Of a stretch of 64,000 nucleotides of DNA, positions 1 to 64,000 are shown piece after piece. A program made the translations under genes and the position numbers. Below the pieces are notes generated by a model. The model had not been told where the DNA came from, ran no database searches, and was given only the letters and a program-made list of their open reading frames with translations. Within the stretch, counting starts at the first letter, position 1. Every line of letters starts with the position of its first letter. This stretch comes from Candidatus Omnitrophota bacterium (GTDB lineage Bacteria > Ratteibacteria > UBA8468 > B48-G9 > DTJG01), in NCBI GenBank assembly GCA_023818965.1, contig JAMWCD010000006.1:205475-269474 (forward strand). The letters run 5' to 3'.

Positions 1-1932
<1,932 letters not shown>

Positions 1933-1935
1933 CTG

Positions 1936-3090
1936 ATGATTGGCTATTTTGATGTTCGAAATGGTTGTGCAGGGGATATGATAGCAGGTTCTCTCGCCAG
2001 TTGTGTGGATATTGGAGAAATCAAAAAGCAACTTAAATTGATAGATTTCCCTACAAAGTATGATATTGAAATAAAACAGGTCATCAGACACACAGGGAAA
2101 TTTCATGGTATCAAAGCCAATCAATTTATTGTAAAACTTGAAGAAAAAGAAAACGATAGAAAATATAGAGAGATTGTTTCTATTTTTAAAAACAGCAGAC
2201 TTAATGAACCTGCAAAAGAAAAAATTTTAAAAGTGTTTGAGACACTTGCAAAGGCAGAATCAAAAGTACACAATGAATGTCTGGATAAGTTGCATTTTCA
2301 CGCTGTTGGTCAAACAGACGCACTTGTAGAGGTTGCTTTTTCTATTCTTGCCCTTGAGCAACTTGGAATCAATGAGGTTTTTGCTTCTCCTGTAGGTGTT
2401 TCAAACATAGCACCAGCAACAATGGAAATGATTTCAGGCATACCTGCGGTTTTCCGTGATATTCCATTTGAAATCACAACACCAACAGGAATTGCCATAA
2501 TTGTGTCTCTTGTTAAATCATATGGTGACAGTCCGCCAGTGATTACAACTGGTTATGGTTATGGTACTGGAACAATTCAAACCGAATTTCCAAATACTGT
2601 GTTGTTTGCATACGGAGAACCGTCTTATCAAAAATATGAGAAAGTAGGAATTATTGAAACATCAGTGGACGATACCAATCCAGTGATTTTTGAATATTTG
2701 ATTGAAACTCTTTATCAGGCAGGTGCGCTTGAGGTATGTTTTTTTAATGCGATAACGAAAAAATCAAGACCGCTGTTCTGTATCAGGGTCTTGTGCAAAC
2801 CCGAACAAAAAGAAATACTTTCAAAAATAATTTTTCAACAAACCACAACGCTCGGTATCAGGTACAGGGAAGAGGAGAGATTGATTCTTGAAAGAAAAAT
2901 TGAAAAGGTTAAAACAAAATATGGAGAAATAAGTATCAAGATTGGATATCTCTCAGGAAAACCAGTGAACATCATGCCCGAATATGAGGATTGCAAAAAG
3001 ATTGCAGCAGAAAAAAATGTTCCTGTTAAAAAAATTATTAATGAAGCACTCAGGCGAGCCATTGAAGAAATGGATGAAAATCGGTTATAA
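1936..3090 (+). CDS. LarC-family (DUF111) nickel-pincer cofactor insertion protein
   Basis: 384 aa. N-terminus MIGYFDVRNGCAGDMIAGSL matches the LarC/DUF111 start pattern (xLYLDCFSGISGDMxLGAL). Length fits LarC. Confidence 0.6.
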   Translation: MIGYFDVRNGCAGDMIAGSLASCVDIGEIKKQLKLIDFPTKYDIEIKQVIRHTGKFHGIKANQFIVKLEEKENDRKYREIVSIFKNSRLNEPAKEKILKVFETLAKAESKVHNECLDKLHFHAVGQTDALVEVAFSILALEQLGINEVFASPVGVSNIAPATMEMISGIPAVFRDIPFEITTPTGIAIIVSLVKSYGDSPPVITTGYGYGTGTIQTEFPNTVLFAYGEPSYQKYEKVGIIETSVDDTNPVIFEYLIETLYQAGALEVCFFNAITKKSRPLFCIRVLCKPEQKEILSKIIFQQTTTLGIRYREEERLILERKIEKVKTKYGEISIKIGYLSGKPVNIMPEYEDCKKIAAEKNVPVKKIINEALRRAIEEMDENRL

Positions 3091-3178
3091 TATAAGTTTG
3101 AAAACAGAAATATCGAACCGTAGAATCAGAGTACATAAAGAAATTTCAAATTGATTTAAAAAATCACAGGGAGCCAAA

Positions 3179-3472
3179 ATGGTTGTTGGCGTGTGGAAGG
3201 TTGAACTGCATATTCCTTACGCTCAGAACCTTAAGGATAAAAGAAATATTCTGCAATCAGTTGTTACGAAAACAAGAAATCGCTTTAATGTTTCTGTTGC
3301 TGAACTTGATTACAAGGATAAGTGGCAGAGATGTGTTATGGGGATTGCCTGTGTGGATTCAGAATACAGAAAAGCAGAAAATGTTTTTTCATCTATCAGG
3401 AAAATTTTTGAAGAGACAGGTTCTGTCATTGTTGTTAAGGAAAACATCAGTTATTATCCGCTGGAGGATTAA
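3179..3472 (+). CDS. DUF503 (YlxP-like) small protein
   Basis: 97 aa. VVGVWKVELHIPYAQNLKDKRN...FNVSVAELDYKDKWQR matches the DUF503 signature. Sits directly upstream of valS. Confidence 0.55.
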   Translation: MVVGVWKVELHIPYAQNLKDKRNILQSVVTKTRNRFNVSVAELDYKDKWQRCVMGIACVDSEYRKAENVFSSIRKIFEETGSVIVVKENISYYPLED

Positions 3473-3477
3473 AAATA

Positions 3478-6135
3478 ATGGTAGAAAGTAACAGATATAA
3501 TCCTGCAGAGATTGAAACATACTGGTATAAACAGTGGGAACAATCAGGTTGTTTCCATCCAGAAGAGTACTCAGGCATACCGTATGTAATCGTTATCCCA
3601 CCTCCGAATATCACAGGATATTTACATATAGGACACGCTTTGAATAACACCATACAGGATATCCTGATACGATGGAAAAAAATGTCAGGTTTTAACACAT
3701 TATGGGTTCCTGGAACAGATCATGCAGGGATTGCAACCCAGAATGTTGTTGAAAGAGAACTGATGAAACAGGGTTTAACAAGAGAAAAACTTGGTAGAGA
3801 AAAGTTTCTTGAACAGGTCTGGTTATGGCGTGAGAAATATGGAAACAGAATTATTGAACAGTTGAAACGACTTGGTGCGGCATGTGACTGGCAACGGCTT
3901 TGTTTCACAATGGACGAAAATTTCTCACTTGCTGTTTCAACTGTATTTGTTAGATTATTTGAAAAAGGACTCATTTACAGAGGAACGAGAATTATCAACT
4001 GGTGTCCGAGATGTACTACTGCTTTATCAGATGAGGAGGTTGAATACAAAGAAGAAAATGGAGAATTGTTTTATTTAAGGTATCCTTTAGAAGATGGTGG
4101 TTTCATTATTGTTGCCACAACACGACCTGAAACAATGCTCGGTGATACCGCTGTTGCAGTAAATCCTTCAGATAAAAGGTATAAACATGTTATTGGAAAG
4201 AAGATTCGTTTACCTTTTGTGAACAGGTTAATCCCTGTGATTGAAGATCAGCAGGTTGAAATAGAGTTCGGTACAGGTGCAGTGAAGGTTACTCCATCTC
4301 ATGACCCTGCTGACTACAATATTGGGAAACGACATAATCTTCCATCTGTCACAGTAATGGATGAAAAGGGTAGAATGAACGAAAATGCAGGTGAGTTTGC
4401 AGGGCTTGATAGATTTGAATGTCGTAAAAAAATTGTAGAGGCATTAAAAAATCACAATCTTATAGAAAAGATTGAACCATATACACACAGGGTTGGTCAT
4501 TGTTATCGCTGTCATACAGTCATAGAGCCGTACATTTCAAAACAATGGTTTGTGAAAATGAAAGAACTGGCTCAACCAGCGATTGATGTTGTAATGAAAG
4601 GAGAATTGAAATTTTATCCTGAGAGATGGACAAAAAACTACCTCAACTGGCTTAACAATATTGAGGATTGGTGTATCAGCCGTCAAATATGGTGGGGACA
4701 CAGAATTCCTGTGTGGTACTGTGAAAATGAAAATTGCCCGCCCATTGCAAGTATTCAAATTCCACTGTCATGTCCACAATGTGGTTCAAAAAATCTTACC
4801 CAGGATGAGGATGTTCTTGATACATGGTTTTCATCATGGTTATGGCCATTTGCTGTTTTTAAATGGCCTAAAAAAACAAAAGATCTTGAGTATTTCTATC
4901 CAACCAGCACTTTGGTTACTGCACAGGAGATTCTTTTCTTCTGGGTCGCAAGAATGGTAATGGCTGGCTTTGAATTCATGGGAGAAAAACCATTCAGTGC
5001 TGTTTATATCCATGGTACTGTTCGTGATGAAACAGGCAGAAAGATGAGCAAATCCCTTGGAAATGCAATTGACCCGCTTGAGATTATTGACAAGGCAGGT
5101 GCTGATGCCCTGCGTTTCGGACTGATTTCTCTTACGGCATTTGGACAGGATGTCTTTCTTCCTGATAAATTTTATGTGAAGGGCAGAAACTTTCTTAACA
5201 AAATCTGGAATTCATTCAGATATCTTGAGATGGTTCTTGAAAAGAACAATTGCAGGAAGGTTGAGATAAAGAATGTTGAAACTTTTTCAAGAAATCTTCA
5301 ACTTGCAGAAAAATGGATTCTTGCAGTTTTGAACCAGAAAGTTAAGCATATCACTGAATGTCTTGAATCCTTCAGATTTAATGAAGCAGCTGAATCTTTA
5401 TATGAATTTTTCTGGCACCAGTATTGTGACTGGTATATTGAGATGACAAAAAGATTTCCAGAAAATGACCCGTATCTTGTTTCAAATGTTATTCCAGTAC
5501 TTGTCTATGTTATGGCGAAATCACTTCAACTTCTTCATCCATTCATACCCTTTATTACTGAAGAACTGTGGAACAGGATGAAAAAATTCACTGATATTTC
5601 TGAACGATTTATAGTGGAAAGTGTGTGGCCTGATTACAGTAATATTTTCAATTTTGATGATGCAATCGAAAAAATGGAGCAGATCAAAAAGATTGTGGTT
5701 GAAATCAGGGATGTTAAAACAACATTTAAAATTCCTGTGACGAGAAAACTTGAAGCATCGTATTACGGAATTCCTGAACTTATTTCAGACGAACAAAGAC
5801 AGATGATTGAATTCCTTTCAAATACTACTTTTTCTCCTGAAGAAAAATCTGCGTCAATTTCTGATAAAAATCGACTGGTAAGAACATGGAAGGATGGTTA
5901 TTTTTCACTCAGGGTTGAAGGTATTCTTGATATATCAGTTGAAAGGGAAAAATTGCTCAATGAAAAAAATAAAATTCTTAAAATTTTTGAGCAGACAGAG
6001 AAAAAACTTTCAAGTATGGATTTTGTTAAACGTGCTCCAGAGCAGGTTATTGAAAAAACAAAAAAGCTGAGAGATGAACTGGAATATGAACTTAAAAAGA
6101 TAGAGAAAAACTTACAACTTTTAACAGGGGAGTGA
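3478..6135 (+). CDS. valS: valine--tRNA ligase
   Basis: 885 aa class I aaRS. HIGH motif (PNITGYLHIGHAL) and KMSKS motif, a ValS-like editing domain, and a C-terminal coiled coil. GGAGG ribosome-binding site 8 nt upstream. Confidence 0.95.
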   Translation: MVESNRYNPAEIETYWYKQWEQSGCFHPEEYSGIPYVIVIPPPNITGYLHIGHALNNTIQDILIRWKKMSGFNTLWVPGTDHAGIATQNVVERELMKQGLTREKLGREKFLEQVWLWREKYGNRIIEQLKRLGAACDWQRLCFTMDENFSLAVSTVFVRLFEKGLIYRGTRIINWCPRCTTALSDEEVEYKEENGELFYLRYPLEDGGFIIVATTRPETMLGDTAVAVNPSDKRYKHVIGKKIRLPFVNRLIPVIEDQQVEIEFGTGAVKVTPSHDPADYNIGKRHNLPSVTVMDEKGRMNENAGEFAGLDRFECRKKIVEALKNHNLIEKIEPYTHRVGHCYRCHTVIEPYISKQWFVKMKELAQPAIDVVMKGELKFYPERWTKNYLNWLNNIEDWCISRQIWWGHRIPVWYCENENCPPIASIQIPLSCPQCGSKNLTQDEDVLDTWFSSWLWPFAVFKWPKKTKDLEYFYPTSTLVTAQEILFFWVARMVMAGFEFMGEKPFSAVYIHGTVRDETGRKMSKSLGNAIDPLEIIDKAGADALRFGLISLTAFGQDVFLPDKFYVKGRNFLNKIWNSFRYLEMVLEKNNCRKVEIKNVETFSRNLQLAEKWILAVLNQKVKHITECLESFRFNEAAESLYEFFWHQYCDWYIEMTKRFPENDPYLVSNVIPVLVYVMAKSLQLLHPFIPFITEELWNRMKKFTDISERFIVESVWPDYSNIFNFDDAIEKMEQIKKIVVEIRDVKTTFKIPVTRKLEASYYGIPELISDEQRQMIEFLSNTTFSPEEKSASISDKNRLVRTWKDGYFSLRVEGILDISVEREKLLNEKNKILKIFEQTEKKLSSMDFVKRAPEQVIEKTKKLRDELEYELKKIEKNLQLLTGE

Positions 6136-6137
6136 AT

Positions 6138-6464
6138 GTGAAAGCGATAATTGGATTATCAGGAAAACAGTTTCAGGTTCAGGAAGGTGATGTTCTTGAA
6201 GTGTTCAAACTTCCATATGAAAAAGGCAAGCAGTTCGAAATTAGAGATATTCTGGCGATTGATAACGAAGGACATTTAATTTATGATAAGGAAGCACTGA
6301 AAAATTTTTCTGTGATTGCTGAGGTTATTGAAGAAAAAAAAGGCAAGAAGATTTACGTTTTCAAGAAAAAGAAGAAAACCGGTTATAGTCGTAAACGTGG
6401 ACACAGGGACTCCCTATCAGTGGTGAAAATTATTAAGATACAGTCATCCAATGCAACATCCTAA
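6138..6464 (+). CDS. rplU: 50S ribosomal protein L21
   Basis: About 109 aa. KAIIGLSGKQFQVQEGDV...KKKKKTGYSRKRGHRD resembles bL21. Likely GTG start with a GGGGAG ribosome-binding site. The six-frame track begins the ORF at 6132. Confidence 0.75.
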   Translation: MKAIIGLSGKQFQVQEGDVLEVFKLPYEKGKQFEIRDILAIDNEGHLIYDKEALKNFSVIAEVIEEKKGKKIYVFKKKKKTGYSRKRGHRDSLSVVKIIKIQSSNATS

Positions 6465-7581
6465 TGTTTTGACAGGTGGCAATATTTCAGGGAAAAGGGC
6501 GGTTGTTGTAGCCTTTAATGAAAAATCCCGAAAGATAAGCGAAGAAAACCTTCTTGAACTGAACTCACTTGCAAAGACACTGGGTGTGAATGTTATAAGT
6601 TCAATTCTTATAAGGCATCCAGAACCAGTATACCCTGCCACCTATATTGGCAAGGGTAAAATACAGGAATTGAAAAATCTTATTCAATCAGAAAAGTGTG
6701 ATTTGATGATATTTGAAAAGGATCTTTCGCCGGTACAGCAAAGAAATCTTGAACATCTTCTTGGTACAGTAGTACTTGACAGGACAGTATTGATACTTTT
6801 GATTTTTGGAAATCATGCCCATACCCTTGAAGGGAAATTGCAGGTTGAACTGGCACAGATGACATATCTTTTGCCACGTCTTGCAGGTTCTTATGGGAAT
6901 TTATCAAGATTGGGTGGTACTATTGGAACAAGGGGACCAGGAGAGCAAAAACTTGAGGTCTATAGAAGACGGGTGAGAGAAAGAATAAGGTTATTGAATC
7001 TCAGAATCAAAGAGATTGAAAAACACAGAAATATTATCAGAGAAACAAGACAGAGGAAAAATTTTCCTGTATGTGCACTTGTTGGTTATACCAATGTCGG
7101 AAAAAGTACTTTACTTAATGCCCTTACACACAAACAGGATGCTGTTGTGGATAATAAGTTGTTTTCCACTCTTGACCCACTGACCCGACTTGTCTATCTT
7201 GGAGAAAAAAGCTTCTGTTTGATGTCTGATACTGTTGGTCTTCTTTCATCCTTACCGCACCACCTTATTGCTGCATTCAGGGCAACACTCGAAGAATTGA
7301 AATATTCGCATCTTTTGATATGTCTTATTGATGTAATAGGTTTCAGCATAGAGAAACAGATGAGTACGATTGAAAACGTTCTTGGAATTATGGAAGTTCA
7401 GGATAAACCAAGAATCACTGTGTTTAATAAGATTGATTTGATTGATGAAGGAGAGTTGAATTTTCTTAAAAAAAGTTTTCCGGATGCAATTTTTATTTCA
7501 GCAAAGACAGGTGAAGGATTTGAACAATTAAAGGGAAGAATCAGGCAGATTGTGGGGGAGTATGCGTATTACAGCACATGA
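6451..7581 (+). CDS. hflX: GTPase HflX
   Basis: 376 aa. HflX-type N-terminal domain followed by a G domain with Walker A (VGYTNVGKSTLLNALT), DTVG and NKID motifs. Confidence 0.85.
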   Translation: MQHPNVLTGGNISGKRAVVVAFNEKSRKISEENLLELNSLAKTLGVNVISSILIRHPEPVYPATYIGKGKIQELKNLIQSEKCDLMIFEKDLSPVQQRNLEHLLGTVVLDRTVLILLIFGNHAHTLEGKLQVELAQMTYLLPRLAGSYGNLSRLGGTIGTRGPGEQKLEVYRRRVRERIRLLNLRIKEIEKHRNIIRETRQRKNFPVCALVGYTNVGKSTLLNALTHKQDAVVDNKLFSTLDPLTRLVYLGEKSFCLMSDTVGLLSSLPHHLIAAFRATLEELKYSHLLICLIDVIGFSIEKQMSTIENVLGIMEVQDKPRITVFNKIDLIDEGELNFLKKSFPDAIFISAKTGEGFEQLKGRIRQIVGEYAYYST

Positions 7582-8569
7582 GAAAAAAATGATCCGGGAA
7601 ATTTCACAGGAAATAAAGACATATAAAAATTTTCTTCTGACAACACATCAAACTCCTGACGGAGATGGTATTGGTTGCGAACTTGCTTTTTTAAGATTAC
7701 TGAAAAAACTCGGGAAAAATGCAATTGTAGTAAATGAAAATTTATCATCATCTGTATATGAATTTCTCCCTGGTTATAATGATATTATTGACGTTGATGA
7801 ATATGCTCAAATGAAATTTTCTCCTGATGTGATCATTGTCTTCGATTGCAGTCTTAAGGATAGAATTGGGAAACTGGTATCCTTTTTTCCTGTTGAATCA
7901 AAAATATTAAATATTGATCATCACGATGGCAATACTTTTTTTGGTGATATTAACTGGGTTTGTCCATCCTGTTCATCAGTGGGCGAAATGTGTTTTTTTA
8001 TTGCACATGACCTTGAATCACTGGATAATGCGATTGCAGAATGTCTTTATGTGGCAATATTAACAGACACAGGTTCTTTCAGACATCATTTTGATCTTAA
8101 AACAATAAAGGTTGTATCAGAATTGATTCGTGCAGGGATTAATCCTGAGCAAATTGCGGACAATGTCTATAACAACAATTCTCTTGCCTGTTTGAAACTC
8201 CTCGGGCATGCACTCATTTCAATTGAGTATGATTCTTCAATTAATGCTGCATGGACGATTCTTTACCAGGATACTTTCAAAAAAACAGGAGCAGTTGAGC
8301 AGGATACAGAAATTGTAATTGATACTTTGCGTACAATTGAACATGTTGATTTTGTTTTTCTTGTTAAGGAGAGAAAAAATGAAGTTAAATTCAGTTTAAG
8401 AAGTAGAAAGGGTGTTAATGTTCGCAAAATTGCTGAAATGTTTGGTGGTGGAGGACATGATAATGCTGCAGGTTTTTCATTGAAGGATATTACTGTGACA
8501 GAAGCATTGGAACAATTTTTGAAAAAATTAAAAGCAAGGACATGTGATGGAAAAAATAAATGTGATTGA
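7562..8569 (+). CDS. nrnA: DHH/DHHA1 phosphoesterase, NrnA-like oligoribonuclease / pAp phosphatase
   Basis: DHH motifs (TTHQTPDGDGIGC, NIDHHDGN) and the DHHA1 GGGGH motif near the C-terminus. Confidence 0.7.
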   Translation: MRITAHEKKMIREISQEIKTYKNFLLTTHQTPDGDGIGCELAFLRLLKKLGKNAIVVNENLSSSVYEFLPGYNDIIDVDEYAQMKFSPDVIIVFDCSLKDRIGKLVSFFPVESKILNIDHHDGNTFFGDINWVCPSCSSVGEMCFFIAHDLESLDNAIAECLYVAILTDTGSFRHHFDLKTIKVVSELIRAGINPEQIADNVYNNNSLACLKLLGHALISIEYDSSINAAWTILYQDTFKKTGAVEQDTEIVIDTLRTIEHVDFVFLVKERKNEVKFSLRSRKGVNVRKIAEMFGGGGHDNAAGFSLKDITVTEALEQFLKKLKARTCDGKNKCD

Positions 8570-9251
8570 TGGTTTTTTGAATGTAAACAAACCGTCAGGG
8601 ATTACTTCATATGATGTCATCAGGTTTATTAAAAAAATCCCTGGGTTTTCTTCAAAAATAGGTCATACAGGTACACTGGATCCTATTGCTTCAGGGGTTC
8701 TTGTTGTATGTATTGGCAGTGCAACAAAGAAAGCAGAAAAATTTTTGAAAATGGAAAAAGAATATCTGGCGACAATGCTTCTTGGACTTTCCACTGACAC
8801 AGACGATATCCAGGGAAAAATTATTTCAAAAGTTGAAGTCCTGCAGGATGCTCTTAAAGAAGATATAATTCATAATACTGTGAACTCTTTCACTGGTGAA
8901 ATTGAGCAGATACCACCGAGTGTTTCTGCATTAAGAAAACATGGTACAAGATTATATAAACTTCACAGACAGGGCAGGACTATTGTACCTGAACCGAGGA
9001 AGGTTCACATTTATGAAATCGAAATAAAAAAAATAGAAATTCCAAGAATCGTGTTCAGGGTTGTGTGTTCCAGTGGTACCTACATTCGTGCACTGTGCAG
9101 GGACATTGGAAAAAAACTTGGATATGGTGCTGTTCAGGAATCGCTGGTGAGATTGAGAGTGGGAAATTTCAGGATTGAGGATTCTGTTGAACTGAACCAA
9201 TTAAATAAAGATACCCTTTCAAAATACATAATACCGGTCTCGGTTGTTTGA
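8544..9251 (+). CDS. truB: tRNA pseudouridine(55) synthase
   Basis: GFLNVNKPSGITSYDVI...GHTGTLDPIASGVLVVCIGSATK matches the TruB catalytic motif, with Asp in the TLDP element. Confidence 0.9.
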   Translation: MMEKINVIDGFLNVNKPSGITSYDVIRFIKKIPGFSSKIGHTGTLDPIASGVLVVCIGSATKKAEKFLKMEKEYLATMLLGLSTDTDDIQGKIISKVEVLQDALKEDIIHNTVNSFTGEIEQIPPSVSALRKHGTRLYKLHRQGRTIVPEPRKVHIYEIEIKKIEIPRIVFRVVCSSGTYIRALCRDIGKKLGYGAVQESLVRLRVGNFRIEDSVELNQLNKDTLSKYIIPVSVV

Positions 9252-10599
9252 AATGGAAAAATTGATCATCAGTGTTTCAGGAATTAGAGGAATATACGGA
9301 ACATCGTTAACCCAAAAGCATGCTTTTGATTTTGGAAAGTCATTTGGATTCTGGGCAAAAAATAAAAACATCATTGTTGGTCAGGACACAAGATTGAGTG
9401 GGTCTGACCTGAAATCTGCTTTGGTCTCAGGGTTACTGGTGGCTGGTAAAAATGTTTATGATGCAGGTATTGTTCCTACGCCTGCATTGACATGGTTTGT
9501 TGAAAAACATAATAACTTTTGTGGTGCTATTATTACAGCAAGTCATAATCCTGTTGAGTATAATGGAATCAAATTAATCAGTCATTCTGGAACTTTTCTT
9601 AATCCAGAAGAATTTTCACAATTGATGAAGATTTATAAAGGTCTCAGAAAAAGGCGTGAGAGAAAACATGGAATCTATTATGAAAATTTTTCAATAATGG
9701 AAGAGTATTTTTCCTCTCTTTTGAATCTTATTGATGTTGATGCCATAAAGAGAAAGAAATTCAAAGTTGCTGTTGACCCTGTGCAGGGTGTGGGCTCTGT
9801 TTTTACAAAGCATTTTCTTGAAAAACTTGGTTGCAGTGTGAAAATGATTAATGATGCACCAGTCGGAGTATTTTCAAGAAATCCTGAACCACGACCTGAA
9901 AATCTTATTTCACTTGCTGAATGTGTGAGAAAAGAATCGTGTGATATTGGTTTTGCTCAGGATCCCGATTGTGATCGTCTTGCTGTGGTTGCAGATGGTG
10001 GAAAAATTATTAGTGAAGAAAAATCTACTGCCATTGCCATTGACTGGATGCTTCAGAAGAAAAAAGGACCTGTCGTTGTTAACCTTGTTACGACACGTCT
10101 TGTTGATGATATAGGTAAACAGAATAATGTTGATGTTTTTCGAACAAAAGTTGGAGAAGTATATGTTGTTGAGGAAATGAAGAGGGTAAATGCTGCAGCA
10201 GGTGGTGAAGGCAATGGAGGTATTATTTATCCTGACTTCCATTATGGCAGGGACAGTTTTGCTGGAATGGCAATAATTCTTGAATTGATTGCAAAAAAGG
10301 AAAAATCATTTTCAGAAATTGAAAAGGATTTTTGTAATTATTACATTGTGAAACATGCAATAAGATATCCATCTGAAAAGATTGATGTTCTTTTCAGAAA
10401 AGCAGAAAAAATTTTTTCTGATGGGAAAATTTCTTATACTGATGGAATAAAGATTGATTTTGAGAATAGGTGGGTTAGTATCAGGCGGTCAGGTACAGAA
10501 TCAATTGTAAGGATTTTTGCTGAGGCAAAAACAGAGAAAGAAGCAACCACGCTTATTAATCGACTCCTTTGCGCTATTTCTTCCCGTAAAAGTTTTTGA
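9244..10599 (+). CDS. phosphohexomutase family enzyme (phosphoglucosamine mutase / phosphomannomutase-like)
   Basis: 451 aa. Active-site Ser loop TASHNPVEYNGIK, a sugar-binding loop, and an overall four-domain alpha-D-phosphohexomutase layout. Confidence 0.6.
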   Translation: MFEMEKLIISVSGIRGIYGTSLTQKHAFDFGKSFGFWAKNKNIIVGQDTRLSGSDLKSALVSGLLVAGKNVYDAGIVPTPALTWFVEKHNNFCGAIITASHNPVEYNGIKLISHSGTFLNPEEFSQLMKIYKGLRKRRERKHGIYYENFSIMEEYFSSLLNLIDVDAIKRKKFKVAVDPVQGVGSVFTKHFLEKLGCSVKMINDAPVGVFSRNPEPRPENLISLAECVRKESCDIGFAQDPDCDRLAVVADGGKIISEEKSTAIAIDWMLQKKKGPVVVNLVTTRLVDDIGKQNNVDVFRTKVGEVYVVEEMKRVNAAAGGEGNGGIIYPDFHYGRDSFAGMAIILELIAKKEKSFSEIEKDFCNYYIVKHAIRYPSEKIDVLFRKAEKIFSDGKISYTDGIKIDFENRWVSIRRSGTESIVRIFAEAKTEKEATTLINRLLCAISSRKSF

Positions 10600-11230
10600 T
10601 GATTTTGATTGCCTGTTGAGGTGTTTCCACAATAGTGAAAATTTTTAAGTCATCTGGAGAAATATAATGGTTTTTGACAAGGGTTTTTTCCATCCAGTCC
10701 ACAAGTCCTTTCCAGTATTCACTTCCCATTAGAATTACTGGAAATTTTGCTGTTCTTTTTGTTTGAATTAAATTGATTGCCTCTGCAAATTCATCGAGAG
10801 TTCCAAATCCACCAGGGAATATTATAAATGCCTTCGCATATCTTACAAACATTACTTTTCTTACGAAAAAATACCTGAAGGAGATAAGGTCTGTGATATA
10901 TGGATTTGGTTTTTGTTCTTCTGGAAGTTCTATATTCAGTCCAACAGAAATACCTTTTTGAAGAAAAGCACCCTTATTTGCTGCTTCCATAATTCCAGGT
11001 CCACCACCAGTAATCACAGCATAACCATTTTTTGCCAGTAACTTTCCTGTCTCAACAGCAAGTTTATACCATTTACTATCAGGTTTTATTCTTGCTGAAC
11101 CCCACACAGTGACTGCTTTTCCAATGCCATCAAGAACTTCAACTCCATCAACGAATTCAGACATAATCCTGAATATTCTCCATGATTCTTCATGATATGC
11201 ATCTTTATTTTTCATCTTTTGTTTCTCCAA
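10574..11230 (-). CDS. LOG family protein (TIGR00730-type Rossmann-fold nucleotide phosphoribohydrolase)
   Basis: 218 aa. Contains the LOG motifs VWGSAR...GYAVITGGGPGIMEAANKGA and PGGFGTLDE. Confidence 0.75.
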   Translation of the reverse strand: MEKQKMKNKDAYHEESWRIFRIMSEFVDGVEVLDGIGKAVTVWGSARIKPDSKWYKLAVETGKLLAKNGYAVITGGGPGIMEAANKGAFLQKGISVGLNIELPEEQKPNPYITDLISFRYFFVRKVMFVRYAKAFIIFPGGFGTLDEFAEAINLIQTKRTAKFPVILMGSEYWKGLVDWMEKTLVKNHYISPDDLKIFTIVETPQQAIKIIKNFYGKK

Positions 11231-12566
11231 TTTCTTCCACAGTCAACATCATTCCCTCAATTTTTTTCACCCTTACCTTTGTTCCTGCTGGAATGTGGTT
11301 GCCACTGCTTATTGCCTTCCAGTATTCGCCATGAACAAAAACAGTTCCCTCAGGTTTTAATTCAGTGATTGTTCTTCCGATTTCTCCAACAATTCCTTCT
11401 TTTCCTGTTGTGACCTTTTTCGAACGAGTTCGTTTAACCAGCATTAATATGGCTGTCACAAGAACTATCAACAGGATGTAAATCAGTAAAATTGTAGTTG
11501 TTGCCAGGTGAAATTCAGTTTGAGGCGAACGAAAGAATAACCATGTTCCAAGTCCCATAGCAATAAATCCTCCTATGGCAAATATCCCGACTCCAGGAGC
11601 AACTACCTCCATCAGAAGCAAAATGATTCCAGTAATAATTAATAGTACTCCTGCAATGCTCTGTGTAAATGTTTGAAATGCAAAAAGAGACAGAATCAAA
11701 CAGATTGTTCCAACAACACCTGGAACAGCAAAACCAGGATGTGAAAACTCAATAATAATTCCAAGGATACCAATGGTCATAAGAAGATATGCAACAGTAG
11801 GATCCCCAATAACATTCAATAATTTTTCACCAAAACTTTCAGTAATTTTTTCTGCAGGGATTTTTTTTGTATCAAGTACAACTGCTCTTCCTGATGCCAG
11901 TTTTACCTCTCTACCATCAATTTTGTTCAAAAGGTCTTCTATATCATTTGCAATAAAATCAGCCACATTGTTTTTTACTGCTTCCTCTGCAGTTATTGAA
12001 ATACTTTCTCTGACTGCCCTTTCTGCCCACTTCTCATTTCTTCCTGTCTGGCGACATATACTTTTGATGAAACTTACAGTATCATTGATAACCTTTTCCT
12101 GCATTATTTTATCCATTTCCTGTCCCATGGCTACTGGATGTGCTGCACCAATATTTGTTGCAGGCGCCATGGCAACAATATGACAGGCAAGTGCAATGAA
12201 AGTTCCAGCAGATGCACACTGTGCGCCTCTTGGAGCAACGAAACACACAACAGGAATTTCAGAATTTAAAATTTCCTGAACAATCTTTCTTGTTGAAATA
12301 AGCAGTCCTCCCGGTGTATCCATCATAAGAACAAGACACTGTCCATGCTGTTTTTTTATAGTTGAAAAGGCATGTTTGATTTTGTAATAAGTAACAGGGG
12401 TTATTGGTCCATCAATTGTTAGAATGAAAACATTCTGAATACTTTTTGCCTCCACCGGAAAATTAGAGAAAAACAAAGCAAAAAAGATACCAAGAAAAAT
12501 TATCGCACCAGTATATCCGGTCTTGACACAGTGATACCATTGATTTCTATATTTTTTTTCGGCCAT
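11205..12566 (-). CDS. NfeD-like membrane-bound ClpP-class serine protease
   Basis: 453 aa. N-terminal signal anchor, a ClpP-like fold (LMMDTPGG, active-site-like GAQCASAGTF), several central TM helices, and a C-terminal OB/NfeD beta-domain. Its start overlaps the upstream gene by about 67 nt. Confidence 0.7.
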   Translation of the reverse strand: MAEKKYRNQWYHCVKTGYTGAIIFLGIFFALFFSNFPVEAKSIQNVFILTIDGPITPVTYYKIKHAFSTIKKQHGQCLVLMMDTPGGLLISTRKIVQEILNSEIPVVCFVAPRGAQCASAGTFIALACHIVAMAPATNIGAAHPVAMGQEMDKIMQEKVINDTVSFIKSICRQTGRNEKWAERAVRESISITAEEAVKNNVADFIANDIEDLLNKIDGREVKLASGRAVVLDTKKIPAEKITESFGEKLLNVIGDPTVAYLLMTIGILGIIIEFSHPGFAVPGVVGTICLILSLFAFQTFTQSIAGVLLIITGIILLLMEVVAPGVGIFAIGGFIAMGLGTWLFFRSPQTEFHLATTTILLIYILLIVLVTAILMLVKRTRSKKVTTGKEGIVGEIGRTITELKPEGTVFVHGEYWKAISSGNHIPAGTKVRVKKIEGMMLTVEEIGETKDEK

Positions 12567-13603
12567 TGTTCATCCTCAGTGATAATCAAAGCAAGATTTT
12601 CTCCTGTGATAATTGTGTCTTCTGATTTTGTGCCTGTGATTGATGGATTCCAGGCAAATGCCTGATTTTTTGTAATAACATCGGATGAATTTGATGTTGC
12701 CCTGTAATATCTTGTTTTGTAACCGCATGGACCACCCTGATGATGTTTTTCCCATTCATCCTGAAAACCTGTTTTATGATATGCATCAATGCCTGCCTTG
12801 AAAACTTCTCCAACTGTTTTTCCTGGTTTTGTGGAAACAATAAATGTCGCATCAACTGTACAAACTGCATGATGCTTCTTTTTAATTTCCTCTGAGAGTT
12901 TTGTGAAACTGACAATTCTTGTCATTGAAACAATTAGCCCTTTTTCATAGACACAAACAACAACCATCACACATTTTTCAATCTTCTTATCAGTTGCAAC
13001 AGGATGTCTGAAATTTGCAATTCTTTCATCAGCAGCAATAAGCAAAACAACTGGAATCGTATCATTTGCCCAGAATTCCTTACTTAATTGTCCTGCAACC
13101 TCATTTTCAGTCATACCTGGTTTTATTTCATAACATATTTGAGAAACAATTTTTGTTACTTTTTTTCCAAGATTTTTGAATCTATCAACTTCAATGTCAA
13201 GCAGCGGAAAGTGTAATTCACTGATATCAAGGTAATCAAATTTTTCTCCAGGTTTATCAATGGCAATTTTTCCATTGATAACGTTGTTTACCTGTTCAAA
13301 TAATCTATCATCTTTGTGCCATGGCAGAACAATAGGTTCAACACCAGTATTTGCGAGTTCTTCTCGCAACATTCTTTCTGACTCAATATTATTTGAAAGA
13401 AGATATATTTTCTTATCAGTGACAAGTAATGATGAAGCACCAAACTCAGTATTCAAAGCAACATAATTTCTTCCACCACCAGTAAACCATGCAAAGTTTG
13501 AAATCCTGTTAATGATAATGCCATCAAATTTTTTCTCTGATAAAAAATTTCTTACTCTTGTCCATTTAATTTCAATTTCGTTTGAAATCATAATCACCTC
13601 CAT
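12500..13603 (-). CDS. M24-family (creatinase/prolidase-like) metallopeptidase homologue
   Basis: 367 aa. Creatinase-N-like N-terminal half and a pita-bread-like C-terminal half. Metal ligands were not verified by eye. Confidence 0.45.
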   Translation of the reverse strand: MEVIMISNEIEIKWTRVRNFLSEKKFDGIIINRISNFAWFTGGGRNYVALNTEFGASSLLVTDKKIYLLSNNIESERMLREELANTGVEPIVLPWHKDDRLFEQVNNVINGKIAIDKPGEKFDYLDISELHFPLLDIEVDRFKNLGKKVTKIVSQICYEIKPGMTENEVAGQLSKEFWANDTIPVVLLIAADERIANFRHPVATDKKIEKCVMVVVCVYEKGLIVSMTRIVSFTKLSEEIKKKHHAVCTVDATFIVSTKPGKTVGEVFKAGIDAYHKTGFQDEWEKHHQGGPCGYKTRYYRATSNSSDVITKNQAFAWNPSITGTKSEDTIITGENLALIITEDEQWPKKNIEINGITVSRPDILVR

Positions 13604-13699
13604 TTACCATATTATAGCACCAAAAAGGATACTGCGAAATTTTGAACATTCTCTTTTATTTGCTAAAATCTACTGTATAAAATTGAACAGGAGGCAATC

Positions 13700-14350
13700 A
13701 TGAAATCTATTCTATTTCTTTGCGGTGGATGGGAAGGACATCAACCAAAAGAATGTGTAGAATTATTTTCAGAAATAATGAAAAATGAAGGTTTTGATGT
13801 GCATATTTCGGCATCCCTTGATATTTTGCTTGATATACAATTTTTGTCAAAGATCAATCTGATTGTTCCTGTCTGGACAATGGGCAGTATTACATCTGAA
13901 CAGGAAAAAAATTTGCTTGATGTTATTAAATCAGGAACAGGTATTGCAGGATGGCATGGTGGAATGGGAGATGCTTTCAGAAATAATCCTTCATATCAAT
14001 TTATGGTTGGTGGTCAATGGGTCGCTCATCCTGGTGGAATTGTTGAATATGCGGTAAATATTCTCAAACCACAGGATCCTGTTGTGAAGGGTATCAAGGA
14101 TTTTAAAATAAAATCAGAACAATACTATATGCATGTTGACCCCTCCAATGATGTTCTTGCAACGACAACATTTACAGGAGATCATATTCCATGGATTGCT
14201 GGTTGTGTGATGCCTGTGGTCTGGAAAAGAATGTATGGAAAGGGCAGGGTGTTTTATTCATCACTTGGGCATGTTAGATCAGATTTTGATATTCCTGAAG
14301 TAAGGGAAATTACAAGACGAGGAATGTTATGGGCTTTGCATCAATTATAA
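13700..14350 (+). CDS. ThuA-like class I glutamine-amidotransferase-fold protein
   Basis: 216 aa. [15 protein letters not shown]...GIAGWHGG pattern typical of the ThuA/trehalose-utilisation family. Confidence 0.55.
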
Positions 14351-14379
14351 AAGTGCGAAAATTTTACAGGAGATGAAAA

Positions 14380-15153
14380 ATGAAAATATATATCTGTACA
14401 GACCTTGAAGGTGCAACAGGTGTTTTTAAATTTTCTCAAACAAGGCAGCATGGCCCAGAATTCATACAGGCAATGAAGTTTCTTATGGGTGATATTGCTG
14501 CGGTTGCCGAAGGATTGAAAGAAGAAGGCGTGAAAGACATTTATGTTCTTGATGGGCATAATGGAGGAAATAATTTTATCCCTGAATGTATGGTTCCCGG
14601 GGTCCGTTATATTACTGGATACCCGAGGCAGGGAAAAATAATGTATGGACTTGATGAATCATTTGATGGCATTATATTACTTGGTTATCATGCAATGAAT
14701 GGAACTTCTGATGCTGTTCTTCATCATACTCAAAGTTCGGTTATTGAGGCAAAATATTTTTATGATGGAGTTGAAAGGGGTGAAATTTATCAGTGTGCTG
14801 TGATTGCAGGACATTTTAATGTTCCAGTGATTCTTGTTACTGGAGATGATGCAGCCTGCAGGGAAGCAAAGGCAACATTAGGTGAAAATTTACCGGTTGT
14901 TGCTGTAAAAAAGGGAATTAGCAGGGAAGCAGCAATTTTGATTTCTCCTGATGAAACAAGGGAAATGTTAAAAGAAGGAGCAAGGGAAGCAATCAAGATG
15001 CTGCCACAATTGAAGCCGTATAAGGTAAAATTACCTTTAAAACTTGTTGTCAGACATCTTGGACCACAGGGTGCAACACCTGATAATCCATATTTTGTCG
15101 AAAAAGAATTTGAAGTGAAGAGTGCTCTTGATATTATAACTGGCAGCAAATAA
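14380..15153 (+). CDS. M55-family D-aminopeptidase (DppA-like)
   Basis: 257 aa. MKIYICTDLEGATGV start, LGYHAMNGTSDAVLHH, and VILVTGDDAACREAK parallel the Bacillus DppA layout. Confidence 0.6.
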   Translation: MKIYICTDLEGATGVFKFSQTRQHGPEFIQAMKFLMGDIAAVAEGLKEEGVKDIYVLDGHNGGNNFIPECMVPGVRYITGYPRQGKIMYGLDESFDGIILLGYHAMNGTSDAVLHHTQSSVIEAKYFYDGVERGEIYQCAVIAGHFNVPVILVTGDDAACREAKATLGENLPVVAVKKGISREAAILISPDETREMLKEGAREAIKMLPQLKPYKVKLPLKLVVRHLGPQGATPDNPYFVEKEFEVKSALDIITGSK

Positions 15154-15170
15154 TTTTCAGAGAGGATTTT

Positions 15171-16046
15171 ATGTTTATTGATATTCATGTACATTCGAGG
15201 AAAAAGCCGATAATGTGGAGAGGAAAATTTTGTTATACTTCTCCTGAACAGTTGATTGAAAGATACGACAGCATAGGTGTGGAAAAGGCAGTATTACTTC
15301 CAGGGATTAATCCTGAATGTTCCCATCAGATTGGTTCTACTGAAGAAATGCTTGAAATATGTCAGATGTATCCTGAAAGATTTATACCATTTTGTAATGT
15401 TGACCCAAGAGCAATAACCAATTCTCCTTTTGCTCCAATTGATGAACTGCTTTTTATTTACAAAGAAAAGGGATGTAAAGGAATCGGAGAGGTATGTGCA
15501 AATTTACCAATTACCCATCCATTATATTTGAATTTTTTCAGGTGTGTAGAAAAGGTTGGTTTCCCTTTAACCTTTCATATTGCCCCGCAGATCGGAAATT
15601 ATTATGGAATTTATGATGAAGTGGGGTTTCCTGGACTTGAATATTGTTTAAACAGTTTTCCGAATCTTATATTTTTAGGGCATTCTCAACCATTCTGGGC
15701 TGAAATTGCTCAACTTGAAAAACCATATGACAGATGTGGATATCCGGATTATCCAGTTAGAAAAGAGGGAGTTGTTCCAAAACTAATGAGAAAGTATAAA
15801 AATTTGTATGGTGACCTTTCAGCAGGCAGTGGTTATAATGCCCTTGCAAGAGACCCTGAATATGCAGTTGATTTTTTAAATGAATTCCAGGATAGATTGC
15901 TTTTTGGAACAGATATATGTGCTCCAGCAACACCTGCACCCCTTGTTGATTTTCTGATAAGGTTCAAAAATGAAGGAAAAATTTCAGAGGCAGTGTTCAA
16001 CAAGATTGCAAGAGAAAATGCATTGAAACTGCTGGGTCTAAAGTAG
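15171..16046 (+). CDS. amidohydrolase-family metal-dependent TIM-barrel hydrolase
   Basis: 291 aa. N-terminal DIHVHS metal-binding motif and later His/Asp positions. Forms a three-gene cluster with the ThuA-like and M55 genes. Confidence 0.5.
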   Translation: MFIDIHVHSRKKPIMWRGKFCYTSPEQLIERYDSIGVEKAVLLPGINPECSHQIGSTEEMLEICQMYPERFIPFCNVDPRAITNSPFAPIDELLFIYKEKGCKGIGEVCANLPITHPLYLNFFRCVEKVGFPLTFHIAPQIGNYYGIYDEVGFPGLEYCLNSFPNLIFLGHSQPFWAEIAQLEKPYDRCGYPDYPVRKEGVVPKLMRKYKNLYGDLSAGSGYNALARDPEYAVDFLNEFQDRLLFGTDICAPATPAPLVDFLIRFKNEGKISEAVFNKIARENALKLLGLK

Positions 16047-16056
16047 TTTAGCCACA

Positions 16057-16743
16057 ATGATTTATTTGATTTTCTTTCTTGCCTGTCTTGTTCAGGGGCT
16101 CGGCGGTTTCGGTGCAGGACTTTTCGCTGTTCCTCTTCTTTCAATGTCCTTTGAACCAAAATTCATTGTTCCACCTTTTGCATTGGTTGTACTACTTTTG
16201 AATTTTTTTATTCTTTCAGGTGTCAGAAATAATGTAGAATGGAAAAAGGTTATTTATATAATTTCAGGTTCTTTTCTGGGACTACCCTGTGGCGTATTTT
16301 TATTAAAGAATATAAATCAGGATGTGATACGATTTTTTGTTTCATTTGCGACCTTTGTCCTTGGAATATTTTTTCTTTCTGGTTTTAAGTTAGAAATCAG
16401 GGATACCAAACTTACATTGCTCATTGCAGGCATTTTCAGTGGAATTCTTTCAGGTTCAGCAGCAATGGTTGGACCACCATTGATTTTTTAATGATGTCAT
16501 TTGGATTGACCAGGGATGTTTTCAGAGCGACACTGTTGAGTTGTTTTTTTTAATGGCATCTATGCAAATATCCTGTATTTCTTAAATGGTCTTTTCAATC
16601 ATGAAAATTTAAAAATTGCATTTATTGGTTTGATACCAGCAGTAGCAGGAACAGTTGCTGGAATAAAAATCAAAAATGTCTTAACAGAAGAAAAATTCCA
16701 TAGAATCACTCTTTTTATAGTGATATTGATTGGCTTGATATGA
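16057..16743 (+). pseudogene. TauE/SafE-family (DUF81) membrane transporter interrupted by two frameshifts at T6 and T8 homopolymers
   Basis: The N-terminal 144 aa (GLGGFGAGLFAVPLL) stop at 16491. The rest of the protein (LMMSFGLTRDVF... then NGIYANILYFLNGLF...IGLIPAVAGTVAGIKIKNV...) continues in two other frames as far as 16743. The frame changes coincide with T runs at about 16484-16489 and 16540-16547. Confidence 0.6.
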
Positions 16744-16813
16744 ATGCTGCGATCTGTAATTCTTCTCAAAAGATATTTGTAACCTACCTTGAAACACAAG
16801 TTTTATTCAACTC

Positions 16814-16842
16814 TTGACATTTTTCAAATTTTGCGGTATACA
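16814..16842 (+). promoter_or_regulatory. putative sigma70 promoter (TTGACA-N17-TATACA) with a TGTATAACA GntR-like palindrome just downstream
   Basis: TTGACA at 16814-16819, a 17-nt spacer, then TATACA. The palindrome TGTATAACA at about 16853-16861 lies between the promoter and the ATG of the GntR/AraR-like regulator. Confidence 0.35.
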
Positions 16843-16871
16843 TTATTAGACACTGTATAACAGGACAAAAT

Positions 16872-18014
16872 ATGAAAATTGATTTCAATAGTCCCCTGTC
16901 TTTACCCGCACAGGTAAAAGAGAAAATTCTGGCAAGGATAGAATCATCTATTTACAAACCTGACGAAAGAATTCCTTCTGAGGAAAATCTCGCCCGGGAA
17001 TTCGGAGTCAGTCGTATGACAGTTCGTCAGGCAATCGTTGAAATGATCGGTGAGAAGAAATTATACAGGATACCAGGAAGGGGTACTTTTGTTTCTGGTT
17101 CATATTTTAAAGAAACACTGAATGAGGCGAGTCAGAAATTTGTTATGCTGGTTGTTCCAAATCTCAGACATTCCTTTTATTATCAGATTATTTCAGGTCT
17201 TGAAAGTACCCTTGCAAAAAATAGTTTCAATGTGCTTCTTCGTTCAGTAAATGAGGATTTTCATGAAGAAAAGACTTGTTTGAACAATGTATTAAAATAC
17301 AGTGTATCAGGGCTCGTTTTGATTGCAGGAAAATACTCATCATCAAATCTTGATTTAATAGAAAAAATAAGACAGAGGATTTCTGTTGTTTGCATTGATG
17401 TTCGTGTAATCGGTGCAAAAACAGATTTTGTTGCTTCAGATGATAGAAAAGGTGGTTTTATGGTTACAGAGCATCTGATTGAACTTGGGCACAAAAACAT
17501 TTTGCATCTTGCAGGACCTGAAGGTGATTCAAGTGCAGAATTCAGATGTAATGGTTATATGGAGGCATTGAAATCATATGGAATAAAAATAAAGAAGGAA
17601 CTAATTAGATATACTGACTGGCATTTTGAGGAAGGTTATTTTGAAACAAAAAAGTTTTTTCTTAATGGGGCTCGTGCGACTGCTGTATTTGCATGCAATG
17701 ATGAGGTTGCAGCAGGAGCATATAAGGCACTGAAAGATTTAAAAATCACTGTACCGGACGAAGTAGCACTCGCTGGTTATGGAAACCTTGATATTGGAAA
17801 ATTTTTTGAAGTGCCACTGACAACTGTGGATCAGGGTGCAAATGAAATGGGCAAAGTTGCAGCAAGAATATTGCTTGAAAGAATTAGAAATAAAAACACT
17901 TCTGAAGCAAGGGAGGTGATGGTACCAACAAAACTTATTGTTCGGGATTCCTGCGGTATCAGGAAGAAGGAATCTGTTGCAAATGCTATTGAAGAATCAC
18001 AAAGTAGGAGGTAA
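16872..18014 (+). CDS. AraR-like transcriptional regulator (GntR-family winged HTH fused to a LacI/PBP-type sugar-binding domain)
   Basis: 380 aa. N-terminal GntR HTH ([22 protein letters not shown]...GRGTFV) followed by a type-I periplasmic-binding-fold effector domain ([21 protein letters not shown]...). Confidence 0.7.
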
Positions 18015-18016
18015 AT

Positions 18017-18775
18017 ATGAAAACAAAAAGAGCAGGATTTACGTTGATTGAACTTCTTGTGGTGATTGCCATCATAGCAATACTTGCAGCGATGTTGCTT
18101 CCTGCATTGAGCAAAGCAAGGGAAAAAGCAAGACAGGCAGTATGTGCTGCGAACATGAAACAATTGATGCTGTGCTGGCGACTGTATGTTGATGATTATT
18201 CAGGTTACCTGCCTGTGTGTGACCCTAATCTTGTGTGGGGATATTATCAGAGAACAACATGGGTACACCTAATTATTCCCTATTCAAACACAAAGTATCA
18301 CACATGGTTCAATCCACCTAATAACCTTTATATGTACATTGATAATAAGGGAAGCATTTTTATCTGTCCATCAGTTGCTAAGTACTATACCCCTGGGGTT
18401 AGCAATGTTATGAATGTTTCCTACGGAATGAATATGTATGGTGTTGGTGGTCGCGATACAGTCGGACTTGGGTACGATTCGTCTTCTACCAAATACAGAC
18501 CTGGAATGAAAAAGGAATCGCAGATCAAAAGACCTGATGCCACACTTGTGTTTGTCGATAGTTTTGACAGGGTAAACCTGAGGAACTTTGATGTTGATCC
18601 ATCCAAACTGCAAACGACCTCATCAAAGGTTGATTTGAGGCATAATAATATGGCGAATGTGGCTTTTGCTGATGGACATGTTGAAGCAATGAACTACAGT
18701 ACCCTTTGTGCACCATATCAGACCCCAGCATATCCATCAATCATTACAAGTTATCTCTGGGGCTGGGGATATTAA
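18017..18775 (+). CDS. prepilin-type N-terminal cleavage/methylation domain protein with DUF1559-like C-terminus
   Basis: [31 protein letters not shown]: class III signal peptide with G/F cleavage site and Glu at +5. C-terminal FADGHVE motif typical of DUF1559 proteins. Confidence 0.8.
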
Positions 18776-18796
18776 ACATTAAATTAACTGCGGAGA

Positions 18797-21745
18797 TTGA
18801 TAATGAGAAAAATTTTCATAGCAGGTGCAGTATTGATTGTTTTTCCGTTTCTTTTACACTCGCAACAGAGACAGATTGATTTCAAACCATTTTTTTTAAC
18901 AAAATCATGGCCTCTTGTAAGTCCTGGATTCAATGATGACTCAGTAAGTGTGGAAACAGGGATTTTTTACAAAAATCCACCATCAATGAAAATTGATTGC
19001 GGTAAAACAAAGACAAAGGTTGTTTCCCTGACTTTTTATTTGATAAGGGAAAATTTTCAATTGTTCAAGGGTAAAAATGTTTGTTTCAGGGCAAAAATCA
19101 AACGGCTTTCAGGTAATAAAAATCCATTTATTCAGGTGAGGTTTTACAACCTGGATGAAAAAGAAAAAAAATACACATATCTTTTTGGAAAAACAGAGGA
19201 AATCAAAATTTCAGGTTCTGAATGGGCAGATGTATCATTTGCAACCGAAATACCCGCACAAGAAAATGTGAATGCTGCAAATTTTCAAATTTATGTGAAT
19301 AATTCTCAGCAGCCGTCTGTGTTTTTAATTGATGAGTGCGTGATTACTGAAACAGGTATCAAAAAGGAGTCGGAAAACAAGACAGAAAAAAGTGTTTCTT
19401 TTTTTTTACCCTCTGCCGTAGATGATAGTCCACTGGAAATTGTGAAGGATGGTAAAGCAATTGCTGTAATTGTGATTTCACCGGATCCAACACCAACAGT
19501 GAAATATGCAGTTGAGGAATTGAATGAACACATTAAATTAAGCACAAAAACAACGTTAAAAATAGTTACAGATGAGAAAGAAACAGAGGTCCCAGCAATA
19601 CACATCGGAGAAACAAAACTTTCAAAAAAACTTGGTTTATCTCCTGACATTTTACCACCTGATACCTGGGTAATAAAAAGAGCAGGAAATTGCTTGATTA
19701 TTTCAGGTGGAGATAATAATCTTAATATTCATCCTCTGGGAAAAAATTTGGTTCCATTCGGAACACTTTATGCCACTTATGAATTCCTTGAGAGATTTGT
19801 TGGTGTAAGATGGTACTGGCCAGGCAATGATGGACGGTTTGTTCCTGAACACAAAAATATCATAGTAAATTCAGTAAACCTGCAGGGTTCACCTTCGTAC
19901 GAAACCCGTTATGTTTTTTATGGAATACCAGAGGGTATAACAGTTGAAGATGCATGGAAATGGTGGAGAAGAATGCGACTGGGTGGAGTATCAGGAAATC
20001 CATTTGGAATGCATTCGTTTACAGATTGGAACGAGAAATATGGCAAGCAACATCCTGAGTGGTTTGCTTTGCAATTAAATGGAGAAAGGTTAAATGAGCC
20101 ACAGGACGACGAGCACAAAAAAGGTCATCTCTGCTATACAAATTCTGAAGTTATCGACAAGGTAATAGAAGAAGGAAGAGAAAAATTTAACAGTCAACCT
20201 GACCTCAAGTATTTCACCGTGATGCCAGGAGATAGTAATGAAAGATATTACTGCCAGTGCAAAAACTGTCAGAGTATGGTGAGACAGAATGAGGTGGAAG
20301 GGAAAAAATATAGTTATGCCATCTGGTCATTTGTGAACAAGATTGCTGAAGAAATAAGGAAGACACATCCCGACAGATTTATTTCTTGCTGCGCTTATAA
20401 TGGATATCGAATTCCACCTGAAGATGTTTATTTTCAGCCAAATGTTGCAATAACATTTTGTGTTCCTGAACATTTAAGAAATCCATGGGCTGATGATGTT
20501 AAGAAAAAATACGTTGATGAAATTGTCGCATGGAACAAAAAGGTTCAAAACCTTTATGTCTGGGATTACTGGTTATATCGATGGTCACAAGGAGTTTATG
20601 GAGCACCAGCAATTTATCCACATCTTCTTTCAGAAATTTATTTGCTTGAACAGGGCAGGGTAAAAGGACATGTGATTGAACTCTGTAACAAGGATGATAC
20701 AGGAATTTTAACAAAATACTGGCAGAACTGGATGATGGACCAGATTAATGTCTATGCTGGATTCAAACTTCTCTGGAATTCTAATCAGAATGTTGATGAA
20801 ATTCTGGATGACTATTACAAATTTTTTGGTCCTGCTGAACAATTAATCAGAAAATTTTATGAATCAATGGAGTATGCTTTTTTAAATCCAGCGACAAAAG
20901 AAAAAAATACATGGGACTGGGAAACATGCTGGAACAAAACATATACAGGAGAGTTTGTAAATCAGGTGATGGGTTATCTCAAAGAAGCAGAAAAATTAAC
21001 AAGGGGCAATGAACCATATCATACAAGGGTTGAAAAAGTTTTGAAAGGATTTCTTCCTTTTGAACTTGCAAGTAAAAAATATTCTTCTGGCGTGAAGAAA
21101 ACAGAAAAAAACAAAAGCATCACTGTTGTTGAAATAAAAAGTACTCCTGTGATTGATGGAAAATTAAACGAACCATGCTGGCAGAATGCATCAATTGCTG
21201 ATAATTTTGTTGACCTTTATAATAACAACTGCCTTGCACAGACGAAATTTTTACTTTTGCACGATGGGAAAAATTTTTACATTGGAATTAGGGCTTTCCT
21301 TCCAGAAAGAAAAATCAAAAAATATCAAAAGGAAGGAATACGGGATGGTACAATATGGGATTCAGAAAGTTGTGAATTGTTTTTCTCACCTGATGGAATT
21401 CAGTGCTATCAGTTTTTAATTGGTCCTGGAAATGTATTTACAGACCTTTATATTCCTGATATTAAAAAATTTACAATGGAAGCAATCAAGTGGAATGCTA
21501 GTGGAATAGAATACTCTACATCTATTGAAAACGAATTCTGGACAGCAGAAATCAAAATACCTTTTACTTCAATAAATTTCACTCCTGGATCGCAGTGGCT
21601 TGTTAATTTTTGCAGGAATTATTACTATTTTGTTGACAATAAAAATAACTGGGCATATGAAGCATCTTCATGGCAGGCTGTTTTTGGTTCATTTCACAAT
21701 ATTTCAATGTTTGGAACATTAAATATTAAAATGGAGGGAAGATGA
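18797..21745 (+). CDS. large secreted protein, possibly glycoside-hydrolase-like, with a C-terminal CBM9/DOMON-like carbohydrate-binding domain
   Basis: 982 aa with an N-terminal signal peptide. The C-terminal approximately 200 aa (TPVIDGKLNEPCWQNASIADNFVDL...) resemble family-9 carbohydrate-binding modules. The catalytic-domain family was not identified by eye. Confidence 0.45.
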   Translation: MIMRKIFIAGAVLIVFPFLLHSQQRQIDFKPFFLTKSWPLVSPGFNDDSVSVETGIFYKNPPSMKIDCGKTKTKVVSLTFYLIRENFQLFKGKNVCFRAKIKRLSGNKNPFIQVRFYNLDEKEKKYTYLFGKTEEIKISGSEWADVSFATEIPAQENVNAANFQIYVNNSQQPSVFLIDECVITETGIKKESENKTEKSVSFFLPSAVDDSPLEIVKDGKAIAVIVISPDPTPTVKYAVEELNEHIKLSTKTTLKIVTDEKETEVPAIHIGETKLSKKLGLSPDILPPDTWVIKRAGNCLIISGGDNNLNIHPLGKNLVPFGTLYATYEFLERFVGVRWYWPGNDGRFVPEHKNIIVNSVNLQGSPSYETRYVFYGIPEGITVEDAWKWWRRMRLGGVSGNPFGMHSFTDWNEKYGKQHPEWFALQLNGERLNEPQDDEHKKGHLCYTNSEVIDKVIEEGREKFNSQPDLKYFTVMPGDSNERYYCQCKNCQSMVRQNEVEGKKYSYAIWSFVNKIAEEIRKTHPDRFISCCAYNGYRIPPEDVYFQPNVAITFCVPEHLRNPWADDVKKKYVDEIVAWNKKVQNLYVWDYWLYRWSQGVYGAPAIYPHLLSEIYLLEQGRVKGHVIELCNKDDTGILTKYWQNWMMDQINVYAGFKLLWNSNQNVDEILDDYYKFFGPAEQLIRKFYESMEYAFLNPATKEKNTWDWETCWNKTYTGEFVNQVMGYLKEAEKLTRGNEPYHTRVEKVLKGFLPFELASKKYSSGVKKTEKNKSITVVEIKSTPVIDGKLNEPCWQNASIADNFVDLYNNNCLAQTKFLLLHDGKNFYIGIRAFLPERKIKKYQKEGIRDGTIWDSESCELFFSPDGIQCYQFLIGPGNVFTDLYIPDIKKFTMEAIKWNASGIEYSTSIENEFWTAEIKIPFTSINFTPGSQWLVNFCRNYYYFVDNKNNWAYEASSWQAVFGSFHNISMFGTLNIKMEGR

Positions 21746-22908
21746 AAAAATATGAAATTCCAGATAGTGAGTTTGAGAAAAGATGGGAGATTGCAAGAAA
21801 TGCAATTCGACAGAAAAACCTTGATATTCTCATTGCCTATTCAAATGAAGCAGATTTTGCAAATGTAAGATATTTTTCTGATTACTGGCCAATTTTTGAA
21901 TCAGCAGGGATTTTGATTCCTGCTGAAGGCGAACCTGCCCTTTTAATTGGTCCAGAGAGTGAAACATTTGCAAGGGATACAAGCAGGATAAAAAATATTT
22001 TTAAAATGATTGAATTCAGAGAAAGTGCCGAACCAGATTATCCTGGAATGAAACTTGATACTTTTGAATCAATTTTTCGCAGCATGAAATTAAAGGAAAT
22101 AAACAGAATTGGCATTGCAAGTAATCAGATATTTCCTGTCTGCATATTTAAAAGTTTGGAAAAGGCAGCACCGTATGCAGAATTTGTGAAGGCAGATGAC
22201 ATCATAACAGATATGAGGATTATCAAAAGTGATATTGAACTGAAAATTCTGAAGGATGCATTCAGAGTATCAGAGGTTGCATTAAAGAAAACAATTGAAC
22301 AGATAAAACCAGGTATGACAGAATTACAGGTTGTTGGAATTATTCAAAAAGAACTTTATATGGAAGGGGCTGAATATGAAGGACATCCTCAGTATGTTCT
22401 TGCAGGGAAAAATTCAACTCATGCCATTGGTAGACCGACATATTCAAAATTGAAAAGGGGACAATTGATTCAATTGAATATTGGAGCAAGGGTAATGGGT
22501 TATTCTTCAAGTGTTGGAAGACCTGTTTGCATCGGAAAAATGCTATCAAAAGTGAAAAAACTTGTACAGGCAGGTCTTGATCTTCATTATAAAACGATAG
22601 AGTGGTTGAAACCAGGAGTTTTAGCAAGCGATGTTGCAAAAAAGTTTTTTGAATATGCGGAAAAAATTGGGGTAAAAGAAAATGTCTTATATGGCCCGTG
22701 TCATGGTCTCGGAATGATGGAGGTTGAAAAACCATGGATGGAATTACATTCAAACTATAAACTTGAGGAAAGAATGACATTTCAGGTTGATACATTTTTA
22801 TACTCTGATGAATTTGGTTTGCGATGGGAAAATGGTGTTGTGATAGGAAAACATGGTGCAGAAATGCTTTCAAGTGAATTGACAGAAATTATTGAAATTG
22901 GGGGTTAA
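21742..22908 (+). CDS. M24-family metallopeptidase (Xaa-Pro dipeptidase / creatinase-like)
   Basis: 388 aa. Creatinase-N-like N-terminal domain plus a pita-bread domain with HGLGMMEVE-type motifs. Confidence 0.6.
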   Translation: MKKYEIPDSEFEKRWEIARNAIRQKNLDILIAYSNEADFANVRYFSDYWPIFESAGILIPAEGEPALLIGPESETFARDTSRIKNIFKMIEFRESAEPDYPGMKLDTFESIFRSMKLKEINRIGIASNQIFPVCIFKSLEKAAPYAEFVKADDIITDMRIIKSDIELKILKDAFRVSEVALKKTIEQIKPGMTELQVVGIIQKELYMEGAEYEGHPQYVLAGKNSTHAIGRPTYSKLKRGQLIQLNIGARVMGYSSSVGRPVCIGKMLSKVKKLVQAGLDLHYKTIEWLKPGVLASDVAKKFFEYAEKIGVKENVLYGPCHGLGMMEVEKPWMELHSNYKLEERMTFQVDTFLYSDEFGLRWENGVVIGKHGAEMLSSELTEIIEIGG

Positions 22909-22909
22909 A

Positions 22910-23647
22910 ATGAAATATGAATTGATGACACCAGATTTAATACGAAGTGCCATAAAAAGATCATTACCTGTGGTATTGCCTGCTGGAGTTATTGAGTACC
23001 ATGGAGAACATCTGGGAGTAGGAGTGGATACACTGGTGATCACAAGGGTGATTGAAGAAATTGAAAAACAAATAGATATTGTTGTTTTACCAGCATTTTT
23101 TTATGGTTCAGCCAGTTATGCGGTAGAGCCACCTGAACAGAAGGGAACAATTCATATTTCTTCAGAAACAGTTTTCAAATTTGCAATTGAATTATTTCAT
23201 GGACTGTTAAGGATTGGTTTCAGAAATATTTATGTGATTGTTCATCATCAGAGTGAAAATTTTACTTCAGGAATGCCAACTGACCTTGCATTTAAACTTG
23301 CGGCAAAACAGGCAATATTTGATTTTCTCGAAAAACATCTTGGCGAGGGATGGTGGGGCAGTTCTGCAAACAATTACTATCAACAACAGAAAAAGGGAAA
23401 AGATCCGTTTAGCTGGATAAAGATTTATCCATTTATGAGTGAGGAAATTCAGAAAAAATTTCCAATAGACCATGCAGGGAAACTTGAAACTTCCCTGATG
23501 ATGGTTCTTTGTCCCGAGGCAGTGAATATGAAAAAATTTTCAGATAAAAACTGGTATACCCGGACAGCAAAACAGGCAACAAAAGATTATGGAAATGAAG
23601 TAAAAAAACATATTATTGAAAATCTTAAAAAAATTTTTTCTGAATGA
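22910..23647 (+). CDS. creatininase-family amidohydrolase
   Basis: MKYELMTPDLI...VLPAGVIEYHGEHLGVGVD matches the creatinine-amidohydrolase family N-terminal metal-binding pattern. Confidence 0.7.
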   Translation: MKYELMTPDLIRSAIKRSLPVVLPAGVIEYHGEHLGVGVDTLVITRVIEEIEKQIDIVVLPAFFYGSASYAVEPPEQKGTIHISSETVFKFAIELFHGLLRIGFRNIYVIVHHQSENFTSGMPTDLAFKLAAKQAIFDFLEKHLGEGWWGSSANNYYQQQKKGKDPFSWIKIYPFMSEEIQKKFPIDHAGKLETSLMMVLCPEAVNMKKFSDKNWYTRTAKQATKDYGNEVKKHIIENLKKIFSE

Positions 23648-23648
23648 A

Positions 23649-25409
23649 ATGAAAATAAGAATTCTTCGTTCGCCATACTCAAATTTTTACCACAGAGACA
23701 TTGAGGATTCAGTTAATACTCATCCTGACTGGTATCTTGAATCATTAAAAGAGCATGGATTTAATGGAATATGGTTGCACTGTATTTTACGAAATATTGT
23801 GCGATGCAGGCAATTTTCTGAGTTCGGGAAAAAAGAAAAAGAGCAGATTGATGCACTTAATAAAATTATTGAAAAGGCAGCAAAATACAATATCAGGGTG
23901 TTTCTTTATTTCTGTGAACCAAGGGGATTTAAAGATAATGAAACCTTCTGGAAAAACAATTCTGATGTAAGAGGACAGCCATTCAGTTTTAAAAACGCTG
24001 GTTTTCTCGACGGAACCTATTATGCTTTGTGTACAAGTACAAATAGAGTCAAGGATTACTTATATGAATCAAGCAGGAACCTTTTTAAAAAGGTACAGGG
24101 ACTTGCAGGAATATTTATGATTACAGCAAGTGAATTTCATACGCACTGCTACTCACATTATCCAAAGTGGAAATTAGATAAACATTCTTATACAATGGGC
24201 TGGTTGAGAAATGAATTTATTTGCGAAAGATGCAGGGAAAGAAATCCATCTGATGTTGTTGCTGAAATAATCACCATCATTAATCAGGGAATCAAATCAG
24301 TAAATAAGAATGCAGATGTTATTGCGTGGAGCTGGAGCTGGAACATTATTGAACCTGATCCTCAAAAAAGATTGATTCAATCCCTTCCAGAAGAAATCAT
24401 TTTAATGTGTGACTGGGAAAGGGGTGGATATAAAAAACTGAAAAACAAAAAATTTATTGTTGATGAATACAGTTTTTCTTATACAGGACCATCTCCAAAA
24501 TTTAAAAAACAATATGCTGTGGCAAGAGAGAAAAATATCAGGGTAATGGCAAAAATTCAGGTCAGCACAACTCATGAACTTGTAAGTGTTCCATATATTC
24601 CTGTTCCACATCTATTGGCTGAAAAGATTGAAAAAATGAGAAAAATGAATCTTGAGGGATATCTTGGTTGTTGGATTTTTGGAGGAGAAATATCGCCCAT
24701 GAGTAAAATAGCAGGAATGATGTCGAAAGACAAAAAAATTTCAAAAAGTGCTGCAATACGACAGGTTGCACAGCATTATTACGGCAAAAACAGTTCTGCA
24801 GTTACAAGGGCATGGAAATATTTTTCATACGCATGGAAATATTATCCTTTCAGTATTCCATTTTTGTATTATGGACCAATCAATTATGCCACAATATACC
24901 CATTTTATTTGAAAAAATCAAAAAATTTTATAATTCCTTCATGGCAACCATTGCCAAGGGATAAAAATTTTCATCTCAGGCAGAGTACAGATTTATCATG
25001 GGCAGGTTCACCTCCTTTTACAGTTCGTGATGTGATTTATCTGTTAAATAAAATGCTTGAAACATGGAAAAAAGGAATTAATCAACTTGAGACAGTAGCA
25101 AAAAAACAACCTTCTTTTTCGATTACGAAAGAACTCAATCTTGCTATTCATATTGGTTTTTTGATTGAAAGTACAAAACACATCATTGAATTCTGCCAGT
25201 TGATAGGACAAATTGAACAAAATAAGAAAGAAGTCAAAAAAATCCTTGAAAGACAACTTGAAATAGCAGAAAAAGAAACAGAGATTATTCAAAGGTATAA
25301 GTTTGGCTATCACCCAGAAGCCCACGAATTTTTTATCACAGTAGAAGATTTAAAAAGAGAAATCAGAATCATCAGGAAACAATTGATGCTTTTGTCAAAG
25401 ATAAGATGA
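23649..25409 (+). CDS. hypothetical protein (possible TIM-barrel glycosidase-like enzyme)
   Basis: 586 aa ORF translationally coupled to the creatininase gene, with no signal peptide. Cys-containing motifs loosely resemble those in the 982-aa secreted protein. Function unknown. Confidence 0.35.
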   Translation: MKIRILRSPYSNFYHRDIEDSVNTHPDWYLESLKEHGFNGIWLHCILRNIVRCRQFSEFGKKEKEQIDALNKIIEKAAKYNIRVFLYFCEPRGFKDNETFWKNNSDVRGQPFSFKNAGFLDGTYYALCTSTNRVKDYLYESSRNLFKKVQGLAGIFMITASEFHTHCYSHYPKWKLDKHSYTMGWLRNEFICERCRERNPSDVVAEIITIINQGIKSVNKNADVIAWSWSWNIIEPDPQKRLIQSLPEEIILMCDWERGGYKKLKNKKFIVDEYSFSYTGPSPKFKKQYAVAREKNIRVMAKIQVSTTHELVSVPYIPVPHLLAEKIEKMRKMNLEGYLGCWIFGGEISPMSKIAGMMSKDKKISKSAAIRQVAQHYYGKNSSAVTRAWKYFSYAWKYYPFSIPFLYYGPINYATIYPFYLKKSKNFIIPSWQPLPRDKNFHLRQSTDLSWAGSPPFTVRDVIYLLNKMLETWKKGINQLETVAKKQPSFSITKELNLAIHIGFLIESTKHIIEFCQLIGQIEQNKKEVKKILERQLEIAEKETEIIQRYKFGYHPEAHEFFITVEDLKREIRIIRKQLMLLSKIR

Positions 25410-25551
25410 TGTTTGAGAAGTTTATTGTGTGGTTATTAAGATATTGTATGAAAATTTGCGTATGATGATAAAAAAATTTTATAATAAGTTTGGAAGTGAA
25501 CCTTAAATAAAAAAAGGATTTTAAAATTGTTCAAAAGAAAGGAGGCAGAAA

Positions 25552-26889
25552 ATGAGAAAGATATTTAAGAAGGTGATGGCTTGTTTTTCAGGAATACTTC
25601 TGGCAGGTATGCTTTTGACAGTAAATGTAATTGGTGCAGAAGTAAAACATAAGCCAATAACTGAGGAACTCATAAATTTGTTGAAAAAGAACCCGGAGAT
25701 TCAGGTAATGCTGGAGAAATCTATTGCACAAGCCAGAAAAATCAATCCTGACCTAAGTACTAATCCAGTTCAAAGTTTATCTGCATATTTTGACTTTGTG
25801 GATGAGATGGCTGATGTTTTTCCGCTTCAGAAACTTGAAAATTCTCAACTCTCTGCCTGCAACCAGATATACCAGAATATTCGTTATTTCTACTTCCTGA
25901 TAGGTCAGCCTGTTCCTGAGTTAGAGGGCAAGAAACTCTATAAAAATTCACTTCAATACTATCCTCCTTTTTCTAAGTGGTTATACCATTTTGTCCAGAT
26001 AAGGGGTAAGTTTTTAGACACAGAGGAATCATGGAATGAAAAGATTTATCAGAGGATTTACAATGATCCTCTTTTTAACCTTCAAAAAGGATGGTATGAA
26101 TCTCCATCCAACTGGAAAACTTTTAATCAATTTTTCGCAAGACGTCTTAAATCACCTGATATGCGTCCAATTGCTTCTCCTGATGATCCATCAGTTGTGG
26201 TTTCACCAGCAGATTCTGTTCCTCAAGGTGTATGGATGATTGATGAAAAATCAAACATTCGGGTAGTGAGAGGATTGAAGATTAAGAATGAGTATTATTA
26301 CAACATTGCTGACCTTCTTGGAAAAGATTCTCCTTATAAAAACGCATTTGCTAATGGTGTGCTTACCCACACTTATTTAAGTGCAGGTGATTATCATCGC
26401 TACCACTTTGCAGTTGGGGGCAAGGTTGTGGCAAAAAAAATCATACCACAGAATGTTGCCTATGAAGTGTTGTGGGTGCCAGAACTGAAAGGATATGCAA
26501 CAGTTGATTCCACTGGCTGGCAGTTTACTCAAACCCGCGGTTATGTAATTGTTGATACCGGAAAATATGGTCTTGTAGCGCTTATTCCTATGGGTATGGA
26601 TATATGCTCCTCTATTAATTTTGAAGATAATGTGAAAGTTGGGAGAACTTTTAAGAAAGGGGACCCATTAGGATATTTTAAATACGGTGGTTCAGATTTT
26701 ATTATGCTTTTCCAGAAAAAGGCAGGATTTGAAATCACTGCTCCTGTGGCAAAGGATACAGAAACAAAATCACTTTATGGCGCACAGAAAGGAGATGAAT
26801 ACAGGCAGGCGGTTTACAAACATATCCTTATGGGCGAAGAATATGGCAGAATGAAAGGAACAGAAAATGCAAAGAAGGAGAAAAAATGA
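25552..26889 (+). CDS. secreted phosphatidylserine-decarboxylase-like (pyruvoyl-dependent decarboxylase family) protein, paralog 1
   Basis: 445 aa with a signal peptide. The C-terminal region GDPLGYFKYGGSDFIMLFQ aligns with the PSD self-cleavage/active-site segment (GxxxxFxxGGST). Has a long N-terminal extension. Confidence 0.6.
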   Translation: MRKIFKKVMACFSGILLAGMLLTVNVIGAEVKHKPITEELINLLKKNPEIQVMLEKSIAQARKINPDLSTNPVQSLSAYFDFVDEMADVFPLQKLENSQLSACNQIYQNIRYFYFLIGQPVPELEGKKLYKNSLQYYPPFSKWLYHFVQIRGKFLDTEESWNEKIYQRIYNDPLFNLQKGWYESPSNWKTFNQFFARRLKSPDMRPIASPDDPSVVVSPADSVPQGVWMIDEKSNIRVVRGLKIKNEYYYNIADLLGKDSPYKNAFANGVLTHTYLSAGDYHRYHFAVGGKVVAKKIIPQNVAYEVLWVPELKGYATVDSTGWQFTQTRGYVIVDTGKYGLVALIPMGMDICSSINFEDNVKVGRTFKKGDPLGYFKYGGSDFIMLFQKKAGFEITAPVAKDTETKSLYGAQKGDEYRQAVYKHILMGEEYGRMKGTENAKKEKK

Positions 26890-28070
26890 AAAAACTAATG
26901 ATCCTGGCGGCTGCAATTTTTGTTTTGTGTTCAGGCATTATCACATCTGCAAACCCGCAGCAAAGTTCAACGGTTGAGTTCCATCCAGTAATTAAGGAAT
27001 TTAATATTCTACTGCAACAGGACCCTATTGTAAGAATGTATGTAACAGAAATGATAGACCAGCTTCCTGAGGGACAAAAAAATGTAAAAGATGTAAATGA
27101 CTTTTTGTCTCAATTGAATCAAATTTTGACCACTGCGCCAAAGTTTAGTAAAGGAGAAGTGGAAGTAACACCCCTTTCCAATCTTCTTGTCGGAATGATG
27201 AATACCCCTGCTGGGTTCCATGCCCTCAGGAATGAGAAAATTAATAATATGCTCAGGAAAATATTAAAAACCTGGGCTGAATTTCTTAATAGCGAAAAAT
27301 CATTATATGTTCTCAATGATTCTCCTGGTGGTTGGAAATCAAAAGAAGCCCAAAAGTTTTTGAAGATGGACGACTATCTCTATGACCCAAACGATAGGTA
27401 CTGGGGATATAAATCCTGGAATGACTTTTTCACCAGAAAGGTAAAACCATCTGCACGACCGATTGCACAACCCGACAATAACAAAATTATTATTAGCCCT
27501 TGCGATACAACCATATTTAACATAAGTTACAATGTAAAAAAGGTTGATAAATTCTGGATTAAATCTCAACCTTATTCCCTTCAGGATATGCTTGACAACA
27601 GTCCATATACTGATGAGTTTGTAGGAGGAAGTGTTATCCAGGGGTTTCTTTCTCCGTTTAATTATCACCGCTGGAACAGTCCTGTCTCTGGAACCATTGT
27701 CATGGCATATGTAAAAGATGGGCTTTATTTTAGTCAGGCAGAATCACAGGGAGTAGACCCATCTGCACAGGACAAATCACAGGGTTATTTAGCCCATGTG
27801 CAAACTCGGGCACTTATTTTTATAAAAGCCGATGACCCTGAAATTGGTTTGATGTGCTTTATGCCTGTTGGTATGGTTGAAGTTTCTTCGTGTATCATTG
27901 ACCCCAAAATAAAACCTGGTTATCATGTGAAAAAGGGAGAGGATCTGGGTTATTTCCAGTTTGGCGGGTCAACACAGTGCTTAATATTCAGGAAAGGAGC
28001 AATTAAGAAATTCACTGCAGTAAAAGGACGGTTTTACAAGATGGGAGAAGAGATTGCGATTGCGAACTGA
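26886..28070 (+). CDS. secreted phosphatidylserine-decarboxylase-like protein, paralog 2
   Basis: 394 aa with a signal peptide. GEDLGYFQFGGSTQCLIFRKG contains a canonical GST processing motif. Overlaps paralog 1 by 4 nt. Confidence 0.65.
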   Translation: MKKLMILAAAIFVLCSGIITSANPQQSSTVEFHPVIKEFNILLQQDPIVRMYVTEMIDQLPEGQKNVKDVNDFLSQLNQILTTAPKFSKGEVEVTPLSNLLVGMMNTPAGFHALRNEKINNMLRKILKTWAEFLNSEKSLYVLNDSPGGWKSKEAQKFLKMDDYLYDPNDRYWGYKSWNDFFTRKVKPSARPIAQPDNNKIIISPCDTTIFNISYNVKKVDKFWIKSQPYSLQDMLDNSPYTDEFVGGSVIQGFLSPFNYHRWNSPVSGTIVMAYVKDGLYFSQAESQGVDPSAQDKSQGYLAHVQTRALIFIKADDPEIGLMCFMPVGMVEVSSCIIDPKIKPGYHVKKGEDLGYFQFGGSTQCLIFRKGAIKKFTAVKGRFYKMGEEIAIAN

Positions 28071-28097
28071 AAAACACAGGAGAGATTACTTTTTTAA

Positions 28098-28230
28098 TTT
28101 TGTTATTATAGTTTTCAGGGAAAGGCAAAACTTGAAATTACAACTTTAAAAGAAATCTCTGCATATAATTATATTCTTATGGGGCAAGAGTATGGAGTAA
28201 TGAAAGCAGATAATTGGATTTTTCTCTAAT
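28098..28230 (+). pseudogene. decayed 3' remnant of a third PSD-like paralog
   Basis: Translation QGKAKLEITTLKEISAYNYILMGQEYGVMKADNW parallels the C-terminal tail of paralog 1 (QKKAGFEIT...AVYKHILMGEEYGRMKGTEN). It has no start codon and no upstream body. Confidence 0.4.
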
Positions 28231-28245
28231 TGACTGAGGGATGAT

Positions 28246-29232
28246 ATGAAACAGAAGAAAAAAATCAATTTGCTTTCAATTTTAATTGCAGTGTATTTTG
28301 TTACGATCCTGCTTTTCATTATATCGTTTCACAACCTGAAAATTAAAAACTCAAGGGCAATGATATCTCTTTTTCAGGGTCTAACTGAAAACAAAATATA
28401 CTATGAGAACCGTAAAGGAAAAATTTTTCAATTTCCTGAAAATGTTAAAAAATATTCTGTTAAGATTGCCAGTCAGTCAGATGCCAATGATTATTATGGT
28501 CTAAAAACAAGTGGATATAAAGACGGCTATGATATTTATTCTGATGACTCGCAGTTTGCAAACGATTGTCAACAGACAATTGATGATGCTCGCAATCTCA
28601 TAAATGTTTTTATGCAAAGCAAACTACTTGAAGCCATACGCAGTCAGGGGAAGAAACCAGCCATTATGTTTGATATTGATAACACGCTGGAATTTTCTTC
28701 CCGAATTGATACAGATTTAAAGGGGCAGGGACCTCCTGTGAAACCAGTGGTGGAATTGGTAAAATATTGCTTAAAAAATGGTATTGAGTGCTATTTCATA
28801 ACAGCGCGGGCTCGAAGTGATAGTAGAGAATTGTCTTCTACAAAAATATGGATGAAACAAACTTTTGGCTTTTCTGACTTTCAACTACGAAAATATGTTT
28901 ATCTTGTTGGTGATCTTGCGTATGGCAGGTACCATAATATTTGCCCTGGCCTGGGAAAAAATGTAAGTATTGCCTATAAAGATGTTTTAAGAAAGGTTTT
29001 AAGTGAAAAAGATGGTGTTGTCTGGATTATGAGTATTGGAGACCAGTTGACTGATGTGTACGGGAAAAATAGTGGCGTTAAAATTTTGGTTCCCAATCAA
29101 TTGTTTGACAATGCTATTGTGCCCAATCCTTATTACGATAAAACCGGAGAGAGGTTGCAGGTGAAAGAACTCCCTTCAGAATGTTATCCTCAAATTAAGG
29201 AAGTAATCCTGAATATCAGTCGTATTGATTAA
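28246..29232 (+). CDS. membrane-anchored HAD-superfamily phosphatase (class B/IIIB acid-phosphatase-like)
   Basis: 328 aa. N-terminal TM anchor, HAD motif I AIMFDIDNTLE, and downstream motifs (FITARA..., GDQLTD). Confidence 0.55.
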   Translation: MKQKKKINLLSILIAVYFVTILLFIISFHNLKIKNSRAMISLFQGLTENKIYYENRKGKIFQFPENVKKYSVKIASQSDANDYYGLKTSGYKDGYDIYSDDSQFANDCQQTIDDARNLINVFMQSKLLEAIRSQGKKPAIMFDIDNTLEFSSRIDTDLKGQGPPVKPVVELVKYCLKNGIECYFITARARSDSRELSSTKIWMKQTFGFSDFQLRKYVYLVGDLAYGRYHNICPGLGKNVSIAYKDVLRKVLSEKDGVVWIMSIGDQLTDVYGKNSGVKILVPNQLFDNAIVPNPYYDKTGERLQVKELPSECYPQIKEVILNISRID

Positions 29233-29373
29233 TTCTGATCAAACTACTGCCAACTAAGAGAGGATGTGATATAAAAACAACAATAAAAGGTCTAATCCTT
29301 TGAAACGAATCTGTCATTGTATCTAACCAAATGCGACCACTATAAGGTTAGATTACAACAACCACAGTTGAAG

Positions 29374-29628
29374 TCAAAATAGGAGTATACCTTTTGATTG
29401 AGTAAAAAGGGCAAACATCCGGTCACCGCCTACAAAGGTTTTACAGTTAACTCTAACATTGAATTTTTTCTCAAATGGCTCAACCATTGTACTCTCTTCA
29501 TAGCCAACCCAGCATAATAGATTCAGTTCCTGCTTGACCTGTGGTTTTTCACCGCATTCCAACATGCCAGAAAATAATACAAAAGCCAGAATTGGGACTA
29601 CCCACTTATTCCCATTTAATTTTTGCAT
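29374..29628 (-). pseudogene. N-terminal remnant of a PotD/PotF-like ABC substrate-binding protein
   Basis: 84-aa ORF with a signal peptide and ELNLLCWVGYEESTMVEPFEKKFNVRVN, which resembles the N-terminus of polyamine-binding proteins. The remaining roughly 270 aa are absent. Confidence 0.4.
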
Positions 29629-29699
29629 GGTTTTTCCTCCTTTAATTTGTATCTTTATTCAGGCAAAATCTCACTGTTTTCACTTTAAGTTATTTCCCT

Positions 29700-30059
29700 T
29701 CATAATACCACTTCATCTTCCACACGCCACGCCGGGTCAACAATACAGAGAAATTTTAAGTCAACATTCCCGATGTTTTTTATGTACTGTTTTGAATGTG
29801 GAGGAATATAGACAGCCTGACCAGGCCGAACTTTTGCCTTTTCATTATCAATATACATCATACCCTCTCCTTCTAAGATGTAATATACCTCTGAACTTTT
29901 TAACATGTGGGGTTGGGAGGTTAGACCCGGTTTAACAACTGCATATGCCAGACTATAACGGAGTTTCAAGTCCGCCTTATCTGGATGCAAAAGTTCCCTA
30001 AGAATTGTATTGTCACCGGCAATAAATTCTTCACAATCTTTCAGGTCTTTGATAAACAT
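29700..30059 (-). CDS. cupin-2 domain protein
   Basis: 119 aa. Conserved-barrel motifs (HMLKSSEVYYILEGEG...PGQAVYIPPHSKQ) typical of small single-domain cupins. Confidence 0.7.
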   Translation of the reverse strand: MFIKDLKDCEEFIAGDNTILRELLHPDKADLKLRYSLAYAVVKPGLTSQPHMLKSSEVYYILEGEGMMYIDNEKAKVRPGQAVYIPPHSKQYIKNIGNVDLKFLCIVDPAWRVEDEVVL

Positions 30060-30098
30060 TGTTCAACTCCTGTTACCGTCAGATGACAGGATTTTACC

Positions 30099-30239
30099 TC
30101 ACAAACTTTTACCTATGCCCTCCAGGAAACCCCCTGTCACCTTTTTCATTTCTTCTTCCGATATTTCAGAAAGCGCCGCTTCCAGTTCTTTCTTCGTAAA
30201 TCTAAAACCGGTCTCATTTGACACTTTTTTCAGTTTCAA
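30099..30239 (-). CDS. micro-ORF resembling a truncated Nif11-type double-glycine leader peptide (possible RiPP precursor remnant)
   Basis: Minus-strand translation (L/M)KLKKVSNETGFRFTKKELEAALSEISEEEMKKVTGG FLEGIGKSL. The segment GFxxTxxELxAALSELSEEELxxVxGG matches the C-terminal half of Nif11/NHLP-type leaders ending in a GG cleavage motif. An AAAAGG ribosome-binding site lies 5 nt upstream of the TTG codon. The ORF ends 40 nt upstream of the cupin gene. Confidence 0.3.
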   Translation of the reverse strand: MKLKKVSNETGFRFTKKELEAALSEISEEEMKKVTGGFLEGIGKSL

Positions 30240-30359
30240 TCAACCTTTTCTGCAATATCTGGAAGTATTTTTGTATCTGCATTCGGTTAGACTTAATTTT
30301 GAGAAAATACATAAGGCACTCCAGTTTCTCACAGCCACTGCCAGCAAGAAAATTATTTT

Positions 30360-31190
30360 TTAAATTTTCGATAAAATTTTTTTGACCAGCAAAACAGAAT
30401 TTTTTGCAGCATAATTCACAAATTTCTCAAAATTAATTTCCGCATCTTCGTCTGCAAGGTCACTGATAGACCTGATAAGTAAAAATGGAACGTTATTTAT
30501 TTCACAAACCTGAGCAACAGCCCCACCTTCCATTTCTGTCGCCATGGCATTAAATGTTTCCAATAACCACTTTCGTTTTGTTTTTGATACAATAAACTGA
30601 TCTCCGGTAACTATGATTCCGCTGACAATTTTCGGAATCCTTACTTCTTCAGATACAATAGTTCCTTCAGGTAATTTATCAAATGTTATTCCACGAGAAA
30701 CAGTCATAGCAATATTTAACAACTTCTCATCTGTTTTAAAATATACACTTTCAATATTGACTTTACCTTCTGGAAGTGTTCCTGGCCTAAAAGGAGAGAA
30801 TCCCTGAGGACCTATGCTTCCATAATCATGCTGAGCTACTTTTGTGGCAATAACCAGATCCCCGATACCAAGATCAGGTGATACTCCTCCGGCAATTCCT
30901 GTGAAAATTATTTTTTCTACCTTAAATTTTGTTATCAACAACTGACTGGTTATAGCAGCGTTCACTTTTCCCATTCCTGCTTCTACTAAAACAATTTCTT
31001 TCCCTTCTAATTTACCTGAATAGAAAACTCTTCCAGCGATTTTTGTTTCTTTCATTAACTTCATTTCGTCTTTCAATAACTTTATTTCTTCATTTAATGC
31101 CCCCATTATGCCAATCTGCGCTGATGCAGATGGATTTATAAATAAAAAGCACCATAACAAAAAAATACTGTATTCCATAAATTGATTCAT
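30360..31190 (-). CDS. exported nucleoside phosphorylase-fold enzyme, MTA/SAH nucleosidase (Pfs/MtnN)-like
   Basis: Signal-peptide-like start (MEYSIFLLWCFLFINPSASA/Q), then IGIMGALNEE...VEAGMGKVNAA...ATEMEGGAVAQV, typical of the PNP/UDP-1 family MTA nucleosidases. The track ORF extends upstream to 31271. Confidence 0.6.
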   Translation of the reverse strand: MNQFMEYSIFLLWCFLFINPSASAQIGIMGALNEEIKLLKDEMKLMKETKIAGRVFYSGKLEGKEIVLVEAGMGKVNAAITSQLLITKFKVEKIIFTGIAGGVSPDLGIGDLVIATKVAQHDYGSIGPQGFSPFRPGTLPEGKVNIESVYFKTDEKLLNIAMTVSRGITFDKLPEGTIVSEEVRIPKIVSGIIVTGDQFIVSKTKRKWLLETFNAMATEMEGGAVAQVCEINNVPFLLIRSISDLADEDAEINFEKFVNYAAKNSVLLVKKILSKI

Positions 31191-31618
31191 TTTGACCATA
31201 TCTATTGCTCCTGTAAGTGTTAGGTGCACTGCATCTGAATTTAATTTACATCTGATAATTTTGCCTGTCAAATTTTGTGTTTACAAAATTAGAAAAACTT
31301 AGAATGCCACGGTCTGATTTTGGAATCCGTTGATAATCTTAAATTGTTCTGTTTTTCCTGTTATATCTAATACTAATTTGCCATCAAAATTGTAGGAATA
31401 CCAAATTGAGTTCGCCAGAGAGCAAGGCGGCAAGGAGAAGGCAACGAGGCATACTGAAGTATGTTGAGGAAGCCGACGACGCAGCCAACGATGCTATATG
31501 GATGAAATCAATTCGGTATAAAAAGACAGGATGATTCGTCGTACTTATTTTGAAAATCCTTTTGACACATTCCTGGAAAAGAGTTAATATTAAAACGGTT
31601 CTTTAACGAGGAGGGAAA

Positions 31619-32383
31619 ATGATGGTATGGGTATTAATCGGGCTTTTTGTATTCATTACAATCTTGACCAACACCATTAAAATTGTTCCTGAATACGAAC
31701 GAGGCGTTGTTTTTCGTCTTGGTAGATTGATGGGACCAAGGGGACCAGGGCTTTTCTTCCTTATTCCAGGAGTTGAAAGAATGGTAAAGGTAAGTTTAAG
31801 AACAGTAACATTTGATGTTACTCCACAGGAAGTAATGACAAGGGACAATGTCCCAATCAAGGTGAATGCTGTTGTCTGGTTCAGAGTGATGGATCCTTCA
31901 AAGGCGATCGTCGAGGTTGAAAATTACCACCTTTCTACAATGCAAATTGCACAGACAACACTTCGCGGAGTTCTCGGACAGATGGAACTTGATGAAATCC
32001 TTTCAGAGAGAGACAAAATTAATCATAAACTCCAGCAGATTATTGACGAACAAACAGATCCATGGGGTATTAAGGTGAGTATTGTTGAAATTAAAGAGGT
32101 TGAGTTGCCTGATACAATGAAAAGAGCAATGGCAAGGCAGGCAGAAGTAGAGAGGGAACGTCGTGCAAAGGTTATCAATGCTGAGGGAGAATATCAGGCA
32201 AGTGAGAAACTTGTTGCTGCTGCCAGAAAACTTTCAGAAGTTCCAATAGCCATTCAACTGAGATATTTGCAAACAGCGTCAGAGATAGCCACAGAAAAAA
32301 ATTCAACCCTGGTGTTTCCAATTCCTCTTGAGATGTTTTCTGTATTCAAACAAATGGCTGAAAAGAAAACAGACCAGACCTGA
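31619..32383 (+). CDS. SPFH/band-7 (stomatin-like) membrane protein
   Basis: 254 aa. N-terminal TM helix followed by a PHB domain ([16 protein letters not shown]..., coiled-coil [11 protein letters not shown]). Confidence 0.85.
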
Positions 32384-32389
32384 GTATCT

Positions 32390-33241
32390 ATGAAAATGTT
32401 TGATAACATCGCGATTGCAGGACTTGGTTTGCTTGGTGGCTCTGTGGCACTTGCCGCACGAAAAAATAATCTTGTCTCTGAAATATTTGGTTATACAAGG
32501 ACACCTGAAACACTGGAAAAGGCAAAGAATTCAGGGATTGTGGACAGAGGTTTTTTGTGTTTTTCAGAGATGGTGAAAGTTGCTGACTTTCTTGTGCTCG
32601 CTGCCCCAATTTCAATTAACATTGAACTGGCAAAAAGTATTGCAAAAATAAAGCCGAACATTCTTTTTACTGATGTTGGTAGCACGAAAAAGTCAATTGC
32701 TGATGCAGTTGAGAAACACTTTAAAAGAAAGCACAGATTTGCAGGTTCTCATCCAATGGCTGGTTCTGAAAAAAGAGGGATTGAACAGGCAGATGGAGAC
32801 CTTTTCAAAGAGAAAACAGTGATTATCACACCTGTGAGGAATGCGGAAAAAAACACTGTTGAAAAGATTGATGAATTCTGGAGAAATACTGGTGCCAGCA
32901 CTGTAACAATGGATGCAGATCAGCATGATGAGATATGTTCATTAACAAGTCATCTTCCGCATCTTGTGGCTTTTTTGCTTGTAGAAATGATTTCAAAGGA
33001 AATACATTCGTCAGAGGTTTTTGCCTGCATTGGTTCTGGATTTCGGGATACTACAAGAATTGCGGCAAGTGACCAGGAAATATGGACTGATATTTTTATC
33101 AGCAACAAACATAATATACTCAAGTCCATAAAAAATTTCAGGACTTCCCTTGAAAATGTGGAAAAGATGATTAAAGCAAAAGATACAGATGCACTAAAGA
33201 AATGGATAGGAGAGATTAAGGAAATCAGGCAAAGAATCTGA
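32390..33241 (+). CDS. tyrA: prephenate/arogenate dehydrogenase
   Basis: 283 aa. N-terminal NAD-binding loop (IAGLGLLGGSVALAA), the catalytic His region (GSHPMAGSE), and a C-terminal dimerisation domain. Confidence 0.75.
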   Translation: MKMFDNIAIAGLGLLGGSVALAARKNNLVSEIFGYTRTPETLEKAKNSGIVDRGFLCFSEMVKVADFLVLAAPISINIELAKSIAKIKPNILFTDVGSTKKSIADAVEKHFKRKHRFAGSHPMAGSEKRGIEQADGDLFKEKTVIITPVRNAEKNTVEKIDEFWRNTGASTVTMDADQHDEICSLTSHLPHLVAFLLVEMISKEIHSSEVFACIGSGFRDTTRIAASDQEIWTDIFISNKHNILKSIKNFRTSLENVEKMIKAKDTDALKKWIGEIKEIRQRI

Positions 33242-33248
33242 ACTTACA

Positions 33249-34082
33249 ATGGGCATAAAACAGGATATGGAATTAAAAAAAAGACAGAAGGTTGTGAAGA
33301 AGATTAAAAAGGTTGTCATAAAAATTGGTACAAATGTTCTCACATCACCTGGACATTATCTTGACACTTCCTTAATGGAACATCTCGGACAGCAAATTTG
33401 CCAGCTTATGGATGAGGGGAAAAAGGTGGTTATTGTGACATCCGGAGCCATTGGTGCAGGAATGCAGATTCTTGGCTGGAAGAAAAGACCGAAAAAAATG
33501 GAAAAACTACAGGCGGCTGCCAGCGTTGGACAGAGTAGATTAATGAGATTCTATGAAAGGATATTTCGTGAAGAAGGTTATAATGTTGGGCAGGTATTAC
33601 TTACCAGGGACATTTTTGAGTCAAAACAGAGAAGGAAGAATGCATTGTCAACCCTTGAAACTCTTTTAACACACAAAATTATTCCTGTGATTAATGAAAA
33701 TGATGCAGTTGCATTCGAAGAAATCAGGTTCGGTGATAATGACATTCTTTCAGCCATGGTTGTTGAACTGATAGATGCAGATGCACTGATTCTTCTCACT
33801 GATGTTGACGGTTTATATGATGCAGACCCGAAAAATAATGGGAAGGTGAAACTTATTTCTGAAGTCACTGGTATCAGTGAAAAATTGCTGTCAATTGCAA
33901 AAAGTGGAAGTCCTTCACGACTTGGAAGCGGTGGAATGGTTTCAAAACTTACTGCAATGAAAAAAGTTTTATCCATGGGTTGTGTCGGATTCATTGCAAA
34001 TGGAAGAAGACCCTGGGTCATCAGGGATATTTTTTCAGGCAAAAAAATTGGAACAATTTTTCTTCCTGGAGAAAAATTATGA
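33249..34082 (+). CDS. proB: glutamate 5-kinase (short form without PUA domain)
   Basis: VVIKIGTNVLT...VVIVTSGAIGAG and later amino-acid-kinase family motifs. Stop overlaps the proA start (ATGA). Confidence 0.9.
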   Translation: MGIKQDMELKKRQKVVKKIKKVVIKIGTNVLTSPGHYLDTSLMEHLGQQICQLMDEGKKVVIVTSGAIGAGMQILGWKKRPKKMEKLQAAASVGQSRLMRFYERIFREEGYNVGQVLLTRDIFESKQRRKNALSTLETLLTHKIIPVINENDAVAFEEIRFGDNDILSAMVVELIDADALILLTDVDGLYDADPKNNGKVKLISEVTGISEKLLSIAKSGSPSRLGSGGMVSKLTAMKKVLSMGCVGFIANGRRPWVIRDIFSGKKIGTIFLPGEKL

Positions 34083-35335
34083 ACTGGAAAAATCACGTTG
34101 ATAATATTGCAAAAAATGCTCGTATTTGTTCAATCAATATGGCAAGTCAGGATACTGAAAAAAAGAACAATTTTCTCAATCTTCTTTCTGAAATTCTGAT
34201 TTCTAACACTGATGAAATACTCAAATATAATGAAAAGGATGTACGTAAATGTCAGCGAAAAAATTTCTCTCAGGCATTCATCGACAGATTACTTTTAACT
34301 CCTGAGAGAATAAAAAAGATGGCAAATTCCCTTAAAAATATTGTGTCTCTTGATGATCCTGTCGGAAAAATCATCTGGGAAACAGTGAGACCCAACGGGC
34401 TTGTAATAAAAAGGGTAAGAGTACCCATAGGTGTGATTGCTATCATTTATGAATCAAGGCCTGATGTTACCATTGAAGCAACATCACTGTGTGTAAAATC
34501 AGGAAATTGTGTTATCCTTCGTGGCGGAAGTGAAGCAATGAATTCAAATTCAGCCCTTGTTCATTGTATAAAGCAAGCCCTTGATAAAGCAGGAATAGAT
34601 GAAAATTCAGTGAATCTTGTTACATCTGGTGGCAGAAGGGGTGTAAAATATCTTTTGTCCCTTGATAATTATATTGACCTTGTAATTCCAAGGGGTGGAG
34701 AATCACTTATCAGGACAGTTGTTTCATTCAGCAGAATACCTGTGATTAAGCACTATAAAGGTGTGTGTCATATTTATGTTGATAAAGATGCTGATATGGA
34801 AATGGCACTTAATGTTTGTTTGAATGCCAAGGTTCAAAGACCTGCAACATGTAATGCGATGGAAACACTTCTTGTTCACAGGGAAATCGCAGGTTTGTTT
34901 CTTCCACGTATGATTGAATTATTCAGGCAGCATAAGGTTGAAATTCGTGGGTGTCAGGAAACAAAGAAAATTGTTCCAGATATTAAATTCGCAACTGAAC
35001 AGGATTGGTATGAAGAATATCTTGACTTAATTATTTCTATAAAGGTTGTTGATAATGTTGATGAGGCAATTACGCATATCAACAGGTATGGAACCAAACA
35101 TTCAGATGCTATTATTACCCGCAATACTCAGACGGCTGAAAAATTTCTTAATCAGGTTGATTCTGCCTGTGTTTATCATAATGCTTCAACAAGATTTACA
35201 GATGGTGGAGAATTTGGTCTTGGGGCAGAAATTGGAATAAGTACTGATAAGATTCATGCCAGGGGTCCCATGGCACTGGAAGAATTAACAACATACAAAT
35301 ATCTTATTTACGGAAATGGACAGATCAGAAAATAA
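34079..35335 (+). CDS. proA: glutamate-5-semialdehyde dehydrogenase
   Basis: ALDH-fold gamma-glutamyl phosphate reductase with catalytic Cys in NASTRFTDGGEFGLGAEIGIST. Start chosen at the internal ATG that overlaps the proB stop. The track ORF extends upstream to 33980. Confidence 0.9.
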   Translation: MNWKNHVDNIAKNARICSINMASQDTEKKNNFLNLLSEILISNTDEILKYNEKDVRKCQRKNFSQAFIDRLLLTPERIKKMANSLKNIVSLDDPVGKIIWETVRPNGLVIKRVRVPIGVIAIIYESRPDVTIEATSLCVKSGNCVILRGGSEAMNSNSALVHCIKQALDKAGIDENSVNLVTSGGRRGVKYLLSLDNYIDLVIPRGGESLIRTVVSFSRIPVIKHYKGVCHIYVDKDADMEMALNVCLNAKVQRPATCNAMETLLVHREIAGLFLPRMIELFRQHKVEIRGCQETKKIVPDIKFATEQDWYEEYLDLIISIKVVDNVDEAITHINRYGTKHSDAIITRNTQTAEKFLNQVDSACVYHNASTRFTDGGEFGLGAEIGISTDKIHARGPMALEELTTYKYLIYGNGQIRK

Positions 35336-35909
35336 ATTGAAAATTGGAATTTTTGGTGGTTCATTTGACCCTGTACATATTGGACATCTTATTATTGCAG
35401 AATCTGCAAGAAATCAATTCTGTCTTGAAAAAATTATTTTTATTCCAGCAGGTATACCACCGCACAGGGATGCACTCATTGCAACAGGTCGGCACCGGCT
35501 TGAAATGACAAAACTTGCGATTGCTGATAATCCCAATTTTGAAGTGTCCGATATAGAAATAAAAAAGGAAGGCATTTCCTATACTTATGAAACCCTTCAG
35601 ATTATCCAGAAGCAATTAAATGCCGAATTCTATATTATTGTTGGCTGGGACGCATTTGTTATTTTACCGTCATGGTATAATGCTGAAAAACTGGCTGAAC
35701 AATTTCCATTTATTGTAGCTCCGAGGATTGTAGAAAAGCAACAGGCATTTCAGTTTCCTTTTCAGGTAAAATATGAGATGCTTGATATTCCGAGAATTGA
35801 AATTTCTTCAACATTAATAAGAAGGAAAATCAAAGCAGGTCAATCAATTAGGTATCTTGTACCTGACAGTGTTTTAAAATACATTTACCAGGAAAAGTTA
35901 TATGAATAA
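35316..35909 (+). CDS. nadD: nicotinate-nucleotide adenylyltransferase
   Basis: IGIFGGSFDPVHIGH (HxGH nucleotidyltransferase motif) and later SSTLIRR. The true start may be the TTG at 35337. Confidence 0.85.
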   Translation: MDRSENKLKIGIFGGSFDPVHIGHLIIAESARNQFCLEKIIFIPAGIPPHRDALIATGRHRLEMTKLAIADNPNFEVSDIEIKKEGISYTYETLQIIQKQLNAEFYIIVGWDAFVILPSWYNAEKLAEQFPFIVAPRIVEKQQAFQFPFQVKYEMLDIPRIEISSTLIRRKIKAGQSIRYLVPDSVLKYIYQEKLYE

Positions 35910-36936
35910 CAATGGTCTTCCTTTCGACATTGAAAAAATTATTGAAGATGCGAGAAATGAACTTGAAAAAATCACTCGCAAGGATGAACTTGAATACTGG
36001 CGAATAAAATATTTTGGAAGAAAAGGTGTTTTTGCGATACTGACATCAAAGATTCCGGAATTGAGCCAGCATCTCAGGCCAGAAGCAGGCAGAAAAATTA
36101 ATGAGGCAAAGAATTTATTAAATGAACTATTACAGCAGAAAAAGATTATTGTTGAATCTGCACAAACTTATAATGACACTGGTCTTAATTATACACTTAC
36201 TGGACTTAAACCTGACTATGGATATTTCAATCCCATTACACTTGTATCAAGGGATATTGTAAGAATTTTTCAGAATCTTGGATTTGGTGTTCATACTGGA
36301 CCTGAAATTGAGACAGATTTTTATAATTTTGAGGCATTGAATATGCCAGAGGACCATCCTGCAAGGGATATGTGGGATACTTTCTATCTTGATGCTGAAA
36401 GGAAATTTCTTTTAAGAACTCATACCAGTCCTGTTCAGATTAGAGTAATGGAAAAATTGAAAATACCTTTTAGAATTATCGCTATTGGAAAAACATTCAG
36501 AAGAGATGCTTTTGATGCTTCACACTCACCTGTTTTTCATCAGGTTGAAGGTTTGATGGTGGGCTATGATATTACTTTCAGTAATCTCAAGGCTGTTTTG
36601 ATATTTTTTCTCAGGGAATTGTTTGGCAGTAATGTCAGGGTGAGATTTCTTCCTTCGTATTTTCCATTTACTGAGCCAAGTGCAGAGATTTCCATTTCCT
36701 GTGTTATATGTAATGGCAGGGGATGTCAGACATGTGGTTTTTCTGGATGGATTGAAATTCTTGGTGCAGGAATGGTTCATCCTGAAGTATTTTTAAAAGC
36801 AGGGATCAAAGAGAAAAACATTACTGGTTTTGCTTTTGGTGCCGGGATCGAAAGGATTGCTATGATTAAATACAGGATTGATGACATAAGACAATTCTAT
36901 TTGAATGATATCAGATTTCTAACACAATTTGAATAA
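35902..36936 (+). CDS. pheS: phenylalanine--tRNA ligase alpha subunit
   Basis: Class II aaRS motifs (FRRDAFDASHSPVFHQVEG, GAGMVHPEV, and GFAFGAGIERIAM). Confidence 0.9.
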   Translation: MNNNGLPFDIEKIIEDARNELEKITRKDELEYWRIKYFGRKGVFAILTSKIPELSQHLRPEAGRKINEAKNLLNELLQQKKIIVESAQTYNDTGLNYTLTGLKPDYGYFNPITLVSRDIVRIFQNLGFGVHTGPEIETDFYNFEALNMPEDHPARDMWDTFYLDAERKFLLRTHTSPVQIRVMEKLKIPFRIIAIGKTFRRDAFDASHSPVFHQVEGLMVGYDITFSNLKAVLIFFLRELFGSNVRVRFLPSYFPFTEPSAEISISCVICNGRGCQTCGFSGWIEILGAGMVHPEVFLKAGIKEKNITGFAFGAGIERIAMIKYRIDDIRQFYLNDIRFLTQFE

Positions 36937-38911
36937 AATGAGATACAGCATAAAAATTCTCGGAGAATATGTTGGCGGTAACTGGACAGAGCAGGATCTG
37001 AAGCAATGGCTTGGTATGTTAGGATTGAATCCTGTTTTTACAAGGGAAAACGAAGAAACTTTTATTGAGATAGAAACACCTGCAAACAGGGGCGACCTTT
37101 TCAGTGCAATCGGGATTCTTAGAACACTTGCGCCATTCAGTGATATAGAAATCAAGTATCCCGAGAAAGATATTATTGAGACATCAGATAGATTTTTACC
37201 GGTTGAAATAGAATGTTTTGATGATTGTTTTTTCTATGCAGGGAGAATTATAGAGTCAGTAAAGGTTGAAGATTCCCCATCGTGGCTGAAAGAAAAACTT
37301 ATTTCTGCTGGTTTTCGCAGTGTTAACAATGTTGTTGACATCACAAACATTGTTTTCTGGGAATTCGGACAGCCACTTCATGCCTTTGACCTTGATTTGC
37401 TTAAGGAAAAGATTATTGTAAGACGCGCTCTTGATGGTGAATTCATTGTAACACTTGATGGTGTTAAAAGAGAACTTTCACCACAGGTTCTTGTTATCTC
37501 AGATTCTGAAAAGCCCGTGGCAGTAGCAGGAGTGATGGGAGGACTTAATTCAGAGGTTACTGAAAAAACCACAAATCTTTTTATTGAAAGTGCTTTTTTT
37601 AATCCGGTCAGGGTAAGAAGATCTTCCAAATTTCTCGGTCTTGTGACAGATGCTTCTGCGAGGTTTGAAAAAAGGGTAGATCCATCCTTGATTATTCCGG
37701 CACTTGATAGGTGTTGTAGATTAATCAATGAAATATGCGGTGGAAAAATTTCGAAAATTATTACATGCGGGAAAAATCCTGACTGGAATAAATCTATTGA
37801 TATTGAAAAGAAAAAAATTGTTCAATATCTTGGCTGTGAAATTCCTGATGATTTCATCATCAAAGTATTGACCAAACTTGGCTGTCGTGTTGAACAGATG
37901 TCTGAGTATTACAGGGTGATTGTTCCTGAAGGAAGAAGTGACCTTGAAAGGGATGTTGATATTATTGAAGAAATTGCGAAATACTGGGGATATGATAGAA
38001 TTCCTGAACAGATGCCACTTGCTACAATCGCCTTTACACCTTCCTCGCAGGAATACCTGATGCTGGATAAATTGCGTGATATTTTTGTAAAACTTGGATT
38101 TACTGAAGCAGTTAATCTTGGTTTTTATGGAGAAATCGAAAGAAATTTATTCGGCGGACAAGTTGTTGAAATTATTAATCCGCTTTCCCGCAATTATGCA
38201 TACCTGAGGAATTCGTTGATACCAGGACTGCTACAGAATTTCAGAGACAATTTTAACAGAAAAATAGATTGCCTCAGTCTTTTTGAGGTAGGAAACATCT
38301 ATTGCCAGAAAGATCATGGATTTTTTGAGAAACCTGTTGCCTGTGCAGGTGTAGTAAATAAATGGGATTTTTACTCTTTTAAAGGAATGATAGAATCACT
38401 ACTGGTAAAAATTGGTTATCATAATTCTGTCCAGAAGGTATCACGTTCAGATACAGGTGACTTTGTTGAATTTTTACAAGAAGGAAAACCTGTAGCAAAA
38501 ATTTATCTGCCTGGCATTCGTATTCTGAAGGCGTATGATCTTGAGCAACAGAACGTTTTTCTATCTGAAATCAATCTTGAGAAATTTTTAATGAATGGTT
38601 TTCCTTTGACTGTTTACAAGCCGGTTTCAAAATACCTTCCTGTGAAAAGAGACCTTGCTCTTATTGTACCAGATTCAATAAACTGGAAGGATGTTGAGAG
38701 GACATTGTTTGAAAACATCCAGGGTCTTGAAAATATTGAAATTTTTGATATTTACAGAGGAAAAGGAATTCCTGAAGGTTGCACAGGCATTGCGATCAGT
38801 GTTGTGCTTGCTAACAAAGACGGTGTCCTTAAAAAGGAAGACATTGATGCAACAGTTCAAAAAATTGTTTCTATTCTAAAAGAATCTTTTTCAATTCTCC
38901 TGAGGCAATGA
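36929..38911 (+). CDS. pheT: phenylalanine--tRNA ligase beta subunit (short form)
   Basis: 660 aa. B3/B4, B5 and class-II-like catalytic-fold domains plus a C-terminal FDX-ACB-like domain. Lacks the N-terminal tRNA-binding domain of long PheT. Confidence 0.8.
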   Translation: MNKMRYSIKILGEYVGGNWTEQDLKQWLGMLGLNPVFTRENEETFIEIETPANRGDLFSAIGILRTLAPFSDIEIKYPEKDIIETSDRFLPVEIECFDDCFFYAGRIIESVKVEDSPSWLKEKLISAGFRSVNNVVDITNIVFWEFGQPLHAFDLDLLKEKIIVRRALDGEFIVTLDGVKRELSPQVLVISDSEKPVAVAGVMGGLNSEVTEKTTNLFIESAFFNPVRVRRSSKFLGLVTDASARFEKRVDPSLIIPALDRCCRLINEICGGKISKIITCGKNPDWNKSIDIEKKKIVQYLGCEIPDDFIIKVLTKLGCRVEQMSEYYRVIVPEGRSDLERDVDIIEEIAKYWGYDRIPEQMPLATIAFTPSSQEYLMLDKLRDIFVKLGFTEAVNLGFYGEIERNLFGGQVVEIINPLSRNYAYLRNSLIPGLLQNFRDNFNRKIDCLSLFEVGNIYCQKDHGFFEKPVACAGVVNKWDFYSFKGMIESLLVKIGYHNSVQKVSRSDTGDFVEFLQEGKPVAKIYLPGIRILKAYDLEQQNVFLSEINLEKFLMNGFPLTVYKPVSKYLPVKRDLALIVPDSINWKDVERTLFENIQGLENIEIFDIYRGKGIPEGCTGIAISVVLANKDGVLKKEDIDATVQKIVSILKESFSILLRQ

Positions 38912-39219
38912 AAAAATATAGAATCAATATACTCGGAAGAAACTGTACAATTGCCACTGACAGGGATGAGGTGTTTATGAGGAAAATTGAATCAGAAATT
39001 AATGAAAAACTTCAACTGCTCAGGTCTTCAATGCCGCACGCGGATTATCTTGATTTATGCATTGTATACTTGTTTTTGCTTTCTGAAAAAATAGATATTC
39101 TTCAAAATACTATAGAAAAGATGAAAAAGTCCTCTGAACAGGCAAAAAAAATACTTTCTTCTGTTCAGCAGGAAATTATCAAGCAGTTGACAAATTCGGA
39201 TAGTCATAATAGAATATAA
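38908..39219 (+). CDS. zapA: ZapA-like cell-division protein
   Basis: 103 aa. Start (KYRINILGRNCTIATDRDEVFMRKIESEINEKL) and length fit ZapA. It is in the conserved pheST-zapA position. Confidence 0.6.
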   Translation: MKKYRINILGRNCTIATDRDEVFMRKIESEINEKLQLLRSSMPHADYLDLCIVYLFLLSEKIDILQNTIEKMKKSSEQAKKILSSVQQEIIKQLTNSDSHNRI

Positions 39220-39224
39220 TTTAC

Positions 39225-39299
39225 TGCGGGGTGGAGCAGTGGTAGCTCGCCGGGCCCATAACCCGGAGGTCGGCCGTTCAAATCGGTCCCCCGCAACCA
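39225..39299 (+). tRNA. tRNA-Met (CAU), initiator type
   Basis: 75 nt, near-identical in layout to E. coli tRNA-fMet. Has three consecutive G:C pairs in the anticodon stem (GGG/CCC flanking CAU), a weak U1:A72 closing pair, the T-loop GGTTCAAATCG, and a CCA end. Confidence 0.9.
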
Positions 39300-39405
39300 A
39301 AAAGAGACAGGTGATGTATCAATCTGGATACAGACAGAAAGCAGGTATTTTGTTCTTATGTTTTAACGAGGCGCCGGAAAATATTCCTGACAGGGATACT
39401 GGTTT

Positions 39406-41157
39406 ATGAAAATAGGCAAGCAAAGGCGACTTGTTTTTGATTTTGGGACATACCATATTCGTGCTATTGAAATCGCGCCAGGTAGAAATGCCAAAAAGTT
39501 CACAATTAACTACTACCAGCAATATGATACCCCACCATTTGCATATGATGCGAGAATTCCTGTTCTCAGGACAGAAGGGAATGAATTTATAAAATCACTT
39601 GGTGTCAAAAGGGCAGCAGTTTCTCTTCCTGGCAGGGGCATTCTTATCAGAGCCATTACTGTACCAAAGGTTCCTCTCGGAAAATTGAGGGACATTCTTA
39701 AATTTGAAATCCAGCAGCAGATTCCATTTCCGATTGAGGTTGTTGCCTGGTCATATCAAATTATTTCTGAATCAGATAAAAGTTTTCAGGTTTTGTTGTG
39801 TGCTGCAAAAAAAGACCTTGTTAATGATTTCATTGCTCATCTCTCACCATTTGCACTAACAATTGAAACCCTTGATACGGATTTCTTCGCCATTTACAAT
39901 CTTTTCCGGATATCACCTTTTTATAAGTCAGATGAGTGTCAGGCAATTCTTGATATTGGTGCTCAAAGTGCAAACCTCATTATAAATCACCAGGACAGAA
40001 TCTTAATGAGGTCATTAACTACAACAGGTGACAGTATTTCGTCCACACTGGCAGAATCAAAGAAAATTGAATTTACTGAAGCAGAAAAAATAAAAATTGA
40101 ACAGGGTATGAAATCATCTGAAATATCCTCACTTGTGGACTCCCTTAATACAGAACTGCAGAATTCAATTGACTACTGGCGCTTTACATTAAAAGGTCCT
40201 GAATTAAACAGATTTTTTATTTGTGGTGGTACTTCAAAAATGATTGGTTTAAAAGAATATCTTGAACAGAAACTCAGGGTTCCTGTGGTTTATCTTGATC
40301 CACTTATGTTCTGTGATGTTGACCCTGAATATCAGGAATATCTTGCCGATAAAGGTCCTGAAATTGCTACTGCCTGTGGTATTGCATTAAGGACAATTAA
40401 ACTTAACCCAATTGAAATTGATATGTTGCCTGTTGAGATTATCAGAATGAGAGAATTTGCTGAAAACAGGCCTTATATATTTTTATCCACAATAATGGCA
40501 GTGTTGCTCACATTGACACCACTGTTTTTCTTGAGAATAGAAAAAACCGGTTATGAGAACTATAAAAAAGAACTTGAGACATCCCTGCAGGAATATGAAA
40601 AGTTTAAACCACAGGTCGAAGCCCTTCAGAAAAGTATTAATGATGTGAAAGGCAAGATTGGAGTTGTTCAGGACTTATTTGAAAAAAAAGCATTATGGCT
40701 TGCAAGAATCATTGAAATTGGCAGTAATCTACCAAGCAGTAGAATTTACCTGAACAATATTTATCCTTCAGGAACTCAGGTTGCTCAGGCTGCTCCTGCA
40801 CCGGCTCCTCAACCGGGACAGCCACCCGGACCTCCTGGTCCTGGAGCAGGTACACCACCTCCACCAGGAGCACCTGGTACTGCAGAGCCACCACCTGCTC
40901 CGGTAGCAGCTCCACAGCCGGCTCCACAACCATCAGCGCAAACAGGGGCACCTTCAACATTACCTGAAAAGATAGATGTACTGACCCTTGAAGGTGAAGC
41001 AATTGCAACCGATATTAGAAGTGCTTTTTCTGATTTGAAATTTTTTGTTCAAAGACTTTCAAGTTTGCCATTTTTTTCTGAGGTTGTTATAAACTCATGT
41101 GAACTTGACAGGGAAACAGGTAAACTGAAGTTTCTTCTAACTGCAAAGATAAAATGA
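39406..41157 (+). CDS. type IV pilus assembly PilM-PilN fusion protein
   Basis: 583 aa. Residues 1 to about 340 form an actin-like PilM ATPase fold (VFDFGTYHIRAIEI...FICGGTSKMIGL). After that come a TM helix (IFLSTIMAVLLTLTPLFFL), a coiled coil, a Pro-rich linker (APAPAPQPGQPPGPPGP...), and a PilN-like periplasmic domain. Confidence 0.75.
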   Translation: MKIGKQRRLVFDFGTYHIRAIEIAPGRNAKKFTINYYQQYDTPPFAYDARIPVLRTEGNEFIKSLGVKRAAVSLPGRGILIRAITVPKVPLGKLRDILKFEIQQQIPFPIEVVAWSYQIISESDKSFQVLLCAAKKDLVNDFIAHLSPFALTIETLDTDFFAIYNLFRISPFYKSDECQAILDIGAQSANLIINHQDRILMRSLTTTGDSISSTLAESKKIEFTEAEKIKIEQGMKSSEISSLVDSLNTELQNSIDYWRFTLKGPELNRFFICGGTSKMIGLKEYLEQKLRVPVVYLDPLMFCDVDPEYQEYLADKGPEIATACGIALRTIKLNPIEIDMLPVEIIRMREFAENRPYIFLSTIMAVLLTLTPLFFLRIEKTGYENYKKELETSLQEYEKFKPQVEALQKSINDVKGKIGVVQDLFEKKALWLARIIEIGSNLPSSRIYLNNIYPSGTQVAQAAPAPAPQPGQPPGPPGPGAGTPPPPGAPGTAEPPPAPVAAPQPAPQPSAQTGAPSTLPEKIDVLTLEGEAIATDIRSAFSDLKFFVQRLSSLPFFSEVVINSCELDRETGKLKFLLTAKIK

Positions 41158-42077
41158 AAAAAATACTGAGTTTTTTAAAAAAGAATCTTGTTTTTGTTTT
41201 CCTTGTGATTGTTCTTGGGCTACTGGGTTTTGGGTTTAATCTTATAAGAAAGACGCAGCAGGAACTTAAGAAGATGGAAGAAGAGATAAAGGCGAAACAT
41301 GATGAAATAAGAAAGTATGAAACTCAGAAAGAACTGGCACCATCACCAGAACTTGTCAATAAATTGCAAAAACAATATACTGCGGTTGCAGAACAGTTTA
41401 ACTCTCTGTTAAACCGTTTTTCCACAACCTATCCAGCAGTACCTGAGTTTAAGGTTTTCCCGAATGTTGAATTTAAGGAATTTCTTTTTGAGACAGGAGA
41501 CCAGTTAAAAAAGAAAGCCAAAAAGAATAATGTAATTATACCCTCATCCTTTGGATTTCAGGAGACAGGTTTTCCATCACCTGACCAGATACCATTATTT
41601 TCGTTACAGATTACTGTAATCAAGCATATTCTTGACCTGCTTATTGATTCAGGTATCAGTGTTGTTAATTCGGTTGTCCCTGGTATTCCATCAACGGTTG
41701 CTTTTTATAAAATCCTTCCTCTTGATGTATCAATTACAGGAACAAGCATTGAAATTATCAGGTTTTTAAGATACCTTAACAATCCTTCATCATTCTTCAC
41801 ACTTGAAAGTTTTGCTGTGACAAAGAAGGACACAGGTTTATTTCAGGGGAATTTTAAAATCAATGCTGTGATGATTGAAAAAGCAGCCGCAGTTGTTACT
41901 TCTGAAATACCAAAAGGGACACAGCCTTCTGCACAGGGAGCACCAGGAAGTCCTTCCGGGCAGCCACAGGGAGTACCAGGAAGTCCTCCTGGAGTTCCCC
42001 AGCAGCCACAGAAAGTACCAGGACACCCTGCTGGTGTTCCCGGGCAGCCACAAGCACCACCTAATCCTGTTAAATAG
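41154..42077 (+). CDS. PilO-like inner-membrane pilus assembly protein
   Basis: 307 aa. N-terminal TM helix, coiled coil, periplasmic alpha/beta domain, and a Pro/Gln-rich tail. Lies in the PilO position, translationally coupled to pilMN. Confidence 0.55.
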   Translation: MKKILSFLKKNLVFVFLVIVLGLLGFGFNLIRKTQQELKKMEEEIKAKHDEIRKYETQKELAPSPELVNKLQKQYTAVAEQFNSLLNRFSTTYPAVPEFKVFPNVEFKEFLFETGDQLKKKAKKNNVIIPSSFGFQETGFPSPDQIPLFSLQITVIKHILDLLIDSGISVVNSVVPGIPSTVAFYKILPLDVSITGTSIEIIRFLRYLNNPSSFFTLESFAVTKKDTGLFQGNFKINAVMIEKAAAVVTSEIPKGTQPSAQGAPGSPSGQPQGVPGSPPGVPQQPQKVPGHPAGVPGQPQAPPNPVK

Positions 42078-42085
42078 GGATACTT

Positions 42086-44695
42086 ATGCAAAAAGATTTT
42101 ATTTCAAAGTGGAAGAATGCGGATAGAAAAGGTAGAAAGAAAATTCTGTGTGATTTTATTGCAGCAAAAAGAAGACAAAAAACAAATGTTTCAGATACAA
42201 GAAAAAAAATCTCATTACAGAATAAATCTGCGAGAAAACCTGTTTTGTCCTGTCTACCGAAGATTCCTGAAATTAAAAGACATGCCCTTGCATTTTGCTT
42301 TTCCTCATCCTCAGATTCACCGACTGGAGCAAGAGATGATAACATTCAGGATTCAGGCGGTGAAGACCAGCCACCAAAGTCGCCTGAAGAACCTTCAAGA
42401 AAATCAAATATGAATGTCGATAAAGGTCCTGAAATTAAAAAAGACAAAGCCCGCCAGGATAAAAAGCAATTACTGATTAGATTTATTGAAGAAAAGAAAA
42501 GGGAAAAAGAAATTGCACAGAAGCAGCGACATGCAGAGAAAGAGGCGAGGAAGAAGTTAGCAGAGGAAGCCAGGAGGCAGGCGCAGGAGAAACTGGCGAT
42601 AGATGCAGAGGCGAGGCGGCAGGCGAAGCAATTGCGTCGGCAGGAGTTATTGAAGGCAAAGATAGAGAGAGAGATAAAGGCGAAAGCAGAGAGGCAGGCA
42701 AAGATAGAGGCGAAGCAGAAGGAGAAGGAGGCGATAGAGAAGAGCCGTCAGGTTGAGCTAGAGGAGAGGAAGAGATTAGTTGAAGAGGCATTGAAATTAA
42801 GGAAGCAGAAGAAGGAATTGCTTGTAGCATACCTTAATGGAATAAGAAGCAAGAGGGAGATAGAGCAGAAGCAACGACTTGCAGAGAAAGAGGCGAGGAA
42901 GAAGTTAGCAGAGGAAGCCAGGAGGCAGGCGCAGGAGAAACTGGCGATAGATGCAGAGGCGAGGCGGCAGGCGAAGCAATTGCGTCGGCAGGAGTTATTG
43001 AAGGCAAAGATAGAGAGAGAGATAAAGGCGAAAGCAGAGAGGCAGGCAAAGATAGAGGCGAAGCAGAAGGAGAAGGAGGCGATAGAGAAGAGCCGTCAGG
43101 TTGAGCTAGAGGAGAGGAAGAGATTAGTTGAAGAGGCATTGAAATTAAGGAAGCAGAAGAAGGAATTGCTTGTAGCATACCTTAATGGAATAAGAAGCAA
43201 GAGGGAGATAGAGCAGAAGCAACGACTTGCAGAGAAAGAGGCGAGGAAGAAGTTAGCAGAGGAAGCCAGGAGGCAGGCGCAGGAGAAACTGGCGATAGAT
43301 GCAGAGGCGAGGCGGCAGGCGAAGCAATTGCGTCGGCAGGAGTTATTGAAGGCAAAGATAGAGAGAGAGATAAAGGCGAAGGCAGAGAGGCAGGCAAAGA
43401 TAGAGGCGAAGAAAATTTCTCCGAAAGTAAAGCCACCAGATATCAGACCAGAAAAAAGAAAAAAATTACTTTCCTTTATCAATGATCTGAAAGCAAAATA
43501 TCAGCAGGAAGTCATAAGACAGAAGATTGCAAAAGATGCCTTGAGGAAGCAAAAAGAAATTGCGGTTCTTGCATTAAAACAGGAAAGGCAGGCAAAAGCA
43601 ATTCAGGCAGCCGAATTCAGGGCACGGAAAAAACAAATTGAACTCCAGAAAAAAGAACTTCTCAAGGCAGAATTACTTCTTGCTGCAAAAAGAAAAGCAG
43701 AAGCAAAGGCAGTTGAGAAATCACGCAAAGAATATGAAAAACAGATTAAGGATTTTTCATCAAAAATTACTGGTGCTGTTTCAAATGTAAGCAAGTTGAC
43801 TGGGGCTGCTCTTACATCAGCAATTTCTTCTGTAACTCCATTTGTTAAGAAAGCCCAAAGTATTAAGGTCCCTGCTGCTGAAAAATTTGCAAAACCTGAG
43901 ATTGTTCCTGCAGAAGTTCCTGCAAAAGCAATACCTGCAAAAGCAGAAAAGGCAAAAAAGTACAGAGAACCAGTAAAGATTGGACCACTGTTGAGAAAGA
44001 ATGCATTCAGAATTCTTTTCTTGCTTTTACTTTTGATGTGGCTTGGCGAAATTTTGTTTTATTCACTGAGATGGCGACCGCCAAGGGAAAAGTTTGAGGA
44101 AATGTTTGGTTCTGAAGAAGCAAAATCCAGTAAAACAGGTTCTACTGAAATAACAGAGGCAGAAACAAAAATAGCAGAATATAAAATTCCTTCCATTAAC
44201 ATTGAAGGGAAAAGAGACCCATTTTCAAGTGGATTGTTGACAATGGAATTGATGAAAAAACCGAAACCAACAGAAATTGTAAAGGCATATCAACCCGAGA
44301 TTATTACAATTTCAAGAGCACCATCAATTGTTTCCTCCAGTGTTCAAAAACCTATAAGAGAAAAGGCAGAAAAGATTACACCGATTCTGAAACCAGAGAA
44401 ACCCGAACCAGCCACTGCAACATTGTCTGAGGCAACAACAACAAAGATACTTCCACCTGCTCCTGTTTCAAAACCTGAAGTTTCGCCATTGATTGTTCCA
44501 CAGATTGAGTGTAATCTTATCTACAGGGGTAGTTTGATTATGGAAGGGATTGAATATATTTTCCTTGAAGGCAAACAGAGAACATACAGGGTAACAGTTG
44601 GTGATGTTGTAGAAGGTTTCAGGATTCTGAAAAAAGAAAAGGGAGTGCTCACATTATCAAAGGAAGGAGTTATAATTGAAATTCCTGCTGAATAA
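42086..44695 (+). CDS. 869-aa bitopic protein: long E/K/R-rich helical N-terminal region containing tandem repeats, one TM helix, a Pro-rich linker, and a C-terminal PilP/GspC-HR-like beta domain
   Basis: No signal peptide. About 640 aa of KEKE-type charged helix. TM at FRILFLLLLLMWLGEILFYSL. The C-terminus (ECNLIYRGSLIMEGIEYIFLEGKQRTYRVTVGDVVEGFRILKKEKGVLTLSKEG) resembles the PilP / GspC homology-region fold. Sits in the pilP position between pilO and pilQ. Confidence 0.5.
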   Translation: MQKDFISKWKNADRKGRKKILCDFIAAKRRQKTNVSDTRKKISLQNKSARKPVLSCLPKIPEIKRHALAFCFSSSSDSPTGARDDNIQDSGGEDQPPKSPEEPSRKSNMNVDKGPEIKKDKARQDKKQLLIRFIEEKKREKEIAQKQRHAEKEARKKLAEEARRQAQEKLAIDAEARRQAKQLRRQELLKAKIEREIKAKAERQAKIEAKQKEKEAIEKSRQVELEERKRLVEEALKLRKQKKELLVAYLNGIRSKREIEQKQRLAEKEARKKLAEEARRQAQEKLAIDAEARRQAKQLRRQELLKAKIEREIKAKAERQAKIEAKQKEKEAIEKSRQVELEERKRLVEEALKLRKQKKELLVAYLNGIRSKREIEQKQRLAEKEARKKLAEEARRQAQEKLAIDAEARRQAKQLRRQELLKAKIEREIKAKAERQAKIEAKKISPKVKPPDIRPEKRKKLLSFINDLKAKYQQEVIRQKIAKDALRKQKEIAVLALKQERQAKAIQAAEFRARKKQIELQKKELLKAELLLAAKRKAEAKAVEKSRKEYEKQIKDFSSKITGAVSNVSKLTGAALTSAISSVTPFVKKAQSIKVPAAEKFAKPEIVPAEVPAKAIPAKAEKAKKYREPVKIGPLLRKNAFRILFLLLLLMWLGEILFYSLRWRPPREKFEEMFGSEEAKSSKTGSTEITEAETKIAEYKIPSINIEGKRDPFSSGLLTMELMKKPKPTEIVKAYQPEIITISRAPSIVSSSVQKPIREKAEKITPILKPEKPEPATATLSEATTTKILPPAPVSKPEVSPLIVPQIECNLIYRGSLIMEGIEYIFLEGKQRTYRVTVGDVVEGFRILKKEKGVLTLSKEGVIIEIPAE
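42500..43408 (+). repeat. 2.7 copies of a 348-bp (116-codon) in-frame tandem repeat; copies 2 and 3 are essentially identical at the nucleotide level
   Basis: Repeat unit (Q)KQRLAEKEARKKLAEEARRQAQEKLAIDAEARRQAKQLRRQELLKAKIEREIKAKAERQAKIEAKQKEKEAIEKSRQVELEERKRLVEEALKLRKQKKELLVAYLNGIRSKREIE. The mirrored antisense ORFs at 42483, 42834 and 43182 confirm the 348-bp period. The coding strand is purine-rich and GC-rich relative to its surroundings. Confidence 0.9.
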
Positions 44696-44739
44696 CTTGA
44701 CTTATGTTCAATTATCACGGTATAATACATGGAGGGAAA

Positions 44740-46635
44740 ATGAGAGGAATTAAAAAGACAAAAATCGCATTATTATGTTTTTCGCTGGCACTCTGGGGAT
44801 ATGTCTTACCTTCAATGGCTCAGACAACAAAAACATTTGCCACTTCCACAACAGAACTTGACCTTCTTTATAGCGATGCCATCAAAAGTTATTATCAAAA
44901 GGACTATGCAAGAGCAATAGCGCTTTTTAAACAGATCCAGGGTCTTTCTCCTGAATATAAAAAATCGCAGATCAACCATTATGTCAGAACTGCTGAAAGT
45001 CGTCTTGGCAAGACAACTCCTGTTACTGTTTTCAAGGTTCCTGGACAGCCGACAAAAGAAATAGAAATTAATAAAGAAGGTGAACTTGAAGCAATGGCTG
45101 AAGAAGCACAGAAAGTGCTGCTAAATACAGCCAGTTATCTGGATTCAGTAGAAAAAGAAGGCAAACTAACTGAGTTTCAACTTGTTGGTCCGAAATCATC
45201 CTTGAAAATGGCAAAAGAAGCATATGAAAACAGTCAATACACAGAGGCGATACGACTTGCCAATAAAGCAAGATTCCAGATTGACCAGTTTATTACTCAG
45301 AAAAAACCAGGTATCGTTCTTGGAAAATATGCTGACTATCCTGTAACACTGAATCTTACAGATGCAGATTTAAGCCAGACATTAAAATTGATTTATGATT
45401 TAACAGGTGCCAATATTGTATTGATGCAGGGTATTACCGGAAGGGTTTCAATCAATGTCAAGGACCTTCCCCTTCAGAGGGTTCTTGATCTTATATGTGA
45501 GGCGAACAATCTGAAGTATGTTGAGGACAATGGTGTAATAAAAATAATGACAGCAGAAGAATTTAATAAGTCCGCTGCAGCAGTGAAAGCGCGGTTGCGC
45601 AGGGTTTTCCAGGTTTACTATGGAGATGCCTTCAGTATAATGAAGGCACTAAAAGAAACATATCCAACTCAGACGATTGTTCATGATCCAAGAACAAATT
45701 CAATCATTGTTGAGGCATCTGATGAAGAAACTGCCGCAAGAATTGGAGAGATTGTTTCTTCACTTGATACACCGATTTCTCAGGTACTGCTTGAGGCAAA
45801 ACTTGTTGAAATTGTACTTTCTGATGAGAATACATTTGGTATTGACTGGCTTGTAAGTTCACGACTTGTTTCTGCTCTTGGTTCAGGCGGAACTCTAACA
45901 GGACCAAGATTCGGGGATAATCCGAATTTTACTCCTGGAGTATCCTCTTCCTTACCTCAGGGAACATTTTCTTTTGGAATAACAAATTATGATGTAAATG
46001 CCTTGATTCAGGCATTAAGTGCAAAGGGACAGGTGAAACTATTGCAGGCACCAAAGATTATGTGTCTCAATGGTACAACAGCAGTGATCAGTGTACAGAC
46101 AAACGTACCATATTTGATACCCCAATCAACTGTATCACAGCAGCAGCAAACCATTACGACAACCGCAACATTCAATGTTTTTGAAGACCAGGTTGGAACA
46201 GAGTTTACTGTTACTCCTATTATTCAGAGAAACAGGAGTATCTTTTTGAACCTTAACATCTATGATGCACGTTTGATAGAAATTAAACGATTGACAGCAA
46301 TCGCAGGAGGACAGCAATATTCAACAGACCAGCCCGTGATTTCAAACAGGGAAACAAACCAGAGTATTGTTGTTTATGATGGTCAAACCTTGATTATCGG
46401 TGGTATGATTCAGGATAGGAAAGAACTTAAAACTACAGGTGTTCCTTTTCTCCAGCATATACCACTATTGGGATATCTTTTTAAGAAACCAAGTTACAGC
46501 AGTGCAAAAAGTGAGATGTTACTGTTTTTGACACCAAGGGTAGTAAGTACATATGAGGATGCTAATGCTGTCAGTAAGCCAGATGTACAAAAACTGGACA
46601 AAAAGATTGATGCCGGTATTCTTGAAAAGTACTGA
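44740..46635 (+). CDS. pilQ: PilQ-type secretin
   Basis: Signal peptide, TPR-like helical segment, secretin N domain (VTLNLTDADLSQTLKLI...), secretin core (VLLEAKLVEIVLSDENTFGIDW), and the C-terminal signature GVPFLQHIPLLGYLFKKPSY...LLFLTPRVV. Confidence 0.85.
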   Translation: MRGIKKTKIALLCFSLALWGYVLPSMAQTTKTFATSTTELDLLYSDAIKSYYQKDYARAIALFKQIQGLSPEYKKSQINHYVRTAESRLGKTTPVTVFKVPGQPTKEIEINKEGELEAMAEEAQKVLLNTASYLDSVEKEGKLTEFQLVGPKSSLKMAKEAYENSQYTEAIRLANKARFQIDQFITQKKPGIVLGKYADYPVTLNLTDADLSQTLKLIYDLTGANIVLMQGITGRVSINVKDLPLQRVLDLICEANNLKYVEDNGVIKIMTAEEFNKSAAAVKARLRRVFQVYYGDAFSIMKALKETYPTQTIVHDPRTNSIIVEASDEETAARIGEIVSSLDTPISQVLLEAKLVEIVLSDENTFGIDWLVSSRLVSALGSGGTLTGPRFGDNPNFTPGVSSSLPQGTFSFGITNYDVNALIQALSAKGQVKLLQAPKIMCLNGTTAVISVQTNVPYLIPQSTVSQQQQTITTTATFNVFEDQVGTEFTVTPIIQRNRSIFLNLNIYDARLIEIKRLTAIAGGQQYSTDQPVISNRETNQSIVVYDGQTLIIGGMIQDRKELKTTGVPFLQHIPLLGYLFKKPSYSSAKSEMLLFLTPRVVSTYEDANAVSKPDVQKLDKKIDAGILEKY

Positions 46636-46707
46636 TAAACTGATCACTGACAAAAAACGTCTAAAAATAGAAAGCCGTGGAAGCAAAAATACGGCAGGAG
46701 GTGTGAT

Positions 46708-47514
46708 ATGAAAAAAATTGCTGCATTGGTTCTGATTCTGGTACTTGTGTTTTTCTGTATTGATTTGTTTGCTCAAACAACATCAACAAGGACTTCAACT
46801 TCAACCGGTTCATCAAGAACGAGTTCCCGGACATCAAGGACAGGGACAGGTAGTACTTCGGGTTACGATACTACTGGTAGTGCGGACTTTGTTATTTCAG
46901 CTATTGCAGGCATGTTAAGACATCGTGACAAAGAAGTGAGAATACAGGCATTGCAGGCACTTGTTGGTGGTATGACACTTGGAACTACAACAACATCCTC
47001 GTCTTCAACAACCAGTACAGGGATTGGAGATATTTTTGGAATGAGGGGAGGAGGAACCACAACTTCCTCTTCCAGTTCGACTTCTGTCCAGGGACTTGGA
47101 ACTACTGTACTTATTCCTGAATTTTTTACAATGCTCTCTGACCCAGACCCTGAAATCAGGGACCTTGTTTCAATTGCCCTTGACCAGATCTTTGGTACAG
47201 ATGCAAGTTTAATCAGGTTTCTTCATGACCCGGATCCTGTTGTGAGAAAATATGCAATGAGATTATTTGTAATCAGAACCAGGGAAGATAGCCAGTATCG
47301 AACAACAACATCATCATCTTCAGGAACAACATATACAAGAAGTGCCAATGATATTTTGATTATGAGAATTCTTTTGAATATGATGAAAGACCCTGACCCT
47401 GATGTGAAAAAGGTTGCAACTGATGCTCTTGAAAAATTCATTTCTGACCTTGAAAAAAGATACGAAAGTACTATGGGAACAGGTCAACCAGGTGTTCAGC
47501 AACCACTGAGATAA
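46708..47514 (+). CDS. small secreted protein with Ser/Thr-rich low-complexity linkers and three HEAT/PBS-lyase-like repeats
   Basis: Signal peptide. Poly-S/T/R tracts (TSTRTSTSTGSSRTSSRTSRTGTGSTSG, TTTTSSSSTTSTG, TTTSSSSSTS). Three DPDP-x-[VI][RK]..A..AL motifs (DPDPEIRDLVSIALDQI, DPDPVVRKYAMRLF, DPDPDVKKVATDALEKF). Confidence 0.5.
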   Translation: MKKIAALVLILVLVFFCIDLFAQTTSTRTSTSTGSSRTSSRTSRTGTGSTSGYDTTGSADFVISAIAGMLRHRDKEVRIQALQALVGGMTLGTTTTSSSSTTSTGIGDIFGMRGGGTTTSSSSSTSVQGLGTTVLIPEFFTMLSDPDPEIRDLVSIALDQIFGTDASLIRFLHDPDPVVRKYAMRLFVIRTREDSQYRTTTSSSSGTTYTRSANDILIMRILLNMMKDPDPDVKKVATDALEKFISDLEKRYESTMGTGQPGVQQPLR

Positions 47515-47535
47515 TTTAATAATTTTGGGAGAACA

Positions 47536-49095
47536 ATGCTATCAAAAAAATTTGTACTGTGTCTTGTATTGATGTTTTCAGTTTGTTCTTTTGCACAGAA
47601 GCAATTTACATTGAATTTTAATAATGTTGATATACTGACATTTATTAAACTTGTCAGTGAGTTCACAGGTGAAAACTATGTCATTGACCCTGCTGTGAGA
47701 GGAAGTGTAACAATCATTTCTCAAAAACCTGTTGAAAGTGAAAAATTATACCAGGTTTTTCAGGCAGTATTGAATCTTTATGGATTCACAGTTGTGAAAA
47801 GGGATAGTGTTTCATTTATCATTCCTTCGACAGATGGCAGAGCAAGGTCTCCAGTTGTTAACTATGGAGATATTGGCGATGACAAACTTGATATACATAT
47901 CACCCAGATTATTCCAATGAAATATTATACGGCTGACACTGTGACTCAGATTTTAACACCATACATTTCAAAGGCAGGACAGATTTCTTTTGATAGTAGA
48001 AGTAACACAATCTTTATTTCTGACTTTGGCTCAAATATAAAAAAAATTCTTGAAATAGTCAGGGCAATTGACCAGCCAAGTCCTCCAGGAAAAGAATCAT
48101 TAAGGGTCTTTAAACTTCAAAATGCTAATGCTGAGGATGTTGCAAAAACACTTAGTGATATTCTTGCCAAAAAAAGGGTTCAACCAGCAAGACCAGGTCA
48201 GGTTATTGTTCAACCTGCAGTCGTTTCTGTGAAATCGACAAATTCTTTGATTGTTTATGCTGAAGCAGATGATTTCACCAATATCGAAGGGCTTATTAAA
48301 GAACTTGATGTAATGACAAATCAGGTACTCATAGAAGCATTGATTGCTGAAGTTTCTTACAAGAGAGAACAGGACATAGGGATACAGTGGGCAACAGTTC
48401 AGGATTTTCACCATGATAAGTATTCTGGTTCTGCACAAACAAAGTTCGGGGTTGAAAACGTTACAAATGGCTTACTTATCGGTTTTACAAATGCCCAGAG
48501 TTTAATTGATTATGTAAAAATAGCACTATCAGGAAAAGATACACAGTTTAAGATTTTAAGTACTCCCCAGATTATGACAGCAGATAATACAGAGGCAACA
48601 ATCAATGTAAGTGAAAATACACCTTATTTGAAAGAAACAAGGTTTACAACAGGAACCGGTGGTACTGGTACTGATACAATAAGAAGTTATGATTACAAGG
48701 ATGTCGGAATTATTCTGAAAATAACACCACAAATCAGTCAGGATAGATATGTTCGTTTGAAATTGCATCAGGAAGTCACAAAGGTTATTACTGAAAACAC
48801 TGAAGGAGCATTAACAACAGCCAAACGTGAGGCAGATACCACACTGATTGTCCCGAACCATCAAACAGTTGTACTTGGAGGTCTAATTCGTGATGATAAT
48901 GAAAATACCATTAACAAAGTCCCTTTTCTTGGAGATATCCCTGGAATTGGAAAATTGTTCAGAAGGGAAACAAAAGGTAGTGTAAAAACGAATCTTTTGA
49001 TTTTTATCACGCCTCGTATTATTACGAATTTTGAAGAAGCAGAAAGAATAAAGCAAGAGAAGGAAAAAATTTTTAAAAATGAACAGAAAAATTAA
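47536..49095 (+). CDS. gspD: GspD-type secretin (type II secretion outer-membrane channel)
   Basis: Signal peptide, GspD N0 domain (FNNVDILTFIKLVSEFTGENYVIDPAVRGSVTIIS), N1-N3-like repeats, secretin core (VLIEALIAEVSY...GIQW), and the C-terminal VPFLGDIPGIGKLFRRE...LLIFITPRII. Confidence 0.85.
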   Translation: MLSKKFVLCLVLMFSVCSFAQKQFTLNFNNVDILTFIKLVSEFTGENYVIDPAVRGSVTIISQKPVESEKLYQVFQAVLNLYGFTVVKRDSVSFIIPSTDGRARSPVVNYGDIGDDKLDIHITQIIPMKYYTADTVTQILTPYISKAGQISFDSRSNTIFISDFGSNIKKILEIVRAIDQPSPPGKESLRVFKLQNANAEDVAKTLSDILAKKRVQPARPGQVIVQPAVVSVKSTNSLIVYAEADDFTNIEGLIKELDVMTNQVLIEALIAEVSYKREQDIGIQWATVQDFHHDKYSGSAQTKFGVENVTNGLLIGFTNAQSLIDYVKIALSGKDTQFKILSTPQIMTADNTEATINVSENTPYLKETRFTTGTGGTGTDTIRSYDYKDVGIILKITPQISQDRYVRLKLHQEVTKVITENTEGALTTAKREADTTLIVPNHQTVVLGGLIRDDNENTINKVPFLGDIPGIGKLFRRETKGSVKTNLLIFITPRIITNFEEAERIKQEKEKIFKNEQKN

Positions 49096-50620
49096 TCTTT
49101 CACTAACCAGTGAAGAAATTGAAAAACTTATTGACTCTGAATTGCTTCCAAAATTTCCATATTCTTTTCTTGAAAACTTTTCACTTTTACCATTAAGGGA
49201 TGCTCCTGGCAGGGTGTTATTTGCAACAAGCGACATTTCAAAAATTGATGCAGGAGAAATTGAACAATTTACAGGAAAAAAGGTTTCATTTGTGATTGTT
49301 GATAAACAGATTATTAGTGAACTTCTGAAAAAACATTATTACAATCCTGCATCATCCCAGAAAATCATTCAGGAATTAACACGTGATGAAGCAATGTTTG
49401 AAGAATCAATTCCAGAAGAACTTCCTTCACAAAATGGAGACCTTCTCGATCTTGCAAATCAAGCCCCTATTATACGACTTGTCAATCAGATTTTTTACAG
49501 GGCGATTTTGATGAGGGCAAGTGATATTCATCTTCAAAGTTTGGAAAACTATCTCAAGGTAAGATACAGGATTGATGGAATGCTTCATGATGTTCTCACA
49601 CTCCCTGCAAAATATCAACCTGCTGTGATTTCAAGGGTAAAAATCATTTCTGACCTTGATATTGCAGAAAAAAGAATTCCGCAGGATGGAAGAACAACAA
49701 TCAGAATTGATGATAGACAGATTGATGTGAGGGTATCAATTATTCCAACCTTTTTCGGAGAATCTGCAGTTTTGCGTTTACTTGACCAATCAACATATAA
49801 TTTTGGACTTAATGAACTCGGTTTTTCTGAAAATGATCTGGTGAGATTTGACAGGTTAATCCATTACGACCATGGAATAATACTTCTTACAGGTCCAACT
49901 GGTAGTGGAAAAACAACAACACTGTATGCGGCTCTTTCAAGGATTAATAATCCCCAGATTCATATTATTACGCTTGAAGACCCTGTTGAGTATCAACTTG
50001 ATGGAATTAACCAGATACAGGTTAATCCAAAGGTAGGACTTACATTTGCCAGTGGATTGCGTTCAATTTTGAGGCACGACCCTAATGTTATTATGGTTGG
50101 AGAAATACGAGACAGGGAAACAGCAGAAATGGCAATTCAGGCATCTCTTACAGGACATCTTGTTTTCAGTACCCTTCATACGAATGATTCGACAAGTTCC
50201 ATTACTCGTCTTCTTGATATGGGCATAGAGCCATATCTTATTGCTTCCTCTGTCATTGGAATTATTGCCCAGCGACTGGTTCGCCTTAATTGTGTTAAGT
50301 GTTCTGAACCTGTTTTGTATCCTGACGAACTTTTAAGGGAAATTGGACTTGACCCTTCTGCTGATGGATATAATTTTAAAAAGGGAAAAGGTTGCGAAGT
50401 TTGTTTAAATACGGGCTATCACAAAAGAACAGGTATTTTTGAATTTCTTGAAATTGATGACGAAATTCGTAATCTTATTATGAAGCAGGTTTCAGCAGGA
50501 GAAATCAGAAGATATGCCCTCAGCAAAGGATTGAGAACCTTACGGATGGATGGAGCAAGAAAGGTTGCTGAAGGGCTTACAACAATCAGTGAAGTCCTCA
50601 GAGTAACCCAGGAAACCTGA
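49079..50620 (+). CDS. gspE: GspE/PilB-family secretion ATPase
   Basis: 513 aa. Walker A (LLTGPTGSGKTTTLYA), Asp box, Walker B, His box, and a tetracysteine zinc motif (CVKCSEP...CEVCLNTGY). Confidence 0.9.
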   Translation: MNRKINLSLTSEEIEKLIDSELLPKFPYSFLENFSLLPLRDAPGRVLFATSDISKIDAGEIEQFTGKKVSFVIVDKQIISELLKKHYYNPASSQKIIQELTRDEAMFEESIPEELPSQNGDLLDLANQAPIIRLVNQIFYRAILMRASDIHLQSLENYLKVRYRIDGMLHDVLTLPAKYQPAVISRVKIISDLDIAEKRIPQDGRTTIRIDDRQIDVRVSIIPTFFGESAVLRLLDQSTYNFGLNELGFSENDLVRFDRLIHYDHGIILLTGPTGSGKTTTLYAALSRINNPQIHIITLEDPVEYQLDGINQIQVNPKVGLTFASGLRSILRHDPNVIMVGEIRDRETAEMAIQASLTGHLVFSTLHTNDSTSSITRLLDMGIEPYLIASSVIGIIAQRLVRLNCVKCSEPVLYPDELLREIGLDPSADGYNFKKGKGCEVCLNTGYHKRTGIFEFLEIDDEIRNLIMKQVSAGEIRRYALSKGLRTLRMDGARKVAEGLTTISEVLRVTQET

Positions 50621-50621
50621 A

Positions 50622-51818
50622 ATGCCGGTATTTTCCTACGATGGCTTTGATAGGCAGGGGAAACATGTTTCTGGCAGAATTGAAGCCGATAATATTTCCA
50701 TTGCCAGAGCCATGGTTAAGGAAAATGGTATCTTTATAAAAAAAATTGTTCCTTTCAATCAGCCCAAACGTTTTCGCACTGAAAAGGTTAAAATGGATGA
50801 TTTTGCGCTTTCAATAAGAGAACTTGCTACATTGCTTAATTCAGGATTAACCCTTGATGAAAGTGTATCAGGAATTATTGCCCAGATGAAGGAAGGGAAA
50901 CTTAAAGATGTTTATACAGATATCCAGAAGCAAATCAGGGAAGGTAAAAGTTTTTCAAAGGCAGCATCACAGTATCCTGAACTTTTTTCAGATATCTCTC
51001 TTTCAATGATAAAGTCAGGAGAGGCAAGTGGAACACTTGGACTGGTCCTTGAGCACATTGCAAAATTTTTGGAAGAATCAATTTATTTCAAAAATAAGGT
51101 TCTTGGTATTATGACCTATCCAATTATGATGGCTATTGTTGGCACATTTGTCTTGATTTTTGTCTTTACTTTTGTTACACCAACAATCACAAGAATTTTT
51201 TCAGAAATTTCCCTTAAACTGCCTTTACCGACACTTATTCTGATAAAGTTTTCATCTTTTTTAAGGCACTACATCCTTGCAGTAATTGCATTTATACTGA
51301 TTGCAGTATATCTTATTGCAAGATACATTCATTCAGAAAAAGGAAAAGCAAGTTTCGCAAGATTTAGAAGGAAAATTCCATACCTTGGTGAGATTTTTTT
51401 CAAAAGTGAGATTGCAAACTTTACTGGTACTTTAGGAACACTTCTTCAAGGAGGTGTTGAAATTCTTACCAGTTTCAACATTGCACAGGAGGTTGTATCG
51501 AATCCTGATTTAAGACAGCAGATTGACAGGGCAAGAGACCTGATTTCACGTGGACAAAGTGTTTCATCTGCACTTCGTAAAACAACAATGTTTCCTTACA
51601 CTGTCATTCAACTGATTTCAGCAGGGGAAAAAAGTGGAACAATGCCACAGATGTTGATGAAAATCTCTGTAAATTTCAAAGAGGAAGTTTCTCAGAAGGC
51701 AACAAGATTCGTAACAATTCTTGAACCATTTATGATTCTTTTTATGGCTGTAATTGTGGGTTTTGTAGTTATTGGAATCATGCTGCCGATTTTTCAAATC
51801 AGTCAGAGTATAAGATGA
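50622..51818 (+). CDS. gspF: GspF/PilC-family inner-membrane platform protein
   Basis: 398 aa. Two repeated GspF domains separated by TM helices, plus the conserved start PxFxYxGxDxxG. Confidence 0.9.
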   Translation: MPVFSYDGFDRQGKHVSGRIEADNISIARAMVKENGIFIKKIVPFNQPKRFRTEKVKMDDFALSIRELATLLNSGLTLDESVSGIIAQMKEGKLKDVYTDIQKQIREGKSFSKAASQYPELFSDISLSMIKSGEASGTLGLVLEHIAKFLEESIYFKNKVLGIMTYPIMMAIVGTFVLIFVFTFVTPTITRIFSEISLKLPLPTLILIKFSSFLRHYILAVIAFILIAVYLIARYIHSEKGKASFARFRRKIPYLGEIFFKSEIANFTGTLGTLLQGGVEILTSFNIAQEVVSNPDLRQQIDRARDLISRGQSVSSALRKTTMFPYTVIQLISAGEKSGTMPQMLMKISVNFKEEVSQKATRFVTILEPFMILFMAVIVGFVVIGIMLPIFQISQSIR

Positions 51819-51893
51819 AAAGTTTATTTAAACCATTTTTTAATTTCCCATTTTACAAAGGTGGATAAAGGAGGATTTTAACAGGGAGAACAT

Positions 51894-52349
51894 ATGAGAA
51901 ACAGAAAAGGATTTACCTTCATAGAATTGATGGCTGTTGTAATAATTCTTGGAATTCTGGCAATGTATGTAATGCCAAAGATATTTGGAAGGGTTGACGA
52001 AGCAAAGGTAACTGCAGCAAAGATTCAGATAAAAAGCTTTGAACAGGCACTAAAACTTTTTTATCTGGATAATAATTTCTATCCTTCTACAGAACAGGGT
52101 CTTGAGGCTCTTGTAGAAAAACCAACAACAGGAAGGATTCCTGAAAAATGGCGAGAAGGTGGATATCTTGAAAAAAAGTCAATTCCTCTGGACCCATGGG
52201 GACATCCTTATGTATATTTATCCCCGGGAAGAAATGGTGAGGACTATGAAATTATTTCATACGGGAAAGACGGTCAGGAAGGTGGAACAGGATATGATGC
52301 AGACATCTCAAGCAGTGAAATTGAACCCACAGAAAAACCATCTCAATAA
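51894..52349 (+). CDS. gspG: major pseudopilin GspG
   Basis: RKGFTFIELMAVVIILGILA prepilin leader, and the GspG-specific body ...EQGLEALVEKPT...LDPWGHPYVYLSPGRNGEDYEIISYGKDGQEGGTGYDADI. Confidence 0.9.
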   Translation: MRNRKGFTFIELMAVVIILGILAMYVMPKIFGRVDEAKVTAAKIQIKSFEQALKLFYLDNNFYPSTEQGLEALVEKPTTGRIPEKWREGGYLEKKSIPLDPWGHPYVYLSPGRNGEDYEIISYGKDGQEGGTGYDADISSSEIEPTEKPSQ

Positions 52350-52808
52350 AGGGTTTACGCTTTTTGAACTGATGGTAGTAATCCTCATTATTAGTTTTTT
52401 TTTGTCAACATGGCTCGCTACTCAACATTTTCTTTTGAAGAAAAAACCAAAATTCCTGAGATTGAGGAAATCATCAATCAAGCAACCAGCACATCTTTAA
52501 GTTCTGGAAAGCCATATATTTTATTTTTCAACATTGATGAACAATCGTATGTCCTGGTTGAAAGAGACCAGACAATTTTAAAAAATGTTCCTGATGGGGT
52601 TTCTTATAACAAACTATCAGGAGATTTTAAAATCATTCGTATCACAGTAAATGGCTATAACTATGAATCAGGTTGTCCTGGAATTACATTTTTTGCTGAT
52701 GGAAGTCGGGAATATGCAGAGATTGAATTAGAAAGTATTGAAGGAACAAGGTGGACTGTTGTTTTGAATCCTTACTCATCAGTTGCCGAAATTACTCAAT
52801 CATCGTAA
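52294..52808 (+). pseudogene. gspH: GspH-like minor pseudopilin interrupted by a frameshift in a T10 homopolymer (52393-52402)
   Basis: The prepilin leader NKGFTLFELMVVILIISFF is in the frame of ORF 52159..52500. The C-terminal body (ORF 52410..52808) is in another frame. Inserting one T in the T10 run joins them as ...ISFFFVNMARYSTFSF... Confidence 0.5.
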
Positions 52809-53191
52809 TGAAAAGAAAAACTGGTTTTACGCTTCTTGAAGCAATGGTGGCAGTTGGAATATTTGCAATACTTGGTATTGTTTGTCTTGAAAATTATCTT
52901 CTTAATGCAGGTATTGCCCAGAAGATTATTGATGACCAGACATGTTTGATTCTTGCCAGGCAAAAGGAATTTGAGTACTTACAGAATCCTGAAAATATAA
53001 GTGAAACAGGTGATTTTGGAGATATTGACCCAGAAGCGAAATATCAAATAGAGACAAGTGATATATCAGTAAGTGAAACTGTGACTGTTGACAGTGAAAT
53101 TACTCTCAACTTTACTGTTGTGAGGATGATTGTGAAAAAAAGAAGTTCAATGGTTTCTTATCCTTTTTTAATAAAACCAGCGACAGAATAA
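52808..53191 (+). CDS. gspI: GspI-like minor pseudopilin
   Basis: MKRKTGFTLLEAMVAVGIFAILGI leader. About 127 aa, the typical size for GspI. Confidence 0.65.
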   Translation: MKRKTGFTLLEAMVAVGIFAILGIVCLENYLLNAGIAQKIIDDQTCLILARQKEFEYLQNPENISETGDFGDIDPEAKYQIETSDISVSETVTVDSEITLNFTVVRMIVKKRSSMVSYPFLIKPATE

Positions 53192-53212
53192 AAACAGCAA
53201 GGATTTTTTGAA

Positions 53213-53764
53213 ATGATGAATTACACAATGGAAAAAAAGAATGCAGGTTTTACATTGATGGAGATGCTTGTAGTTATTGTGATTGGTTTTATTATTGTAC
53301 TTCTTGTTTATCAGACGATGCAATCAACAATTCGTGTTTCTGCGGTAATACAGGAAAAAATTACTGATATGCAAAGAGTGAATTTTTTTCTCACATCATT
53401 TTCATCCCGTTTATTATGTATTGTTCCTGACAGCAAGAACAATAGTTTTACCAGCAGTAAAGTTTCCATTGAACTGGACGAATATAATTCAAGAAAAATT
53501 ATTACCTATGAAATTGAACCAGATGAAACAGGAAAATTTGGCCTTACTGTTGGTGAAAAGGATATTCTATTAAATACAGAGTGTTCATATCCTGGATTGA
53601 GTGGTCTTGATAGCATAGAATTTTCATTTTTTGATGGTGATTCGTGGTTGACTGATTGGGATAAAGATACATTACCACAGGGAATAGCCATTACATTTGT
53701 GAGAAATGGTTCTAAAATATTTTTTCCTGTGAAACTTGACATTCAAAGTGTGCAGGAAACATAA
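53213..53764 (+). CDS. gspJ: GspJ-like minor pseudopilin
   Basis: KKNAGFTLMEMLVVIVIGFIIVLL leader and a GspJ-like C-terminus (...WLTDWDKDTLPQGIAITF). Confidence 0.65.
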   Translation: MMNYTMEKKNAGFTLMEMLVVIVIGFIIVLLVYQTMQSTIRVSAVIQEKITDMQRVNFFLTSFSSRLLCIVPDSKNNSFTSSKVSIELDEYNSRKIITYEIEPDETGKFGLTVGEKDILLNTECSYPGLSGLDSIEFSFFDGDSWLTDWDKDTLPQGIAITFVRNGSKIFFPVKLDIQSVQET

Positions 53765-53785
53765 TGATGAAATTCTCATTTTCCT

Positions 53786-53940
53786 CTTTTCCACCTTCCC
53801 TTCAGGAAGGAGGGAATGCAAGGGGAGGTTGAAATCTCCCAAAAATCCCCCTCTGTCCCCCTTTGAAAAAGGGGGAAGAGAAGGGGGATTTTAGAAAAGG
53901 GGGCAATAGAGGGAAAAATTGAATGGAAGGGGAATTTACA
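53786..53940. repeat. cluster A of G/C-rich hairpin repeats (C5T3-loop-A3G5 family) in the gspJ-gspK intergenic spacer
   Basis: ccttcaggaagg palindrome, tccccctttgaaaaaggggga hairpin, and repeated gggggatttt / aagggggaa motifs. Strongly G/C-biased compared with the flanking AT-rich DNA. Confidence 0.6.
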
Positions 53941-53998
53941 AGAGGGTAAAAAATATGGTTAAGTTTGGCAGAACCAAAAAGAATATGGAGTTAAACAG

Positions 53999-54898
53999 AT
54001 GAAAAATGGTTTCATACTCATTACCACGCTGGCATTTCTTGCAATTCTTGCTGCAAATGCTGTGCTACTATCGGATTTTATTAGATTTCGTGCTGAACTT
54101 CAACACAATCAGAATGCACAGTTTCTTGTTGACAAAATTGCAAGGGCAGGAATCAGTGCAGGTGAAACAATTTTACTTCTGGATAAAAACTCATATGACT
54201 GGTTTACTGATATATGGGTGAAGCCAAAACATCTTGAGTTTCCTGAAGGAAGTGTTGATATTACCATTGAGCCACTTGATACAAAATTCAATGTTAACAG
54301 TATTATTGGTCGTGATAAATCAATAAACACTCAGGCAAAAAACATTTTCAGTAATCTTTTGTCTGTTATGGGTTTTCCTTCATCCCTTCTTGATACACTG
54401 CTTGACTGGCTTGATAGCGATGATTTTCCAGGAGTTTTCGGAGCAGAATCAGAATATTATGCAACCCTTGTACCACCGTATAAACCTGCCAATGGACCTT
54501 TGAATGATACATTTGAACTTGCGTATATCAAAGGGTTTACACCTGAAATTTTAATCCGTAGCGGAGAAAGACCAGGGCTTATTGATTTGCTTACAATCTT
54601 TTCTGATAATAAAATAAATGTTAATATGGCTGACCCGATAATATTACAGGCACTCGGGTATTCATCTGCTTCTGTTGAGAAGATTTTGAATGAAAGAGAA
54701 CTCAGACCATTAACAATGAATATTCTTATGAGGATTGACAGACGGACGACAGGATCTCTTACAAGGGTAATAAAATTTTCAAGCAGTTTTTTTAAGATCA
54801 CTGCCCATGCAACATGTGCTGGAATTTCATCTACGCAATCACTTGTTGTTCAGAGGGCAAATAACAAAATCACAAGATTGAGATGGGAAAGAAATTGA
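53999..54898 (+). CDS. gspK: GspK-like minor pseudopilin
   Basis: 299 aa. N-terminal hydrophobic prepilin-like segment (GFILITTLAFLAILAANAVLL) and a GspK-like body (KFNVNSI...ADPIILQALG). Confidence 0.7.
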   Translation: MKNGFILITTLAFLAILAANAVLLSDFIRFRAELQHNQNAQFLVDKIARAGISAGETILLLDKNSYDWFTDIWVKPKHLEFPEGSVDITIEPLDTKFNVNSIIGRDKSINTQAKNIFSNLLSVMGFPSSLLDTLLDWLDSDDFPGVFGAESEYYATLVPPYKPANGPLNDTFELAYIKGFTPEILIRSGERPGLIDLLTIFSDNKINVNMADPIILQALGYSSASVEKILNERELRPLTMNILMRIDRRTTGSLTRVIKFSSSFFKITAHATCAGISSTQSLVVQRANNKITRLRWERN

Positions 54899-56148
54899 AC
54901 TTAATTGTCTATATCAGGGATAAGGAAAGATTTTATTTATCTACAGGTGAAAAGAAGATTTCATCTGTATTTGAAAATCATCCGGATATCTCTTCATTTT
55001 TCGAAGAAAATCATGTGACACATGTTACTGTTATCTTCGGTCGGCCTGCGATTTTTATCAGAAAAATTGAATTTCCATTTTCTTCTCTGAAAATGATTTC
55101 GCAGGTAATTTTAGAAGAAACATCTCCACTGTTCCCTGTTTCAACCGAAGAACTTGAACTATTCTGGTATCCTGTGTTAAAAGAAAAGACAAAAACCATT
55201 GTATCAATTCTTGGAATAGAAAAAAGCAAGATCGAGAAATGGCAAAAATTGAGTGCAACCCACAAATTCAAACTCAATATTTGTTTTGAACCATTTATTC
55301 TTTCCAATTATGTATCAAAAATCACAACAGAACGAAATTTTATTCTTGTTTTCGTTGACCATAATTACTTTGCCCGATACATTGTGAAAAATAAAATGGT
55401 CGTTGAAAGTAATTCTTCATATATTGAACCTGATACGATTGAAAATGTGCTGGCAGATGTTGTCAATAATAATGATGAAAGACATCCAGTTTTTTGTATA
55501 ACAGATTCAAAATTTTCTGCAAGAACCGACCAGTATACACTTTTGATTCCGCCTGCTTCAGAATCGGTCTCATCGGTTCTTTTTTCAATTTTTGAATCAA
55601 AGAAGAATTTATGCAAGCCATCCCACAGAGTATTTTCAGTTTCACGTTCAGAACTTGCGGTCAATCCTTTTGTCCTGCTGGCTGTGATTTGTTATCTCAT
55701 CATTGCAGGATTGATGTTCAGACCATTGTTGATAGCAAGGCAAATTCAGGAAAAGGTGAATGATACAGATAAAAAAATGGAACAAATTTTCAGGGAGGCA
55801 TTTCCTGATGTAAAAAAAATTGTTAATCCTGTTATACAGGCGAGGGAAAGGTTGAGAAATATTGGTGATGTTCAGAAAGTGGTTCCAAAAATTTCAGTAA
55901 TTTCTATAATGAAAGAAATTTCAGATATTGTTCCTGCCAATTTTCCTTTTAAAGTATCCCAGATGAGTTTGCGTGGCAGTGACCTTTTTTTAACCTGTTC
56001 CACTGATACACTTGAAAATGTTGAGTTACTTACGCAGAAATTTACCAGGTCCAGTATTTTCCAGAATGTAAAAGTGGGTAGCATTGTTCCTGAATCAGGA
56101 CAGATTACATTCAACCTGTTGATGAAAGTTAAATATGAAAAAAATTAA
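54883..56148 (+). CDS. gspL: GspL-like inner-membrane protein (cytoplasmic actin-like domain, TM, periplasmic domain)
   Basis: 421 aa. Approximately 250 aa cytoplasmic domain, TM helix (FVLLAVICYLIIAGLMF), and a periplasmic approximately 140 aa domain. Position between gspK and gspM. Confidence 0.55.
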   Translation: MGKKLNLIVYIRDKERFYLSTGEKKISSVFENHPDISSFFEENHVTHVTVIFGRPAIFIRKIEFPFSSLKMISQVILEETSPLFPVSTEELELFWYPVLKEKTKTIVSILGIEKSKIEKWQKLSATHKFKLNICFEPFILSNYVSKITTERNFILVFVDHNYFARYIVKNKMVVESNSSYIEPDTIENVLADVVNNNDERHPVFCITDSKFSARTDQYTLLIPPASESVSSVLFSIFESKKNLCKPSHRVFSVSRSELAVNPFVLLAVICYLIIAGLMFRPLLIARQIQEKVNDTDKKMEQIFREAFPDVKKIVNPVIQARERLRNIGDVQKVVPKISVISIMKEISDIVPANFPFKVSQMSLRGSDLFLTCSTDTLENVELLTQKFTRSSIFQNVKVGSIVPESGQITFNLLMKVKYEKN

Positions 56149-56632
56149 TTACAAAAATTTGTTGCTTGGGGGCTTTCTTATTCTACTGTTGCTTTATCAA
56201 TTTGTTTGTGCGCCAGGCATAAGAAAGATCAAAGGCCTCAACAAAACATATATTCAGAAGCAAAAAGAACTTGAAACATTGAACAATTTAATATCCCAGT
56301 ATAAGGCAAGGACAACTCAATCAACCACCTTGTTTGCTCCTTCCAATTTCAACCTTTATCTTTTTGTTTCTAAATCCATTGATATGATTGATTCAAAGGC
56401 ACGTATTTCAAGAATAACACCCGTGACAGAAAGTATTCTCTTAAATGCCATTGAACAACACATTACAATTGGAATTGAAGAAATTGAACTTGAGAAACTT
56501 TTAATGTTGCTTGATGAAATTGAGAAAAGGGACTTTTTGAGATATGGTTATCTTCAGATTTCTCGCAATGCCCAGAAACCCTTTGTTGTTAAAGCAGAGA
56601 TGGAAATTATTTCTTATAAGCCAGTCCAATGA
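56135..56632 (+). CDS. gspM: GspM-like inner-membrane protein
   Basis: 165 aa. Single N-terminal TM helix (LLLGGFLILLLLYQF) and a small periplasmic domain. Positional inference. Confidence 0.5.
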   Translation: MKKINYKNLLLGGFLILLLLYQFVCAPGIRKIKGLNKTYIQKQKELETLNNLISQYKARTTQSTTLFAPSNFNLYLFVSKSIDMIDSKARISRITPVTESILLNAIEQHITIGIEEIELEKLLMLLDEIEKRDFLRYGYLQISRNAQKPFVVKAEMEIISYKPVQ

Positions 56633-59016
56633 ACAAGATTTTTCTGATTGATGCCAATAACATTATCTACAGGTCTTTCTTTGCGATAAAACCATTTACC
56701 ACTTCAACAGGTCAACCGACAAACGCAATATTTGGATTTGTTTCCACACTTTTGAAAATTTTCAAACAATATAACCCGCAATACATGGCAATTGCTTTTG
56801 ATACACCTGTTCCAACATTCAGGCATCAAATTCTTGAACAATACAAAATTTCAAGGAAACCAATGCCTGACGAATTATCATCACAGATTCCTGTCATAAA
56901 AGAAATTATTAATGCATTTGGAATTACATCAATTGAAAAAGAAAAATTTGAAGCAGATGATTTGCTTGCCTGCCTTGCATTAAAATTTTCTGAACAAAAT
57001 TATGATGTTGTTATTGTCTCAGGAGACAAAGATATTCTTCAACTTTTATCAGACAAAATTTCGGTCATCAATCCTGCAACATGGGAGATGATTGATTCAA
57101 AAAAATTTTTTGAAAAATATTGTTTCAGTCCAGAAAAGATTGTTGATTTTCTTGCTCTGTGTGGGGACGCATCTGATTGTATTCCAGGGGTACCAGGGAT
57201 AGGAGAAAAGACCGCCTTGCAACTGGTACAACAATTTGGAACAATTGAATCAATTTATGAAAACATTGATAAAATAAAAGGCAAAAGGAAACAAATACTT
57301 CTTGATGGTAAACAATCAGCATTTTTAAGTAAACGCCTTGTTGAACTTTCAAAACAGGTGTCGTGCGAGATTGGTATTGATGAACTGAAAGTAAGAAAAA
57401 TTGACATTGAAAAAATCAGACAGATTTTTCAAAAACTTGAATTTAGAAAATTTGAGTCGCAAATATCAGAAATTTTTGGCAAGCACAATTTACATGAAAT
57501 TTCAAAGGATTTGTTTGCTATTGGAGATGAGATCTTTAATTTCAATGAAATTATGAAAGACCCGCATTTGTTTAAAGAAAAATTGGTTGATGAGAAGAAA
57601 ATAAAAATTTCATGGAACTTAAAAGAAAAGATCAAGCGTCTGGCATCAAAAAATATTGATATGTGTCCACCATATTTTGATTTTGATGTCGCATCATTTC
57701 TTTTAAATAATGTCATTTATGATTCTGACATTTTAAATCTTTATCAGAAATATCGGGAAAATCTCAAATCGCAGGAGATGTCTTTTCTTTCTGAAAATAT
57801 TGAGATGCCACTTATTGAAGTGCTTGCCTTTATGGAAATCAATGGCATTCTTGTTGACAAGCATTACCTTGAAAAACTGAAAAATGAATATGAAAATGAA
57901 ATGAATCAATTACAAGAAAAAATTTATTGTTTTGCAGGAGAAGTTTTTAATATTAATTCTCCATCGCAGGTTGCAAGGATTTTGTTTGAACGATTAGGGC
58001 TTCCTCCAAAGAAAAAAACAAAAACTGGTTATTCAACAGATACCAATGTTCTTGAACAATTACGTAATCAGCATCAGATTGTTGACCTGATTCTTCAACA
58101 CAGAGAACTTGCAAAACTGTGCAGCACTTATATTGATGGATTTTCTTCTTACATCAATCCAGTTGATAATAGAATTCATCCTGAATTTCAACAGACAATT
58201 GCCTCGAGTGGTCGTATTGTATGCCACAATCCAAACTTACAGGCAATTCCTGTAAAAACAGAAAAGGGTGGAAGAATAAGAAAAATTTTTGTTGCACCTG
58301 AAAATTCAATGTTATATTCATTTGATTACAATCAAATTGAATTAAGAATTCTTGCTCATTTTTCAAAAGACAAAAATCTTGTAGAAGCATTTAAAAATCA
58401 CAGGGACATACACCTTGAAACAGCAAGACAACTTTTTTCATTTGATTCGCAATCACTTTTTGGAAACCAGGAAATTGATATTTACCGTCGCATAGCAAAA
58501 ACAATAAACTTTGGTATTATCTACGGGATGAATAGTTATGGTCTTGCTCAACGACTTACATGCACTGTTGACCAGGCGCAGGCATTTATTGAGTCATATT
58601 TCGCAAAGTTTCAGGGAGTTAGAAGTTATATTCAACAGGCAATTTCAGAAGCAGAAAAACTTGGTTATGCAAAAACACTTTTTGGAAGAAAAAGATATTT
58701 ACCGGAAATTCATTCTGAAAACAGAAATCAGGTGGCATTTGCATCAAGGGTTGCAATCAATATGCCCATTCAAGGCACTGCAGCAGAATTGATAAAACTT
58801 GCAATGATTCAGATTCATAATTTCATTAAAAAAAATAAGATGAAAACAAAAATGATTCTTCAGATTCACGATGAACTTGTTTTCGAAATCCCTGACTGCG
58901 AAGTAGATATTGTTAAGGAAATCAAGAGAATCATGGAAAATGTGTACCATCTTATTGTGCCATTAAAGGTGAATGTTCAAAAAGGACAAAATTACCTTGA
59001 TATGCTTGAAATTTAA
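56629..59016 (+). CDS. polA: DNA polymerase I (5'-3' exonuclease plus polymerase; about 795 aa, Taq-like size)
   Basis: N-terminal FEN-like domain (FLIDANNIIYRSFFA). Pol A motifs A/B/C (DYNQIELRILAH, RRIAKTINFGIIYGM, ILQIHDELVFE). ATG overlaps the gspM stop (ATGA). Confidence 0.9.
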   Translation: MNKIFLIDANNIIYRSFFAIKPFTTSTGQPTNAIFGFVSTLLKIFKQYNPQYMAIAFDTPVPTFRHQILEQYKISRKPMPDELSSQIPVIKEIINAFGITSIEKEKFEADDLLACLALKFSEQNYDVVIVSGDKDILQLLSDKISVINPATWEMIDSKKFFEKYCFSPEKIVDFLALCGDASDCIPGVPGIGEKTALQLVQQFGTIESIYENIDKIKGKRKQILLDGKQSAFLSKRLVELSKQVSCEIGIDELKVRKIDIEKIRQIFQKLEFRKFESQISEIFGKHNLHEISKDLFAIGDEIFNFNEIMKDPHLFKEKLVDEKKIKISWNLKEKIKRLASKNIDMCPPYFDFDVASFLLNNVIYDSDILNLYQKYRENLKSQEMSFLSENIEMPLIEVLAFMEINGILVDKHYLEKLKNEYENEMNQLQEKIYCFAGEVFNINSPSQVARILFERLGLPPKKKTKTGYSTDTNVLEQLRNQHQIVDLILQHRELAKLCSTYIDGFSSYINPVDNRIHPEFQQTIASSGRIVCHNPNLQAIPVKTEKGGRIRKIFVAPENSMLYSFDYNQIELRILAHFSKDKNLVEAFKNHRDIHLETARQLFSFDSQSLFGNQEIDIYRRIAKTINFGIIYGMNSYGLAQRLTCTVDQAQAFIESYFAKFQGVRSYIQQAISEAEKLGYAKTLFGRKRYLPEIHSENRNQVAFASRVAINMPIQGTAAELIKLAMIQIHNFIKKNKMKTKMILQIHDELVFEIPDCEVDIVKEIKRIMENVYHLIVPLKVNVQKGQNYLDMLEI

Positions 59017-59057
59017 ACCTCGGGTAAGGGATATACAAGGATGAATTTCAGGGGGTC

Positions 59058-59086
59058 TTGACAAAAAAAAATACGTCTATTATAAT
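59058..59086 (+). promoter_or_regulatory. consensus sigma70 promoter TTGACA-N17-TATAAT upstream of the tandem pilin-like genes
   Basis: TTGACA at 59058-59063, a 17-nt A-rich spacer, then TATAAT at 59081-59086. A second TTGACA follows at 59091. The GGAGGTG ribosome-binding site and ATG follow at 59131-59146. Confidence 0.55.
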
Positions 59087-59143
59087 ACTCTTGACAATGG
59101 AGAAAAAAACCATTAACATTAATAATGGAAGGAGGTGATAAAG

Positions 59144-59803
59144 ATGAAGAGAAAAGGGTTCACGCTCATAGAACTTCTTGTGGTAATCGCGATCATAGCG
59201 ATTCTTGCAGCAATGTTGCTTCCTGTTCTTTCGAGGGCAAGGGAAAATGCAAGACGTGGTGTTTGTATGTCAAACTTAAAGCAGATTGGTCTTGCATTAA
59301 AGATGTATGCCCAGGACTGGGATGAGTTTTATCCTTATGTGAGTGGTGGAACTTCTGGTGAAACAGGTCATGCATTCTGTCTGCTTTATGGTAGATTACG
59401 CGATACTACAACAAAACTTACTGTGAATTACCTGAAAAATACTGGAGTTCTTGTTTGTCCGAGTTCAAATGACACTGTTTACACTGTTGACCCTGAAGAC
59501 CTGTCTCAACCTTTCAGTCCATTGTTCACACGTGGAGCAGGAAACTGTTCTTATGCTTATGCCTGGGGTCTTGATGAAAAGACCTTGCCTGAATCAGCTG
59601 TTGTTTGTGACAAGGTGTATGGAGAAGGAGACCATGCTCTCTGGTCATGGACGGTTCAGGTGACAGATGCAAATGACAACCATGGTAAAGATGGAGTTAA
59701 TGTTCTTTATGTTGGAGGCAACGTTAAGTGGGCAGCAGCAAATACCAGCGGTTATCTGTCTGCTGATGATTTTCCGAACTACATGAGGATTATGAATCCA
59801 TGA
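59144..59803 (+). CDS. prepilin-type (class III signal peptide) DUF1559-like protein, tandem paralog 1
   Basis: [58 protein letters not shown]... followed by a variable C-terminal body. Confidence 0.8.
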
Positions 59804-59856
59804 GAATTTGGTTGACTATGAATACAAAAAAATTTTGTAAAAGGAGGTGAAAAAGA

Positions 59857-60573
59857 ATGAAAAGAAAAGGATTTACCCTAATAGAACTACTTGTGGTAAT
59901 CGCGATTATAGCGATTCTCGCAGCGATGTTGCTTCCTGTTCTTGCAAAGGCAAGGGAAAAAGCCCGTCGTGGTGTGTGTATGTCAAACCTGAAACAAATT
60001 GGACTTGCCCTCAGGATGTATTCACAGGATTTTGATGAATCATTTCCTTACAGAGGTGGTGCTACAGGTAGTAATGAGACAGCATACGCCTATTGTCTAT
60101 TGTTTGGAAGGGTTTATGGTGGGGCTGTGGGAACAAGGGATGGTAATAAGGTTTGTCCAAACTACTTAAAGAACACAGGAATGCTTGTTTGTCCGAGTTC
60201 AAAAGACATCAAGTATATGGTTGATCCTGAAGATACATCAGTAGTATTCCAGCCGACATTTAACTTTGTTGCACCAACAGACAGAACCCATTGTTCCTAT
60301 GCTTATGGTTGCGGGCTTGATGAACAGACAAATATTGAATCAGTTCTTGCAGCAGACAAGGTAACAGGAGAAGGTTCAAACACTTTGTGGGGAACCACAG
60401 ATGGAACAGTGGTTGTCCGCATTGGTAATGACAGCCATGGTGCGGATGGAATTAATGTTCTTTATGTCAGTGGTAGTGTAAACTGGGTCGCTGCTGACAG
60501 GAATGGAAATCTGCCAGTGGACAAACTTGGTGGTGGTCAGGTTATTAATGCTACAAGCATCAGGAATCCATAA
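59857..60573 (+). CDS. prepilin-type DUF1559-like protein, tandem paralog 2
   Basis: First approximately 60 aa nearly identical to paralog 1; the C-terminal body diverges. Has its own AAAGGAGGTG ribosome-binding site. Confidence 0.8.
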
Positions 60574-60627
60574 TGGATTTATGGAGAAAAAATGAAAAAA
60601 AAATAAAATGAAAGGAGGTGAAAAAAG

Positions 60628-61314
60628 ATGAAGAGAAAAGGGTTCACGCTCATAGAACTTCTGGTGGTAATCGCGATCATAGCGATTCTCGCAGCGATGT
60701 TGCTTCCTGCACTCGCAAGAGCAAGAGAACAGGCAAGAAGGAGTGTTTGTATTGCAAACTTAAAGCAGTTAGGTCTTGCTCTGAAGATGTACGCTCAGGA
60801 CTACAAGGAATACTACCCTGCATCAACGTATTTTGCACTTGGAGGATCAGCACTGGATGAGCCATCATCTGTTACTCCACTTTCACTGCTTTATCCACAG
60901 TATGTGTCAACAGGAAAAACATTTATCTGTCCATCTGACTTAGGTCACCACACTGCAGGTGCTCCTGTTTATAACAGCGCACCTCTGGTTGATACAGTTG
61001 GTGGAACAGATAATGCAGGTTGTTCCTATGCTTATGCACAGTACTGCAATGAGTCAGTTGATGTTGACACAGTGGTAATCGTGGATAAATCCGTTGGTAC
61101 GCTTGGTGCATGGGGTTCACAGTGGTCATCCACGCTTGTGGTTCTCGGTACTTCAGGTGGAAGAGACAACAACGTTAACCACAAGACAGATGGAATTAAT
61201 GCCTGCATGGTTGATGGCCACGTAAGATGGGTCCCGAGCGGAAAGATTGCTGATCTTATTCCGAACAGGAACAACTCTGGTACTGGTGTAATAGCGAAGA
61301 TTATTAACCCGTAA
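60628..61314 (+). CDS. prepilin-type DUF1559-like protein, tandem paralog 3
   Basis: Same leader and N-terminal helix. The body is the most divergent of the three and ends with VDGHVRWV (DUF1559-type DGHV motif). Has its own ribosome-binding site. Confidence 0.8.
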
Positions 61315-61331
61315 AAATTACCACGTCAAAG

Positions 61332-61367
61332 GAAAGCCCCTCTGAAAAGAGGGGCTTTTCCTTTTTT
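61332..61367 (+). terminator. rho-independent terminator
   Basis: Perfect 10-bp stem aagcccctct / agaggggctt with a GAAA loop, followed by ttcctttttt. Confidence 0.85.
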
Positions 61368-61632
61368 ATTGTTTCCCCTTTTTCAAATCCTCCCTCCATT
61401 CCCCCTTTCATAAAACCTCCCCCTCCAATTTCCCCTTTCGTAAGGGGGGACTAAGGGGGATTAAAATCTCCCCCAGCCCCCTCTTTGGGAAAGAGGGGGA
61501 ACTTGGGCACGAAAAATCCACCCCCACCCTCCTTTATAAAAGGAGGGAGAAAATTCCCCCTTTCCAAATTCTCTCCATCTTTCCCCCTCATAAAGGGGGA
61601 CTAAGGGGGATTTGAGATGCAAGAGGGATTTT
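61368..61632. repeat. cluster B of G/C-rich hairpin repeats (C5T3-loop-A3G5 family)
   Basis: Units tcccctttcgtaagggggg, ccccctctttgggaaagaggggg, ccctcctttataaaaggaggga, ccccctcataaaggggga, and two copies of aagggggactaagggggatt. Confidence 0.6.
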
Positions 61633-62898
61633 TTATTTTCTTTCTTTTTCTATTTTCTTCTGATAACCACTTTCAATATATGCTTCAATTGGGTCAACAG
61701 GTACATTCATTTCAATTCTTGCCTTTGCTACTATTGGTCTTGCATCAGCATTGATGATTGCATCATTGAATAATCTATTCGCGAGAATAATTTCATCCGC
61801 ATCCTGGTATTGCTCAAGTTTTTTTGAGTTCACAAGCATCGCCTTTGCGAGGGATAATTGAAGTGAATCAACAGAATGCAGGAGTGCCTGAATCCTGTTT
61901 TCTCTTCCACCGCACTGGTCAATCATATATGCCCAGTTTTTCTTTTCATCTTTATTTACGACAACATTTCCCTTGACAAGTTCATAGAAAATTCTTGCCA
62001 TTTGCTGGTTTGGTTCAACTGCATGGTCATCATCAGCAGCATATCTTGTGTTAAAATGGAATCCACCAGCCATATTTTCAGAAATCAGTGTCATCACAAT
62101 CTGCTCAATGTTTGTTCCATGATGGTGATGTCCTAAATCGACAAGTACTCCAGCATTTGGTCCGAGTTGTTTTGCTAAAGCAAAAGATGTTCCCCAATCA
62201 GGAATTGTTGTGCTGTATGTCCCTGGTTCAAAAACCTTGTATTCAATAAGAATCAAAATATCCTTCGGCATATTTTCGTATGATTTTACAAGGCAGTTCT
62301 TAAGTCGCTGGTAAGTTTTTTTCAGGTCAACCTGACCTGGATACATTGAGCCATCAGGAAACCAGAGTGTCACAATGCCATTACAGAGTTCCTTTGCAAT
62401 TTTTCCTGCCAGTATTGTTTGTTCAATATATCTTTGTTGAGTGTTTTTATCAGGTGAGGTGAAACTTCCCATATGAGAACCAGCAAGAAAATATGTTGGA
62501 TTCACTGCACCAAGTTCAATTCCCCTGTCTTTTGCTTCTCTTGCCACACGTTGTGCAATATTATAATTGGCAACCATTCCATCAACTGAAAAATCCCATA
62601 GCATATGTGTGGCAAATCTTTTTGTAACACCAGTAAGTTTAAAGATAAAAGCCGCATCATCAAGTTTCTCTTCAATGTTTCTTGCAGCACCAGGATAAAT
62701 ATATCCACCAAATCTTCCTCCGCCAAAAGTTCCAAGAGCCCATCCAGGAATTTCGACCTGGAATTTTTTTACAGCATCAATAGCATTTCTTACTGCTTTT
62801 TCTCCAAATTCTTCGCTTAACATTTCAATACCGTTTTCAATCCATTTCATGCTTTTTCCCATTTTATCCTCCATTTTTATTTGTTTTTCTTCTAACAT
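61633..62898 (-). CDS. TIM-barrel sugar isomerase (probably L-rhamnose-isomerase-like, xylose-isomerase fold)
   Basis: 421 aa. Metal-binding-like clusters (DLGHHHHGTN, AADDDH). Size and pattern are consistent with rhamnose / xylose isomerase-like enzymes. The specific family is unverified. Confidence 0.45.
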   Translation of the reverse strand: MLEEKQIKMEDKMGKSMKWIENGIEMLSEEFGEKAVRNAIDAVKKFQVEIPGWALGTFGGGRFGGYIYPGAARNIEEKLDDAAFIFKLTGVTKRFATHMLWDFSVDGMVANYNIAQRVAREAKDRGIELGAVNPTYFLAGSHMGSFTSPDKNTQQRYIEQTILAGKIAKELCNGIVTLWFPDGSMYPGQVDLKKTYQRLKNCLVKSYENMPKDILILIEYKVFEPGTYSTTIPDWGTSFALAKQLGPNAGVLVDLGHHHHGTNIEQIVMTLISENMAGGFHFNTRYAADDDHAVEPNQQMARIFYELVKGNVVVNKDEKKNWAYMIDQCGGRENRIQALLHSVDSLQLSLAKAMLVNSKKLEQYQDADEIILANRLFNDAIINADARPIVAKARIEMNVPVDPIEAYIESGYQKKIEKERK

Positions 62899-62934
62899 AA
62901 ATTTTACTATTTTTTTGAAAAAATTTCATCTTCA

Positions 62935-63185
62935 GGAATTAACCTCCCCTTAGTCCCCTCCTTTCAGGAAGGGAATTAAAGGGGAGGTGACCCCTTTTCA
63001 AAAATCCCCCTCCACCTTCCCCCTTTCGTAAAGGGGGACACAGGGGGATTTTAATCCACCCCAACCCTCCTTTATAAAAGGAGGGAGTGGAAGGGTTGAA
63101 AAGGGGGACTAAGGGGGATTTAAAAGGAGGGAGTGAAAGGGTGGTAAAGGGGATACAGGGGTATAACCGAACTTTGAAAGAGGAG
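62935..63185. repeat. cluster C of G/C-rich hairpin repeats
   Basis: cctttcaggaaggg, tccccctttcgtaaaggggga, ccctcctttataaaaggaggga, and aagggggactaagggggattt are shared with cluster B, partly in inverted orientation (cctccccttagtcccc). Confidence 0.6.
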
Positions 63186-63190
63186 AAAAA

Positions 63191-63961
63191 TTAGACACTA
63201 ATTTTTCTCCCAGTGATTAGATAGGCAGTATGCCCAACCATTACATCATTTGGCCTCAGCCGTTCAGGATTGGTTTTATATTTTCTCAGCAGTATTTCAC
63301 AAACCCCAACATCAATTACAGGAAGTGTTTCTGAAATTTCTAACACTGTTGAGACCTGATTTGTTGTTGGGACAACGATTCCAAAACTTGCACCACAGGA
63401 CAGGCAACTTATAACTTTATCAAGGTAGTCCTGTGGATTTTTGATGTCAATAATCGCAGAATCAAAATTGTTTTCTTCAATGCCATCTGCGATATTTTTT
63501 GTGTGAAATACAACCCTGTCTGAGAGATTTAATTGTTCAATAAGATGTTTTGCCTTTTTTGAAAAATTTTCTCTTTCTTCATAGGTATAGATTTTTCCAG
63601 TTTTTCCGACAAAATACGCAAGAGCAAGTGTCATTGCACCAGAGCCAGTTCCAATTTCAAGAATTTTCATTCCTTCTTTTATCCCAAGTTTCAAAATCAA
63701 ATATCCTGCGTCTTTCGGATAAATAATCTGGGTACTTCGTTTAACATAATGAAGAATCAATTCTTCAATAGAAGGGATAAAAAAATAGAGTTTGTGGTTT
63801 GTACTTGTCATTACAAAGCCACCAGGAGATTTACCAGTGATACTATCCAGATTAATTATTCCATTGTGTGTGCTGAAATTTCTTGATTCAATTTTCACAA
63901 GCCATTTTTTGCCGTCTTCAGACAAAAGACAAACAATATCACCTTTTTCTAATGCTTTCAT
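63191..63961 (-). CDS. trmI: tRNA (adenine58-N1)-methyltransferase TrmI (Gcd14 family)
   Basis: 256 aa. N-terminal beta domain followed by a SAM-MTase fold with QIIYPKDAGYLI and EIGTGSGAMTLALA motifs. Confidence 0.8.
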   Translation of the reverse strand: MKALEKGDIVCLLSEDGKKWLVKIESRNFSTHNGIINLDSITGKSPGGFVMTSTNHKLYFFIPSIEELILHYVKRSTQIIYPKDAGYLILKLGIKEGMKILEIGTGSGAMTLALAYFVGKTGKIYTYEERENFSKKAKHLIEQLNLSDRVVFHTKNIADGIEENNFDSAIIDIKNPQDYLDKVISCLSCGASFGIVVPTTNQVSTVLEISETLPVIDVGVCEILLRKYKTNPERLRPNDVMVGHTAYLITGRKISV

Positions 63962-64000
63962 AGAATTTTTTCTCTTTCAAGTTCACTGAACAGGCATCCA

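Follow-up and report, generated by a model that had tools for sequence, protein, structure and literature searches.

Whole-unit length polymorphism of an in-frame 348-bp repeat array in the gene of a PilP/GspC-like protein from an Omnitrophota bacterium

Near-identical 348-bp units are repeated in frame within the gene of an 869-aa protein from a metagenome-assembled genome (MAG) of an uncultured Candidatus Omnitrophica bacterium, and the number of units varies among conspecific genomes in whole-unit steps. The array is probably a real variable-number tandem repeat (VNTR) in a PilP/GspC-like protein that is restricted to this lineage and belongs to a type IV pilus-like machine, with cytoplasmic helical modules gained and lost whole by recombination or slippage. 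As an array it is ordinary repeat polymorphism, a textbook coding VNTR; the protein that carries it is unusual. Secretin-docking subunits of the PilP/GspC type are normally purely periplasmic or have only a cytoplasmic stub. Here, in a small lineage of the PVC group, such a subunit would carry a strongly basic helical cytoplasmic domain whose charge density is conserved and whose length has repeatedly been remodelled by in-frame duplications, even within a species.

The repeat array

The window (the whole 64-kb stretch of DNA that we analysed) contains only two tandem arrays, one of them with a period of 348 bp. TRF placed this array at 42518-43411, with 2.6 copies, 99% matches and no indels. 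Identity at a lag of 348 runs from 42518 to 43063 (+348 = 43411), giving an array of 894 bp, or 2.57 copies. Position 42518 is codon position 1 of ORF 42086-44695, one 348-bp unit encodes 116 aa, and the ORF is uninterrupted across the array. An earlier note on this DNA had described in-frame tandem repeats of 348 bp in about 2.7 copies. TRF, the lag-348 comparison and the codon register bear out the period and the frame, and the copy number agrees when it is counted in module register (about 2.7) rather than by strict lag identity. The parts of the array are as follows:

42461..42517, + strand: older, diverged 5' part of module 1, with the motif KKQLLIRFIEEKK, homologous to KKELLVAYLNGIR
42518..42865, + strand: repeat copy 1, 348 bp, aa 145-260; two mismatches to copy 2
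42866..43213, + strand: repeat copy 2, 348 bp, aa 261-376
43214..43411, + strand: partial repeat copy 3, 198 bp, aa 377-442; one synonymous mismatch to copy 2

The copies lie head to tail and are near-identical even at synonymous sites. There were only three mismatches in the 546 positions compared (42526, 42531 and 43033), and two of these are synonymous. Copy 1 differs from copy 2 at 42526 (G/A, synonymous, Gln) and at 42531 (A/T, giving His149 and Leu265), so its divergence is limited to the 5' edge as the note had it. Copies 2 and 3 differ by a single synonymous change, again as described (43033 A / 43381 G, Lys). The longest exact run is 501 bp (42532-43032 = 42880-43380). The identity of copy 3 stops sharply at the start of a Pro-rich segment, KISPKVKPPD. 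On the 5' side of 42518, lag-348 nucleotide identity falls abruptly to ~50%, while the protein is still recognisably homologous to the repeat unit (KKQLLIRFIEEKKREKEIA versus KKELLVAYLNGIRSKREIE). In every 348-bp unit the motif KKELLVAYLNGIR stands at the 3' end. Motifs of this type lie at aa 126-138 and 242-254, and further ones at aa 17-29 and aa 456-468.

The base composition of the array is A 38%, G 38%, C 13% and T 11%. This amounts to 76% purine and 51% GC, against 36.8% GC (about 37%) for the window, in line with the purine-rich, GC-elevated composition reported before. All three antisense frames that had been pointed out are present:

42483-42830, 42834-43178 and 43182-43436, - strand: three Ser/Pro/Leu-rich open frames, by-products of the purine-rich sense strand

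The frame at 42483-42830 translates to Ser/Pro/Leu-rich sequence, as expected because the opposite strand is purine-rich. We considered these frames as genes and rejected them as compositional by-products. An Rfam scan gave no match inside the array; its only match was a tRNA at 39225-39296.

Protein layout and gene neighbourhood

The protein and its neighbours have the following features:

39406..41157, + strand: PilM-like actin-fold domain, encoded at 39406-40400, followed by a transmembrane (TM) helix, a coiled coil, a Pro-rich linker and a C-terminal domain; PilM-PilN/GspL-like and Amuc_1101-family-like (Pfam PilM_2, 1.5e-29; NCBIfam Amuc_1101_fam, 4.9e-65, below cutoff)
41154..42077, + strand: Amuc_1100/PilO-like protein; TM helix at the N-terminus, tail rich in Pro and Gly (NCBIfam Amuc_1100_fam, 6.6e-13, below cutoff; orthologues carry a precomputed PF28028 Amuc_1100 annotation)
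42086..44695, + strand: ORF of 869 aa, NCBI MCM8806005.1, "hypothetical protein"
44003..44071, + strand: single TM helix AFRILFLLLLLMWLGEILFYSLR, aa ~640-662 (AF2 helix with pLDDT about 92; hydropathy scan; family-conserved)
44201..44227, + strand: IEGKRDPFS motif, from a 13-sequence alignment
44504..44692, + strand: C-terminal six-stranded beta domain with the GspC-HR/PilP fold, aa ~807-869
44704..46635, + strand: PilQ-like secretin with STN, N0, Secretin_N and Secretin domains (Pfam, NCBIfam; NCBIfam Amuc_1098, 2.7e-21, below cutoff)

The 869-aa protein had no Pfam match at E <= 0.01 and no NCBIfam match. Nine family members gave no match to the PilP (PF04351) or T2SSC Pfam models even at E <= 10, and a PDB sequence-profile search returned nothing for the protein or its C-terminal family. 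We gathered homologues with the C-terminal 241 aa; the full-length query was swamped by low-complexity candidates and yielded one cluster. The family has only 41 members in a profile search of 1.84 billion representatives, and we found no description of this PilP/GspC-like protein family in the literature. We call it PilP/GspC-like on the basis of a fold of 60 aa and of gene order; there is no sequence-level match to PilP/GspC models.

The start of the protein is conserved in orthologues as MxxDFIxKW, and the N-terminus (MQKDFISKWKNADRKGRKK) has no hydrophobic segment and no signal peptide or lipobox. Since the only TM helix follows the repeats and the protein lacks a signal peptide, the repeats and the rest of the N-terminal ~640 aa would be cytoplasmic. 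The flank upstream of the TM helix is strongly basic. Net charge in the window protein is +83 for the N-domain and about 0 for the C-terminal part. In orthologues with long N-domains the N-domain carries +47 to +83, and its charge density is constant at +0.11 to +0.15 per residue in all orthologues examined. Their periplasmic part is near neutral (-3 to +8, with a single orthologue lying more than 3 from zero). The N-domain reaches about 640 aa and measures 320-640 aa in most complete orthologues.

We infer from this layout that the protein is bitopic, PilP/GspC-like and located in the inner membrane, and that its long, basic, helical N-domain lies in the cytoplasm. One TM helix would anchor the protein, the ~640 residues before it would stay cytoplasmic as long polycationic alpha-helices, and the C-terminal 200 aa would be periplasmic, ending in an HR/PilP-fold domain. 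Every residue of the IEGKRDPFS motif is invariant in the alignment except K709, which is nearly so (Lys/Arg). Only 2 residues follow the final strand of the HR-like domain before the protein ends. The secretin encoded at 44704..46635 is the presumed partner of this domain, which most likely docks on its N0 domain; what the DNA gives directly is the adjacency of the two genes.

AF2 predicted helices at residues 117-253, 264-430 and 454-591 with pLDDT 80-90. In the repeat unit, K/E/R/A/Q make up 75% of residues, E+K+R 51% and hydrophobic residues 20%. The power of the 3.5-residue periodicity was 0.55, compared with a shuffle 95th percentile of 0.54. The N-domain helix might form a coiled coil as a dimer or stand alone as a single helix. 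The repeat unit is a 116-aa, predicted helical module that opens with a motif of the KKxLLxxFIxxxK type, and this motif type also marks the N-terminus of the protein throughout the family. Each module contributes about +14 net charge, one motif copy and, if fully extended, about 17 nm of helix.

The earlier note had taken the repeats to set the length of a stalk. Length does vary with copy number, as described below, but a surface or periplasmic stalk does not fit a protein whose repeats precede its only TM helix. An extracytoplasmic array could take the form of a TolA-like helix across the periplasm or of a fibril on the surface, with a length that is tuned or that varies antigenically like that of the streptococcal M, alpha-C and Rib proteins. 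The K/E/A/R-rich helical composition does resemble that of TolA domain II and surface coiled-coil proteins, and variable-number repeats of this kind are typical of surface proteins. However, neither a signal peptide nor an N-terminal hydrophobic segment is present to lead the repeats out of the cytoplasm, and the only TM helix (aa 640-662) comes after them. A domain with the HR/PilP fold, encoded beside a secretin gene, must be periplasmic, and it lies across the TM helix from the repeats. The charge difference between the two sides, +83 against about 0, fits the positive-inside rule. We consider a stalk of either kind very improbable and rejected both the TolA-like and the M-protein-like version on topology.

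Copy number within and between species

The earlier expectation that copy number varies between strains held. The 90%-identity protein cluster contains alleles of 637, 753 (three) and 869 aa, in exact steps of 116 aa, corresponding to one module (L002), two modules and three modules (the window), respectively. All of these alleles stem from metagenome assemblies. Four conspecific contigs, from four samples, encode the 637-, 753-, 753- and 753-aa alleles, and their flanks are 98.5-99.2% identical to the window. The gene order (PilM-like, Amuc_1100/PilO-like, 869-aa ORF, secretin) is kept in L001-L004. The longest exact internal repeat in two of the 2-module alleles is only 99 nt (L001) and 76 nt. 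The L001 allele is unambiguous in a k-mer assembly because 99 nt falls below the k-mer length of 141 that the contig name (k141_) implies. The third 2-module allele (L003) has an exact run of 166 nt, and a collapsed assembly could in principle explain the 1-module allele. A scan of metagenome contigs gave at least 6 loci, all distant, and no further conspecific alleles among the matches listed.

Repeats of this kind are not confined to one species. Eight of the 17 complete orthologues, all from other species, carry their own in-frame tracts in the same N-domain, with nucleotide identities of 92-99% (seven tracts reach about 95-99%):

L008: 345 bp
L009: 348 bp
L016: 456 bp
L019: 402 bp
L021: 369 bp
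L022: 282 bp
L031: 294 bp
L032: 141/282/618 bp

A motif-to-motif spacing of 115-116 aa is common to five species. Module copies within one genome are 84% (window), 97% (L008) and 100% (L009) identical in nucleotide sequence, whereas orthologous modules of different species share only 41-59%. By these identities, paralogous units of one genome resemble each other more than orthologous units of different species do. This supports the earlier suggestion of recent duplication or concerted evolution, and the recurrence across species suggests that duplication or gene conversion has happened repeatedly. Either unequal homologous recombination between units or slippage during replication would add or remove whole modules and could yield the 1-, 2- and 3-module alleles. 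Gene conversion or repeated re-duplication would then hold the copies near-identical within each species.

Strong purifying selection on the module protein might instead keep the copies alike, with no recent duplication or gene conversion involved, and an architecture whose 115-116-aa spacing is conserved in five species is what such selection would favour. We give this reading almost no credence, because the copies agree even where a change would be silent (3 differences among the 546 positions compared, of which two are synonymous) and the tract has sharp edges, with identity passing from ~50% to ~99% at 42518. The modules of other species are, moreover, only 18-39% identical to those of the window in protein sequence.

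The presence of three copies in the window is unproven. By unit position, copy 1 has G9, A14 and A168, copy 2 has A, T and A, and copy 3 has A, T and G. The combination in copy 2 (A42874, T42879 and A43033) is one that only a 3-module allele would contain. One unequal crossover in a parent with two modules would produce this pattern. A de Bruijn-graph loop walked twice would do so as well, since 154 nt separate the informative sites, and we therefore rejected the three SNPs as proof of a real crossover. If the third copy is an assembly artefact, the true allele would have two modules (ABA, 753 aa), with the A-B graph loop passed through a second time; the 150-bp B segments of the window are 42716-42865 and 43064-43213. 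The exact repeat of 501 bp exceeds any short-read k-mer or read, the middle copy is the exact chimera (A9, T14 with A168) expected from a second pass through the loop, and three of the four other conspecific assemblies carry two modules. On the other hand, short-read assemblers usually collapse repeats or break contigs there and do not as a rule expand them, and the 298-kb contig suits long-read or well-resolved data. A real unequal crossover predicts the same SNP pattern, and its reciprocal product, a 1-module allele, is seen in L002. An artefact is possible, though we hold it to be the less likely of the two origins. The earlier caveat about assembly and copy number was justified, given the 501-bp exact repeat and a SNP pattern that does not discriminate, and the gene length in this MAG (869 aa) should be treated as assembly-sensitive.

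Variation in module number may be neutral. It is also conceivable, though we think it unlikely, that modules are functional units, each contributing a docking motif (KKxLLxxFIxxxK) and a charge of about +14, and that their number sets both the valency and the reach with which the pilus/secretin machine tethers a cytoplasmic partner; the recurrent duplications, in more than eight species, would then reflect selection for a rapidly tunable length. Candidate partners would be a polyanion such as nucleic acid, the PilM-like ring or the ATPase, for which a GspE-like gene lies at 49079-50620. If modules do dock in this way, a PilP/GspC-type protein would directly couple the secretin to the cytoplasm. 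Should the length or the number of modules matter, cytoplasmic components would be linked to a secretin of the outer membrane in a way not described before, and the 1-, 2- and 3-module alleles would form a natural allelic series for testing it.

Relation to known systems

The type II secretion system (T2SS) protein GspC (HR domain in PDB 3OSS chain C and in 6HCG, PulC/OutC) spans the membrane once, with its N-terminus inside, and has a periplasmic HR domain after this anchor, a plan that the protein described here would share. The cytoplasmic N-terminus of GspC is short, and a PDZ or coiled-coil domain usually lies C-terminal to HR; here ~640 cytoplasmic residues would precede the TM helix, and nothing lies beyond the HR-like domain. 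PilP of the type IVa alignment subcomplex (PDB 2Y4X, 2Y4Y, 2LC4, 2IVW, 4AV2) shares the C-terminal beta-sandwich PilP/HR fold, and the position of the gene between pilM/N/O-like genes and a secretin gene is that of pilP. PilP is a lipoprotein with no cytoplasmic part. Unlike PilP, the 869-aa protein has an internal TM helix and a putative huge cytoplasmic domain, with no signal peptide or lipobox and no PF04351 match.

A similar gene order occurs in the pili-like Amuc_1098-Amuc_1102 cluster of Akkermansia muciniphila. The neighbours of the 869-aa ORF match Amuc_1101, Amuc_1100 and Amuc_1098 in the same order, although weakly and below cutoff, and the host belongs to the same PVC supergroup as Akkermansia. 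Amuc_1099 is the positional equivalent of the 869-aa ORF. NCBIfam and the profile search (1.84 billion representatives, 41 members) gave no sequence link between the two. Amuc_1099 has been reported to bear an N-terminal signal sequence (PMC5332112), which the 869-aa protein lacks.

The repeat modules resemble TolA domain II and the charged single alpha-helix (ER/K) spacers in forming a long, uninterrupted, highly charged predicted helix. They differ in their probable location on the cytoplasmic side of a TM helix and in a net charge that is strongly positive (+14 per unit) and not balanced. With E+K+R at only 51% and hydrophobic residues at 20%, the unit would not be a classical ER/K helix. 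In their evolution, the modules resemble the repeats of the streptococcal alpha-C/Rib and M proteins, which likewise consist of long, in-frame, near-identical DNA units whose number varies between strains by whole units. Those repeats evolve by unequal recombination and are surface-exposed and under immune selection, whereas the array described here would be cytoplasmic, within a subunit of a machine.

The 348-bp array and its length alleles

Tandem Repeats Finder called an array at 42518-43411 (period 348 bp, 2.6 copies, 99% matching, free of indels). The only other tandem array in the 64-kb window was a short repeat of 42 bp in the adjacent gene. Base-by-base comparison at a lag of 348 showed identity across 42518-43063, with partners up to 43411, broken only at 42526, 42531 and 43033. 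The longest exact run is 501 bp (42532-43032 = 42880-43380). Because the array starts on the first base of a codon, codon 145 of the ORF at 42086-44695 (869 aa), the repeat unit is exactly 116 codons, in frame. The same comparison delimits the copies:

42518-42865, + strand, repeat copy 1
42866-43213, + strand, repeat copy 2
43214-43411, + strand, repeat copy 3, truncated (198 bp)

Copies 2 and 3 differ by one synonymous change (AAA/AAG, Lys). Copies 1 and 2 differ twice, 9 and 14 nt from the 5' edge, with one difference synonymous and the other turning His149 into Leu265. Identity falls sharply to ~50% 5' of 42518, and the peptide just upstream, KKQLLIRFIEEKKREKEIA, retains visible homology to KKELLVAYLNGIRSKREIE, encoded at the 3' end of the unit. 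In base composition the array is 38% A, 38% G, 13% C and 11% T, giving 76% purine and 51% GC (36.8% GC for the whole window). Three antisense open frames lie opposite it, of which 42483-42830 encodes a Ser/Pro/Leu-rich sequence. We regard these frames as a trivial product of a pyrimidine-rich antisense strand without stop codons. An earlier note had described near-identical in-frame copies, purine-rich and GC-elevated, with copies 2 and 3 alike except for one synonymous change, copy 1 diverging only at its 5' edge, and antisense pseudo-ORFs; that description is confirmed in every detail.

The same note expected copy number to vary between strains, and it does in conspecific metagenome assemblies. 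Contigs from two ENA analyses and two JGI metagenomes match the window in gene order and, over 5-11 kb of flank, in sequence (98.5-99.2% identity), which identifies them as conspecific. The 90%-identity cluster holds five full-length proteins of 869 (the window), 753 (three proteins) and 637 aa, in exact 116-aa steps, supporting size polymorphism within the species. With the unit written as A (198 bp) plus B (150 bp), the alleles are A, ABA and ABABA. In the three ABA alleles, 3, 2 and 5 of the 198 positions distinguish the two A copies, and exact repeats extend to at most 99, 166 and 76 nt. The name of contig L001 implies k = 141, longer than its 99-nt run, so at least that allele is unambiguous in k-mer assembly. 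The 1-module contig crosses the repeat site unbroken.

The three copies in the window are less secure than this polymorphism. The SNP states are G9, A14, A168 in copy 1, A, T, A in copy 2 and A, T, G in copy 3. Starting from an ABA parent, a single unequal crossover between its two A copies would produce this pattern, and its reciprocal product would be a 1-module allele, which is observed. An assembler that walked the A-B loop twice would write the same pattern because the informative sites sit 154 nt apart, and the third copy would then be artefactual. The earlier warning that the array is assembly-sensitive and its true copy number uncertain is therefore justified. We consider the double walk rather unlikely and think it probable that the window genome truly has three copies.

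Module copies among orthologues

A module HMM, in register beginning at the KKxLLxxFI motif, found three copies in the window protein, one each in the orthologues at loci L005, L006, L010 and L011, and two each in those at L008 and L009, from other species. Alignment and motif anchoring showed that L006 and L010 each have a truncated second module too. Successive motifs lie 115-116 aa apart in the window protein, L006, L008, L009 and L010, so the two-motif architecture is older than these species.

Nucleotide identity of module copies within a genome is 84% in the window (99% inside the A tract), 97% in L008 and 100% in L009, whereas modules of different species are only 41-59% identical. This contrast supports the earlier proposal of recent duplication or concerted evolution. 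Purifying selection was ruled out as the cause of copy identity, since synonymous sites are identical too. In L009, a separate species (C-terminal part 68% identical), a distinct 348-bp repeat is present in 1.9 copies; these show 2 mismatches over 305 bp, and the boundaries are unlike the window's. Near-identical in-frame tracts of other lengths (456, 402, 369, 282, 294 and 141/282/618 bp) occur in the corresponding domain of more distant orthologues. Counting L008 and L009, 8 of the 17 complete orthologues have such tracts. Because most span ~1.2-1.9 "copies" with sharp edges, they look more like gene conversion or unequal exchange among pre-existing paralogous modules than single clean duplications.

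Several orthologues also contain short near-identical tandem repeats (33-51 bp, 93-100% matches), in ORF coordinates:

L009, nt 2009-2120
L037, nt 1221-1329
L029, nt 1011-1074
L033, nt 1614-1689

The L009 repeat duplicates RETFEKIKPILKPAKPE in the periplasmic Pro-rich linker that follows the RDPF motif and precedes the HR-like C-terminal domain; the other three lie at comparable downstream positions.

The repeat-bearing protein and its locus

Via its protein cluster, the 869-aa product was identified as MCM8806005.1, annotated as a "hypothetical protein" on a 298-kb contig; the MAG is filed under Candidatus Omnitrophica bacterium. The nearest species representatives are named mostly Candidatus Ratteibacteria or Omnitrophota; according to a preprint, Ratteibacteria genomes belong to the PVC supergroup and are often filed as Omnitrophica. 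The product had no match in Pfam or NCBIfam, PilP and T2SSC sequence models did not match even at E = 10, and a profile search of PDB sequences was empty. Its parts are:

conserved N-terminus, MQKDFISKWK...RKKILCDFIAAKR (sequence and family alignment)
disordered Ser/Asp/Pro segment
K/E/R/A/Q-rich stretch of ~500 residues, holding the array
aa ~640-662, sole hydrophobic helix
invariant IEGKRDPFS motif, C-terminal to the TM helix
Pro-rich linker between that motif and the C-terminal domain
conserved C-terminal domain, 60 aa

In the AlphaFold2 model built from a 9-sequence alignment, pLDDT is 92 for the TM helix and 93 for the C-terminal domain, which forms six strands. The domain has the HR/PilP fold and would dock on secretin N0. 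Its family is small and lineage-restricted: profile searching recovered only 41 members among 1.84 billion representative proteins. One member, L029 (JAWAET010000079.1), is in a bin labelled Candidatus Pacearchaeota archaeon, probably through bin contamination. In P0015, possibly a chimeric contig or miscalled gene, the HR-like domain is joined to a DnaQ-like exonuclease (PF00929). In JPMR_maxbin.046 the orthologous gene is split over two contig ends: L011 stops inside it and L040 opens with its last 59 residues.

No signal peptide was found in the window protein, its only TM helix comes after the repeats, and the HR/PilP fold, necessarily periplasmic, lies beyond that helix. The polycationic N-domain, before the helix, has 183 K+R and 100 D+E (net charge +83), and the periplasmic part is about neutral, as it is across orthologues. 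N-domain charge density is +0.11 to +0.15 per residue in every orthologue, at lengths of 117-637 aa. From these features we infer an N-in topology in which the array codes for part of a cytoplasmic domain and not for a surface or periplasmic stalk. The earlier interpretation is supported, with its stalk better read as a cytoplasmic helical arm. AlphaFold2 (aa 1-640) predicted helices at 117-253, 264-430 and 454-591 (pLDDT 80-90), placing the array within one or two very long modelled helices; at full extension, a unit would lengthen the protein by roughly 17 nm (116 x 0.15 nm). The unit is 51% E+K+R and 20% hydrophobic, and in a coiled-coil check its 3.5-residue periodicity was only at the 95th percentile of shuffles.

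The gene lies in a pilus/secretin neighbourhood:

39406-41157, PilM-like actin-fold protein fused to a TM helix and PilN-like periplasmic part
41154-42077, Amuc_1100/PilO-like protein
44704-46635, PilQ-like secretin with STN/N0, directly 3' of the array-bearing gene
46708-47514, HEAT-repeat protein, between the two secretin genes
47536-49095, GspD secretin
after GspD: GspE, GspF, GspG, then minor pseudopilins (J and K); secretin-to-pseudopilin region 44704-54898

Weak NCBIfam matches to Amuc_1101, Amuc_1100 and Amuc_1098 follow one another in this order and link the locus with the "pili-like" cluster of Akkermansia; that of the 39406-41157 product to Amuc_1101_fam (4.9e-65) is far below the family cutoff. 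At the equivalent position, Amuc_1099 is an uncharacterised protein (PMC5332112).

The 39406-41157 product comprises an actin-like domain (aa 1-330), TM helix (~355-378), coiled coil, Pro-rich linker and C-terminal domain, a fusion that makes it a PilM-PilN or GspL-like single chain. Its gene encodes 583 aa in other conspecific loci and was called as 526 aa, with no Pfam match and followed by a 186-bp gap, in contig L003 (2335-3915; JGI 3300010938), where there may be a frameshift or sequence error. A lone tRNA gene at 39225-39296 (RF00005, 61 bits), between zapA and the PilM-like gene, is the sole Rfam match in the window. The 3' end of the Amuc_1100/PilO-like gene (41927-42052) has a second in-frame repeat of 42/33-bp units, 69-82% identical, encoding a Pro/Gly-rich tail. 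Three conspecific contigs (L002-L004) are 33 bp (11 aa) shorter there, at 296 versus 307 aa, so this gene is length-polymorphic too.

Module number and likeness to known systems

Module number would change by unequal homologous recombination or slippage between units, each module adding helix length, about +14 charge and one motif copy. In the family consensus the motif is also conserved at the N-terminus and ~170 aa before the TM helix. Hypothetically, given its constant positive charge density, the N-domain might bind a polyanion, either nucleic acid or acidic membrane, and the repeated motif might be a docking peptide. We are reasonably confident in the overall explanation of array and protein, namely that the VNTR is well behaved, with an assembly caveat that is real, and that it sits in a protein that is uncharacterised, architecturally unusual and putatively secretin-docking.

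Our literature search found no description of such an architecture. GspC is closest in function, both proteins having a TM anchor and an HR domain, and PilP is closest in gene position. The window protein matches the sequence model of neither. It has no lipoprotein signal, unlike PilP, and no PDZ domain, unlike GspC, and its cytoplasmic domain has no counterpart in either. Streptococcal surface proteins likewise have nucleotide-identical, copy-variable repeats, whereas the array described here would lie on the cytoplasmic side. We rate the repeat phenomenon itself as ordinary and the protein architecture as the new part.

Follow-up and report, generated by a model that had tools for sequence, protein, structure and literature searches.

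Adjacent PilQ-like and GspD secretins in a Candidatus Ratteibacteria genome: two modules side by side?

Introduction

Why would a bacterium encode two different secretins 900 bp apart on the same strand? The question is raised by a 64-kb stretch of DNA (hereafter the window) from a Candidatus Ratteibacteria genome (PVC group). An earlier note on this DNA, made from the letters alone, had described a PilQ-type and a GspD-type secretin in one operon, and proposed either a hetero-oligomeric or stacked channel or a motor shared by two exported substrates. Here we address this question through the domain content and class of the two proteins, their gene order, and its conservation in relatives.

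Results

Both genes lie on the + strand at the spacing described, 44740–46635 for the first secretin (Sec1) and 47536–49095 for the second (Sec2). The Sec1 open reading frame spans 44704–46635, and its likely start is the ATG at 44740, which is preceded by GGAGGG at 44731–44736 and gives a 631-aa product matched by a database protein (P0001). From N- to C-terminus, Sec1 comprises a signal peptide, a TPR-like helical region, an N0/STN domain (residues 216–283), one N domain (Secretin_N, residues 300–360) and the secretin core (Pfam Secretin, residues 437–614, profile positions 1–168 of 169, E = 1.6e-40). The single N domain is thus as first described. The TPR-like segment is matched weakly by TPR families (E = 0.025–0.06) but is supported by an AlphaFold2 model (pLDDT 68), in which residues 37–88 and 114–186 form two three-helix bundles; TPR_1/TPR_2 matches are also recorded for some Sec1 orthologues.

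Is Sec1 a PilQ? Domain annotation found no AMIN domain in Sec1, and the protein passes no curated NCBIfam cutoff, scoring 205 against a cutoff of 284 for the PilQ subfamily (TIGR02515). Its best solved relative by sequence in the PDB is Myxococcus xanthus PilQ (3jc8, 122 bits, residues 207–616), with which it aligns collinearly from N0 through the C-terminus, and the top Foldseek match of its model is Vibrio cholerae PilQ (6w6m, E = 7e-19). The architecture of Sec1 is PilQ-like.

Sec2 (519 aa) consists of a signal peptide, a GspD N0 domain (Pfam, residues 26–90, E = 7e-25), two N domains (two Secretin_N stretches) and a secretin core (Pfam Secretin, residues 334–496, profile positions 4–168 of 169, E = 3.1e-50). 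An S-domain is absent because the protein stops 23 aa past the core. Sec2 passes the GspD equivalog TIGR02517 (432 bits, cutoff 351) and, by sequence against the PDB, scores 238 bits with XcpQ, 198–211 with other GspDs and 125 with PilQ. Thus, Sec2 is a true GspD, and both cores are intact. The GspD-type N0 noted earlier is real, but it does not discriminate between the two proteins because Sec1 also has an N0/STN domain; what distinguishes them is N-domain number, family scores and gene context.

Are the two secretins products of a local duplication? Sec1 and Sec2 are 29% identical over the last N domain and the core (BLASTP E = 2e-29), with E-values far beyond chance. Core identity is about 28% between the two families and 52% and 60% within them. 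In a tree of 54 secretin cores (294 columns, 200 bootstraps), the Sec1 and Sec2 families were each monophyletic in 200/200 replicates, and a split placing Sec1 and all PilQs on one side and Sec2 and the main GspDs on the other was recovered in 190; the Sec2 family grouped with GspD references in 123. The two families were sisters in 3 replicates of 200. This result and the PilQ/GspD split rule out a tandem duplication, and the distinct classes proposed at the outset are borne out: Sec1 and Sec2 are ancient paralogues.

Sec2 heads a gspD-E-F-G-H-I-J-K-L-M operon, all on the + strand. The gspE gene (49079–50620), whose first 17 nt fall within gspD, encodes a secretion ATPase (Pfam T2SSE, E = 1e-135) that scores 614 against a cutoff of 630 for TIGR02533, and 553 for PilB. 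It is followed by the inner-membrane platform protein GspF (50622–51818; Pfam T2SSF, E = 2e-57; TIGR02120, 356 against a cutoff of 424). Neither another ATPase or platform protein nor a PilT-like gene was found in the 64-kb window. The major pseudopilin GspG (51894–52349) passes TIGR01710 (166.5 bits, cutoff 88.85; Pfam T2SSG, E = 2e-42). The next gene, for a GspH-like minor pseudopilin (52342–52808), seems to carry a frameshift at nine consecutive T (52395–52403): its N_methyl motif lies in one frame and its C-terminal part, which matches the GspH-position genes of relatives, in another. Then come GspI-like (52808–53191; N_methyl motif, same position in relatives) and GspJ-like (53213–53764; N_methyl motif, T2SSJ E = 3e-5) minor pseudopilins and GspK (53999–54898; Pfam T2SSK_1st, E = 4e-21). 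The last two products, a GspL-like assembly-platform protein (54883–56148; GspL_C and TIGR01709, each E = 1.4e-4) and a GspM-like protein (56135–56632; Pfam T2SSM, E = 2.4e-4), match weakly, below cutoff, at gene positions that are conserved in relatives.

What precedes Sec1? The first of three upstream genes, also on the + strand, encodes a 583-aa PilM-PilN fusion (39406–41157) made up of a cytoplasmic actin-like PilM domain (Pfam PilM_2, E = 1.5e-29), a transmembrane segment, a Pro-rich linker and a periplasmic PilN/O-like domain, an overall layout that is also that of GspL. Its best NCBIfam match is Amuc_1101_fam (220 bits, cutoff 650), it scores 130 against a cutoff of 133 for PilM (TIGR01175), and its C-terminal 250 aa match a PilN/PilO profile (hhalign probability 96.7%, E = 3.3e-10); a T2SSL match is recorded for some orthologues. 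The second gene (41154–42077) encodes a 307-aa, Amuc_1100-like bitopic protein with a Pro/Gln-rich tail. It resembles PilO: the PilN/PilO profile matches it with 96.6% probability (hhalign, E = 6.4e-10), and the Pfam PilO match is weak (E = 0.043). It also matches Amuc_1100_fam (E = 6.6e-13, 48.8 bits, cutoff 180), and PF28028 (Amuc_1100) is recorded for its orthologues.

The third gene (42086–44695), immediately upstream of Sec1, encodes a bitopic protein of 869 aa. Its cytoplasmic region, about 620 aa long and rich in Lys, Glu and Arg, contains a tandem repeat (348-bp unit, 2.6 copies); the protein also has a single transmembrane segment, a KRDPFS motif that is invariant and, at the C-terminus, a conserved beta domain of about 65 aa. 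Pfam and NCBIfam searches with this protein returned no match, and Foldseek with its model nothing significant; the AlphaFold2 model is all-beta at low confidence (pLDDT 53). An [RK][DNS]PF motif lies 100–140 aa from the C-terminus in 39 of 44 PilP open reading frames upstream of reference PilQs; the RDPF of the 869-aa protein lies at −160. A PilP profile aligns with P = 2.4e-4 (hhalign probability 43%). Together with the gene position just before the secretin and the all-beta model, these lines, weak but concordant, suggest a PilP/GspC-HR-like connector to a secretin N0 domain.

The 900-bp gap between the secretins is filled by a gene on the same strand (46708–47514) for a 268-aa periplasmic HEAT-repeat protein (Pfam HEAT, E = 3.5e-18) with a signal peptide and Ser/Thr-rich linkers. 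It is not a lipoprotein, because the signal peptides of orthologues are of type I and a conserved Cys is missing. The gene lies 3′ of Sec1 in all informative relatives, although the protein is only 122 aa in the most divergent one (L170). We guess that it is a secretin accessory.

A single operon, as the earlier note had it, is plausible for the two secretins: the genes around them lie on one strand, separated by 44, 72 and 21 nt, and the stretches between these genes contain no terminator-like site. Co-transcription would nevertheless not imply shared function because the same tight run holds pheST, zapA and polA, the last directly 3′ of the gspM-like gene.

Do relatives keep both secretins? 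The Sec1-GspD arrangement is conserved across the candidate phylum Ratteibacteria: it recurs in 12 distinct relatives, at Sec1 identities of 40–87%. It is broken in one (L002), where unrelated genes come after Sec1 and the HEAT gene and no GspD lies within 10 kb. Since the order of the housekeeping genes pheST-zapA and polA is equally conserved, synteny alone is no proof of coupling. In L008, the alignment genes, Sec1, the HEAT gene, GspD and GspE lie together and gspF-M lie elsewhere. No GspC homologue was found in the clade of the window; the deepest relative, L170, encodes one directly before GspD (PDZ_2, E = 5.7e-8; T2SSC, E = 9.3e-6), and its Sec1 module keeps its own HR-like protein. Finally, two other candidate-phylum loci, L005 and L028 (the latter from Omnitrophota), cluster PilMN/PilO-type proteins and an STN-type secretin with GspE, GspF and GspG-K.

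Discussion

With the upstream PilM/N/O/P-like genes and the HEAT gene taken into account, the picture shifts from two secretins in a type II secretion operon to two adjacent modules. The 900-bp spacing arises because a complete type II secretion operon comes right after a pilus-type alignment-plus-secretin module. With a probability of roughly 55%, we favour a reading in which Sec1 and Sec2 form separate homo-oligomeric channels. Each would belong to one of two paralogous modules of the type IV filament superfamily that span the envelope and are encoded next to each other on the same strand, one module ending and the other starting with its secretin. Module B (47536–56632) is a type II secretion system. 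Its short GspG-K pseudopilus would be assembled by GspE and GspF, with GspL and GspM as the assembly platform, and folded periplasmic proteins would leave across the outer membrane through the Sec2 homo-oligomer. Module A (39406–47514) would be a PilMNOPQ-type alignment cage, with the PilM-PilN fusion and the PilO-like protein in the inner membrane, the C-terminal domain of the 869-aa protein docking on the N0 of Sec1, a Sec1 homo-oligomer as second outer-membrane channel and the HEAT-repeat protein, at a guess, as its accessory. Most likely, Sec1 would pass a second filament of prepilin-type proteins, which might be a pilus, or another pseudopilus together with its cargo. Its ATPase and platform protein would be encoded elsewhere in the genome, as pilB, pilC and pilT are in model type IVa pilus organisms; in Pseudomonas aeruginosa and M. 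xanthus, pilB/C/D, pilT and pilA usually lie apart from pilMNOPQ. The adjacency of Sec1 and Sec2 would then be the inherited gene order of the lineage.

Consistent with two modules, each secretin has its own alignment pair, PilMN and PilO-like for Sec1, GspL and GspM for Sec2, and the modules appear separable, judging from the Sec1 module of L002 and the GspC-equipped type II system of L170. Counted against this reading are the lack of a second motor in the window, the lack of GspC in the clade, and the gene arrangements of L008, L005 and L028. Sec1 also misses the PilQ cutoff and has no AMIN domain.

Could one machine serve both channels? A single GspE/GspF motor with GspG-K pseudopilins might couple to Sec1 via the PilMN-fusion/PilO-like/869-aa cage and to GspD via GspL and GspM, the two ports passing different cargo, or a fibre and soluble proteins. 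With no GspC in the clade, the 869-aa protein is the sole HR-like candidate for docking on the canonical N0 of GspD, and it may supply the missing function to both N0 domains. The L005 and L028 clusters indicate that a Gsp-type motor is evidently able to power a cage of the module A type, and the GspL-like layout of the PilM-PilN fusion, with T2SSL matches in some orthologues, points the same way. So do the persistence of adjacency down to 40% Sec1 identity, the L008 locus, where module A stays beside GspD-GspE though gspF-M moved, and the ability of the orphan secretin XqhA to replace XcpQ with the Xcp machine of P. aeruginosa. The window holds only one ATPase and one platform protein, but 64 kb is a poor guide to what a whole genome lacks. 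Moreover, module B is complete alone (D-M), L002 keeps module A without GspD or GspE alongside, the housekeeping neighbours are as syntenic as the secretins, and our literature search turned up no description of a single motor working with two alignment cages. We consider a composite machine possible but rather unlikely.

A mixed ring of Sec1 and Sec2, or two rings stacked in a single channel, is highly improbable: adjacency and likely co-transcription are all that speak for it, and this part of the initial proposal finds no support. The cores are about 28% identical, and the N-termini differ, Sec1 having a TPR-like region, N0 and one N domain, and Sec2 N0 and two N domains. Separate alignment proteins accompany the two secretins, Sec1 is kept without adjacent GspD in L002, and the matched solved secretin rings are all homo-oligomers of one chain type. 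A recent local duplication with one copy drifting or decaying, which the shared strand and 900-bp spacing might suggest, can be dismissed given two monophyletic families separated by PilQ and GspD references, with identities far higher within than between them, and full-length proteins with complete secretin domains in every relative examined.

How do the two modules compare with known systems? Module A resembles the type IVa pilus PilM-PilN-PilO-PilP and PilQ set of M. xanthus and P. aeruginosa in gene order (M, N, O, P-like, secretin), in its PilM_2 and PilN/O-like domains, and in the RDPF motif and small C-terminal beta domain encoded just before the secretin. The N0, single N domain and core of Sec1 are collinear with PilQ of both species, and Sec1 falls on the PilQ side of the tree. 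Module A differs in that (i) PilM and PilN are fused; (ii) in place of the small lipoprotein PilP there is a bitopic PilP-like protein of 869 aa, whose charged cytoplasmic repeat region spans about 620 aa; (iii) Sec1 has a TPR-like N-terminus in place of AMIN and is below cutoff for TIGR02515; (iv) there is an extra HEAT-repeat gene; and (v) it could not be linked to any pilB/C/T or pilin genes.

A second comparison is with the "type IV pili" cluster Amuc_1098–Amuc_1102 of Akkermansia muciniphila, also of the PVC group. The first two products of module A match Amuc_1101_fam and Amuc_1100_fam best, and PF28028 is found on orthologues of the PilO-like protein. The Akkermansia secretin, encoded in a five-gene cluster, is described as combining a TPR/BamD-like N-terminus with a C-terminal secretin domain (PMC4960237, PMC5332112). 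However, Amuc_1098 has 907 aa versus 631 for Sec1, and scores against the three Amuc families are so far under their cutoffs (220 versus 650, 49 versus 180 and 75 versus 750) that the module A proteins are distant relatives, not members.

Module B shares the D-E-F-G-H-I-J-K-L-M order of canonical type II systems (Gsp/Xcp/Pul/Eps); its GspD and GspG pass equivalog cutoffs, its GspE and GspF come near theirs, and its N0 is GspD-type. It differs in the absence of GspC, GspN and a prepilin peptidase at this locus, in its weakly recognisable GspL and GspM, and in a short secretin of 519 aa, which lacks an S-domain and has two N domains following N0 instead of three. The type II-like clusters L005 and L028 use PilM-N/PilO instead of GspL/M. 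They share with module A the PilM-PilN fusion, the PilO-like gene, a small HR/PilP-like open reading frame and an STN-type secretin on the same side of the tree as Sec1. In these clusters a single secretin serves GspE/F/G-K and there is no extra GspD, GspL or GspM, whereas Ratteibacteria have both sets. XcpQ and XqhA of P. aeruginosa, where one type II system is able to use two secretins, are a precedent for a single Gsp-type inner-membrane machine with alternative secretins. XqhA is a GspD-type paralogue encoded elsewhere, without alignment proteins of its own; in contrast, Sec1 is PilQ-like, lies next to Sec2 and comes with its own PilM/N/O/P-like set.

Two Secretins of Different Classes in One Locus

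The genes between 39.4 and 56.6 kb of the window form a tight run on the + strand. Within this run, two intact secretins lie 900 bp apart, as the earlier note had proposed; the pair is real and far beyond chance, and both proteins carry full-length Pfam Secretin domains. The downstream protein, Sec2 (47536–49095, 519 aa; Secretin E 3.1e-50), has a signal peptide and, at 432.2 bits, passes the NCBIfam GspD equivalog TIGR02517 (cutoff 351.35). Its layout is GspD-type, with N0 at residues 26–90 (E 7e-25), two Secretin_N stretches and the Secretin domain at 334–496; the N-terminal crystal chains of XcpQ align to residues 21–227, and 650-aa GspDs have one N domain more. Its best solved relatives are GspDs (238 bits for XcpQ, just 125 for PilQ), and its gene shares a gsp operon with those for GspE, F, G-K, L and M.

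The upstream secretin, Sec1, occupies an open reading frame at 44704–46635, with a likely start at ATG 44740, 4 bases past GGAGGG. The resulting 631-aa protein exactly matches a database entry whose MAG carries the label Candidatus Omnitrophica, and its relatives are labelled Candidatus Ratteibacteria; BV-BRC puts the Omnitrophica label on Ratteibacteria genomes (preprint). Sec1 has a signal peptide, an N0-type domain and a full-length Secretin domain (E 1.6e-40). Its best-scoring NCBIfam family is PilQ TIGR02515, at 205.5 bits (cutoff 284.35) and slightly above GspD (201 bits; cutoff 351). The Amuc_1098 family NF042912 reached 75.4 bits (cutoff 750) through a match limited to the last ~70 residues, and Sec1 exceeded none of the curated cutoffs of these NCBIfam families (PilQ, GspD, Amuc_1098_fam). 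Among solved structures, M. xanthus PilQ (3jc8) is closest in sequence: residues 207–616 of Sec1 align to its residues 475–894, collinearly from N0 to the C-terminus, and P. aeruginosa PilQ (6ve2) aligned over Sec1 209–616. An AlphaFold2 model (pLDDT 68) comprises the signal peptide, two three-helix TPR-like bundles, N0 (201–285), N1 (288–342) and the core (348–602), and its top Foldseek match is the V. cholerae competence-pilus PilQ (6w6m, E 7e-19). Sec1 therefore has an N0, a single N domain and a secretin core in a PilQ-collinear arrangement. Type IVa PilQs typically carry one or more N-terminal AMIN domains; Pfam found none in Sec1, whose N-terminus is helical and resembles TPRs.

We built a neighbour-joining tree of secretin cores (54 cores, 294 columns, midpoint-rooted, 200 bootstraps) that took in the Sec1 and Sec2 families, GspD-annotated proteins and PilQs from Myxococcus, Pseudomonas, Geobacter-type bacteria, Acidobacteriota and other loci. 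Scans of genomes and metagenomes with the Sec1-family alignment returned mostly ordinary PilQs, with 5 family loci each among the matches listed, and these PilQs were re-used as references. In this distance-based tree, which has no outgroup from T3SS, Tad or phage and whose references came from Sec1 matches, the Sec1 family and the Sec2 family were each monophyletic in 200/200 bootstraps, and Sec1 plus all PilQs were split from Sec2 plus the main GspDs in 190/200. Recent local duplication of one secretin gene is effectively excluded, with hardly any likelihood left to it, because the two families were sisters in just 3/200 bootstraps. The two secretins share 29% identity across the last N domain and the core, and Sec1 is a deep branch, its core being about equally far from PilQs (27%) and from Sec2 (28%). 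The proposal of two secretin classes is supported: Sec2 passes the GspD equivalog, and Sec1 is nearest PilQ by sequence, fold and side of the tree.

A PilMNOP-like Module Upstream of GspD

The earlier note leaves unmentioned three genes upstream of Sec1, which encode a PilM-PilN fusion, a PilO-like protein and an 869-aa protein. With these pilM-, pilN-, pilO- and pilP-like genes ahead of Sec1 and gspD-M downstream, the locus resolves into two modules, A (39406–47514) and B (47536–56632); the PilP-like status of the third gene draws on weak, concordant evidence. The PilM-PilN fusion (583 aa) has a PilM_2 domain and a C-terminal 250 aa that resembles the PilN/PilO profile (96.7% probability); its top NCBIfam family is Amuc_1101_fam (NF045709, 220.5 against a cutoff of 650). 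The PilO-like protein (307 aa) matches the PilN/PilO profile at 96.6% and scores highest with Amuc_1100_fam (NF038287, 48.8 against a cutoff of 180). Since module A misses every curated family cutoff, its proteins are relatives, not members, of known families. Both proteins contain Pro/Gln/Gly/Ala-rich low-complexity sequence, a linker at about aa 455–525 of the fusion (40750–41000) and the C-terminus of the PilO-like protein (41960–42052, with a 42-bp repeat in 2.2 copies); such linkers are unusual among PilN/PilO proteins.

The 869-aa protein (42086–44695) comprises a long Lys/Glu/Arg-rich region, a single transmembrane segment, the invariant motif KRDPFS and, at the C-terminus, a conserved beta domain of ~65 aa. 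Pfam and NCBIfam searches gave nothing usable, either for the whole protein or for the C-terminal domain isolated from five orthologues. Four weak, concordant lines of evidence suggest that this C-terminus is PilP/GspC-HR-like: (i) the gene adjoins a secretin gene, directly 5' of Sec1; (ii) an [RK][DNS]PF motif occurs in 39/44 PilP ORFs upstream of reference PilQs; (iii) hhalign matched the C-terminus weakly to the PilP profile (P 2.4e-4); and (iv) its AlphaFold2 model is all-beta, with a pLDDT of just 53. The model is poor and its alignment shallow because a protein search with the C-terminal 200 aa gave 4 close fragments only. Foldseek returned no significant match for this model, and we therefore infer, rather than assign, a PilP/GspC-HR identity. 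The gene also carries a 348-bp (116-aa) tandem repeat of 2.6 copies at 99% identity (42518–43411), encoding a Lys/Glu/Arg/Ala-rich cytoplasmic sequence that is probably coiled-coil; this repeat accounts for a local anomaly in GC and AT skew and for long, spurious ORFs on the minus strand. The orthologues vary in length between 554 and 1022 aa.

Between the secretins, the 900-bp gap encodes a HEAT-repeat protein of 268 aa that bears a signal peptide (46708–47514) and counts with module A. A role for this protein as a lipoprotein pilotin was ruled out, its signal peptides being type I and the Cys not conserved.

In module B, Sec2 is followed by GspE, GspF, GspG, four minor pseudopilins (H-like, I-like, J and K), GspL and GspM, and then by polA; the GspL and GspM matches are weak and their positions conserved. 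With the GspC of a divergent relative as query, neither the window nor the main-clade relatives yielded a homologue of this HR-domain protein, which docks on GspD N0. The GspH-like pseudopilin (52342–52808) is broken into two reading frames at a T9 homopolymer (52395–52403), which may reflect an assembly error, a pseudogene or slipped-strand phase variation; its orthologue in one relative (L003) was likewise called without a prepilin N-terminus.

Are the two modules transcribed together? Intergenic gaps are small or negative, and the promoter/terminator scan found no terminator-like site between the genes. Near-consensus sigma-70-like sites lie before Sec1 (TTGACT, 18 nt, TATAAT; 44697–44726, in a 44-nt gap) and before the PilM-like gene (39187–39215), both matching at 11/12 positions; the former would start transcription within the Sec1 Shine-Dalgarno region. 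The scan is uninformative on operon structure, as its counts barely exceed the shuffled expectation (67 promoter-like sites for an expected 49, and 14 terminator-like sites for an expected 13) and the sigma-70 consensus may not be that of this phylum. A single transcript spanning modules A and B is plausible.

Conservation of the Two Modules in Relatives

Relatives keep both secretin genes, in the order 869-aa protein, Sec1, HEAT protein, GspD, GspE. This order was found in 12 distinct relatives (L001/L090, L003, L004, L007, L008, L010, L092, L093, L094, L170, L171 and L172) that span Sec1 identities of 40–87% and GC contents of 27–47%. The flanking pheS-pheT-zapA and polA are equally syntenic, so conserved adjacency of Sec1 and GspD is by itself no proof of functional coupling.

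Three loci depart from the common layout. In L002 (48% identity), the 869-aa protein, Sec1 and HEAT genes are followed by unrelated genes, with no GspD adjoining, so module A also occurs without GspD beside it. The GC content of this locus is 61.5%, against 27–47% in the other relatives, and its surroundings include another HEAT-like gene, a DUF1559 prepilin and transposase genes of IS21/Mu type. In L008, module A with its HEAT gene is still joined to GspD and GspE, and unrelated genes take the place of gspF-M (16132–21866 of L008: nucleotidyltransferase, PRPP synthetase, epimerase and a glycosyltransferase-like gene); its type II operon is split past gspE with module A still attached. In L170, the most divergent relative (40% identity), a short HEAT-like gene (122 aa) is followed by a 259-aa protein directly before GspD. 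Its matches to PDZ_2 (E 5.7e-8) and T2SSC (E 9.3e-6) mark it as a true GspC with HR and PDZ domains. The main clade has lost GspC and has the longer HEAT protein instead. The 607-aa counterpart of the 869-aa protein in L170 (113–5420 of that locus) has two tandem copies of the C-terminal HR-like domain.

Farther afield, distant long PilM relatives (L087–L089; Planctomycetota, Hydrogenedentes) had no secretin within 10 kb, and a Verrucomicrobiia locus (L020) considered as Amuc-type was rejected as an ordinary PilMNO plus AMIN-PilQ locus.

Two Proposed Channels and Their Motor

How would such a locus operate? In the best-supported reading, Sec1 and GspD form two separate homo-oligomeric channels. 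GspD would be the exit port of type II secretion, with GspE/F and the GspG-K pseudopilus as drive and GspL/M as platform. Sec1 would be the exit port of a PilMNOP-type cage, in which the 869-aa protein may dock on Sec1 N0 and tie Sec1 to the PilN/O-like inner-membrane pair; a filament of prepilin-type protein passing through Sec1 is the natural guess. Channels that combine both proteins, as hetero-oligomeric or stacked rings, had been suggested in the earlier note; they are unsupported, and we judge them very improbable and effectively excluded.

Four DUF1559 prepilin-type genes, a hallmark of the PVC group, lie in the window (18017–18775 and 59135–61314) and have N-termini that are nearly identical ([24 protein letters not shown]). 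One is flanked by a GntR/LacI-type regulator (16872–18014) and a 982-aa DUF4838 plus CBM9 protein (18797–21745). Their products are candidate filament subunits, or may be linked to carbohydrate use. Elsewhere in the window (25552–28070), two neighbouring genes (445 and 394 aa) each encode a phosphatidylserine decarboxylase domain.

The 64-kb window contains no PilB/PilC, PilT or major-pilin partners for Sec1, and no second ATPase or platform protein. In model type IVa pilus organisms, the motor genes are unlinked to those of the cage and secretin, and by analogy the motor of module A may be encoded elsewhere in the genome, to which we assign a probability of about 0.55. The L002 and L170 loci show modules A and B to be separable and to have each been self-sufficient.

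The main alternative, which we hold to be possible and rather unlikely, is that a single GspE/F motor serves both secretins. In its fuller form, one GspE/GspF motor and one pseudopilin set in the main Ratteibacteria clade would be coupled to both secretins via two cages, the first made of the GspL-like PilM-N fusion, the PilO-like protein and the 869-aa HR-like connector, the second of GspL and GspM. With the clade's own GspC lost, the 869-aa protein, or the HEAT protein in the GspC position, would link both in a two-port type IV filament machine; we offer this tentatively. Several features speak for a shared motor: (i) the window holds one motor only; (ii) GspC is gone from the main clade; (iii) the PilM-N fusion is laid out like GspL; (iv) module A in L008 still adjoins GspD-GspE; and (v) two single-secretin clusters, L005 and the Omnitrophota locus L028, have PilMN/PilO and an STN-type secretin together with GspE/F/G-K. 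Between its PilO-like gene and its secretin (8477–9926), L005 also has a GspB-like gene and one for an AAA ATPase resembling ExeA, a combination similar to the ExeAB secretin-assembly pair of Aeromonas.

Comparison with Known Systems

Secretins and their alignment proteins are usually studied one system at a time, and to our knowledge the matching of motors to outer-membrane channels is an open question for both type II secretion and type IV pili. In open-access papers we found no description of a single block in which a PilQ-like secretin and GspD are conserved as a pair along with two alignment sets, and no account of this arrangement among two-secretin systems or in work on Ratteibacteria pili and secretion. 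The locus places a PilQ-like secretin with a PilM/N/O/P-like cage, GspD with GspL/M and one visible motor in a single block of a candidate phylum, in a lineage whose deepest branch has the type II connector GspC and whose other members lack it. Should complete genomes prove to lack any further motor, the locus would represent a naturally occurring engine with two ports and a direct test of what sets motor-to-secretin specificity. With a second motor, it would amount to two ordinary systems set unusually close together. Even then, it would contribute a TPR-type PilQ, a giant bitopic PilP/GspC-like protein and a HEAT-repeat accessory protein as divergent members, all distantly related to the medically studied Akkermansia Amuc_1098-1102.

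Module B differs from a canonical type II system in its short GspD and its absence of GspC. Module A shows a likeness to the type IVa PilMNOPQ operon and a more distant one to the Amuc_1098-1102 cluster of Akkermansia, whose secretin is likewise a TPR-secretin fusion (PMC4960237, PMC5332112).

Follow-up and report, generated by a model that had tools for sequence, protein, structure and literature searches.

A signal-peptide-bearing HEAT-repeat protein encoded beside a PilQ-like secretin in Candidatus Omnitrophota: a putative secretin accessory

The gene discussed here lies in a 64-kb stretch of DNA (the window), within an operon that is unusual in having a PilQ-like secretin and the secretin GspD share one set of type II secretion system (T2SS) genes. 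All of its features are on the forward strand. Upstream of the PilQ-like secretin, the genes of its module (39406..44695) keep one order in at least 20 loci. They comprise a PilM-PilN fusion (39406..41157), a PilO-like protein of the Amuc_1100 family (41154..42077), whose orthologues in loci L003 and L006 carry a recorded PF28028 (Amuc_1100) match, and an 869-aa coiled-coil bitopic membrane protein (42086..44695). The last of these immediately precedes the PilQ-like secretin, here called Sec1 (44740..46635), which has 631 aa when counted from Met13 of a longest open reading frame (ORF) starting at 44704. Sec1 is 100% identical to MCM8806006.1. It begins with a signal peptide and a TPR-like/helical extension, and has STN/N0, Secretin_N, and Secretin domains. 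After the HEAT-repeat gene come the T2SS secretin GspD (47536..49095; 519 aa; TIGR02517, 432 bits against a cutoff of 351) and the genes gspE, gspF, and gspG, three minor pseudopilin genes, and gspK, gspL, and gspM (49079..56632). These genes complete the operon; gspC is absent from it, and no GspC-like ORF is found anywhere in the 64-kb window. A PilP/GspC-type HR domain was considered for the last 65 aa of the 869-aa protein and rejected: there was neither a PDB sequence match nor a Pfam match, and an hhalign comparison with a GspC alignment reached E=0.12.

The HEAT gene itself (46708..47514) runs from an ATG at 46708 to a stop codon at 47512-47514 and encodes 268 aa. The product is a 100% match of NCBI entry MCM8806007.1, [quoted passage not shown] The gene sits 72 nt from Sec1 and 21 nt from gspD (11 to 12 nt at locus L001), and no terminator-like site was seen between the genes around it. 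The initial annotation had given it a ribosome-binding site of its own, and the sequence confirms an AGGAGG at 46696..46701, 6 nt before the ATG. The proposed signal peptide was also borne out (aa 1-23, 46708..46776). It comprises MKK, a 15-residue hydrophobic core, and the residues DLFA↓QT, which in the family alignment form a signal-peptidase-I-type site with no lipobox. Signal peptides whose cleavage site fits [AGS]↓[QEA], mostly Q-T, are recognized in 48 of 52 family proteins taken from loci, and the window protein would be cleaved by signal peptidase I at LFA↓QT. Could it be a lipoprotein instead? Cysteine is almost never present in the mature proteins of these 52 members, and a lipobox-like string occurs in three of them, where it is located within the hydrophobic core. 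Cys18 of the window protein is not conserved in the family alignment, the conserved cleavage motif being [AGS]↓Q-T.

The mature protein is built of HEAT repeats. Its match to Pfam HEAT (PF02985) is far above chance (E=3.5e-18; 64.4 bits, cutoff 23.5), with the top stretch at aa 218-246. The HEAT_2 and HEAT_EZ models also exceed their cutoffs, PF13646 scoring 38.7 bits (gathering cutoff 27.7) and PF13513 scoring 38.4 bits (gathering cutoff 27). The initial annotation had counted three DPDP repeats split by tracts of low complexity. The three DPDP copies are there (aa 145, 174, and 228), but alignment and AF2 modeling together give four helix-turn-helix repeats, one of them degenerate. Tract 1 (aa 24-55, 46777..46872), of which 22 of 32 residues are Ser/Thr and the net charge is +3, is predicted to be disordered (pLDDT below 50 in both AF2 models). 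It leads into the degenerate repeat R1 (aa 56-91, 46873..46980), with AF2 helices at 56-70 and 75-91, which reads MLRHRDKEVRIQALQAL at aa 69-85 with no DPDP and holds the invariant residues RH, R78, Q80, and Q83. Linker 1 (aa 92-129, 46981..47094), recognized by alignment, AF2, and composition, has 22 Ser/Thr among 38 residues, a short predicted helix at mature residues 84-87, and a hydrophobic motif, GIGDIF (aa 105-110), that is conserved across the family. The tandem repeats R2-R3 (aa 130-198, 47095..47301), with DPDPEIRD and DPDPVVRKYA motifs and pLDDT of about 80-87, form the best-conserved region and hold most of the invariant columns. Linker 2 (aa 199-212, 47302..47343; AF2 and composition) is Ser/Thr at 11 of 14 positions and is followed by R4 (aa 213-258, 47344..47481), which reads DPDPDVKKVATDAL and is modeled as helices. 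The tracts thus separate R1 from R2-R3 and R2-R3 from R4, and R2 and R3 are contiguous, with no tract between them.

What are the tracts for? Ser/Thr makes up roughly 30% of the mature protein, and O-glycosylation had been suggested as one possibility, flexible linkers as the other. In family members P0018 to P0022 and L012, however, the tracts are Asn/Asp-rich rather than Ser/Thr-rich, so that their position is conserved while their chemistry is not. They are therefore better read as flexible spacers than as conserved sites of glycosylation; the linker reading is favored, and O-glycosylation as the cause of tract conservation is unsupported.

Structure prediction, proposed as a check, and domain searches agreed on a HEAT fold, with four helix pairs in the model. 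The AF2 monomer was modeled with 16 sequences (pLDDT 48) and then with 100 (mean pLDDT 65.5). In the latter model, the helix pairs reach pLDDT of about 80-89 and the linkers stay below 50; overall quality is moderate (pTM 0.50), and the packing of one repeat against another is uncertain. Foldseek against the PDB returned only HEAT, ARM, alphaRep, and importin binders, designed HEAT/ARM proteins among them, all with weak scores (best E 2.9e-3, TM about 0.3), while a profile search of PDB sequences placed synthetic alphaRep proteins on top (9sah, E=4.6e-11); neither search gave a secretin-related match. PBS-lyase-type HEAT proteins and alphaRep share the repeat of about 31 aa with its DPDPxVR..A..AL pattern, but they are either synthetic or cytoplasmic, lack a signal peptide, and build solenoids without interruptions. 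The NblB equivalog model (NF045915) scores 18.2 bits, short of its cutoff of 300. Most of the invariant residues belong to the structural HEAT consensus (DPDP..R) and so point to no particular binding surface.

The family to which this protein belongs is small: of 1.84 billion representatives it accounts for about 25 clusters (50% identity), with a sharp drop in score below them to generic long HEAT proteins. A threshold of E<=1e-15, with the window protein as reference, gave 110 members. All come from metagenome-assembled genomes (MAGs), and the labeled taxa are mostly Omnitrophota or Ratteibacteria. The family signature is a signal peptide, a low-complexity tract, R1 (RHP..VR.QA.Q), R2-R3 (DPDPE[IV]RD...DPDP.VR.YA), and a gene directly 3' of a Sec1-family secretin; the window protein has every one of these features. 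The ORF is conserved in sister genomes down to about 30% identity, and the worry that homologues might be widespread and unlinked to secretion loci can be set aside, since they lie directly 3' of one secretin family wherever neighbors are visible. Among the 110 members, no copy with visible neighbors lies outside a Sec1 context.

How strict is the linkage? There are 58 distinct Sec1-family loci, spanning GC contents of 29-61%, and 53 of them continue for at least 350 nt on the 3' side. A full-length HEAT gene directly follows Sec1 in 50 of the 53, a mini version in two, and GspC with no HEAT gene in one, so that a HEAT or mini-HEAT gene adjoins Sec1 in 52 of 53 loci (about 98%). The 29 loci found through a Sec1 search, which is unbiased with respect to HEAT, comprise 26 full-length genes, two mini versions, and one with none. 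About 35 outgroup PilQ loci have no HEAT gene. The mini version, seen in L031, L073, L078, and L081, has 120 aa and two repeats, is collinear with R1+R2 in an hhalign alignment (probability 84%, E=7e-6), and is followed by GspC. In L074 and L071, GspC alone occupies the slot.

The initial annotation had described the protein as wedged between two secretins. It does sit between Sec1 and GspD here, but the role of GspD was overstated. Three loci (L017, L022, and L023) keep the HEAT gene beside Sec1 with GspD absent and with no remnant of it by tblastn, and in L065 the operon ends after the HEAT gene, which is still with Sec1 although the T2SS genes are not adjacent. Because the gene follows Sec1 in the absence of either GspD or adjacent T2SS genes, it is Sec1-linked rather than GspD-linked. 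The HEAT protein is 32-40% identical where Sec1 is 45-59% and GspE 62-64% identical, a rate of change that resembles those of GspK, GspL, GspM, and the coiled-coil protein and fits a peripheral part of a machine. Mirror-tree partial correlations given GspE were 0.49 for HEAT-Sec1, 0.43 for HEAT-GspD, and 0.52 for the GspD-Sec1 control; all envelope parts co-vary, and this analysis, run on Sec1 and GspD domains with GspE controlled, did not separate the two secretins as partners of HEAT.

Secretins usually need dedicated helpers, which vary from system to system (PMC10499894). Does the HEAT protein belong to a known class of them? The general idea of a secretin accessory, raised at the outset, is supported over that of a stray HEAT protein, but the particular classes suggested (pilotin, TsaP-like factor, and peptidoglycan-spanning adaptor) are not. 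Pilotins (the PulS, AspS, MxiM, PilF, and TadD classes) are outer-membrane lipoproteins that bind the S-domain or C terminus of their cognate secretin and are needed to assemble or target it. A classical pilotin is ruled out because the protein is not a lipoprotein: the lipobox with its invariant Cys at +1 is missing, and the site is A↓Q-T. Pfam and NCBIfam searches (E<=0.1) gave no LysM or related match, and the absence of LysM, AMIN, SPOR, and OmpA-type domains rules out TsaP and peptidoglycan adaptors. TsaP itself combines an N-terminal, peptidoglycan-binding LysM domain with FlgT-like domains. TsaP is a periplasmic accessory that decorates or anchors its secretin (bioRxiv 10.1101/2020.05.29.123786), and GspB/OutB is described as a periplasmic, peptidoglycan-linked secretin scaffold (PMC9239104). 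The HEAT protein would share their periplasmic accessory role by proposal, but no homology to them was detected, and it has no LysM or other peptidoglycan-binding domain. Small periplasmic secretin partners such as BfpG are encoded beside the secretin gene. In type IVb pili, the small exported BfpG forms a complex with the secretin BfpB (PMC12531336); like the HEAT protein it is small and exported, but it is not a HEAT-repeat protein, and no relation in sequence or fold was detected in the PDB sequence and Foldseek searches. The earlier claim that this composition is unmatched among established secretin partners is in line with the open-access literature searched, which held nothing relevant on a HEAT-repeat secretin partner or on secretins in Omnitrophota or Ratteibacteria.

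The closest parallel is with the TPR pilotins (TadD for RcpA; PilF, PilW, and Tgl for PilQ), which are likewise alpha-solenoids, each dedicated to the one secretin that it is encoded with. TadD encircles the RcpA secretin, whose last four residues bind in the concave groove of the solenoid (PMC10499894). The HEAT protein is similarly a small alpha-solenoid encoded beside a secretin with a conserved C-terminal tip. In Sec1, this tip (...GILEKY in the window) follows the pattern G-[IL]-[LMI]-x-[KR]-[FY]-COOH, with an aromatic final residue in 58 of 58 loci, whereas the GspD tail shows no conservation. By its sequence, the tip is a possible docking site for the HEAT protein; alternatively, the aromatic residue could be an outer-membrane-protein (BAM) type signal. 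Neither the tip nor the N-terminal extension of Sec1 is restricted to HEAT-bearing loci, both being present in the HEAT-less L074 and L071, so neither feature co-varies with HEAT. The differences from the TPR pilotins are 3-fold. (i) The repeats are HEAT (PF02985), not TPR, and are broken by long disordered tracts. (ii) There is no lipobox or lipid anchor, so the Lol route, by which pilotins are defined, is closed to the protein. (iii) For the HEAT protein, secretin binding is a proposal from gene context.

The explanation that we favor, with about even confidence, is that the HEAT protein is a soluble periplasmic alpha-solenoid serving as a dedicated accessory of Sec1. The position of its gene makes it a probable helper of this secretin, new and specific to the lineage; its binding to Sec1, the binding site, and its effect on assembly are putative. 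In such a scheme, the gene would be transcribed together with Sec1, and the product exported by Sec, cut at LFA↓QT, and left nonlipidated. In the periplasm, the four repeats, with R2-R3 as the core, would provide a scaffold for binding protein or peptide on Sec1 or on the assembling secretin, the three low-complexity tracts would act as flexible spacers, and GIGDIF might be a second docking element. The likeliest role would be to assist or stabilize assembly of the secretin multimer, or to form a peripheral periplasmic layer, comparable to TadD on RcpA and PilF on PilQ but with no lipid anchor.

Might the HEAT protein instead stand in for the missing GspC? The canonical place of gspC is the slot just 5' of gspD, which the HEAT gene fills here, and this slot holds a true GspC in the deepest Sec1 lineages, alone in L074 and L071 or after a mini-HEAT gene in L031, L073, L078, and L081. 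In L031, for example, the slot gene matches PDZ_2 with 33 bits, above its cutoff, and T2SSC with 26 bits (cutoff 27). No GspC match is present in the recovered sequence of any of the 50 loci with a full-length HEAT gene of 4-5 repeats, the window included, and GspD in the window retains an intact N0 domain (87 bits). Full-length HEAT would then have taken over a role of the GspC lost in the main clade, either linking the Sec1/PilMNO-like module to GspD and the T2SS or recruiting periplasmic cargo. Homology is ruled out: GspC has an HR domain (PF11356), a PDZ or coiled-coil domain, and an N-terminal membrane anchor, and the HEAT protein has no HR or PDZ domain and a short cleavable signal peptide in place of the anchor. 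Functional replacement we consider unlikely, given that HEAT persists without GspD in three loci and without adjacent T2SS genes in L065, and that mini-HEAT and GspC coexist and so are not simple alternatives.

Genes for T2SS substrates sometimes lie next to gsp operons, and the HEAT protein could itself be cargo, an exoprotein or sticky surface protein with mucin-like, possibly glycosylated tracts that leaves through Sec1 or the T2SS. A Sec signal peptide of the kind T2SS substrates have, the high Ser/Thr content, and a weak compositional match to New_glue (21 bits where this family's cutoff is 31; E=2.4e-4) would all suit this. It is nonetheless quite unlikely: strict one-to-one adjacency to Sec1 across lineages of such different GC content is unusual for fast-turnover substrates, the protein has no enzymatic or adhesin domain, the tract chemistry varies, and the gene is in mid-operon with flanking gaps of 11-72 nt. 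Least probable is a periplasmic role unrelated to secretins, such as general chaperoning or envelope maintenance, with the place in the operon inherited within one clade. The evidence for linkage is all positional, the loci all come from one related group of MAGs and may reflect a single inherited event, and the mirror-tree values leave the partners unseparated. That the adjacency withstood several rearrangements around it (GspC lost, GspD lost, T2SS genes no longer adjacent, PilMN/PilO present or absent) speaks against it, as does the lack of copies outside a Sec1 context.

If the link is real, a nonlipidated HEAT-repeat helper would be a new class of secretin helper, and Sec1 with HEAT would be a two-protein pair expressible in E. 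coli for work on secretin assembly from uncultured candidate phyla. Practical impact is limited: these bacteria have yet to be cultured, and the case for function is still a positional one. A bolder speculation, and a long shot, is that Ratteibacteria/Omnitrophota have an undescribed type IV filament machine in which one T2SS motor and pseudopilin set works with two secretins, with HEAT as a lineage-specific periplasmic connector that couples Sec1 to the remaining apparatus and so makes GspC, and sometimes GspD, dispensable. This would represent a new periplasm-spanning architecture, with an alpha-solenoid and disordered spacers in place of HR-domain proteins. The module upstream of Sec1 has a counterpart in the pili-like cluster Amuc_1098-Amuc_1102 described in Akkermansia (PMC5332112). 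Sec1 is not a member of the Amuc_1098 family (75 bits against a model cutoff of 750), but the gene order is the same in both: a PilM/FtsA-like protein, an Amuc_1100-family protein, a large hypothetical protein, and then the secretin.

The HEAT protein is a 268-aa product encoded at 46708..47514 on the forward strand, with AGGAGG 6 nt before its ATG. Its deposited entry, MCM8806007.1, is named "HEAT repeat domain-containing protein" and comes from a MAG that carries the label Candidatus Omnitrophota. Its N terminus, MKKIAALVLILVLVFFCIDLFA followed by QT after the cleavage point, has the typical form of a Sec signal peptide, and the cleavage site is of the signal-peptidase-I type. The protein belongs to the HEAT repeat superfamily, matching Pfam HEAT (PF02985) at E=3.5e-18; HEAT_2 and HEAT_EZ also exceed their cutoffs. 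The initial annotation had described the open reading frame correctly except for the number of repeats and the spacing of R2 and R3. There are four repeats (R1 to R4) rather than three, since DPDP occurs at aa 145, 174, and 228 and a degenerate R1 occupies aa 56-91 (…MLRHRDKEVRIQALQAL…), and R2 and R3 are contiguous rather than separated by a tract. AlphaFold2, run with a 100-sequence alignment because the model from 16 sequences was poor, predicts four helix pairs at a pLDDT of about 80-89 (about 56-70/75-91, 131-142/148-162, 166-172/177-199, and 208-226/231-258 in precursor numbering), while aa 24-55, 92-129, 199-212, and the C-terminal tail are predicted to be unstructured (pLDDT <50). Ser and Thr account for 55 of the 84 residues in the three tracts. 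In comparisons with the PDB, the only matches were synthetic alphaRep, designed HEAT/ARM proteins, and importins.

The gene sits in an operon (39406 to 56632, flanked by pheST and polA) in the order PilM-PilN fusion, PilO-like protein, 869-aa coiled-coil membrane protein, Sec1, HEAT, GspD, GspE, GspF, GspG, three minor pseudopilins, GspK, GspL, and GspM. No terminator-like site lies between the Sec1, HEAT, and GspD genes, and gspC is absent from the operon and from the whole 64-kb window. Two secretins, the PilQ-like Sec1 and GspD (44704..49095 region), therefore share one operon with a single T2SS ATPase/platform/pseudopilin set. GspD is bona fide (432 bits against the NCBIfam cutoff of 351). 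Sec1 (MCM8806006.1, annotated as hypothetical) has STN, Secretin_N, and Secretin domains and falls below both the PilQ and GspD NCBIfam cutoffs. Its longest reading frame, from 44704, encodes 643 aa; the ATG at 44740 is favored as the start because the NCBI protein has 631 aa and because of the position of the signal peptide (predicted cleavage after SMA, residue 39 of the long form).

Which secretin does the HEAT gene accompany? Related loci were collected with a HEAT alignment against one-genome-per-species contigs (24 loci) and with a Sec1 alignment against metagenome contigs (80 loci), the latter being unbiased with respect to HEAT. All were annotated with the window proteins, a HEAT profile, and the proteins of L031, a gspC-bearing locus. 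Removing duplicates left 58 Sec1-family loci (GC 29 to 61%), 53 of them with at least 350 nt 3' of Sec1. At 40 of the 53, Sec1 is followed by HEAT and then GspD. Elsewhere it is followed by HEAT and GspE with no GspD (2 loci), HEAT and the end of the operon (1, L065), HEAT and the end of the contig (6), a HEAT gene broken by a run of Ns (1), a 120-aa two-repeat "mini-HEAT" and GspC (2), or GspC directly (1, L074); in L071, too short to count, GspC also follows Sec1 directly. The Sec1-ascertained loci alone (n=29) comprise 26 with full-length HEAT, 2 with the mini version, and 1 with none. No HEAT-family member was found at about 35 loci with ordinary PilQ-type secretins (no more than 28% identity to Sec1).

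Three loci (L017, L022, and L023) have the order Sec1-HEAT-GspE, and tblastn found no GspD or remnant of it there. In L065, from a 61% GC lineage, the order is PheT, PilMN, PilO, coiled-coil protein, Sec1, HEAT, and the operon stops after HEAT against convergent genes. These arrangements place the HEAT gene with Sec1, and not with GspD or the T2SS core. The initial annotation had tied the protein to both secretins, whereas these loci point to Sec1 as the partner; its general idea of a secretin accessory is partly supported by the near-obligate adjacency to Sec1, and its specific analogies, pilotin and TsaP, fall. The lipobox expected of a pilotin was sought and is absent, and the defining domains or cutoffs for TsaP, GspC, and NblB are not reached. 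Across related lineages, GspC has been lost in the main clade (the lineages with full-length HEAT), GspD at three loci, and in L065 the Sec1 module has no adjacent T2SS genes. The HEAT protein itself is less unusual than its setting, a two-secretin operon that has progressively lost GspC and GspD.

In the deepest lineages of Sec1 (about 40% identity), what lies between Sec1 and GspD is a true GspC (for L031, PDZ_2 33 bits and T2SSC 26 bits). In L031, L073, L078, and L081 the mini-HEAT gene precedes that of GspC; its product combines a signal peptide and a short Ser/Arg/Asp tract with two HEAT-like repeats collinear with family R1 and R2 (hhalign probability 84%, E=7e-6). Upstream of Sec1, L074 lacks the PilMN, PilO, and coiled-coil genes, and it has no HEAT gene either. 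This distribution suggests that a small two-repeat protein arose beside Sec1 and, in the main clade, grew to four to five repeats joined by long linkers, and that the clade with the expanded form is the one that lost GspC.

The best-supported reading is that the HEAT protein would act as a soluble periplasmic accessory of Sec1. Adjacency, operonic coupling, evolutionary rate, and narrow phyletic range argue for a peripheral, partner-specific machine part rather than a substrate. HEAT identity is 32-40% where that of Sec1 is 45-59% and that of GspE 62-64%, a rate like those of GspK, GspL, GspM, and the coiled-coil protein. We infer this function from gene position in uncultured organisms; a physical partnership with Sec1, and any mode of binding, are likewise inferred. 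In a mirror-tree analysis, Sec1 and GspD could not be told apart as the partner.

Could full-length HEAT instead replace GspC? It sits in the gspC slot, and across loci the two are mutually exclusive; however, HEAT is retained without GspD, mini-HEAT and GspC occur together, and the HEAT N terminus is predicted to be cleavable, making replacement unlikely. Slightly less probable still is an exported cargo or sticky surface protein, as the signal peptide and Ser/Thr richness might imply, given the strict synteny, the variable tract chemistry, and the lack of any functional domain. The evidence is all positional and comes from one related group, so that an unrelated periplasmic protein might have been kept simply by inheritance, but the Sec1-HEAT adjacency has outlived several rearrangements around it, and we regard this as the most doubtful of the three.

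Alpha-solenoid proteins are a recurrent solution among secretin assembly factors. The HEAT protein, as an accessory of Sec1, may work like a TPR pilotin/assembly factor or like BfpG, a small periplasmic protein that partners a type IVb secretin, though it has no detectable common ancestry with either. Its place among secretin accessory proteins, a known kind, is partly supported; the open-access literature searched held no description of a HEAT-repeat secretin partner or of the secretin systems of Omnitrophota/Ratteibacteria. The C-terminal tip of Sec1 (46597..46632) is strikingly conserved as G-[IL]-[LMI]-x-[KR]-[FY]-COOH, with an aromatic last residue in 58/58 loci and Gly at position -6 in 53/58, whereas the GspD tails of the same loci are not conserved. 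TadD, whose TPR fold resembles that of PilF, encircles RcpA as a ring and binds the last four RcpA residues in its groove (PMC10499894). By comparison, the Sec1 tip is a plausible partner-docking peptide, if a weak case: it is also present in the HEAT-less L074 and L071, and it could instead be an outer-membrane-protein (BAM-type) C-terminal signal.

The HEAT family is real, conserved, and narrow. A word-indexed search returned 24 homologues and a profile search 110, all of 150-375 aa, named only "HEAT repeat" or "hypothetical," and from MAGs whose labels read Omnitrophica, Ratteibacteria, or simply "bacterium." When 1.84 billion 50%-identity representatives were searched exhaustively with an HMM, about 25 full-length clusters emerged (E<=1e-19), beyond which scores drop abruptly to long generic HEAT proteins with local matches only. 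Conserved throughout are the signal peptide with its cleavage site between [AGS] and Q-T, a low-complexity tract just past it, the R1 signature RH(P)…R.Q..Q, a G-[IV]-x-x-[IL]-F motif inside the linker, and the R2-R3 core. Cys18 varies, so the family has no lipobox. Tract chemistry also varies, being Ser/Thr-rich in most members and Asn/Asp-rich in P0018-P0022 and L012 (ND=23%); the tracts therefore appear to be disordered spacers for which length and position would matter more than chemistry. The same cluster occurs on contigs assigned to Vermiphilus sp., candidate division TA06, and Elusimicrobia (L011, L012, L017, and L021), and single proteins of the Sec1 or HEAT family carry the labels Firmicutes and Pacearchaeota (P0256 and P0355). 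These labels are probably binning or labelling errors, and the taxonomic range therefore cannot be read from record titles.

The genes upstream of Sec1 have features of their own. In the region 39406..42077, which spans the first two of them, PilM and PilN form a single 583-aa fusion that includes a long Pro/Ala/Gly-rich tract. Orthologues of the PilO-like protein, whose Pro/Gln/Gly-rich end is partly encoded by a 42-nt tandem repeat (41960..42052), carry PF28028, the Akkermansia Amuc_1100 family, and the arrangement PilM-like, Amuc_1100-like, large hypothetical, secretin matches that of the Akkermansia cluster from Amuc_1101 to Amuc_1098. The 869-aa coiled-coil protein (42086..44695) matches no Pfam family and has a single hydrophobic segment (aa 641-661). 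Its gene contains a 348-nt tandem repeat (2.6 copies, 99% identity, 42518..43411) that specifies a coiled coil rich in Lys, Glu, Arg, and Ala and gives rise to a local GC and AT skew spike. Its 65-aa C-terminal domain (aa 805-869; 44498..44692) is strongly conserved and duplicated in L031; there was no support for identifying it as an HR domain of the PilP/GspC type. The length of the orthologues varies between about 554 and 869 aa. Finally, at 12064..13575 in L065, the gene for a second, unrelated HEAT_2 protein (258 aa, N-terminal hydrophobic segment) immediately precedes a pseudopilin-like gene whose product has an N-terminal methylation motif, which may be an independent pairing of HEAT and type IV filament genes.
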